Origin: an uncultured archaeon
Lineage (GTDB): Archaea; Asgardarchaeota; Thorarchaeia; Thorarchaeales; Thorarchaeaceae
Length of the DNA: 32,000 nt
Direction of reading: 5' to 3'
NCBI GenBank assembly: GCA_964354495.1
Contig: CAYHAA010000005.1
Location: 30,001-62,000 of the forward strand
The translations under genes were made by a program, and so were the position numbers. The notes under the pieces were generated by a model. It did no database searches. It had not been told where the DNA came from and was given only the letters and a program-made list of their open reading frames with translations. This document shows, one piece after another, positions 1 through 32,000 of the stretch; positions within the stretch are counted from its first letter, which is position 1, and every line of letters starts with the position of its first letter.

Positions 1-880
1 CTGCAAGAATAATTCCAATCAGGCCGAGAACTGTCCACATTGCCCGCTGACCTCGTGCGATTGGTATTTCGCCCATAAGCACCCTGCCAGAGTTGCCATC
101 GATAGCAGCTTTGTAGAGATCGCCCTGGAACTTGTAGCGAACCATGGTGAACGGAGCCTGGAGGTATGTGGTTCCTCTCACACTAGTAGTAGTGCGACAA
201 TCAAACAGCTCTGCCAGGCCACTTCCTGCCTGAGCACGATGATTATCAGCGACCCGTCCATGAATCGCCTTCTCGAATTCTTCCTGACCTATCTCAGCAT
301 TGAGAATCATGGGATCAAGATCCTTGATCTTCTCAAAATTATAGGGAACTGTATTCTCAATCTTAATAGTTCCCAAGAATTCCTCAAGCCCATAGAAACG
401 AGCGCCCTTTCTTGCAAGCATTGGCTCATTAGTATCTGTGTGAAGTTCAGACTGAACAGGTACGTAGCCTGTTTCGTAGTCAGTATAAGTCTCAGTCCTA
501 GTATGGCCGTTAGAATCTCTAACAGTCCTAGTCTTTTGAACGGGAACCTGAACGGTCTTGTATCCCTTGTAGTAAGAATCAGCTTTGACCTTCGCAGTCC
601 ATACTGGTACGTAGATCAATCGGTTCTCGACGACTTGAACATTCTTGACCAAGGACTTATTCATACCCTTATTCTTGTCAAGAAAGCCTTGGAAGCCCCG
701 TATTCGCTCATCAGCGCCTATGGCAGGCTCCATCAAGTGGTCGCCAATAGCCTTTCCCTCTATTGTGCTCGTATTCCCACAATAGTTACAAGTAATAACA
801 ACATCATCAGGTCCCGTTTTTACATTGCCGTTACAGACAGGACACTTGAACATGTCCGCTGTTTGTGCTTCAGAACCCAT
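1..880 (-). CDS. Zn-ribbon (CxxC...CxxC) membrane protein, YdjG-like; partial, runs off the window start
   Basis: Not in the ORF track; translated by hand. The minus-strand frame is open from ATG 880 to base 1: MGSEAQTADMFKCPVCNGNVKTGPDDVVITCNYCG...LIYVPVWTAKVKA...YLQAPFTMVRYKFQGDLYKAAIDGNSGRVLMGEIP...MWTVLGLIGIILA. It has an N-terminal Zn ribbon, a YxPxW motif and the start of a TM helix. GGAGAG RBS lies upstream of 880. Confidence 0.85.
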   Translation of the reverse strand, partial: MGSEAQTADMFKCPVCNGNVKTGPDDVVITCNYCGNTSTIEGKAIGDHLMEPAIGADERIRGFQGFLDKNKGMNKSLVKNVQVVENRLIYVPVWTAKVKADSYYKGYKTVQVPVQKTRTVRDSNGHTRTETYTDYETGYVPVQSELHTDTNEPMLARKGARFYGLEEFLGTIKIENTVPYNFEKIKDLDPMILNAEIGQEEFEKAIHGRVADNHRAQAGSGLAELFDCRTTTSVRGTTYLQAPFTMVRYKFQGDLYKAAIDGNSGRVLMGEIPIARGQRAMWTVLGLIGIILA

Positions 881-1036
881 AGTCAAACTCTCCGAGTCTG
901 TGTATAGAAGAGCAATGTAGGTGAATTCTATTTAGCGTTATGGTGGTTGGCCCTCGAGAGTGATTTGCAGTGTTTTGATAGTTCGCAAACATTCAGAGGA
1001 AGGGCATCGACAACTTGTTTGCCCGTCTAGCCAATT

Positions 1037-2185
1037 TCATCTGCGGATTTCATCGCGAAGTCTGGCAACTGAGAATTCATCCACTCTGTCTTTGACCTCC
1101 TCTCGGGCAGCCTGATGTTTTTCAAGGAAGTCTACCATTAGGGGAGCCAGAAACTGCTTGCAGGGGCCACAGAGCAATTCACCAGATCTGCATGTGCGTT
1201 CGATTTCAGCGAGCTTAGCGTCGTCAGGTACGAAAATGAACTTGTACCATTTGAATACACTGCAGATGTCTGGATTAGCTCCGAGTTTGCGCTGCTCTTC
1301 GACCGTGGCGCGCCCTCCTGTAAAAGCAGCCATAACCTTCTTCTTCGCCATTCTTGACGTGTCAGTGGTGTAGATGACAGACATCTCATCAGAGGCAGAC
1401 ATCTTGCCTCCCTCTTTTAGACCTGGAACAAACATGCATTGGATGGTCGCAGGCTTGTAGTATCCGAGCTTTTCCGCGATATCTCTAGTCACCCTCCAGA
1501 ATGGATCTTGGTCAATCGCACACGGAATGAGGCAGGGCACGTTCTTGCCATAGATCCATGAGTGCAGAAAGGCCGGAACAGCTTGTATCGCAGGATGCCA
1601 GATGGAACCGATGTTCGTACTATTATCAAAACCGAAAGTCGCTTTTACTGTCGAGAAGGTCACTTTTCGAGCAACCTCAACAGCAATCTCATACAACATA
1701 TCAATGTGTTCGATGTCCTGAATGATGTACGTGTCCTCAGGTTCGAATCCGAGCGCCAATAGATCCAAGGTGTTCTCGTATGTATACCGTTTAACATCGC
1801 CAAGGCTGAGATTACTGTTGAAGAAGTACTTCTCATCATTTGTCATCTGGAAGTATAGTCGTGTCTTCACTCTGTCCTGCAGCCATTTGGTGAATATCCA
1901 AGGAACAAGATGACCGATATGAGTGTGGCCGCTGGGTCCTCTTCCAGTATAGATTATGAACGGATTCCTCTTGACATGTTCATCCAAAATCCAGTCTAGG
2001 TCTCTATGTGAGAAGAACAAGTCGCGCTCGAGCATAAAGTGCCGCCCGCCAGCCACTTTGAAAAGCTTCTCCTTCAGTTTCTTGTCTATACGCTGGGTAC
2101 CGAACATCTGAATGAGGCGGTCGTAGTCGAGCTTTCCGCGAACTTCATAGGGCGTGACTACCATTTCATCGTTCTCATCACTCAA
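1037..2185 (-). CDS. trpS: Tryptophanyl-tRNA synthetase (archaeal/eukaryal type)
   Basis: TPYEV N-terminus, YTGRGPS..HIGH, AIDQDPFWR and KMSAS motifs; TTG start with AAGGAG upstream. Confidence 0.97.
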   Translation of the reverse strand: MSDENDEMVVTPYEVRGKLDYDRLIQMFGTQRIDKKLKEKLFKVAGGRHFMLERDLFFSHRDLDWILDEHVKRNPFIIYTGRGPSGHTHIGHLVPWIFTKWLQDRVKTRLYFQMTNDEKYFFNSNLSLGDVKRYTYENTLDLLALGFEPEDTYIIQDIEHIDMLYEIAVEVARKVTFSTVKATFGFDNSTNIGSIWHPAIQAVPAFLHSWIYGKNVPCLIPCAIDQDPFWRVTRDIAEKLGYYKPATIQCMFVPGLKEGGKMSASDEMSVIYTTDTSRMAKKKVMAAFTGGRATVEEQRKLGANPDICSVFKWYKFIFVPDDAKLAEIERTCRSGELLCGPCKQFLAPLMVDFLEKHQAAREEVKDRVDEFSVARLRDEIRR

Positions 2186-2371
2186 TATGACAGTCTCCTT
2201 GGATGAACTGCTATCACAGAGCCAGTCGTGTCGAACAATCTCTCATCGTAATTAAGCGTGGTGGTGGCATTCTCGGGCAGCTTCTTTCATAGCAGAACTG
2301 GAATTCCACTCGCTGTAAGAAACACAGAGTGGAGACAATTCTCGCCGCGGCATACTAGAGCACTACTGGCC

Positions 2372-3028
2372 TCAGAGTTCGGCTTTCTTGTAGGCATCCG
2401 GCATTCTAATTCCAGTCTTCCCCATGAAGACATCCCGTAATAGCTCAACGTGTTCATCGAGATCCTTGAGGAGCTTGTCACGAGCACTGGGTTCGATATT
2501 CGGCTCAACAACCCAGATTGTGAGATAGTTGCTCACTATGCCGATATCGATAGCGCCTTCCTCGAAGTCTCTGAATATAGTCAGTTTAACAAGAAACTCC
2601 TGCTCGTACATGTTGAGGATATCACGGATACTTATCATTATGAGATCGAGAAAGCCAACAAGATCATCGAGTTCTGGTGAGTCCTCAATGTCGCCGCGCA
2701 TGGACTCCGTGAGCGTCTGAATCGTAGATGAGGAGTGCCTCAAGTTCTCAAACATGTGCATAAGTTTAGTGAACTCTCTTATCGAGGTTTCAAAAGAGGG
2801 AACCAGATTATCATACAGAGTTACTAACAGAATGCCTTTGCAGTTCTCTCTAAGGTTTTGAAAGCCCTCAAGCTTGCCCAGCGGCCCATCCAAGTGCTCA
2901 ATCTGCATGATTGTGTTCGTGACCGCCTGAATCGCCTTCACAGATTTCCTCTGGATGTTTGACCATTTCTCGATGAATGTATCAAGTCCATCACGGAGAT
3001 CATCAAGTGAGTCCAGGTAATTCGGCAC
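2372..3028 (-). CDS. Helical protein with CINP/C1orf109-like (CK2S-like) signature
   Basis: 218 aa, amphipathic helices. FIEKW near the N-terminus and LNMYEQEFLVKLTIF...SNYLTIWVVEPNIE near the C-terminus resemble CINP as I recall it. GTG start with GGAG upstream. Confidence 0.7.
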   Translation of the reverse strand: MPNYLDSLDDLRDGLDTFIEKWSNIQRKSVKAIQAVTNTIMQIEHLDGPLGKLEGFQNLRENCKGILLVTLYDNLVPSFETSIREFTKLMHMFENLRHSSSTIQTLTESMRGDIEDSPELDDLVGFLDLIMISIRDILNMYEQEFLVKLTIFRDFEEGAIDIGIVSNYLTIWVVEPNIEPSARDKLLKDLDEHVELLRDVFMGKTGIRMPDAYKKAEL

Positions 3029-3129
3029 TTAGCTATCTACTCCGAGTGAATTTTCACTCTATCGCATATAAGATATTCTGCGGGGGCACAAATGATGAGA
3101 GGATACTCGCAAACATCCAACTGCCTTGA

Positions 3130-3672
3130 CTAGGGTTTATGCGTGAGTTTAAGAAGGTCAGAACGAGTGATGATGCCGCGGATACGCCCCTGATTGTGAA
3201 TCAATATCGCCTGATAGGTCTGAAAGAGCGGGGTGATAACGTCCACAGGGGTACTCTCGTCGATAATTGGTACGCTCTCCGGACTCATTACTGCTTGGAC
3301 TGAGAGTTCGTCCATGTTGTGCTGAAGATTCCGAATGATGTCACGTTCGGTCACAAGTCCCACAAGCTGAGTGCCTCTGAGAACTGGCACCTGCGAGAAG
3401 TTGTATTCCTGCATAAGGCCCACTGCCTGAGAGGCCTGGTCTCTTGCATCAACAGTCTTGGGGTCAGGCGTCATGATATCTGCACAGGTCTTGCTTTGGC
3501 GGCTGACAAGTACATCGACAATCCTGCTGACGACAGATAGTTTTGGATCGAGTGAACCACGTTCAAGACGGGCGATATATGATTGCGAAACTCCTACTTC
3601 TTCTGCAAGATCCGCCTGTGTCATTCTCACTTCACGTCTCATCTTCGAGAGCTCGTCGGCAGTCATCATCAT
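3130..3672 (-). CDS. XRE-family HTH + CBS-pair transcriptional regulator
   Basis: MTQADLAEEVGVSQSYIARLERG HTH followed by two CBS repeats (FSQVPV...VGLVTERDI; GIITRSDLL). Confidence 0.93.
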   Translation of the reverse strand: MMMTADELSKMRREVRMTQADLAEEVGVSQSYIARLERGSLDPKLSVVSRIVDVLVSRQSKTCADIMTPDPKTVDARDQASQAVGLMQEYNFSQVPVLRGTQLVGLVTERDIIRNLQHNMDELSVQAVMSPESVPIIDESTPVDVITPLFQTYQAILIHNQGRIRGIITRSDLLKLTHKP

Positions 3673-3737
3673 CCTTCATATTCCTGTGAGTAATAGGTAT
3701 TACATCCAGTATTACTTGCAAGAATTACGAATGAAAA

Positions 3738-3746
3738 TTTTTATAT
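3738..3746. promoter_or_regulatory. Putative TATA box in the divergent CBS-HTH / mat intergenic region
   Basis: TTTTTATAT preceded by purine-rich GAATGAAAA (BRE-like), 42 nt before the mat ATG; reads TATAAAAA on the minus strand. Confidence 0.5.
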
Positions 3747-3787
3747 GCTTTTCGTTCTGCGGCACAAGGAACAGTGAGTTGATTATC

Positions 3788-4990
3788 ATGCGCAATTTGA
3801 GAGTCACAGCAGGATACGGGCCTAGTGTTGACAAGCTCCCGGTCGAGATTGTAGAACGTAAGGGAAAAGGACACCCTGACACACTCTGCGACAAGGCCGC
3901 CGAAGAGCTTTCAGTACGCCTCAGTGAGTACTACATGGAAACTTTTGGTCAGGTGCAGCATCACAACGTGGACAAGGTTCTACTCGTCGGAGGACAATCC
4001 ATCACCAAGTTTGGGGGAGGAGACGTTATTGAGCCAATATACATCCTGCTAAGCGGCCGAGCTGTTGATGTCGTCGGCAAAGACTACACACGACAAGTGC
4101 CCGTAGGGAAATTCGCGGTGGAGCACACCAGAGAGTGGCTGAGCAAAGATCTTCCGCACCTGGACGTGAACTCGGATGTCATTATTGACTACAAGATACG
4201 TGCTGGCTCCACAGACCTAGTCGGCAACTTCGACCTTGAAACTGGAGTGCCGCGAGCAAACGATACAAGCTTTGGTGTTGGCTTTGCTCCATTCTCACCT
4301 ACCGAGTTAATCACTCTGGAAACAGAACAGATGCTAAACAGCGAGAAGGTGAAGAGAGAATGGCCTCAAATCGGTGAGGACATCAAGGTCATGAGCACAC
4401 GACTAGAGGACAAGGTACATGTTCAGGTCGCAGCGGCGATAATATCCAGTGAAACCAAAGACAGGAGCGAGTATGCCAATGTCATGCAGGGCATTCGTGA
4501 CCTTGTTTCAGACCTCGCTGTCAAAATCACGGACATGGATGTTGAAGTCAGCGTCAATACTGCAGACAGTCCAGAAGACAACCTATTCTATCTCACAGTC
4601 ACCGGCACCTCAGCCGAACATGGCGATGATGGACAGGTAGGCCGAGGTAATCGCGCGAATGGTCTCATTACACCCTATAGGCCAATGACCCTAGAGGCTG
4701 CAGCTGGAAAGAATCCCGTGTCACACGTAGGCAAGACATACAATGTGACAGCGAGAGAAATAACAGAGAGGGTGTACAAAGAACACCCTGACCTAGCACA
4801 AGTCTACTGCTATATTGTGAGCAAGATCGGAGCTCCAATCACTGAGCCACAGGCAGTCAATGTAGAGATTTTCGGCGACTGCAATCTTAAGAAAGTAACG
4901 AAATCTGTTGAGTCAATCACTGAGGAAGTGATTGCAAAGCTGCCACATGTATGGGAAGGTTTCGTTAAGAGGCAGTACCAACTCTGGTAG
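3788..4990 (+). CDS. mat: Archaeal S-adenosylmethionine synthetase
   Basis: VEIVERKGKGHPDTLCD, HHNVDK, ANDTSFGVG, GEDIKVM, GDDGQVGRGNRANGLIT, AAGKNPVSHVGK. The true start is ATG 3788; the ORF-track extension to 3458 overlaps the CBS gene. Confidence 0.97.
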   Translation: MRNLRVTAGYGPSVDKLPVEIVERKGKGHPDTLCDKAAEELSVRLSEYYMETFGQVQHHNVDKVLLVGGQSITKFGGGDVIEPIYILLSGRAVDVVGKDYTRQVPVGKFAVEHTREWLSKDLPHLDVNSDVIIDYKIRAGSTDLVGNFDLETGVPRANDTSFGVGFAPFSPTELITLETEQMLNSEKVKREWPQIGEDIKVMSTRLEDKVHVQVAAAIISSETKDRSEYANVMQGIRDLVSDLAVKITDMDVEVSVNTADSPEDNLFYLTVTGTSAEHGDDGQVGRGNRANGLITPYRPMTLEAAAGKNPVSHVGKTYNVTAREITERVYKEHPDLAQVYCYIVSKIGAPITEPQAVNVEIFGDCNLKKVTKSVESITEEVIAKLPHVWEGFVKRQYQLW

Positions 4991-5009
4991 ACGATTTATG
5001 CGAATGCTG

Positions 5010-5052
5010 GAGAGTGTGGGGCATATTCTAAAGTGCCCTACAACACTTTCTC
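5010..5052. terminator. Stem-loop between the convergent mat and M3 peptidase genes
   Basis: GAGAGTGT-GGGGCA...TGCCC-TACA-ACACTTTCTC imperfect inverted repeat. Confidence 0.45.
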
Positions 5053-7033
5053 ATTTTTCGCCGGTTATGCCAAGTGACTCCATGAATGCATCACTATTTG
5101 ATTCACGACCCAGAAAGTCCCGCACGAGTTCATCCGGATCTCTACTTCCTCCGGGAGCCAGGATTTTCACTCGATACTCATAGCCAGTCTTCTCATCCAT
5201 GACACCGTTTTCTTCGAACTTCGTGAACATATCCTCTGCATAGACTTTCGACCACAGGTATCCGTAGTAGCCTGCTTCGTACCCACCCATGAGGTGCCCA
5301 AATGATGCTTCTGGTACAGTATCAGTAGGATGCGTGAAAAGCGTAATCTCTTGGAACATCTTGAACCACTCTGTCGTAGGGTCATCTGGTACTTCAGTGT
5401 GATAGAACATGTCTATGAGTGAGTAGAAGACCTGCCGTAGCTGAAGTAGGCTTATGTCGAGCAGTTTTGCATCGATGAGTTTCTTTAGCAGCCCGGAGGG
5501 CAGCTTCTTGCGAGAGTCTTCGAAGTGACCCGAAAGGAGCGAGAGTGTCCCCTCCTTCCAGGCCCAGTTCTCAAACATCATCGAGGGTGTTTCGATGAAG
5601 TCAGGCAGCACACCATCAAGGCCAAAGCTGGAATAGCTTGCGCTATTTGACATGACGTGCATTAGATGGCCGAACTCGTGGAAAAAGGTTTCAACCTCGG
5701 GATGCGTCAAGAGCGATGGTCGACTCTTTGTTGGCTTTTGGAAGTTCGCAACCATTGATGCTACTGGAAGGAGAACCTCACCGTCCTGTATACGACGACT
5801 CGTCAAATCGAACACTGCAAAGTGCTTGTACTTCCCCTCGCGAGGATAGAGGTCAAGGTAGAACACACCCTTAGTATCCCCATTGACCTTGTCAACGACC
5901 TTGAACTCGCGGACATCCTCATACCAACCATTCGGAGTTTCAGATTCGATGAATTCGAGATTGAGAACTGTCTGATAGATTTCTAGAACTCCTGCTACGA
6001 CTCTTTCCATGGGAAAGTACTTCTTAATCTCGTTCTGATCCACAGAGAATCTCTCTTTCATTAGCGCCTCGTGATAATAAAACAAATCCCATACTTCAAG
6101 CGCGACACTATCAACCTGAATGCCCAGCTCCTTTGCTTTGAGGCGCTTTAGGTTTTCAATCTCCTTGTGGCCCAGCGGGATGAGTTTCTCCTTGAGGTCA
6201 CTCATGAACTCAAATACGCGTGTTGGAGTCTTCGCCATCTTTATGCTAATACTATACTCAGCGAAGTTCGAGAAGCCTGCTAGTTTTGCCTTTCGGTCTC
6301 TCAATGCAAGAGCATCAGCAAGACGTTCACTGTTTTGCTTCCCACCACGATTGTTGAAGGCTATCGTCATCTTCTTTCTTGTTTCAGGATTCTTTGCATA
6401 GGTTCTGACAGGCACGAAGAACGGGTAATCGAGCGGGACTTTGTAGCTCTTCCCATGCTTCTCCAGGCTCTCATAAATATCAGGGGGAACACCTTCAAGC
6501 TCCTCCTTCGTCAGGGGGACCGTAGTTGTTACTTCATTGAGAACTCGATTGTAATCGGACTCAAGTATACTGATATTGTTCGATATCTCGAGAAACTCCT
6601 TGCGCGCATCCTCATTCAATGCCGCTCCTCGGTGCCTAAACTCGTCGAGTGTTCGTTTCAGCAGAGCCTGCTCCTCAATTCCAAAGGTCTTCATGGTCGG
6701 TTCAAGGCGAACTATGACATCATAGAGATCCTTGCGACCCCAGATTTCATTCATGAATTTCCTTAGCTGCTTTTCGACATCATCAGCGATATCTCGTTGA
6801 AACTTATCTACTGACACATTTTTCATGAATGCCAGAGGGTCGAGTTTTTCCCGCAGAACACCAATCACTTCTTCAAAGGCTTGAAGTGTCGAGATAGTTA
6901 CTTGACCGCGAGGCGTCTTCGAGATTTTATTTAATGCCCGCTTTGCACTTGCAATCGCTCTGTCTGCAATGGTCTGAATCTTCTCGGGTTTGATAGTCCA
7001 ATCCAGTTTGCGGATAATTCCTGCCTTGTTCAT
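5051..7033 (-). CDS. M3A metallopeptidase, thimet oligopeptidase/neurolysin-like
   Basis: FFHEFGHLMH (HExxH), YLDLYPREGKY, DFIETPSMMFENW, FGHLMGGYEAGYYGYLWS. Start placed at ATG 7033 because a TATA box lies 24 nt upstream. Confidence 0.95.
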   Translation of the reverse strand: MNKAGIIRKLDWTIKPEKIQTIADRAIASAKRALNKISKTPRGQVTISTLQAFEEVIGVLREKLDPLAFMKNVSVDKFQRDIADDVEKQLRKFMNEIWGRKDLYDVIVRLEPTMKTFGIEEQALLKRTLDEFRHRGAALNEDARKEFLEISNNISILESDYNRVLNEVTTTVPLTKEELEGVPPDIYESLEKHGKSYKVPLDYPFFVPVRTYAKNPETRKKMTIAFNNRGGKQNSERLADALALRDRKAKLAGFSNFAEYSISIKMAKTPTRVFEFMSDLKEKLIPLGHKEIENLKRLKAKELGIQVDSVALEVWDLFYYHEALMKERFSVDQNEIKKYFPMERVVAGVLEIYQTVLNLEFIESETPNGWYEDVREFKVVDKVNGDTKGVFYLDLYPREGKYKHFAVFDLTSRRIQDGEVLLPVASMVANFQKPTKSRPSLLTHPEVETFFHEFGHLMHVMSNSASYSSFGLDGVLPDFIETPSMMFENWAWKEGTLSLLSGHFEDSRKKLPSGLLKKLIDAKLLDISLLQLRQVFYSLIDMFYHTEVPDDPTTEWFKMFQEITLFTHPTDTVPEASFGHLMGGYEAGYYGYLWSKVYAEDMFTKFEENGVMDEKTGYEYRVKILAPGGSRDPDELVRDFLGRESNSDAFMESLGITGEK

Positions 7034-7056
7034 GACATTCTGAGAAGATTCATGCA

Positions 7057-7063
7057 TATTTAA
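7057..7063 (-). promoter_or_regulatory. TATA box (TTAAATA) of a probably leaderless M3 peptidase transcript
   Basis: Located 24 nt upstream of ATG 7033, the canonical archaeal TATA-to-TSS spacing. Confidence 0.55.
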
Positions 7064-7227
7064 GCGCCGCTTTGTCAGCGAGCAAGCCACTGGAGAACGT
7101 CAATCTTGGGCAGAGAATAGGCGAACTCTCCGGTAACATGTTTTTTAAGGACTCAAGTATAGTGTCCAACTAAGTCAACCCCAATTGTCATGCCAGGGGT
7201 TGCGAATACATTAGGAGAATCAATAGC

Positions 7228-7788
7228 ATGGGCAAAAAAATAGATCCCATCGCCGAGCGAGTTAGAAAGAAAGCAGGCAAAGACATCAAGGGCGGGCTTA
7301 TCGGAAAGATAACCCACTACATCCCTGGATGGCACGGATATCAGGAGAAGAACGAGAGGCGCGCCGCTGACAAAGTCCTCCGTGAATTCCTCGCAGACCA
7401 GCTCCGTCTTGTCAAACAGAAGCTAGAGAAGCTGCAGATGATGGTAGTCGACTACAATCTCAGCAAGACCTGGGAGACATTCGACAGGATGCTCAATCTC
7501 ACTGATAAGATGGAGAGTTCAATCCGTTACGCTGACTATGGCTATGCGGCATGGGGCTCTAAGGAGAAGATCAATGAAGGAGAACTCGACAAGCTGTACG
7601 AGTTTGACGCGACGCTTCTTGACGACGTCGGAGATATCAACAATGTAGCTGAGGAATTTCAGGACCATATGAATCAAGGTAAATTCGATGGTGCTTGGGA
7701 TTACACCTATCGCATGTGGACCATCATGCAACGCTTCGAAGAGAAATGGAATCAGCGAGAAGGCTACATGAAGGGTTACCAAGATTAG
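7228..7788 (+). CDS. Conserved helical-bundle protein of the family usually found next to SPFH/zinc-ribbon genes
   Basis: IPGWHGYQEKNERRAADKVLRE...RYADYGYAAW...KINEGELDKLYEFD match a family I recall from Chloroflexi and archaea (IPGFxGYxERExRRxADKLLR...GYxGxFDAVKIxExELxxLYxFD). Confidence 0.8.
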   Translation: MGKKIDPIAERVRKKAGKDIKGGLIGKITHYIPGWHGYQEKNERRAADKVLREFLADQLRLVKQKLEKLQMMVVDYNLSKTWETFDRMLNLTDKMESSIRYADYGYAAWGSKEKINEGELDKLYEFDATLLDDVGDINNVAEEFQDHMNQGKFDGAWDYTYRMWTIMQRFEEKWNQREGYMKGYQD

Positions 7789-7801
7789 TTGATGTTGTTA
7801 T

Positions 7802-7836
7802 TCCGGGGGGTCTCCCCCGGAGTATCACTTCTTTTC
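7802..7836 (+). terminator. GC hairpin followed by a T-rich tract
   Basis: TCCGGGGG-GTCT-CCCCCGGA perfect 8-bp stem 14 nt after the stop codon, then CACTTCTTTTCT. Confidence 0.6.
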
Positions 7837-7876
7837 TAGGAATAGATTGAAGGGCACTATCCAGAGATAGCAGAGC

Positions 7877-8149
7877 CTATTCGACACCAAGCTCTCGAAG
7901 AGCACGTCGAATGAGTGTAATGTTGATCAGTCGTTCACAGGACTTACATGTGAATGAGTCAGGACCAACCCATTCCACTCCATCAGAGAAATTCAATAGA
8001 CTCCCACATCGAGGGCATTTCAACTCCCTGCAACTTGTTGAAGAGAGGAAGCTGCGCGTTATGGACGTGAAACTATGTGAAGGCTTCTTTACGATCAAGT
8101 CTTCGACATAGGAACGCGGCCCGGCCGGCTCCCTGCAGACGTCCTTCAT
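7877..8149 (-). CDS. Small Zn-ribbon protein
   Basis: CPRCG...FTCKSC pair plus a C-terminal helix; the start is uncertain. Confidence 0.55.
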   Translation of the reverse strand: MKDVCREPAGPRSYVEDLIVKKPSHSFTSITRSFLSSTSCRELKCPRCGSLLNFSDGVEWVGPDSFTCKSCERLINITLIRRALRELGVE

Positions 8150-8325
8150 CTACTTGAACAACTCCTTGCATAGAGAGCAGATGATTGTTCTATAAGACTG
8201 AGCAATACGACTAGACCTGCATACTTGGATCCCAGCATTGGTAGAAAGCGGAACTTGCTGAATTCTCCTATACCGAAAGAGCCTATTACATTCAAAACGA
8301 GTACTATCTGTTGAGATGACAGCGT

Positions 8326-8646
8326 ATGCAGGTCAGTCTATTTGAAGTCACAATTGGTGCGGAATTCATGTTACTTGTCGGTTATCTTCTCTATGGCGTA
8401 CTGAGGAAATTCTCATCAGCAGATGACAGACCATCAATCTCGTTCTACATAACGATACTAATCGGGTTCATCACATCACTCCTTGTACTCAATGCCATGC
8501 TATCACTCTCAAGGTTTCTGCTGCAAGAACTCCCTCTCGTGAAGGGACTGCTGACTTTAGATATCATCCTCTTCGTGGTTGCCATAGGAGACACGCTAAG
8601 ATTAAACCAGTCCCGAAATCAACTTCATGCAAGTCATAATCCTTGA
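8326..8646 (+). CDS. Small membrane protein (about 3 TM), unknown function
   Basis: Three hydrophobic segments in 106 aa. Confidence 0.6.
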   Translation: MQVSLFEVTIGAEFMLLVGYLLYGVLRKFSSADDRPSISFYITILIGFITSLLVLNAMLSLSRFLLQELPLVKGLLTLDIILFVVAIGDTLRLNQSRNQLHASHNP

Positions 8647-8716
8647 AATGTAGGAGCATCACTCTTGGTTGAGTATCAGATATCGATTCGGAGAAGCTCT
8701 CATGTACCTGCTATAA

Positions 8717-9520
8717 TTAGCTGATACGGCCACTAGATTTCCTATGCAGAGAGAGTAAAGGACCAAGTATTCTAGCGTTGATGAGCAATCGCTCCCAAGC
8801 TGCCTCAATGTCGTCAGCAGAAAAGACACGGATATAGACATCAAACCCGTGAGGCGCGTACATAGTTTCCCAACCAGCCATATCACCGAGAGTGAAGAAG
8901 TGAGGAGCGGCACCAAGATAGCTTCTCTCATCAAACATCACATAGGGTCTATAGGGCTCTCGGTCAGGATGGTCTATCAGCATTCCTGAGCAACTCTCTA
9001 CTGTCGCAAAGCCGAGACCATTTAGTTCCGTTATGTGAGGCCGAATCGAGGTGTCGACATAATCAATGAACTCACTCGGTGGCACAAATTCGTGGATTCT
9101 TGATTCCCATAGTTCGCGATGCCATTCAGTCGCGTACTGGCCCCATATCACTGTCCCATACTGGCCGAGAGCAATACTCTCCTTGTAGAACTTCATGCAG
9201 TCCATGATAGAAGATAGAACAGAGGTGAGCTTACTCCATGCTTGAATGCTTGAGTCAATGGAGTCTGCTTGCTCATTGGCCTCATGGTTGATTATTGAGT
9301 GGCTGAGAAGTACATCACGGTCTGAAGTGAACTGGGCATTCCAGAGGGCAGCATCGGCGATTGTGAAAAGATGAGCTTCAACGCCAGGATATGATGTGCG
9401 GTCGATGACGACGTATGGCTTCTCCGGAGAAGCGACTCCAAAACCCACTTGAAGTTCCTTGACTGCCAAATCATACTTCCGAAAAATCCTGGCCAACTTG
9501 CGTGCACTTCGCATGGACAA
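8717..9520 (-). CDS. Protein with two tandem TYW3-like domains, unknown function
   Basis: YVDTSIRPHITELNGLGFATVESCSG motif plus a visible internal duplication (KPYVVIDRTSYPGVEAHLFTIADAALW vs RPYVMFDERSYLGAAPHFFTLGDMAGW). Confidence 0.7.
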   Translation of the reverse strand: MSMRSARKLARIFRKYDLAVKELQVGFGVASPEKPYVVIDRTSYPGVEAHLFTIADAALWNAQFTSDRDVLLSHSIINHEANEQADSIDSSIQAWSKLTSVLSSIMDCMKFYKESIALGQYGTVIWGQYATEWHRELWESRIHEFVPPSEFIDYVDTSIRPHITELNGLGFATVESCSGMLIDHPDREPYRPYVMFDERSYLGAAPHFFTLGDMAGWETMYAPHGFDVYIRVFSADDIEAAWERLLINARILGPLLSLHRKSSGRIS

Positions 9521-9727
9521 CTCGGTTGCCTCATAGGTTATCCTGTTACATGGGCATGTAAGTCGTTCGCTCTGAATGAGTACCCAATATCACGAAACAA
9601 ACCCACAAAACTGGCAGCTTCCTCAAAGCGACGGATGTGCCAATGGGTGATTGTAGAAACCAAACAACAATGTCATACTACTTTCGTCTGTTCAATGTTG
9701 TAGCAGTCTTGTCAATGACTTGAAACT

Positions 9728-9763
9728 GAAAAGAAAGAGAAAGGAAAGGAGGAATCCCTCCTT
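9728..9763 (-). terminator. Hairpin plus pyrimidine tract downstream of the 9782 membrane gene
   Basis: Minus strand reads AAGGAGG-GATT-CCTCCTT followed by TCCTTTCTCTTTCTTTT. Confidence 0.6.
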
Positions 9764-9781
9764 CCCAGTTATTGCAAAAGG

Positions 9782-10618
9782 CTATTGTTCGAATTTCTTG
9801 GCTATCTTGCCCATACCATAGATGAAAAGCATGATCAGAAGTATGGCTCCAAGATTCGTTGTACCAAGGACAGACATGTTTCTGAAGAAGTCAATAGATG
9901 CAGATGGTCCTGCATAGGCCCAATAGTTGAGGAGGATTCCATATGGTGCGTAGTAGACAATGTTGTAGGTGATCCCGAGAAGGAACACCAAAACCATTAG
10001 CATATAGAAAATCTTCGCCAGGTCCCCAAAGAAGCCACCTATTTTGTCACCCAGGTACATCTTGAGGATGTTAAAGAGCCCGTACACTAAGAGGCATACT
10101 CCGAACACTACCATTATGCCGCCGCCCATGTAGATGAACGGGGGCATGACATGGTTAGCACTTGTTGTTCCAATCATTGCATTCAAATCGAAGTTCGCAT
10201 AGAGGGCAACACCCAGCACAATGAACAGACCTTTCAGGAAGTGAAAGATGTTCTTGATGAGGTCCCAGTTCTTCATTCTGTTCTCGAGGAACGGAGCAAT
10301 GAAGAACAACACACCCACAATTAGGAACATTGCTGCTGCAGCTGCCTGTGCTGCTTGTACCACCATCCACAGTATTGAATCCAGGATTAGAGCTAGGCCT
10401 AGGCAGAACCAGGCCATATTCTCTTTTCCGATTGCATAGTACATCGGGAATAATAGCCCGATTACTAGAGTAAAGTAGTAAACCCATGTCAGTACTGGAT
10501 CAGCAAGCACTGCCGCTGACAGATATGTCCAAGGCAGGTAGATTAGAAAGAATAGTGCCAATGCAATAGCTGACATGTATTGAATCAACGTTTTCCAGTC
10601 GAATTCTTCTTTAACCAA
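9782..10618 (-). CDS. Polytopic membrane protein (about 8 TM), unknown function
   Basis: Long hydrophobic ORF; likely TTG start at 10618 behind a GGAG RBS (the ORF track starts at 10633). Confidence 0.8.
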   Translation of the reverse strand: MVKEEFDWKTLIQYMSAIALALFFLIYLPWTYLSAAVLADPVLTWVYYFTLVIGLLFPMYYAIGKENMAWFCLGLALILDSILWMVVQAAQAAAAAMFLIVGVLFFIAPFLENRMKNWDLIKNIFHFLKGLFIVLGVALYANFDLNAMIGTTSANHVMPPFIYMGGGIMVVFGVCLLVYGLFNILKMYLGDKIGGFFGDLAKIFYMLMVLVFLLGITYNIVYYAPYGILLNYWAYAGPSASIDFFRNMSVLGTTNLGAILLIMLFIYGMGKIAKKFEQ

Positions 10619-10751
10619 ACTTTCACTCTCCACTCTTAACCAGAAGGTTAGAAATGTTGAAGTGAAACAGATTTAAACTAGCATAAATGCGTGTTGCTTT
10701 TCGTGGGACGAAAGCGCGAATTGGTATTCCTTTTATGACAAGGTGAGAACG

Positions 10752-11507
10752 ATGAAGATTACTATGCTGGGTACAGGCACTTCATACCCTGATCGAGAGA
10801 GAGTGCAATCAGGCATACTCGTTGAGTCGGGCGAGGATAAGATACTACTTGATATTGGCTCAGGAGTTCTACATAGACTTACCCAGCTTGAGATTGATCT
10901 TAGAAAAATCAGCTCTGTCTTCATTAGTCACTTTCACATTGACCATTGCTCAGATTTCTTGACCTTGTGCCAGAGCCTATGGCTGACAAAATCAGAGCAA
11001 CCTCTCAAGGTGTACGGTCCCCCCTTCATTCTCGATTGGTTCAGAGGAATTCGAGATGTTGCATCTCCCTACCTCATAGGCAAATTTGAGATTCAAGCAT
11101 CGAAGCTCAGTGAGAATGATGTTATCAAAGTAGGAAGAACCGCAATTTACAATCATCCTACGATTCATGGCGCTATGGACACGAGAGCCTTCAAAGTGCA
11201 AGCGGATGGTGAAACACTTGTTTACTCGTCAGATACCGCACCGTCTCAAGAACTGAATAGATTCGCGAAGAGTACAGACATTCTCATTCATGAGTGTAAC
11301 TGGTTGGACGGACAGCATCCCCAGGGAGTACATACTGCTCCCAGTGAATTGGCACTGATAGTTGAGGAAGTATCGCCCTCAAGCGTAGTTCTAACGCATC
11401 TCTCCCCAGAGGTGGCAAGGAATGGCCATAAGGTGACGGAAATTGTAGGGTCTCGGAGTGGAGCAGATGTACGCTTGGCTGAGGATTTGATGTCATTTGA
11501 GACTTAG
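10752..11507 (+). CDS. MBL-fold metallo-hydrolase, RNase Z/BN-like
   Basis: LGTGTSYP, LLDIGSG, SHFHIDHCSD (HxHxDH), YSSDT, LIHEC, LTHL motifs. Confidence 0.9.
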   Translation: MKITMLGTGTSYPDRERVQSGILVESGEDKILLDIGSGVLHRLTQLEIDLRKISSVFISHFHIDHCSDFLTLCQSLWLTKSEQPLKVYGPPFILDWFRGIRDVASPYLIGKFEIQASKLSENDVIKVGRTAIYNHPTIHGAMDTRAFKVQADGETLVYSSDTAPSQELNRFAKSTDILIHECNWLDGQHPQGVHTAPSELALIVEEVSPSSVVLTHLSPEVARNGHKVTEIVGSRSGADVRLAEDLMSFET

Positions 11508-11923
11508 GCAGTAGGAAGTGGACCCCACATACGTTTGATGTTCGACATCCCGAATACACCACCCATAATGAAGATTGGAGTCCATGATGTCAGGTCTTGA
11601 AAATCCGGAAGAAAAACAGGAACACCGGTCTGAGAGATAGCCAAACCATTGACGACGAGAATCGTGAAGAAGGTCATGGAATACACGAGATTTGCTACTG
11701 CTGCCTGTCGCGCGAACTTGTACTCGTAGGTCTTGACAACACGCGCAGTGTCACGTATCAATCGAATGACAAAGAATAGCATCATAGCGATGACTGCAGG
11801 AAATCCGAAGTAGTAATACAGTACGTAAGCTGCGAGCACTGCGATTGTATAGAAAAGATAGTTTACCAAAGGGTTGAAAGCTCTCACAGGTGGTCGAGTG
11901 CTCTCTGCCTCTTTCTCGTTCAT
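11504..11923 (-). CDS. Small membrane protein (about 4 TM)
   Basis: Hydrophobic segments from MNEKEAES onward; the upstream ORF extension looks non-coding. The stop codon overlaps the MBL gene stop. Confidence 0.7.
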   Translation of the reverse strand: MNEKEAESTRPPVRAFNPLVNYLFYTIAVLAAYVLYYYFGFPAVIAMMLFFVIRLIRDTARVVKTYEYKFARQAAVANLVYSMTFFTILVVNGLAISQTGVPVFLPDFQDLTSWTPIFIMGGVFGMSNIKRMWGPLPTA

Positions 11924-12174
11924 TGAGTGGCCAGTGGCGTCATCATCAGTCAAAGTGGTGCACAATAGCTCTCGATGACGGTGCTCTAATAACTTGACCC
12001 TTAGGAGCAAAAGCAACGTTTTTGCAGCTGCGGGCCTTATTTGATGATAATGATTCTGCCCTGCGGTGCAAATAGCGGTTCTGACCGAACAGAAGCCGTT
12101 TGAACATACCATGTCAATGTTTAAAACCTATGACACCTGTATCGAATTAGAACTCGAAAAAAACGGGTGTTCTT

Positions 12175-13062
12175 ATGGCAGATGCAATTGAATGGACTAA
12201 TGCCAGTCCTGATCACGTCGTCTGGAAATATCCAGACAACAGAATCGATTGGGGCTCGCAACTCATCGTATTGGAAAACCAAGCCGCTATCTTCTACAGA
12301 GATGGCAAAGCTTTGGATACTTTCCTTGCGGGCCGCCACAAACTGACCACTAGTAGTATGCCTGGCCTTGTTGGTTGGCTGCAGAAGAAGGTCAAGGGTG
12401 ACGTCTTTGAGGCCACCTGTATCTTCATTTCACGCTCCCAATTCCAAGGCAAATACGGTGGAAGGGGACAGACCAGCGATCTTGCCCCGCTCATGTTTCA
12501 CGGTAATTTCTGGTTCCGAGTCAAAGAGCCAAAGGTTTTCGTGACCGAGGTTGTTTCGAATCAGAATGCATTCACGACACAGAAAGTCAATGATTTCCTG
12601 CGCTCATTCATGAACGAACGAATCATCGATGAGTTCGCTCACTACGACCTGCAGGCAGTCTTTACACAACTTGATGAAACCTCACTTAAGGTCAAGACCC
12701 AAGTCCGCATGAACTTCGAGAGAATCGGTCTAGAGCTTGTAGACCTGAAGTTTGAAGGGATTGATACTACAGAGAAGTATCGTGAACGACTCTTCTTCAT
12801 GAAGACCGGTGGAGTGAGCGGAGCGCAGATGCTGGGTTCAGAAACTGTCAAGTCTTCAGCTGAATCTCTCGGTAAGAGCCCAGGTGCTGGCTTTGGCGCA
12901 GGCATGGGCTTCATGGGGTCAGCTGCAGGTATGATGGGCGCAGGGGGACAACAGCAAGGCGGGGGCGGCGGAGCACCAGCAGGAGCCAAGTTCTGCCCGA
13001 ACTGCGGCACAGCTCTCCAAGGCGCGAAGTTCTGTCCCAACTGTGGAACCAAAGCAGGATAA
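12175..13062 (+). CDS. SPFH/band-7 domain protein (YdjI / virion-core-like) with a C-terminal double zinc ribbon
   Basis: VVWKYPDNRIDWGSQLIVLENQAAIFYRDGK...GRHKL, then a Gly/Met-rich linker GAGFGAGMGFMG and KFCPNCG x2. Confidence 0.9.
   Translation: MADAIEWTNASPDHVVWKYPDNRIDWGSQLIVLENQAAIFYRDGKALDTFLAGRHKLTTSSMPGLVGWLQKKVKGDVFEATCIFISRSQFQGKYGGRGQTSDLAPLMFHGNFWFRVKEPKVFVTEVVSNQNAFTTQKVNDFLRSFMNERIIDEFAHYDLQAVFTQLDETSLKVKTQVRMNFERIGLELVDLKFEGIDTTEKYRERLFFMKTGGVSGAQMLGSETVKSSAESLGKSPGAGFGAGMGFMGSAAGMMGAGGQQQGGGGGAPAGAKFCPNCGTALQGAKFCPNCGTKAG
12984..13051 (+). repeat. Imperfect tandem duplication encoding the double zinc ribbon
   Basis: GCCAAGTTCTGCCCGAACTGCGGCAC / GCGAAGTTCTGTCCCAACTGTGGAAC (AKFCPNCGT x2). 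Confidence 0.75.
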
Positions 13063-13069
13063 AAACACT

Positions 13070-13111
13070 GAAGGGTTGGAGTCGGTACTCCAGCCCCTTC
13101 GATCCTTTTTT
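13070..13111 (+). terminator. Hairpin plus T tract after the SPFH gene
   Basis: GAAGGGTTGGAGT-CGGT-ACTCCAGCCCCTTC followed by GATCCTTTTTT. Confidence 0.65.
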
Positions 13112-13193
13112 CCTCTCAGAAACTCTGACAGCTCTACATTATACCAGAGTGCTTCTGTCTGTAAATAGATAGACTCTCAGTATCTGTTCATTA

Positions 13194-14027
13194 TCATATG
13201 AATACGGCTACAAGATTGATTAGCACTCCGACGCTGCCAATCATCAAGAAGTGACCTAAGGCAGAGCCTCTTTCACACTTTCTGTGTGTTCCAGAGTCTG
13301 CTCCGAAACTTCCTAGATAGGATTTCCAAATCAGTGCGATGAGTGCAAGGACAGTATTAAGGTCAATTGAAATCCACAGAGTTTGAGCTTCGAACGACTG
13401 CAACTCTAAGAGAGCCTGCTCAAGATCGGTTGTGTCAATAACAATAGATGGAAAGAACATCCAAGTAACGAATAGCCCAATGAAACTGACCACAATATTG
13501 GGTATGTACGCATAGCCTGTCACTGACGCGGCTGCTCGAAAATCCCAAGAACTGCTACCACAAAGATATCGGATCAAGTATGATTTGACCAGCCATCTGA
13601 TAATCAGAACAACTGGTACAAAGACCATTGCAAGTGTAACAGCTGACATAACCCCAAAAGTCACTTGAGAGCCATACGTACCAACAAACTGCATTTTTGA
13701 AAGCCCAATCATTGCACCAATTACTGAGAGAATAGTCCAGACAGCAAACAGAACTATAACCCCACTATAGTCCGGAGCTAGACCAATATCGTTCATCGAT
13801 TCATCTGGCGATGTCAGCAATTTCGTGATTCTCTCAAACATCGACAGTTTTCTTTCATAAGGTGGGTATTGTTGGGTAGGCGTGCTCCCGCCTACCAATT
13901 CAATAGAGGTTGGACTTGGTGATAGTCTAGATACTTGCGTGCCACAAAATCCGCAATATGCTTTTCCAGCAGGAACTAGTTTTCCGCACTTAGGGCACGT
14001 AAGCGCCTTCTCTTCATCGAAACTCAC
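13194..14027 (-). CDS. Zn-ribbon + Yip1-domain membrane protein
   Basis: N-terminal CPKCG...YCGFCG, then LLTSPDESMNDI (Yip1 P-x-x-x-F-like entry) and about 5 TM helices with the ..SVTGYAYIPNIV pattern. Confidence 0.8.
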   Translation of the reverse strand: MSFDEEKALTCPKCGKLVPAGKAYCGFCGTQVSRLSPSPTSIELVGGSTPTQQYPPYERKLSMFERITKLLTSPDESMNDIGLAPDYSGVIVLFAVWTILSVIGAMIGLSKMQFVGTYGSQVTFGVMSAVTLAMVFVPVVLIIRWLVKSYLIRYLCGSSSWDFRAAASVTGYAYIPNIVVSFIGLFVTWMFFPSIVIDTTDLEQALLELQSFEAQTLWISIDLNTVLALIALIWKSYLGSFGADSGTHRKCERGSALGHFLMIGSVGVLINLVAVFI

Positions 14028-14387
14028 TCGAAATCCCTAGATGCGTATCTGTGCAGAGGATCTTAAGGATTTGCCGATTCTGCGAGTGATTCCCGACCAT
14101 GCATGGGAGAGTTGAGGAAGTCATCAAAATCGACGTTAAGGTAAGATATGAAACAGGATTAGGTTTAGTTGGGCTCAGTCAAATCAAATACAGGGGTCTG
14201 TAATGGTGTTCATCGATTTCCTGATTTTGGGAGTAGGGTGTATCACATTCTATGAAGCAAAACGCCGGATTGACTTGATGGCTCCGGCCAAAGAGATGAG
14301 CAGGAGTATCGAAGGCAAGAGCGAGGTGGGCACTCAAGACAATTGCATATCCTATAGAATTCTGTCTAATCCGATGGATGCGACAAA

Positions 14388-14837
14388 ATGGAAACTGGTA
14401 TCGGAGCCGCTATCAATGAAAGACCCTTTGTGCTGTTTCTATTGATTGTTCTTGTCTTGGCGGCGATTGGATCGCTTTTGACATTGGTGACGAGTTACCC
14501 TAGGCTGGCATTCTTGCTCATGGCCCTCGTTCTTTCATTTGCATTCCATAGTGCTCCTGACTCATTAACAATCAACGAACTCTATCTTGGAATAGTAGTA
14601 TCTCAACGTCCAGGTGACCTCAACGGTCACGATTCGAGGATTCTATCAGGTGCAATAAAGAAACACTCTAGCTGGCCATGGGCACAACTGACATTCGGGT
14701 TCTTGTTTGCAGTGATTGTTTTCTTGCCAAACTCGTTCTTCTTCATCCTAACACTCTTCCTTCTTCTCACCGGTGTAATGTATCTGGGTCGGAAGTACTC
14801 CATTTCAAAAGGAGTATTCGGATCAGTACCGAGATAG
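14388..14837 (+). CDS. Putative membrane protein (about 4 TM)
   Basis: Two hydrophobic hairpins; no family recognised. Confidence 0.5.
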   Translation: METGIGAAINERPFVLFLLIVLVLAAIGSLLTLVTSYPRLAFLLMALVLSFAFHSAPDSLTINELYLGIVVSQRPGDLNGHDSRILSGAIKKHSSWPWAQLTFGFLFAVIVFLPNSFFFILTLFLLLTGVMYLGRKYSISKGVFGSVPR

Positions 14838-14939
14838 CCTGCTCCACAATCATAGAGGGCACATTCCGAAGCCAAGAAAACTCTCGTATTGAGAGGCTCA
14901 ACAATGGTTGGCCGGTTGACTGGAGCTATGCACCTACTC

Positions 14940-16799
14940 TCATTGATATCTCCATTCACGTCGGACAATATAGACCCCGATTCCCAGTAGGACAACTGCT
15001 GCTGAAGGAATGGCTATCCAAATCAATGGAATGGGTTCGACCTCGGTTCCATTGGGGTCAGAGCCTCGCTCATACTCCTGAAGGTTGGTATAACGATCAT
15101 TGTCAGGATTCTCGTTTGCATCATCAAGCAGTGGATCTAGGCCGTACGACACTTCCCAATAGTCCGGCATTCCATCCGAGTCTGAGTCAGTATCGAAGGC
15201 GTCAGTGCCATAGTAGTATTCTTGCGCATTCGTTAATGAATCCCCATCGAGGTCTCCATTCGCATCAGAAATGTCAGTCGGATTCAGTCCTCTCTCAAGC
15301 TCCCAGGCATCAGGCAACGTGTCACCATCCGAATCAGCGTCTTCCGAATCGGTGCCGTAGACTATTTCCATGGCGTCACTAATCGAATCGTTATCTGTAT
15401 CGAGTCCAAAGAGCCCTGTGGAGAGCCAGTACTCCTGACTATCGTAAATTCCATTATTGTTGAGGTCAGCATCAAATTCGATGTAGATATCCGTACCTAT
15501 GCTCTCTGAGTGTACATTCAATATCGCAAGCTTGTACAGACCCTTCTGCGTGACAGGGGTTGAGAATAACTGAGTTGGAGTCCATGGATGCCCATCGGTC
15601 TGGAGAGACGTGTTCAAGATGTTGCCACTCGGATCATAGAGTGTGAAGTTCGCGCCACCGCCATACCACCTTGAAGTGATGTTGATGGTGGTTGAGGTGC
15701 TAATCGGAAAACGATACTCAGATGTCAGGTGAGAATTGATGATGGATGATTCAGCAATTAGCGTCTTCTGACCAAACGCACGCCCCATCGTGAAAGCGAT
15801 ACTCGCTCCAATGAAACCAGTTGTTTCCGCGCCTATGTAGTAGCGGTAATCGCTTCGATCATAGACATCCCTGTTCGTCCGATACGCTGAATCATACATG
15901 TTCCCCGATTCGAAGACGCAGAGCGACCCTGAATATCCCCTCTCGATGAACTTGTAATGATCTGAGGACTCCCAGTATGTAAACTGATTCGATGAAAGAA
16001 CGCCAACTGCATCCAGGCCATAGATATTGGACATGGATTTTGCCAGTTCTGCCCAATAGCGAGCCAAGTGGTAGATGCTGTCAGATCCCTGGTTGTAGGC
16101 TAGGAGCACACGCTCATCAGGTGCAGCATATCTGTTTATGCAGAGAATAGTATCAACATTGTAGAGTGCGAGGATTTCAATTCCCTCAGCAGCGAACGCG
16201 TTCGCGACAGCACCGCTACCCTGCAAATCATAGCGTGCGTGGTCCCCGTTGAAGGCAATGAAAAAGATGTCTAGAGGCCATTCGTGCATGGACATCACAC
16301 GAGCTAGTTCCAGTACTGCAGCAACACCGCTTCCGTCATCATTTGCACCAGGGCAATTATCCACAGTGTCATAGTGCGCAGATACAACAAAGACAGGAAG
16401 GTCCTCATCTGGCAAGTAGCCAGGCAAGAGACCCACGACATTCCTATAGTTTCCAACGAGACTGACCTCAATTCGGTTGTTGGACAGCGTCGTCAGTTTA
16501 TCGACTATCCAATTTCGCGCCGCCTCATTTGCACTACCAAGTATTTCGCCATAGGTCATAATGTATCTGGGACCCATCGAAGTAAGCTCTTGTATATAAT
16601 TCTGGTAATTCGTCTGAGAAACCTCGCCATAGATATCCGGTGCAAGATTGACACCATAGACGCGCTGCATGTCCGCAGAGAGGGCAGTAGGATTGAGAAG
16701 CTGCGGTTTATCTGCTCCATATGTGTCCACAATGCTAGGGGGTGCCACTAGCGAGAAAATCAAAAGAACATAGGCAATCCACAACTTTCGCATACGCAT
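14940..16799 (-). CDS. Secreted, C-terminally membrane-anchored M28-family peptidase-like protein with TSP3-type Ca-binding repeats
   Basis: Signal peptide MRMRKLWIAYVLLIFSLVAP; SAHYDT, GANDDGSGVAAVLELAR, SDH motifs; beta-rich middle domain; DxDxDxxxD repeats; C-terminal TM helix plus RREWRYQ. Confidence 0.88.
   Translation of the reverse strand: MRMRKLWIAYVLLIFSLVAPPSIVDTYGADKPQLLNPTALSADMQRVYGVNLAPDIYGEVSQTNYQNYIQELTSMGPRYIMTYGEILGSANEAARNWIVDKLTTLSNNRIEVSLVGNYRNVVGLLPGYLPDEDLPVFVVSAHYDTVDNCPGANDDGSGVAAVLELARVMSMHEWPLDIFFIAFNGDHARYDLQGSGAVANAFAAEGIEILALYNVDTILCINRYAAPDERVLLAYNQGSDSIYHLARYWAELAKSMSNIYGLDAVGVLSSNQFTYWESSDHYKFIERGYSGSLCVFESGNMYDSAYRTNRDVYDRSDYRYYIGAETTGFIGASIAFTMGRAFGQKTLIAESSIINSHLTSEYRFPISTSTTINITSRWYGGGANFTLYDPSGNILNTSLQTDGHPWTPTQLFSTPVTQKGLYKLAILNVHSESIGTDIYIEFDADLNNNGIYDSQEYWLSTGLFGLDTDNDSISDAMEIVYGTDSEDADSDGDTLPDAWELERGLNPTDISDANGDLDGDSLTNAQEYYYGTDAFDTDSDSDGMPDYWEVSYGLDPLLDDANENPDNDRYTNLQEYERGSDPNGTEVEPIPLIWIAIPSAAVVLLGIGVYIVRREWRYQ
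15040..15480 (-). repeat. About 7 bacterial thrombospondin-type-3-like Ca-binding repeats
   Basis: DTDNDSISDAME, DSDGDTLPDAWE, DLDGDSLTNAQE, DSDSDGMPDYWE, NPDNDRYTNLQE. Confidence 0.8.
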
Positions 16800-16993
16800 C
16801 TCGAGGACCGTAGCTATAAAAAAGGGGTGGTTCATGCGTATTTTGGTTTGAATGACGCAGGCATGCCGAGTCCGTCATACAGCACGACCCGAGTAACCTA
16901 GCGAAAGGAATCTGGAATAGGAAAGATAGACGAATGATGAGAGAATCAAGCTCTTCCACTCAGTCGCAGACGAAACCCATAGGCTCTAGGAAG

Positions 16994-18805
16994 ATGAAGA
17001 AGAGCACTGGATCATTCTACACGCCTCAAGACTTGGCTGTCCTAATTGCTAATGAGACTCTGAATAGATGGCTTGCTAGAAGGGGAGGCATACTCAACTC
17101 TGATGTCAGTAATCTCTCAGAGTTGGACCAAGCTTTGCAAATGCGTCTATTGGAACTCGTGAAGGACATACGAATCCTAGACCCAGCTGTTGGTGGCGGG
17201 GCATTCCTTCTCGCTGCCGCTGATTGGTTGAATACCGTGAGATTTGCTCTAGGAGATGTACTGACTGCGCCTGAGAAACGATACGACATTGTGAAAAACT
17301 CACTCTATGGTGTTGATCTAGTCAACCTGGCAGTAGACACGTGCAAGAGAAATCTTGTGACATGGAGTAATCAGGAAGTCGCCAAGGAGCCAATCCTCAA
17401 GGCAAGGGATTTGACAAGAATAAGGCAAGGGAACAGCCTTGTCGGTGTCGTCGAAGGGGCGGATTCTGCAAATCATGCCTCAAAAGAGGCCGTTGATGAC
17501 GCAGCCGCATTTGATTGGCCCACAGAGTTCAGTGAAGTCATGCATTCTGAAGAACCTGGATTTGATGTTATTCTTGGCAACCCTCCGTACGGAAATCTGC
17601 TGAATACTTGCGAACGACAGCACATCCAAACCACTTACCCTTTCAACGTAGGAGGCGGACGCGATGGTTCCTGGAATTGTGCAGCTCATTTTATTGTCCG
17701 TTCGAGAGCGCTCATGAAGAATGGCGGTCATCTCGGTCTCTTAGTCCCGAATAGCATTCTTAGAGTGAATCAGTTCAGTAAGACTAGAAGATTCCTTCTT
17801 GATGAGATGTGCCTATGGAAGATTGTTGATGAAGGCAGTCCCTTTGAAGGTGTAACACTTGAAATGGTCAGCCTCTTCTGCGAGGCGACCAATGACTGCC
17901 TGCATACTCAGATTGAGATTGAATCGCGAAGGCCTGGTCATGAACAATCCAATAGAGTAGAAGTCGAAGCACTAAGGGGGAGCAGGATATTCTCTATCTA
18001 CCATGATCCTCTGTTCTCAATGATTCTGAGAAAGGGAAAGCGAAACATGCTCACCGCTAACCGTGGCAGAGATATTCCAAAGGAACATGTCAGTGACGTA
18101 AGAACCAATGAATTCAAGATTCCTTACATAACAAGCGGTAGAAGTGTCGGAAGATACAGGATTGACACGCGGCGGCAAATCTATACCGACAATTGGTTCA
18201 GGCGAGACAAGAGGTTGACAGAGTCGTTTGAGAACAGGTTTCTGGTTGCCACCAAGAATCTCAGGTATCCGAGATGCGTAATGAAACCGACAGGCGTCAT
18301 TCATGGTGGAGGAATCGTAAGAATCGCTCCAAGCAATGGAGGTATTGATGGAGAGGTGGTTGGACTCATTCTGAATTCGCGACTCGTTCAGTACATATGC
18401 ATGCGATATCTGACGAACTACTCTCAGCTCACAACTTGCCTCAACACAGGCATCATGGATGATCTTCCTCTTGTCATCCCTGCTCGTCCTAATGTCTACG
18501 CAACGCTATTCGACGCACTCACAAATCTGTATGCACATGCAGATGATGCATGGTTTGAGAATTGTAGAAACAACTTCGAACGTCTTGTTGATGCAATAGT
18601 CTATGAGCTCTACTTCTGCAAAGACCATGGGTTGGAGGAATCGCTGGCAACAACATTACCAGAACGGTTCGACTCTATTGCGCTCTGCAATCTCTTGAAG
18701 GAGAGAAGAATAGCCAATAGAGTTGGAGATATAATGAAGATGCCAGCTGTCAAACAGATTGAGGAGAGACTTGATGCCACTAAGGAGGCGCCTCTTAGAT
18801 ACTGA
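16994..18805 (+). CDS. N6-adenine DNA methyltransferase (Eco57I/TaqI-like gamma group) with a C-terminal target-recognition domain
   Basis: GSFYTP, ILDPAVGGGAFL (motif I), YGVDL, IRQGNSL, FDVILGNPPYG (motif IV); TaqI_C-like C-terminus (GLILNSRLVQY). No nuclease domain is seen. The start may be at 16934. Confidence 0.92.
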   Translation: MKKSTGSFYTPQDLAVLIANETLNRWLARRGGILNSDVSNLSELDQALQMRLLELVKDIRILDPAVGGGAFLLAAADWLNTVRFALGDVLTAPEKRYDIVKNSLYGVDLVNLAVDTCKRNLVTWSNQEVAKEPILKARDLTRIRQGNSLVGVVEGADSANHASKEAVDDAAAFDWPTEFSEVMHSEEPGFDVILGNPPYGNLLNTCERQHIQTTYPFNVGGGRDGSWNCAAHFIVRSRALMKNGGHLGLLVPNSILRVNQFSKTRRFLLDEMCLWKIVDEGSPFEGVTLEMVSLFCEATNDCLHTQIEIESRRPGHEQSNRVEVEALRGSRIFSIYHDPLFSMILRKGKRNMLTANRGRDIPKEHVSDVRTNEFKIPYITSGRSVGRYRIDTRRQIYTDNWFRRDKRLTESFENRFLVATKNLRYPRCVMKPTGVIHGGGIVRIAPSNGGIDGEVVGLILNSRLVQYICMRYLTNYSQLTTCLNTGIMDDLPLVIPARPNVYATLFDALTNLYAHADDAWFENCRNNFERLVDAIVYELYFCKDHGLEESLATTLPERFDSIALCNLLKERRIANRVGDIMKMPAVKQIEERLDATKEAPLRY

Positions 18806-18844
18806 TGCTTAAATACAGAACTTGTCCCTTCATCAAGACTCAGA

Positions 18845-19453
18845 ATGCACGAAGACAAGGAATCCCCGGATTTGGCCGAAGAGATTGTTGATGCGATTGA
18901 CGAGGAGGCAGATGTTGACCAAGCAGGCGATGGCCTCACAAAACGTGAACGTCATATTGAATCGAAGAGAATGTCTGAGAGAGAGAGAAAGGCAGAAGAA
19001 CTGCGAAAGCAGCTTCGAAAGCGAAGTCTCGGTCTTCTCAACTATCGATGGCCTGCAATGATGCTGATTTTCAGCGGAATCATGGCAATCATGAGCAATT
19101 TCCTACAAGTAATGACGCGGCTTGAAGGAGTACCTCCGGAAGTAGGATTCAACACCTTCATTGACGCATTCCTAATTACGTGGGGAGTCTTCTTTCTCTT
19201 TCCAATGATAGCAGGGTCTTTCATGATTGTGCTCAGCTATTTTGCCTACAGAACTCCAAAAGCTACTTGGCTTGCCCTTATTCCCTCATTGATGCTATTC
19301 ATGGCCGGAGGCACAGTGTATTTTCTAGTGACTTTCGCTGTTTCAGCCCAACCAGAATTGACCGGTCTCCTCTATGCGACTGGTGTGCCACTCTCCATGT
19401 TCATTGCAGGTGGCATTGCACTACTGGCAATTTACATGCGAGAAAGAGAATAG
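18845..19453 (+). CDS. Membrane protein with an acidic, charged N-terminal tail and about 4 TM helices
   Basis: N-terminal 60 aa rich in D/E/K/R, followed by hydrophobic helices. Confidence 0.75.
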   Translation: MHEDKESPDLAEEIVDAIDEEADVDQAGDGLTKRERHIESKRMSERERKAEELRKQLRKRSLGLLNYRWPAMMLIFSGIMAIMSNFLQVMTRLEGVPPEVGFNTFIDAFLITWGVFFLFPMIAGSFMIVLSYFAYRTPKATWLALIPSLMLFMAGGTVYFLVTFAVSAQPELTGLLYATGVPLSMFIAGGIALLAIYMRERE

Positions 19454-20023
19454 CTAATCCCTCAGAAAGTCATCCAGTCTGCCTTCTTCCTCGAGCATTT
19501 CCATCCAGTCGATGCGGATGGGAGCAGTCTCAGACTTGAGAAGCTCCTCTATCCTTGATGCCACTTCGGGAGGACTGAGACTAGTTGTATCAATCTCATA
19601 TACCATGTCTTCACCAAAAGCATCAAGAGCATCCAGCTGGCAAACTCCAAGGACCTCAGCTTCTACGTTTTCATCTACTTTCGCCTTTGAGTACCCACGT
19701 TCCAGAAGGCGTTCTCTGAGGATCTGTGGATGCGTTCTCAAGACGACTGCAATCTCAACTGAATCATAGGGAACAAGATCAACATAGTGGCCTTCGATGA
19801 TAATTCTCTTACTCCTATCATCGACAACATCAAGGATGGCCTCCACTAGGCAATCCTCATTGATGATACCGGTGTCGCGTGCTTTGTCTTGTGCAGTGAT
19901 GCATCCTTCCCGTTCAGCAAGTTCACCAAGTGAGACAATTTGACAAGTCAGTCTACTTCCCAGAATCTTGGCAATCTTCGTCTTGCCTGTTCCAGGAGTT
20001 CCTCCAATAACTATAGCGGGCAT
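19454..20023 (-). CDS. AK6: AK6/Fap7/hCINAP-family nucleoside monophosphate kinase
   Basis: GGTPGTGKT P-loop, IIIEGHY (hhhDxH-like), LRERLLERGYSKAKVDENVEAE. Confidence 0.92.
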   Translation of the reverse strand: MPAIVIGGTPGTGKTKIAKILGSRLTCQIVSLGELAEREGCITAQDKARDTGIINEDCLVEAILDVVDDRSKRIIIEGHYVDLVPYDSVEIAVVLRTHPQILRERLLERGYSKAKVDENVEAEVLGVCQLDALDAFGEDMVYEIDTTSLSPPEVASRIEELLKSETAPIRIDWMEMLEEEGRLDDFLRD

Positions 20024-20151
20024 GGTCAGAAGTCAATTAGGCTACAAGATAAGGTTTGAGTCAGTCTATGATAGTAGAACTTGTGGGATATGTAACCTTT
20101 CATAACTGATAAAAGAAGTACTAATCGCAGATTTGAAATAGAAACCAGAGA

Positions 20152-20676
20152 GTGAGAAACACGACAGAGGCCTACAGCATCCGGCAGTTCGTCACCGATG
20201 ACATGAGGCAGGTAGTCCACATCAACAAAGAGTGTCTTCCTGAGAACTATCCTGACCAGTTCTTCTTGGGTTTGCACTACCACGCTCCAAAGGCATTCCT
20301 TATCGCTGAGCTCGACCGAAAAGTCGTAGGCTATATCATGTGCAGGATTGAGAGAGGCATCTCATCATTTGGACGGTTGCCAGTCAAGAGGGGACACATC
20401 GTTTCTGTCGCAGTGATTCCCACTGTCAGGCATCAGGGAATTGGAACTGCAATCATCAAAGCTGGCATGAATGCCATGGAGGAATATGGCGCTGCAGAGT
20501 TCTTCCTTGAAGTACGAAAGAGCAACGAATCAGCGGTTTCCGTATATGAGTCACTTGGATATGAGATTCGTCGTGTTCTCCGCGGCTACTATCGCGATGG
20601 TGAAGATGCGTATCTCATGGTCGCCAAGGCAGAGTCAGCTCCTCAGGATGAGACGCATGATGAAGAATTCAATTGA
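20152..20676 (+). CDS. ard1: Archaeal N-terminal acetyltransferase (Ard1/Naa10-like GNAT)
   Basis: CLPENYP, VVGYIMCRIE, GHIVSVAV..RHQGIG, LEVRKSN, YYRDGEDAYLM. Confidence 0.92.
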   Translation: MRNTTEAYSIRQFVTDDMRQVVHINKECLPENYPDQFFLGLHYHAPKAFLIAELDRKVVGYIMCRIERGISSFGRLPVKRGHIVSVAVIPTVRHQGIGTAIIKAGMNAMEEYGAAEFFLEVRKSNESAVSVYESLGYEIRRVLRGYYRDGEDAYLMVAKAESAPQDETHDEEFN

Positions 20677-21607
20677 AGTTCCACTCATCCCGGATTGCGC
20701 GCCATGCATCATGAGCAGTCTCAAGATTCTGGTGCCCCTCCTGGCACAAGATTTCGATACTCAGGCGAAGTACTTTGCTTTTGCCTTCAAGGCTCTTTCT
20801 GAAGGCTACGCGCGGAAAACACCACCAGTTCAGCTGTCCATCGGCATCTATCGGGACCTCTATACTCGAGCGGGCATAAGAGACCCCTATGTCGATATCA
20901 AAAGGGCCAGTACCAAAGCTGCACTCAGGGCACTGCCTGCAATTGAAGAGAGTATAAGGTGCTTGAAGGGATATGCTCGCCTCCGTGCATGCCTGGCTTC
21001 AGCCATAACTGGGAATGTGATCGATTTCAATACTGCAGGTCACAAACCAGACCTTGAAAGATTGACTGAAACATTCGAGGGCATAATGAAGACGGGTTTT
21101 GCTGTTGACGACTCGGAACACCTCTGGAAGACGCTGGAGTCAAAGCACGGAAAATTGCTGTATTTAGCAGACAACGCGGGAGAAGTGATTCTTGACATTC
21201 CTTTGCTCCGTTTGGTTAGGAGTCTAGGTTGGAAAACCACTCTCATTGTCAAAGGAAGACCAATGATCAATGATGCAACAGTTGAAGACGTTCGTGAAAC
21301 TGAGATTGAGGTTTTGGCAGATATAGAGGACAATGGTGCTTGGGCGCATGGAGTTCCAATTCAGTTTGTGGGCAAGAAGTTCCTGCGCCGCGTGGCCGAA
21401 AGTGACCTTGTCATTTCGAAAGGTCAAGCAAACATTGAAACCTTTCCCGAAATCCAGATTCAGACCAATGTCGAAACATACTATGTTACTCGTGCCAAAT
21501 GTGCACATATCTCACAGGCAGTCGGAGCCAAGAAAGATGACAATGTGGTCCTGCGGCAACCCAAACCAGAAGCCATATTCTCAAGAATGGACAACGATAT
21601 GTGTTGA
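20660..21607 (+). CDS. DUF89/ARMT1-like damage-control phosphatase
   Basis: DCAPC N-terminus, GNVIDF, DNAGEVILD, KGRPMINDAT, ISKGQANIETF; overlaps the ard1 3' end. Confidence 0.92.
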   Translation: MKNSIEVPLIPDCAPCIMSSLKILVPLLAQDFDTQAKYFAFAFKALSEGYARKTPPVQLSIGIYRDLYTRAGIRDPYVDIKRASTKAALRALPAIEESIRCLKGYARLRACLASAITGNVIDFNTAGHKPDLERLTETFEGIMKTGFAVDDSEHLWKTLESKHGKLLYLADNAGEVILDIPLLRLVRSLGWKTTLIVKGRPMINDATVEDVRETEIEVLADIEDNGAWAHGVPIQFVGKKFLRRVAESDLVISKGQANIETFPEIQIQTNVETYYVTRAKCAHISQAVGAKKDDNVVLRQPKPEAIFSRMDNDMC

Positions 21608-21633
21608 CAATTCAAACATGTAAGGGGATCTAA

Positions 21634-21894
21634 ATGCCAGTAGGCGGGTTTTTTGACGGAAAGTTCCTCATAATTGACATACATAAGTACCCAAAAGTTC
21701 AACTAAAAGGTGAGGGAGTTGTTGAGATAGAGAGCGAGAACAGCAATCTACGCCTGTATTTTGATGGGGCAGATATCATGTGGATTGAGCACAAACTACG
21801 GGACATCAAGATAAGTAGCATCAATGCTACTAATTCTTTCATAGAAGATATGGATGCAAAAATCACCATCTATTTGAATGAAGAATATGAGTGA
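21634..21894 (+). CDS. Small hypothetical beta-rich protein
   Basis: 86-aa ORF co-oriented with DUF89, visibly AT-richer than its neighbours. Confidence 0.5.
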   Translation: MPVGGFFDGKFLIIDIHKYPKVQLKGEGVVEIESENSNLRLYFDGADIMWIEHKLRDIKISSINATNSFIEDMDAKITIYLNEEYE

Positions 21895-22092
21895 TTCGAA
21901 TATTGAAGTGTCTGCACCGTGCTGTCGATAGAACAACGCTCTCAGCACACGCCCCGTCAATATCAAATAGGAACTTTGTCCGGTCGTTCGATAGCCTGTA
22001 GTGTGCTACGGTCAACCTCGACTATCGTAACGTCAATGTAGGTCAATCTCCGAATCATTCATGACTCGTCGAAACACGGCTTGAAAGTAACG

Positions 22093-22101
22093 TTTTTAAA
22101 G
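22093..22101 (+). promoter_or_regulatory. Putative TATA box upstream of the thermosome gene
   Basis: TTTTTAAAG preceded by GAAAGTAACG. Confidence 0.45.
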
Positions 22102-22196
22102 CCAAAAGACGCGAAGCGCTTGTACACTTTTATTTGAGCTGGCAAGGGTAGTGCGAAATCTTCGTGCTACCTGACCAGTGAATGGAGGAACTGATA

Positions 22197-23837
22197 ATGA
22201 GTCAACAAATACCGGTGATTGTACTGAAGGAAGACACCGAGAGAACTCGCGGTCGTGATGCGCAGAGAAACAACATCATGGCTGCAATCGTTATTGCTGA
22301 GGCTGTGAAGAGCGCGCTTGGACCAAAGGGTATGGATAAGATGCTCGTCGATAGCTTCGGAGATGTGACGGTCAGCAACGATGGCGCAACAATACTGAAG
22401 GAAATGGATGTTGCCCATCCAGCTGCGAAGATGGTTATTGAAGTAGCCAAGACAGTGGATGCTGAAGTCGGCGATGGCACAACTACTGCGGCTATCCTGA
22501 CGGGCGACCTTCTGAAACAGGCAGAAACATTACTGGATCAGAAGATACACCCCACGACAATCATCAGTGGTTATCGAAAGGCAGCCAACAAGGCACTCGA
22601 GGTAATTGATTCAGTTGCAGAGACTGTGGATCCTGCAGCAGCCGACTACAGGAAGATTCTCATTGACGTAGCCAGGACATCAATGTCAAGCAAGTTTGCA
22701 TCTACTTACCGTGAGCCACTAGCCAAGTTGGTTGTTGATGCAGTACTAGCTATCAGAAAAGACTTGCCTGAGGGCGAGGAGTTGGATGTTGAGAATATTC
22801 CACGGCAAAAACAAGTCGGAATGTCTGTAGACCATACCGAGCTGGTCAAAGGACTCGTGCTTGACAAGGAGATTATCCATGCTGGGATGCCAAAGAGATT
22901 GGAGAACGCGAAGATACTCCTGCTTGAGTCAGCTCTGGAAATAGAGAAGACGGAATTGACTGCCAAGGTCTCAATCACAGACCCAAGTGGCATGCAGAGT
23001 TTCCTCCAAGAAGAAGAACGCATGCTAAAGAGTATGGTCGACAAAATCGTCCAGTCTGGTGCGAATGTTGTGATCGCCCAGAAGGGCATTGACGATGTCG
23101 TTCAGCACTTCTTGGCAAAGAAGGGAATCATGGCTGTACGACGGATAAAGAAGTCAGACGTTGAAAGAGTTCATGAAACAACTGGAGCTGCAATTGTGTC
23201 AAAAATCCAGAACCTCACTTCTTCTGACTTGGGTAAGGCAAAGCTTGTTGAAGAGAGAACGGTCGGCGACGATAAGATGCTGTTCATAGAGGGCACTCCA
23301 AAATCAAGTGTCGTAACACTTCTCGTAAGGGGTGGAACTGACCACATTGTTGATGAGGTAGACCGTGCACTCAATGATGCTCTCCACGTAGTCGCTGATG
23401 TTGTCAAGCATCCACAGATAACCTACGGTGGTGGCGCTCTTGCAGCAGAAATCTCCATGAAACTCAGAGAGTATGCAACAACTCTTGAGGGCCGTGAGCA
23501 GTACGCTGCAAATGCCTTTGCGGATGCGATCGAATCACTGCCAACGACTCTTGCTGAGAACGCAGGGATGGACCCCATTGACGTAATTGTGAATCTGAGA
23601 AAGAGCCACACAGAGGGTCACATGTACCATGGTATCAATATGAACCTGATGAAGGTTGGCGATATGAAGAAAGCAAAAGTCATCGAGCCTGCAATAGTCA
23701 ACAAGCAGATTATCATGTCAGCATCTGAAGCTGCTCAGATGATACTGAAGATCGATGATGTCATCAGCTCAAAGGGAGCACCCAGTGCTGGCGGTGGCGC
23801 CCCTGGCGGCGACCATGAGGGCGGCGATGACGAATAG
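22197..23837 (+). CDS. Thermosome (group II chaperonin) subunit
   Basis: [30 protein letters not shown] motifs; GGAGG RBS at 22184-22188 before ATG 22197. Confidence 0.97.
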
Positions 23838-23873
23838 AAAGAGTCAAACGTGGAATAGTATCGGGTGTTGCTC

Positions 23874-24539
23874 ATGTCAGACGGCCCAGAAAAGGACGAA
23901 AACGAGACTGAGGAGGACCTTACTCTAGAAGAGATAGCCTCTCTTCTGAGCAATATAAGTGGTGTCGGACCAAAGACAGCTCAGAAGCTGGCGCAATCTG
24001 GTTATGACTCCATCGAAAAGGTAGCTCAGGCTCAGAAGGAAAAGCTTGCAGAGGCAGTAGCAGGCCTCAGCGAGTCAAAGGCTGAAGCAGTGATTACTGA
24101 AGCCATCGCGCTTGTCGAAAAAATCGAGTCTGGAGCCGTCGAACTGAGCGGCAAGGCTAAGTCAAAAAGGAAGAAGGCTCCAGAGCCTGAACCCGAACGA
24201 CATGAGCTAGCACCGATAGAGGCAATAACTCGGGCTGAAGAGCGAAAGAACCTTGTCACTGGTTATGACGAGGACAAAGCTGCCCTTGGAATCACCATTG
24301 GTCCGAAGTGGCTAACGAAGTACGAAAAGGCTCGGATTATCGGGGCGCGTGCGCTCCAAATATCCATGGGAGCTCCAGTCATGATCGAAGTGCCTGCCGC
24401 TCCTAGGGGACGCTTTGGATTCGCTGAGGAAGAGCTTCGGGCAGGGGTCTTACCAATGACTGTACGAAGAACTCTACCTACCGGCGAGTACAGTGACATA
24501 CCTCTCTCAGTCTTGCTGAAGAACACGAAGTTGGATTAA
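23874..24539 (+). CDS. rpoK: RNA polymerase subunit Rpo6/RpoK with an N-terminal helix-hairpin-helix domain
   Basis: C-terminal [22 protein letters not shown]...[10 protein letters not shown] (Rpo6/RPB6); N-terminal [24 protein letters not shown]...[11 protein letters not shown] (HhH). Confidence 0.93.
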
Positions 24540-24625
24540 GTCCATCCTCCTTCCCTCTTTCCATCTGATTCATCATACGACGCCTTAAAAGAGAATGGGC
24601 GCTCAAGTAGTAGTCCTAGTGGTGA

Positions 24626-25948
24626 TTGAGTTTGCAGGAACTTCTAGCAAGTGCCGACCTAATCATGAAAGCCCTCTTAGGGTTCGCAGTGGGGGCGCTT
24701 ATCGGGCTTGAACGGCAGAAAAAACTAGAAGCGAGCAGGACAGCAGGTGTACGCACTTTTGGTCTGCACAGCCTCTTGGGAACTATGACTGCCTACATGT
24801 CTGTCTGGATAGACAATCCTGTCATTCTCATCTACGGTGTAGCCATCTCGGTCATCCTTGTAGCTTCTCAGGTCTACTACAAGCTATTCAGGACCATGGG
24901 CAAAGGATTGACAACGCCCTTGGTGTTTTCAATGTCCTTTGTACTTGGCGTGCTCGTCGGATATGACGTTCCCATCCCAGGTCAGCCTTTTGGAATACTC
25001 TCAATCTTCTCAATGACAGTTTCATTTCTAGTGTTTCTAGTCTTGGGCTTCAAAGAGGAACTCGCCCATGCAATCGAGGGCATTGCGCGAGATGAGATGA
25101 TCAGCGCAGTCGAGCTGGCCGTAATAATCCTCTTCGTTTGGCCCCTAGTTCCCCAGACAATCCAACTGGGAGTCATCGAGTTCCCTGCATTCCAAGCCTA
25201 TTTCCTGATTGTTGTACTACTGACAGTCAAGTTCGCAAACTACTTGATGGTCAAGAAATACAAGGACAAAGGAGTCTACTTCTTTGGCATTTTCGGAGGT
25301 TTGGCTAATAGTGAGGCAGCAGTGTCGAGTCTGACAGACTTCTATGTGAAAGAAGGAAGGCGCGGAGCGGGCAAGATTGCGGTCGCTACAAACCTCGCAA
25401 ATATATCTATGACGCTGAGAAACGGATTCATCCTGCTTATCATAGACAGAACTCTATGGCTCCTCAGACTCTACATTGGCGTCATGGTAATTCTGATACT
25501 CATCAGCATGCTTCGAATGATTCAGGAAGCCAGAGCAGAAGAGAATGCAACTAAGACGTTGTACGATATCAAGCTTGTTTCACCTTTTGAACTTGGACCG
25601 GCACTGCGGTTTGGAGCCATCTTCTCAGGAGTATACCTAGTTCAATTGTTCTTCACCCAGACATTCAGTGGCACAGGACTTATCATTGCTGCCTTCTTCG
25701 GAGGTCTAGTATCAGCAGGTGCGGTGGTTGCTAGCTCCGCAGCAATATTCATGACCAATCCAGCGCTGTATCCCGAGGCGTCTGCCGCTATTGTCATTGC
25801 AACCATAGTAGCAGTGTTAAACAAGATGATCTATGTCTATTTTGCTGATAGAGAAACCGGATTAGTGAAGACTGTTGCAAGAGACTCCATCATCATTGCA
25901 TCATTCCTGACAATATACTTGTTACTGCATATCTTGGGCTACATCTGA
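24626..25948 (+). CDS. MgtC/SapB-family + DUF4010 polytopic membrane protein
   Basis: GALIGLERQ...AGVRTF (MgtC motif), FFGIFGGLANSEA, FFGGLVSA; many TM helices. Confidence 0.88.
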   Translation: MSLQELLASADLIMKALLGFAVGALIGLERQKKLEASRTAGVRTFGLHSLLGTMTAYMSVWIDNPVILIYGVAISVILVASQVYYKLFRTMGKGLTTPLVFSMSFVLGVLVGYDVPIPGQPFGILSIFSMTVSFLVFLVLGFKEELAHAIEGIARDEMISAVELAVIILFVWPLVPQTIQLGVIEFPAFQAYFLIVVLLTVKFANYLMVKKYKDKGVYFFGIFGGLANSEAAVSSLTDFYVKEGRRGAGKIAVATNLANISMTLRNGFILLIIDRTLWLLRLYIGVMVILILISMLRMIQEARAEENATKTLYDIKLVSPFELGPALRFGAIFSGVYLVQLFFTQTFSGTGLIIAAFFGGLVSAGAVVASSAAIFMTNPALYPEASAAIVIATIVAVLNKMIYVYFADRETGLVKTVARDSIIIASFLTIYLLLHILGYI

Positions 25949-26112
25949 AACACCAGTGACTGCTCAACGCAAGACTTAAAGTCAAACAGGATGGAGAGAA
26001 CTACGGTGACAAATACGATAGTTGGTGGATTTGTTCATCGGTAATGTCGATGATTACAATGATGTTTCCGCTACCTACATCTGTTACCGGAATGAGTTTT
26101 GGAGGACCACTG

Positions 26113-27435
26113 ATGAGTGAAATGAGAACAGTACGAGGTATGAGAGACCTCTACGGACCCGAAATGAGGGTTAGAGACTACCTCATTGAAACAGCAGTCG
26201 ATGTCTTCAAGAAATACAGCTATGAGCCGCTAGACTCTCCGGTAATGGAACTGTGGGAAACACTCTCAGCAAAGGGTGGAGAAGATGTTGAAGCTGAGAC
26301 TTTCAAATTCTTAGATAAGGGTGAACGCGAAGTCGGACTGAGATTCGACTTGACAGTGCCCCTTGCTAGAATAGTGGCTACGAACCCTCATCTCCCAAAG
26401 CCCTTCAAGCGATACGCTGTGGGAAAGGCCTGGAGATACGATAGACCTCAGGCTGGAAGATATCGAGAGTTCGAACAAGCAGATGTCGACATAGTTGGCG
26501 CTTCGAGTCCTGCGGCAGATGCAGAGGTAATTCTCGTCGCCTTGGAATTCCTTAGAAGGGTGTTCGGAAAAGACTATGTCATCAAAATCAATAATCGAAA
26601 GGTGCTGAAGGGACTCACAGAGAAGGCAGGTATTCCCGACAGTCTCGCCTTCGAGTGCTTCAGAGCAATTGACAAGCTTGACAAGATTGGTCGAGATGGT
26701 GTTCTAGAAGAATTAAGGACAAGACGCATTGGAAAGAGAGAGAGTGACTTTCTGCTTGATGCCATAGCAATAAAGGGCTCTGGCGTAGCAGCTCTAGATG
26801 AGTTCAAGGATTTGCTTTCGGGCTCCAAAATAGGCATTGAAGGCGTCGATGAGCTGGTACTCATGGCCGAAATCTTTGAAGACGCCGGAGTCAAAGATGT
26901 CACCGCCTTCGACATGTCATTGGCGAGAGGTCTCGACTACTACACAGGCCCAGTGTTTGAAGGTCGATACCTCGGAGAGCCAGACGTTGGTTCTATTCTT
27001 GGAGGCGGCCGATACGACCATCTGATTGAGAAGTTTGGAGGACCCTCCACACCTGCAACTGGCATCTCTCTTGGTATTGGCAGAATGATAGAGGTGGTCA
27101 TGGCACTGGGAATCGGTAAGGACCTTGTTCCCGGGCTGGATGTATACATCGCTCCTCTGAAACGCTCAATGGTACGATATGCAATGGCTCTTCAGGAAGA
27201 CCTAGTCAAGCAAGGAATTGCCTGCGAGGTTGATATAATGGATAGACCTCTCAAGAAGTCACTTGAAGAGGCCGATATCAAGAATGCAAAACGGACCGTG
27301 ATCATTGGCGAGCGGGATGTGCAGAATGGAGAGGTGAGCATTCGGGATATGGCCAACAAGTCAACAGAACAGGTGAAGATAACAGCCTCTGCGAAATTCA
27401 TCAAGAAGGCACTAAGAAAGCGAAGTGATGGGTAG
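26113..27435 (+). CDS. hisS: Histidyl-tRNA synthetase
   Basis: VRGMRDL, LRFDLTVPLAR, WRYDRPQAGRYREFEQ, LARGLDYYTG, GGGRYD; GGAGG RBS at 26101. Confidence 0.97.
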   Translation: MSEMRTVRGMRDLYGPEMRVRDYLIETAVDVFKKYSYEPLDSPVMELWETLSAKGGEDVEAETFKFLDKGEREVGLRFDLTVPLARIVATNPHLPKPFKRYAVGKAWRYDRPQAGRYREFEQADVDIVGASSPAADAEVILVALEFLRRVFGKDYVIKINNRKVLKGLTEKAGIPDSLAFECFRAIDKLDKIGRDGVLEELRTRRIGKRESDFLLDAIAIKGSGVAALDEFKDLLSGSKIGIEGVDELVLMAEIFEDAGVKDVTAFDMSLARGLDYYTGPVFEGRYLGEPDVGSILGGGRYDHLIEKFGGPSTPATGISLGIGRMIEVVMALGIGKDLVPGLDVYIAPLKRSMVRYAMALQEDLVKQGIACEVDIMDRPLKKSLEEADIKNAKRTVIIGERDVQNGEVSIRDMANKSTEQVKITASAKFIKKALRKRSDG

Positions 27436-27484
27436 ACCAAAGGCTTTTCTCGTGGAGTGATTATCATACTCCACGGGAGAGCCA

Positions 27485-28324
27485 ATGACAAGAATGCCTG
27501 TTGTTGCGGGAAAATTCTACGAAGGAAAAGAGGATCTGCTTATCAAACGGATAGAGAGCTGCTTTAAAGGAAATCTCGGTCCGGGAAGACTGCCAGAGGG
27601 AGAACCAGGTAAGACTAGAAACATCAAGGCTGCTGTTGCTCCACATGCAGGCTACATGTACTCAGGAATGCCAGCAGCTCACACCTATCTCAATCTTTTC
27701 CAGGATGGGAAACCGGACCATATTGTGATCTTTGGACCCAATCACACCGGGATGGGAGCAAGACTCGCAGTCTGTAACGAAGACTGGGTAACTCCTCTTG
27801 GCAAGGCGAAGTATGATAGTGGTCTCGGAGCAGCCGTTGTAGAGCAGGACGAGTATGCGTCCATTGACTGCATTGCCCACAGCAGTGAGCATTCCATTGA
27901 GGTACAGATTCCATTCCTGCAGTATGTGTTTGGTCCTGAAGTCAGATTCATTCCAATCTGCATCACCGACCAATCTTACAGTGTCTGCGAATCAATTGGA
28001 AAGACCATAGCTAGTTTGGCTGAACAAGACGATATTCTTGTCATTGCTAGTTCAGACTTCACGCATTTCGAGTCTGCAGAGAGTGCGAAGAAGAAGGACA
28101 ATCAAGCAATGGAGTACTTGGAATACCTTGATCCAAAAGGATTCCTGAACTTCGTCCAGAGTCATAGACTCAGCATCTGCGGAGCTGGCCCAATTACAGC
28201 CGCCATGGTCTATGCGAATGAATGTGGTGCCACGCGATTCAATCTACTGAAGTACACGAACTCTGGTGACGTCACGGGTGACAGCACGAGTGTTGTTGCC
28301 TATGTAGCAGCCACAGTTGTCTGA
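27485..28324 (+). CDS. amrB: MEMO1-family protein (AmmeMemoRadiSam protein B)
   Basis: VAGKFY, PHAGYMYSG, GPNH, EHSIEVQIPFLQ, SSDFTH, CGAGP, TNSGDV. Confidence 0.95.
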   Translation: MTRMPVVAGKFYEGKEDLLIKRIESCFKGNLGPGRLPEGEPGKTRNIKAAVAPHAGYMYSGMPAAHTYLNLFQDGKPDHIVIFGPNHTGMGARLAVCNEDWVTPLGKAKYDSGLGAAVVEQDEYASIDCIAHSSEHSIEVQIPFLQYVFGPEVRFIPICITDQSYSVCESIGKTIASLAEQDDILVIASSDFTHFESAESAKKKDNQAMEYLEYLDPKGFLNFVQSHRLSICGAGPITAAMVYANECGATRFNLLKYTNSGDVTGDSTSVVAYVAATVV

Positions 28325-28354
28325 TTATCGTAACCGCAGAAGACACCGACGTTG

Positions 28355-29656
28355 CTAATCGTCCATGCGCTCTTCTGTGAATGCATCCGGAAGGTTGGAA
28401 GTCTGATGTTCATCGGTGGCAGCATTGCTACCGGGAAGTGCAACTGCAGCCACTAATCCACCTGCGAGGGAAACGCCTCCGGCAATAAGGAGAGCAGAAA
28501 TCGCGTTACCATCAAGATCAAAGAGATAACCACTCATTGTGGGACTAACGACATAGGCGCTATTGCTTATTGCTCCGAACAGACCCATGACGCTCCCATA
28601 GGCTTTTGGATCAGTCAAATCAGCAATCATTGCTTGAATAGCAGGACCACGCATTGACATGCCTGTTGACAAGACGGCAGCTCCGAAGTAGAAGGTAATG
28701 GTATTGGTAGCATTGGCGAACAGCAACATAGAGAGTGTGCCAACAAATGCCCCAGTCACTATGAGCCACTTACGGCCCTTTATGTCCGAGAGCTTTCCAA
28801 ATCCAATGTTCCCAATGATCATGAATACACCAATCACACTGAAGAAGCCTCCAATCTCCAACGGGCCGATGCCAAACCGCGTAACAGCATCAAGCATGAA
28901 GGCTACCTCTAATACTCCAATTGCAAACATATTCGCGAACATGGCAACACCAAGCGCACCATAGGTGGTGTATGCACGAAACAACACCTGCTTCAATGGA
29001 ATACGGGTTCCCTTCACGATTTCGCTAATGGATTTCCGTTTCGGCTCGTGAATCAAGACGCTAAGTACCAGCATTGTGAAGAGTGATAGTAAAGCAGCGA
29101 CGATGAATGGCAGACGGATTCCAAGGAACTCAGCGAGCACTCCGCCAACGACTGGTCCCACCACAAAACCAACCATACTCCCTGTACTGAGATAGCCCAT
29201 GGCAGTTCCGCGATTCTTGGGCGTTGTCATATCTGAAACAAAAGCATTCGCAGCTGGAAAGAAGCCAGCAGAAACAGCACCCTCTAGTGAGCGTGCAGCA
29301 ACCATAACCACCGCATCTTGTGCGAATGCGTAGATCACGTTTGCGATGGCAAATCCCAAGAGCGAGTACACAAGCATTCTCTTGCGACCCACTCTATCTG
29401 AGAGTCCTCCAAGGGGACCAGAAAGAAGTATCCGGGTCACTGCAAAAGATGCGGCCAAGACGCCAAGCTCTGTCCCACCCATCCCCAACTCCGTGATGTA
29501 GACAGGAAACACAGGAGCCACAAAACCGAAACCTATCTCGAGGATACTAAGAGAAACTGCTAGCATCACAACTTGGTACATTCCGCCATGGCCAAATTCA
29601 GTGGCAGGCGTTGCGATATCATCCAACAGTGAAGGGGCATCCGAGTCAGAATCCAT
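28355..29656 (-). CDS. MFS transporter (DHA1/TetA-like)
   Basis: Motif A GGLSDRVGRK and GKLSDIKGRK, RGTAMG, 12 TM helices. Confidence 0.93.
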   Translation of the reverse strand: MDSDSDAPSLLDDIATPATEFGHGGMYQVVMLAVSLSILEIGFGFVAPVFPVYITELGMGGTELGVLAASFAVTRILLSGPLGGLSDRVGRKRMLVYSLLGFAIANVIYAFAQDAVVMVAARSLEGAVSAGFFPAANAFVSDMTTPKNRGTAMGYLSTGSMVGFVVGPVVGGVLAEFLGIRLPFIVAALLSLFTMLVLSVLIHEPKRKSISEIVKGTRIPLKQVLFRAYTTYGALGVAMFANMFAIGVLEVAFMLDAVTRFGIGPLEIGGFFSVIGVFMIIGNIGFGKLSDIKGRKWLIVTGAFVGTLSMLLFANATNTITFYFGAAVLSTGMSMRGPAIQAMIADLTDPKAYGSVMGLFGAISNSAYVVSPTMSGYLFDLDGNAISALLIAGGVSLAGGLVAAVALPGSNAATDEHQTSNLPDAFTEERMDD

Positions 29657-29719
29657 CCAGAAAACACTCCTTTCCTCGTTTCAGATATGTTTCTTTGAGC
29701 TTGGCAACTAGTTGGAGGA

Positions 29720-30229
29720 CTATTTGTCAATGATGACTTTGCGTACGCCCTTAATGGCAGCCAGATTCTCTATGACTCTGCCAGGCATAGGTTTCTGAGT
29801 TATGACTTTCAGACAGGGTTCAGGATAGATTTCGACATCTTCAGCAATGACTTGACGAATGGGAATTCCATACCCCGCAATCATTGAAGCGACCTCTGAC
29901 AGAATTCCTGGATTCTCAGGTGATTCGACCAGAATCGTAGTGACCCCATATCCTAGGACTCTGCGGACACCTTCCAAGGATGGGCCGGCTGGCCTGAGCT
30001 CCTTGAAGAACTTGCAGAGATCATTGTCAGAACAGATGTCTTCGGTTGTCGCTCGTACGGTGCGTCTATCTATTCCGAGAGCATTTCCAAGACACTGGAG
30101 GGGGATACGAACGTCGCGACACCTTATATCGCCAGGTCCATCAACGCTGAATCCGTGTCGAACAATAGCCTGCGCAACCTGGAGTCTCTGGGGTGAGTCT
30201 CGGAAGAAGTCCACAATCTTTCGCCACAT
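29720..30229 (-). CDS. Archaeal ACT-domain amino-acid metabolism regulator (COG2150-like)
   Basis: LGNALGIDRRTVRAT HTH plus ENPGILSEVASMIAGYGIPIRQ ACT domain. Confidence 0.88.
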   Translation of the reverse strand: MWRKIVDFFRDSPQRLQVAQAIVRHGFSVDGPGDIRCRDVRIPLQCLGNALGIDRRTVRATTEDICSDNDLCKFFKELRPAGPSLEGVRRVLGYGVTTILVESPENPGILSEVASMIAGYGIPIRQVIAEDVEIYPEPCLKVITQKPMPGRVIENLAAIKGVRKVIIDK

Positions 30230-30244
30230 AATGGTGCACTCCGC

Positions 30245-30781
30245 CTATTGTGTCAATAGTTCCTTCTCCATAAGCACTTCGTCTATAAAGCCCTTAGGCA
30301 TGTTGAAATGGTTCTTTCTGACGCCCACGATACGATAACCCAAGCGTTTGTAGAGGTCAATGGCGACCGTATTGCTCTCAAATGTGCTGAGGACAATCTT
30401 CAGGTAGTCCTTTTCAAACGCGATATCTTCGGATACCGTCATCAGAGAGCGTCCAACACCGACAGACCTGCAAGACTTCCTCACAATAATCCCGAGCTTT
30501 GCTACATGCTGTGACGCATTCCATTCTTCAGGTTGCAGAGTGAGGTGGCCCGCATATTCCTCCCCAAGGAAAGCCACAAGCAATACTTCCCGCGTGTGAT
30601 TGGTCTTGTCAATCCAGTGCACCCAGTCAGTGATGTTTGCGTTGATAGAGAATGTTGGCAGCCATCTGCCTTCATCAACGACCTCCTTGAATCCATCATG
30701 CAGGAAGGATGCATCACCACGTTGCGCGGTTCGAACGCTAATTAGGCGACCATCCTTTGCTGTAAACTCCCATGTCTTCAA
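30245..30781 (-). CDS. GNAT N-acetyltransferase
   Basis: CRSVGVGRSLM acetyl-CoA motif, FESNTVAIDLYKRLGY, DEVLMEK. Confidence 0.9.
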   Translation of the reverse strand: MKTWEFTAKDGRLISVRTAQRGDASFLHDGFKEVVDEGRWLPTFSINANITDWVHWIDKTNHTREVLLVAFLGEEYAGHLTLQPEEWNASQHVAKLGIIVRKSCRSVGVGRSLMTVSEDIAFEKDYLKIVLSTFESNTVAIDLYKRLGYRIVGVRKNHFNMPKGFIDEVLMEKELLTQ

Positions 30782-30854
30782 GTACAGTACACCGGGCAGC
30801 TCTACAGGATGTGCCTACAAAAAGGGTTGTGGTGTGGCAAAATCCCGGGTCAAC

Positions 30855-31682
30855 TCACCCTTCAGGAACGAGCATAGGGAGGTCCACTCGCACGCCAGGT
30901 CGCGGGAGAGAGCAGGCATAGACACGGTCCAATCGAACGTATCCTGTCGAAGCATCAATCTCATGGAAGGTGCCTTTCAGTTGGAACGCAGCTGGTTCAA
31001 GAGTGACAAGTGAGATTGCAAGCCTTTGTCCGTCATGAAGTGAGAAACCTCTTCGTTTCTCTTCTCCACGTTTTACAACGATTGTGTTGGTTGACACTGG
31101 AAGCATTCCAAACTCTGGAAAGGCCACGGGATAACCATCATCACCAACAAAAGCGAGTACCTTGACTGCAGCCATCTGAGAGAAGGCCTTGAACACATTT
31201 CGAGGCATATTTCCCTCTTCTGATTTCTCGGCAGGCACCTTGCTCTTCGCCATCTTCGCCTTCATGTAGCATAAGAGGACTGAGAGCTTGGAGATGCCGA
31301 ACTTCTCACTCGATGAAATTGCCTCAGCTACACCTGCAGCTCGGGCATTCGTGTATTGATTATATCGGAACAGTGGAGTCTGTGCAATGAACTCGTAAAT
31401 CTCGTCATTCCGATGAAATGACTCGAACTCTGTTCTTATGAGCCAACTGTCCAATCGCCTCGTAAACACGAGAATTGACATCTGACGATTTCCTTTGCTG
31501 AGATTCTCGCGACTCTTCACTGTCATGAAATCGCCATAGACAAGCGTGTTTCCTTCGTAGATGGTCCAAGTCATCACCAAAGCCACATTGGGTTCATTGT
31601 CTGAGTCCTTTGTCACCATGAACTTTGGTGTCAGGAAAACCTGTATTGCATCAATGAGTTCTTTGTCAAGTACATCAGTCAC
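30855..31682 (-). CDS. Tandem pyridoxamine-5'-phosphate-oxidase-like (split-barrel) protein
   Basis: Two copies: KFMVTKDSDNEPNVAL...KSRENL and KVLAFVGDDGYPVAFP. Likely GTG start overlapping the activase stop (the ORF track starts at 31718). Confidence 0.75.
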   Translation of the reverse strand: MTDVLDKELIDAIQVFLTPKFMVTKDSDNEPNVALVMTWTIYEGNTLVYGDFMTVKSRENLSKGNRQMSILVFTRRLDSWLIRTEFESFHRNDEIYEFIAQTPLFRYNQYTNARAAGVAEAISSSEKFGISKLSVLLCYMKAKMAKSKVPAEKSEEGNMPRNVFKAFSQMAAVKVLAFVGDDGYPVAFPEFGMLPVSTNTIVVKRGEEKRRGFSLHDGQRLAISLVTLEPAAFQLKGTFHEIDASTGYVRLDRVYACSLPRPGVRVDLPMLVPEG

Positions 31683-32000
31683 CACAAGATCGTACCTCCT
31701 GTTCACTAGCTTTCGCATCTCTCGTCGATTGTTTGGTCATCCCCGACCATGCAACATTGGACACACCCTCATCACGGGCGATACTGGCGAGTCGTTCCAT
31801 GAATTCTTGAGTCATTAACTCTGCATCCTTAAGGGGATAGACCATATCGAAAAGTGTGTACTTCTCTGTACACATTTTGTTGAAGGCAAGAAGGTCATAT
31901 CGTTCTACATTAGGCATGTTCTCAACAATGAAGCGAGCAATGGAGCGGATATTCTCTTCATCATCGGTGTGTTCAGGAATCACAGGCGTTCGAATCCACA
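31675..32000 (-). CDS. Glycyl-radical-enzyme activating enzyme (radical SAM), C-terminal part
   Basis: WIRTPVIPEHTDDEENIRSIARFI...YDLLAFNKMCTEKY; the frame stays open to the window end. Confidence 0.85.
   Translation of the reverse strand, partial: WIRTPVIPEHTDDEENIRSIARFIVENMPNVERYDLLAFNKMCTEKYTLFDMVYPLKDAELMTQEFMERLASIARDEGVSNVAWSGMTKQSTRDAKASEQEVRSCGD

Follow-up and report, generated by a model that had tools for sequence, protein, structure and literature searches.

A Thorarchaeal homolog of the eukaryotic unfoldase subunit CINP and its possible role as a lid on Cdc48

The Thorarchaeal genome analyzed here encodes a 218-amino-acid protein that is almost certainly a homolog of eukaryotic CINP, the CDK2-interacting protein, and a bundle of five helices. 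In animals and plants, the essential AAA+ unfoldase that CINP and C1orf109 cap functions in maturation of the large ribosomal subunit; in human cells it also acts on replisome proteins, and mutations in its ATPase subunits lead to neurodevelopmental disease. An archaeal homolog of CINP had been proposed in a preliminary description of this DNA, and profile searches, motif conservation and the predicted fold all bore the proposal out. Self-association of the protein into a lid on the N-terminal domains of Cdc48/VAT was the best available mechanism, at a probability of about 45%, and a partnership with the ATPase that is restricted to eukaryotes ranked close behind.

The gene lies on the minus strand of the window, a 32,000-nucleotide stretch of contig CAYHAA010000005.1, with the following features.

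2372..3028, minus strand: CINP-like coding sequence, 218 aa, GTG start, five long helices (open reading frame list and translation)
2963..2965, minus strand: codon for W22, a helix 1 residue that does not vary within the Asgard family (alignments A1 and A4)
2501..2611, minus strand: most conserved block, M140-P176 (MYE...K...Y.T.W..EP), helices 3-4 (conservation counts and alignments)
3040..3071, minus strand: putative promoter and ribosome-binding site, read from the sequence

The reading frame that had been described at this position was confirmed by translation, and all three segments quoted from its product were found there (N-terminal LDTFIEKWSNIQRKS..., LGKLEGFQNLRENCKGILL, and C-terminal ILNMYEQEFLVKLTIFRDF...VSNYLTIWVVEPNIEPSAR). 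The frame was supported by orthologs (64-99% identity) that agree with it in length and N-terminus. The sequence upstream of the GTG contains a TATA-like element (TTATAT, 3071-3066) at a distance of about 40 nt and a GGAG (3043-3040) at 11 nt; given these elements, the gene may have its own putative promoter. Two 151-nt contigs from one sediment metatranscriptome matched inside the gene (2692-2996, 94-98% identical), a hint of transcription for which DNA carry-over is a possible source. The AF2 model of the protein (pLDDT 88.6, pTM 0.82, from an input alignment of 22 sequences) contained five long helices and one short one, at residues 2-45, 51-55, 59-112, 119-157, 162-174 and 180-201, as expected from the earlier account of an all-helical protein.

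Homology to CINP was detected by sequence at several levels. With the single sequence as query, the only PDB matches at E<=10 were human CINP constructs (n=4, E 0.013-0.022). The archaea-only profile A4 matched CINP at E 3.7e-10, with the next match at 0.0065, and the resulting alignment was collinear and near full-length, pairing profile positions 7-186 with CINP residues 21-199. CINP was likewise recovered by the Hodarchaeota-type profile A5 (E 2.4e-10) and by the Thorarchaeota-only profile A2 (E 6.9e-4; next match 0.18). A mixed profile that included the sequence P0141 gave E 3.4e-14; since P0141 is eukaryote-like, the profile tests were redone without it. Identity between the archaeal protein and human CINP was about 16-18% across about 180 collinear residues. 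The human strings given in the preliminary description were correct, as HMMER displayed LILKWETLNDAGFTTANNIANL and LLEMYRKELLLKRTVAKELAHT-GDPDLTLSYLSMWLHQPYVESDSR in the PDB CINP chains, and these aligned where they had been paired with the archaeal segments. The motif likeness to CINP thus exceeds chance, both by the best single-sequence match (PDB E 0.013) and by the archaea-only profile. A language-model search returned eukaryotic clusters carrying the Pfam family PF15011 as the nearest ones (score 0.93).

The residues conserved within the Asgard family fell on positions that characterize CINP. W22, M140, E142 and P176 were invariant in the family and W172 and E175 were conserved at 95%, and the invariant residues were located at the W, MY.KE and W..QP positions of CINP, with W22 aligned by HMMER to the W of 'LILKWETL' in the human chains. 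Within the most conserved block, V147, N167 and T170 aligned with human CINP L162, S181 and S184, the mutation of which impaired binding to SPATA5/SPATA5L1 (PMC11055677). The CINP residues needed for ATPase binding therefore coincide with the best-conserved block of the archaeal protein.

The predicted fold pointed to the same family. When the AF2 model was compared with the PDB by Foldseek, one of the checks proposed earlier, CINP and C1orf109 chains of 55LCC came first (TM 0.55-0.70), and the best nine matches among Swiss-Prot models were four CINP, four AIRIM/C1orf109 and At5g43822, which is OPNR. Alignment of the model on human CINP chains (8cih, 9gwj_B, 8rhn_C and 9lgo_J) by VIA-align revealed the same five-helix bundle, at Z 15.0-15.8 and an rmsd of about 3 A (for 8cih_A, Z 15.8, rmsd 3.2 A, 183/188 residues). 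When a set of 48,161 representative chains was scanned exhaustively, CINP took the first rank (Z 14.6) and C1orf109 the third (Z 13.0); rank 2 was a designed bundle (Z 13.6), so that CINP and C1orf109 were the two best natural proteins. In a search of AFDB clusters, the top matches were unnamed, and no named prokaryotic family ranked above them. For a helical bundle structure alone is insufficient, and it is structure together with the profile statistics that is decisive for homology to CINP. Compared with human CINP, the archaeal protein is of nearly equal length and has the W, MY.KE and W..[EQ]P positions in common, with E or Q before the final proline. It lacks the basic N-terminal extension of CINP with its PRKP and RKIK motifs and starts at helix 1, model residue 2 being aligned with CINP residue 17. 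These motifs are dispensable for formation of the human complex (PMC11055677).

The relation to C1orf109, also raised in the preliminary description, held for the fold (Z 13.0) and not for the sequence. The model superposed on C1orf109 with Foldseek TM values of 0.63/0.68 (9gwj_A) and with 186 residues aligned at the above Z score (9gwj_C), and a common fold at TM about 0.6 was seen for C1orf109/AIRIM (AFG2-interacting ribosome maturation factor) and its plant counterpart OPNR. Thus, both human paralogs were about equally similar to the archaeal model by fold. By sequence, the best C1orf109 match in the PDB was 9gwj_A at E 0.25 with the mixed profile A1, and C1orf109 was not found within E<=1 with profile A4, profile A5 or the single sequence P0134, the best PF15011 scorer, whose search against the PDB returned nothing significant. 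Sequence comparison accordingly places the Asgard family as specifically CINP-like, clearly closer to CINP than to C1orf109. PF15011 (CA109-like, 'C1orf109-like') was nevertheless the top Pfam match of the Thorarchaeal protein (E 8e-4), at 19.8 bits, under the 27-bit gathering threshold for this protein alone. Among 10 distant Asgard relatives scanned, 5 exceeded the threshold (52.1, 46.7, 54.5, 35.3 and 36.8 bits), and several orthologs carried a precomputed PF15011 match. This shared Pfam family is a suggestive link between the archaeal family and C1orf109. The proposal that one archaeal gene is ancestral to both CINP and C1orf109 fits with the single copy and the common fold.

The claim that the protein was a new eukaryotic signature protein did not survive, as Asgard homologs of CINP had been published in March 2026. 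That report classed CINP as an Asgard 'iESP', which among prokaryotes it found only in Asgard archaea, in five major clades, and its CINP tree grouped eukaryotes with Hodarchaeales at 99% ultrafast bootstrap (PMC12962969). Its text is without Thorarchaeia, Cdc48/AAA proteins, an ATPase partner or a function, and names C1orf109 only in a reference title (PMC12962969). The central homology claim was therefore already known, as was its consequence that the CINP lid protein is older than eukaryotes. The Thorarchaeal protein belongs to the same family as these Asgard CINPL proteins, with the same length, invariant residues and CINP-like fold, and finds CINPL sequences labelled Hodarchaeota, 'Asgardarchaeia' and Promethearchaeota directly (E 1e-21 to 1e-4). 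It differs in that the Thorarchaeal copy, taken by itself, scores below the Pfam threshold.

The family was widespread and patchy among Asgard archaea. The protein had 144 close homologs (64-99% identity, 218-250 aa), nearly all of those with names being labelled Thorarchaeota. An exhaustive HMMER scan of 1.84 billion representatives yielded 21 matches, including full-length relatives at 21-35% identity; the full-length matches with a source name were all labelled Asgard ('Asgardarchaeia', Promethearchaeota or Hodarchaeota), and several clusters had no source name. Outside Asgard archaea, sequence and language-model searches found only eukaryotic relatives. Across 400 Asgard genomes, the gene was present in 128, including 79/85 of the home family, 21/22 of family f11, 17/19 of f14, 5/5 of f30 and 2/2 of f12, and was absent from f22 (0/135), f8 (0/31) and others. 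It was single-copy in the genome studied (3.3 Mb, 97.7% complete), in which no C1orf109-type paralog for a heterodimer was found. One candidate for a second paralog, a match on contig C29 (E 0.029), contained an internal TGA stop and was judged to be noise.

Two matches of unusual form were seen along the way. In two genomes of the home family (genus g2), the CINP-like match was in two pieces (G313:C1:1404635-1405339 and G314:C275:1175-1876). Each pair of pieces was inside one open frame of 269-270 aa, which indicates an insertion of about 30 residues between profile positions of about 120 and 114. Among the 1.84 billion representatives, the only match on a eukaryote-like contig was P0141 / P0154 (401-kb ENA contig). 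P0141 is an orphan of 233 aa with a basic, disordered N-tail and the string 'LWLHQPYL', on a gene-sparse contig; a search of a 5.8-billion-protein collection for close relatives returned only itself. A search with a small profile built from Hodarchaeota sequences and P0141 recovered four sequences, all already known.

The partnership between this family and Cdc48-type ATPases is well defined in eukaryotes. In the human complex, two CINP-C1orf109 heterodimers bind the N-domains of the SPATA5-SPATA5L1 hexamer and form the lining of a funnel over the pore (PMC12019325; PMC11055677). The N-domains of the Arabidopsis CDC48D-CIP111 hexamer carry a ring in which the CINP-like OAP1, the C1orf109-like OPNR and OAP2 are present at 1:1:1, and this ring hands over RPL24C (PMC12332008). 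Binding to Cdc48-family N-domains is the sole structurally defined role of the family in animals and plants (PMC12019325; PMC11055677; PMC12332008), and its conservation between the two indicates that the lid-ATPase partnership was present in the last eukaryotic common ancestor. The Thorarchaeal genome encodes two Cdc48/VAT paralogs of 733 and 729 aa that are 55% identical.

L008:587-2785, contig C20: Cdc48 paralog of the canonical type found across Asgard archaea, 50-57% identical to those of other clades
L009:581-2767, contig C5 of G000, about 75 kb from the CINP-like gene: divergent Cdc48 paralog, 34-42% identity

Both were closest to Thermoplasma VAT and then to p97, both had HbYX-like tails, and AFG2-specific likeness was found in neither. 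Close orthologs of the C5 paralog (53-69%) occurred only in the home family, and the two paralogs differed in their N-domains. In comparison with 55LCC and plant OPENER, the ancestors of the components are present, in the form of one CINP-like protein and two double-ring ATPases of the Cdc48 family. 55LCC and OPENER have two or three lid paralogs where the archaeal genome has one lid gene, and the archaeal ATPases are canonical VAT/Cdc48 proteins and not AFG2 orthologs. Unlike the setting of human CINP, the genome lacks a paralogous partner, an AFG2-type ATPase and the Rlp24 substrate, of which the archaeal counterpart is eL24 only.

In the mechanism that we tentatively prefer by analogy with these complexes, the single-copy CINP-like protein would self-associate, and the oligomer would bind the N-terminal domains of a double-ring AAA+ unfoldase of the Cdc48/VAT type. 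As a lid above the pore, it would select or position substrates, in the manner of CINP-C1orf109 on SPATA5-SPATA5L1 and of OAP1-OPNR-OAP2 on CDC48D-CIP111. A homo-oligomeric Cdc48 lid was favored since this is how the family is used in plants and animals alike. If this is correct, a specialised Cdc48 cofactor system existed before eukaryogenesis, and the paralogous heteromer of eukaryotes would be explained as the descendant of a homomer. The locus provides a convenient test case for this mechanism, with a single-copy, well-folding 218-aa protein beside two Cdc48 paralogs of the same genome.

Nearly as plausible is that the protein is a true CINP homolog that acts without a Cdc48-type ATPase, such as by providing a helical scaffold in processes related to translation or to genome maintenance, and that the ATPase-lid role arose only in the stem of the eukaryotes, once the AFG2 paralogs and Rlp24 had appeared. 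Consistent with this alternative, no link to Cdc48 emerged from synteny, phyletic pattern or predicted complexes. In none of the clades examined did a Cdc48 gene adjoin the CINP-like gene, and synteny identified no other conserved functional neighbor across clades. Genomes with the gene had 2-4 full-length Cdc48 copies and those without it 2-3, and no Cdc48 orthogroup was confined to the gene-carrying families (FastTree, 105 paralogs from 43 genomes). The gene is patchy while Cdc48 is universal, and the large families with Cdc48 and without the gene (f22 and f8) indicate that there is no general requirement of Cdc48 for it. Neither an AFG2-like paralog nor an Rlp24-like gene was present in the genome; no extra eL24/Rlp24-type gene was found, and there was one eL24 per genome with or without the CINP-like gene. 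An aminoacyl-tRNA synthetase was often near the gene in different clades, an association that is loose. Complex prediction of the CINP-like protein (A4) with both Cdc48 N-domains (A6 and A7) gave a score of 0.01, which counts neither way. Against action without Cdc48, no structurally defined role of the family is known from animals or plants apart from that on Cdc48-family N-domains, the best-conserved archaeal block is the CINP region needed for ATPase binding, and no result pointed to an alternative partner. Neither synteny nor phyletic pattern nor complex prediction lent support to the homo-oligomeric Cdc48/VAT adaptor suggested in the preliminary description, which remains plausible by homology.

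A further-reaching form of the lid mechanism, which we consider unlikely, is that the Asgard protein represents the pre-duplication ancestor of CINP/OAP1, C1orf109/OPNR and OAP2 and was already a homo-oligomeric Cdc48 lid. If so, the unfoldase architecture of the 55LCC/OPENER type would be older than eukaryotes.

Eukaryotic contamination, or recent transfer from a eukaryote to Thorarchaeota, might be suspected from the purely eukaryotic relatives beyond Asgard archaea, and is highly improbable. The gene lies within a 185-kb contig among archaeal genes, including those for TrpRS, an HTH-CBS regulator, an archaeal-type SAM synthetase, an M3 peptidase, a thermosome subunit and HisRS. A check of flanking synteny, as had been advised, found the order SAM synthetase / HTH-CBS / CINP-like ... 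TrpRS kept in Thorarchaeota, with proteins 64-69% identical; this local order is simply inherited. The gene is single-copy in the 79/85 home-family genomes that carry it, several other Asgard families carry it at 20-35% identity, and the published tree places eukaryotes beside Hodarchaeales and not within Thorarchaeota (PMC12962969). Collectively, the single copy, archaeal surroundings, kept order and spread across the phylum exclude contamination and recent transfer.

Convergence, in which a generic bundle of long helices matches the motifs of CINP by chance, is close to refuted: helical bundles easily reach high structural scores (designed bundles, Z 12-13.6 against the AF2 model) and the single-sequence matches are weak (CINP E 0.013; Pfam 19.8 bits against the 27-bit cut-off), but the collinear, full-length match was obtained with a profile devoid of eukaryotic sequences, the Asgard invariant residues sit on those of CINP, relatives exceed the curated PF15011 threshold, and CINP and C1orf109 were the best natural structures among all chains scanned.

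Several observations concern other genes. In three Asgard clades, an aminoacyl-tRNA synthetase gene was only a few kb away from the CINP-like gene, possibly by chance.

1037-2185, minus strand: TrpRS, near the CINP-like gene
26044-27435, plus strand: HisRS, also in the window
L005:7448-9133: MetRS-type synthetase in another clade
L007:258-1706 and 8244-8681: CysRS-type synthetase and ThrRS editing domain in another clade

Six open reading frames of the window, of 186-287 aa, had no Pfam match at the thresholds used (7228-7788, 8717-9520, 9782-10633, 11504-12112, 18845-19453 and 30855-31718), and the 186-aa frame at 7228-7788 was conserved beside the SAM synthetase region in L010. Zinc ribbons were seen in three proteins (12175-13062, plus strand; 13194-14027, minus strand; 2-886, minus strand), which include an SPFH/Band-7 protein with a C-terminal ribbon and a membrane protein that has a Yip1 domain and a ribbon at its N-terminus; the third, of 295 aa, has a CxxC...CxxC N-terminus and no Pfam match. 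The window also encodes a 623-aa N6 DNA methylase of Eco57I/MmeI type (16934-18805, plus strand) and an adenylate-kinase/Fap7-type P-loop kinase of 189 aa with an AAA_18 match (19454-20023, minus strand). Just 3' of the thermosome gene, a 224-aa open reading frame (23865-24539, plus strand) combines a helix-hairpin-helix domain (HHH_5) with an RNA polymerase Rpb6/RpoK domain, and possibly encodes a variant of RpoK formed by fusion. Two families best known from eukaryotes are also represented in the window (both plus strand), by an ARMT1-like damage-control phosphatase at 20471-21607 and by a Memo-like protein at 27485-28324.

Follow-up and report, generated by a model that had tools for sequence, protein, structure and literature searches.

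The Rpo6/Rpb6/omega protein is the one small RNA polymerase (RNAP) subunit common to all three domains of life, and Rpb6 sits at the base of the clamp, beside Rpo5 and Rpo1. Other archaeal Rpo6 proteins are 60-135 aa long or carry disordered tails only, none of them displaying a folded helix-hairpin-helix (HhH) domain. In eukaryotes, the N-tail of Rpb6 (RPABC2) is disordered and acidic and binds the PH domain of TFIIH p62 (PMC8754651); unlike the Thorarchaeaceae Rpo6 described here, it has no folded HhH. An analogue may be seen in the bacterial alpha-CTD, where a flexible linker likewise connects an (HhH)2-type domain with a small subunit involved in the assembly of a multisubunit RNAP. However, the alpha-CTD is C-terminal on the alpha/Rpb3 homologue, whereas the HhH domain considered here is N-terminal on the omega/Rpb6 homologue and is not matched by the alpha-CTD model PF03118.

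The fusion itself is already on record for Thorarchaeota Rpo6, in one sentence and with one example (PMC13257274; Int J Mol Sci 2026;27:4679, May 2026). The authors termed the domain 'helix-loop-helix' while citing the HhH fold paper, suggested that the fragment may stimulate transcription, and proposed a role of a structural type for elongated Rpo6 forms. Their protein belongs to the same family and has the same architecture as the one analysed here, and the fusion is thus not new. The view of archaeal Rpo6 as a protein that is normally small and has a single domain was too simple, since N-extended forms are common (PMC13257274) and the sister family carries a 65-residue tail, but the folded HhH is indeed peculiar to the lineage. 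PMC13257274 contains no analysis of distribution, selection, linker, duplication or paralogues and no test of function. Our analysis adds the exact phyletic limits of the fusion, its insertion in place, its single-copy status, the basic patch and the constant linker length, as well as a duplicated-module variant, selection estimates and parallel fusions on eL32 and Topo VI-A.

The gene lies in a 32,000-nucleotide stretch of a Thorarchaeaceae genome (contig CAYHAA010000005.1; "the window" hereafter refers to the whole of this stretch). As the preliminary description had proposed from the letters, one ORF runs from an acidic tip through an HhH domain and a Lys/Pro/Glu linker to a complete Rpo6 core, in agreement with the ORF list, Pfam, NCBIfam and AlphaFold2. 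Its coordinates hold for the linker as well as for the HhH domain (23940-24110, residues 23-79) and the core (24290-24539, residues 140-221). This succession of acidic tip, HhH, basic and Pro/Glu linker and Rpo6 core can be taken as practically certain, and the refined limits are given in the table.

Features of the fused rpoK/rpo6 gene in window coordinates; dN/dS values are indicative only.
Feature	Position	Strand	Residues and remarks	Basis	dN/dS
rpoK/rpo6 whole gene	23874..24539	+	221 codons + stop; single uninterrupted frame		
GGGTG Shine-Dalgarno-like motif	23863..23867	+	6 nt 5' of the rpoK ATG	read from sequence	
Variable, mostly acidic, disordered tip	23874..23924	+	1-17	pLDDT about 40-50	0.43
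Five-helix (HhH)2 domain	23925..24128	+	18-85	HHH_5, AlphaFold2	0.09
End of last helix, then Lys/Arg patch	24129..24182	+	86-103	alignment, charge	0.05 (basic patch)
Pro/Glu-rich linker (EPEP..HELPP..)	24183..24260	+	104-129	alignment	0.12
Rpo6/RpoK/Rpb6 core	24261..24536	+	130-221	NCBIfam NF002207, Foldseek	0.05

The frame runs from the ATG at 23874 to the stop at 24537-24539 with no internal stop (ORF list and translation). An in-frame GTG is present upstream, at 23865, but the ATG is the likely start because every homologue opens with MS(D/K/E)... The preceding ORF (22182-23837; Pfam Cpn60_TCP1) encodes a thermosome subunit and its stop (23835-23837) is separated from the rpoK ATG by a gap of 36 nt which contains the GGGTG motif, making it likely that both genes belong to one transcript. 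Between 20471 and 28324 of the window, a co-oriented block comprises an ARMT1-like phosphatase, an 86-aa ORF, the thermosome, rpoK, an MgtC/DUF4010 membrane protein, HisRS and a Memo-like protein. This block is kept throughout the class, and rpoK is found here outside the usual rpoN-rpoK-eno-rps2 type of context. Further upstream, at 16934-18805 (+), the window encodes a 623-aa protein resembling Eco57I/MmeI-type N6-adenine DNA methyltransferases.

The fused protein is a genuine Rpo6/RpoK, and the sole such subunit encoded for the RNA polymerase of this member of the Thorarchaeaceae. The NCBIfam RpoK equivalog model NF002207 matches residues 137-220 (E = 7.9e-27; 93.4 bits for a cut-off of 71), and Pfam RNA_pol_Rpb6 (PF01192) matches residues 144-194 (28.6 bits for a cut-off of 26). 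In Foldseek, the best 47 matches of the core come from chain F (Rpb6) of Pol I/II/III/IV/V and from Sulfolobus RpoK, at a TM score (target) of 0.5-0.7 and 39-48% identity, as expected for an Rpb6 fold; residues 130-221 are a full member of the family formed by archaeal Rpo6/RpoK, eukaryotic Rpb6 and bacterial omega. Mean pairwise identity of the core within the family Thorarchaeaceae is 0.72. In this 97.7%-complete genome, a single Rpb6 match exceeds the cut-off, which is this gene, present in one copy and at a position orthologous to that of the plain rpoK of relatives. The second, normal rpoK that could have served as the true subunit is absent from the genome: the only other Pfam Rpb6 match (contig C3, E = 0.65) is a chance weak match to a 211-aa Translin-family protein (PF01997, E = 8e-9; G000:C3:59014-59649 = L002:1333-1968, + strand). 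The fused Rpo6 would presumably be incorporated into the RNAP.

The N-terminal domain is matched by Pfam HHH_5 (PF14520) over residues 24-77 (E = 1.2e-12; 48.5 bits for a cut-off of 27). The full-length AlphaFold2 model, built on an input alignment of 21 sequences, displays five helices over residues 18-85 (pLDDT 75-83), disorder from 86 to 129 and a folded core from 130 to 221, and the same five helices were obtained with the N-module alone (pLDDT 80-87). The helices (18-25, 33-42, 47-52, 55-61 and 67-86) are those of a five-helix (HhH)2 fold. They enclose two hairpins, G30-V-G32-P-K and G64-L-S66-x-x-K69, the first of which has the canonical DNA-binding form (I-x-G-V-G-P-K-T-A) and is additionally matched by Pfam HHH and by the Pol lambda fingers domain. 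The domain is 68 aa long in 19 of 20 family members, with G32, G64, S66, K69 and A70 invariant and L25, I28, G30, A36, K38, L39, G43, K49, A59, I74 and A77 nearly so. Its net charge is -1 over residues 24-77 and -4 over 18-85, ranging from -10 to +2 in the family.

The closest HhH relatives are the N-terminal domain of RadA/Rad51 and the (HhH)2 repeats of Topo V (E = 4e-7 to 1e-3, rmsd of about 1 A, 37-41% identity); unlike in those proteins, the HhH is here without a recombinase or topoisomerase core and is joined to an RNAP subunit. For the N-module, Foldseek ranks the N-terminal domain of RadA first (37-38% identity and an rmsd of 0.9-1.0 A over 57-58 residues), and further matches include Topo V HhH repeats solved on DNA, UvrC and ERCC1-XPF, as well as NusA AR1/AR2 (1wcn, 1wcl, 6ib8, 1u9l; rmsd 1.2-2.6 A) and the N-lobe of Rad51 in complex with the histone H4 tail (8xbw). 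A PDB sequence search returned the same relatives and, in addition, the N-terminus of Haloarcula L32e. The alpha-CTD model was absent from the 15 Pfam matches at E up to 1, so that the domain does not belong to that family, and the likeness to NusA AR is structural only, as the model TIGR01954 scores 18.8 bits for a cut-off of 48.15.

The segments flanking the HhH domain were compared in 20 fused sequences from 16 genera. The acidic tip is poorly conserved (mean pairwise identity 0.32), with a net charge of -3 to -19 in 18 of the 20 family members. Segment 86-103, which includes a Lys/Arg patch of the KSKRKK type at about residues 94-101, is 14-21 aa long and basic in all of them (net charge +3 to +9). 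Linker 104-129 is exactly 26 aa long in 20 of 20, with E104, P107, L112 and P114 nearly invariant. In some relatives of 320-325 aa (P0006 and P0009), the HhH, the basic patch and the Pro/Glu stretch are duplicated in tandem as one unit, which argues that the three work together. Rough Nei-Gojobori estimates within the genus, which are only indicative because dS is near saturation (1.0-1.7) even at this level, suggest that purifying selection on the HhH, the patch and the linker (dN/dS 0.05-0.12) is near that on the core (0.05).

The fusion is real and conserved, and it is lineage-specific. We found it at full length in about 78-80 of the 85 family genomes, across 15-16 genera and at 51-87% identity, the remaining genomes having contig-end fragments or lacking the gene from incomplete bins. 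The N-module alone (residues 1-135) is detected at E <= 1e-12 in 79 of the 85 family genomes and, in the same survey, in neither the one sister-family genome nor any of the 314 other Asgard genomes. The survey of Rpo6 architecture across Asgard genomes called for in the preliminary description thus confines the fusion to the family (79-80 of 85, against 0 of 1 and 0 of 314). With HMMER over 1.84 billion representative proteins, only three other 50%-identity clusters carry both domains, all other matches being Rpo6 only or HhH only; homologues are recorded as 'Candidatus Thorarchaeota ... DNA-directed RNA polymerase subunit K'. An apparently unfused 90-aa copy in one relative (G056), with the same MgtC-HisRS neighbours, is truncated by the contig end and hence is no evidence of an unfused form. 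As candidates for fusions outside the lineage, the N-extended Rpo6 proteins P0145, P0151, P0157 and P0149 have no HhH by Pfam, and P0230 was called as a fusion of a different type, LarA-Rpo6.

The order ARMT1-like, thermosome, rpoK, MgtC/DUF4010, HisRS is identical in every family locus fetched, and also in the single sister-family genome (G025), whose Rpo6 (L022:2859-3317, + strand; 153 aa) has neither an HhH nor any folded N-domain. Since fused and HhH-less loci share one gene order, the module was inserted in place, into the existing tail of an orthologous gene. The sister-family tail is disordered and about 65 residues long. It is acidic apart from a short basic stretch, retains an EP..L.L.P stretch like that of the fused linkers but has no HhH, and in layout resembles the eukaryotic Rpb6 tail. 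In the family ancestor, a RadA-N-domain-like (HhH)2 module with its adjoining Lys/Arg patch would have been inserted into such a pre-existing disordered, charged N-tail.

Modules of this type are also found on other machines of the lineage, and the Rpo6 fusion is one case of a family-wide spread of the module onto nucleic-acid machines. The same genome contains 12 HHH_5 matches, among them RadA with its standard N-domain, and both Topo VI-A and eL32 carry N-terminal HHH_5 modules with Lys-rich linkers. Topo VI subunit A (G000:C1:554795-557056, + strand; L030:1796-4057) is 753 aa long and has two HHH_5 modules, of net charge +3 and +4, with low-complexity, Lys-rich linkers on either side. Another genus has the fusion as well (L042, G063), and relatives carry up to seven modules (P0124, 950 aa). 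The Topo VI-B gene is directly upstream, and the N-terminal low-complexity part of Topo VI-A contains a run of N or missing bases. The ribosomal protein eL32 (G000:C7:42530-43432, - strand; L032:528-1436) is 301 aa long, with one HHH_5 and about 110 residues of Lys-rich linker; this fusion occurs throughout the genus and in the five other genera checked, with one to four modules (L034, L035, L037, L038, L040, L041), and the sister-family eL32 (136-aa frame) has no HhH fusion. Haloarcula marismortui L32e (PDB 1S72 chain Y; NCBIfam PRK12766) shares this design, an HHH_5 and a charged linker preceding, on the N-terminal side, what is a small subunit in a large nucleic-acid machine. The host of the eL32 fusions is, however, the ribosome and not the RNAP, and the eL32 linker is much longer and more Lys-rich than that of Rpo6. 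A literature search on helix-hairpin-helix and L32e in archaea returned no paper. A predicted complex between the Rpo6 HhH (15-92) and the eL32 HhH (1-66) scored 0.00 against a mark of 0.32, which speaks neither for nor against binding.

We slightly favour a reading, based on sequence and models, in which the HhH and the basic patch form a tethered grip on duplex nucleic acid (dsDNA) without sequence specificity. The Rpo6 core would assemble into the RNAP as usual, with the HhH and the patch on a tether of fixed length, about 44 residues. They would grip the sugar-phosphate backbone of a duplex, most probably of DNA near the polymerase, and thereby raise the affinity of the RNAP for the template or its retention on it. 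We infer both the DNA binding and the DNA segment contacted, the segment that the arm would reach being deduced from the position of Rpb6 at the clamp base. This reading is favoured because the first hairpin is canonical and the hairpin lysines are conserved (K38, K49 and K69 are invariant or nearly so), because the basic patch is co-conserved and co-duplicated with the HhH, because the closest relatives (Topo V repeats, RadA/Rad51 N-domain) handle DNA, and because Topo VI-A, which acts on DNA, bears the same kind of module. Against it, the HhH is itself slightly acidic while the Topo VI-A copies are positively charged, the modelled fold equally resembles the protein-binding NusA AR and the histone-bound Rad51 N-lobe, and the eL32 fusion counts in the same direction since the module is not confined to DNA enzymes. 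The invariant length of 104-129 further suggests that this segment is not a free tether but lies along the surface of the polymerase, in which case the arm would reach less far.

The main rival is a protein-docking arm, which we consider possible although less probable: the (HhH)2, perhaps together with the acidic tip, would recruit a transcription, repair or chromatin factor to the RNAP. Such docking has precedents in NusA AR2 with the alpha-CTD and in the Rad51 N-lobe with histone H4. It would account for the Foldseek matches to NusA AR1/AR2 and to the H4-tail-bound Rad51 N-lobe, for the near-neutral to acidic net charge of the HhH core and for the acidity of the tip in most members, and it is in line with the eukaryotic RPB6 N-tail being a documented factor-binding platform (PMC8754651). 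However, the GhG-P-K signature canonical for DNA binding is retained in the first hairpin and absent from AR domains, TIGR01954 stays below its cut-off and PF03118 is unmatched, the basic patch conserved and duplicated with the HhH points to nucleic acid, and no candidate partner has emerged so far.

A purely structural or assembly role, with the extension packing on Rpo5 and on Rpo1's Rpo6-interacting domain (RID) so as to stabilise the polymerase without any ligand of its own, is unlikely. AlphaFold3 models do predict extra Rpo6-Rpo5 and Rpo6-RID contacts in Thorarchaeota (PMC13257274), and the invariant length and conserved Pro/Leu positions of 104-129 fit such packing. This explanation accounts for the linker but not for a separately folded HhH with conserved hairpins and a basic patch. 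In addition, the tandem duplication of HhH plus patch is hard to square with docking at a fixed site, unrelated machines (eL32, Topo VI-A) bear the same module, and the pTM of 0.39 of the full-length model is consistent with two independent domains.

The read-level check proposed at the junction revealed neither a stop nor a misassembly. In an independent study, one DNA contig of 2864 bases runs through 23300-24900 with 88 substitutions and no gap; a further contig, 462 bases long and from a metatranscriptome library, matches 23948-24409 gap-free, from the HhH via the linker into the core. The RNA runs, seen as contigs, attest to presence across the junction rather than to transcript ends or expression level and are no proof of transcription, and X17 and X9 cover parts of the stretch only. 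An artefact, whether a misassembly or a mis-called join of two adjacent genes, has a negligible chance of being the explanation, given the single stop-free open frame, the selection on all parts of the fused gene and, excluding misassembly, these two gap-free contigs together with the same fusion in about 80 independent assemblies of 51-87% identity.

If the arm does grip DNA, this archaeal, eukaryote-like polymerase would have a natural equivalent of the bacterial alpha-CTD, and the arm would illustrate how polymerases acquire built-in contacts with DNA or factors; the comparison with the alpha-CTD, as a tethered module that binds DNA or factors, is acceptable as an analogy. An Asgard lineage has independently built a folded domain of a nucleic-acid-binding type on the tail that became a factor platform in eukaryotes, and all its members have retained the domain under strong selection. 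A wider and distinctly speculative idea, which we regard as improbable, is that the ancestor placed the HhH-plus-basic-linker module on Rpo6, eL32 and Topo VI-A as a lineage-specific nucleoid-tethering system holding the transcription, translation and DNA-topology machines on the chromosome; if true, the Rpo6 and eL32 arms would help to bring about spatial coupling between transcription and translation in an Asgard archaeon. The practical value of the fusion is limited, with its architecture already in print, its function putative and, to our knowledge, no Thorarchaeon in culture.

We also considered the HhH as a stand-in for a missing Rpb5-type jaw, and dropped this idea because Rpo5 already has an N-terminal extension of its own. 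The Rpo5/RpoH gene, outside the window (G000:C5:143806-144363, - strand; L033:1486-2043), encodes 185 aa with Rpb5_C at residues 108-180, preceded by an extension of about 105 residues. This extension shows a weak PD-(D/E)XK-type match (Mrr_cat, E = 6e-5) and may be the counterpart of the N-terminal jaw domain of eukaryotic Rpb5.
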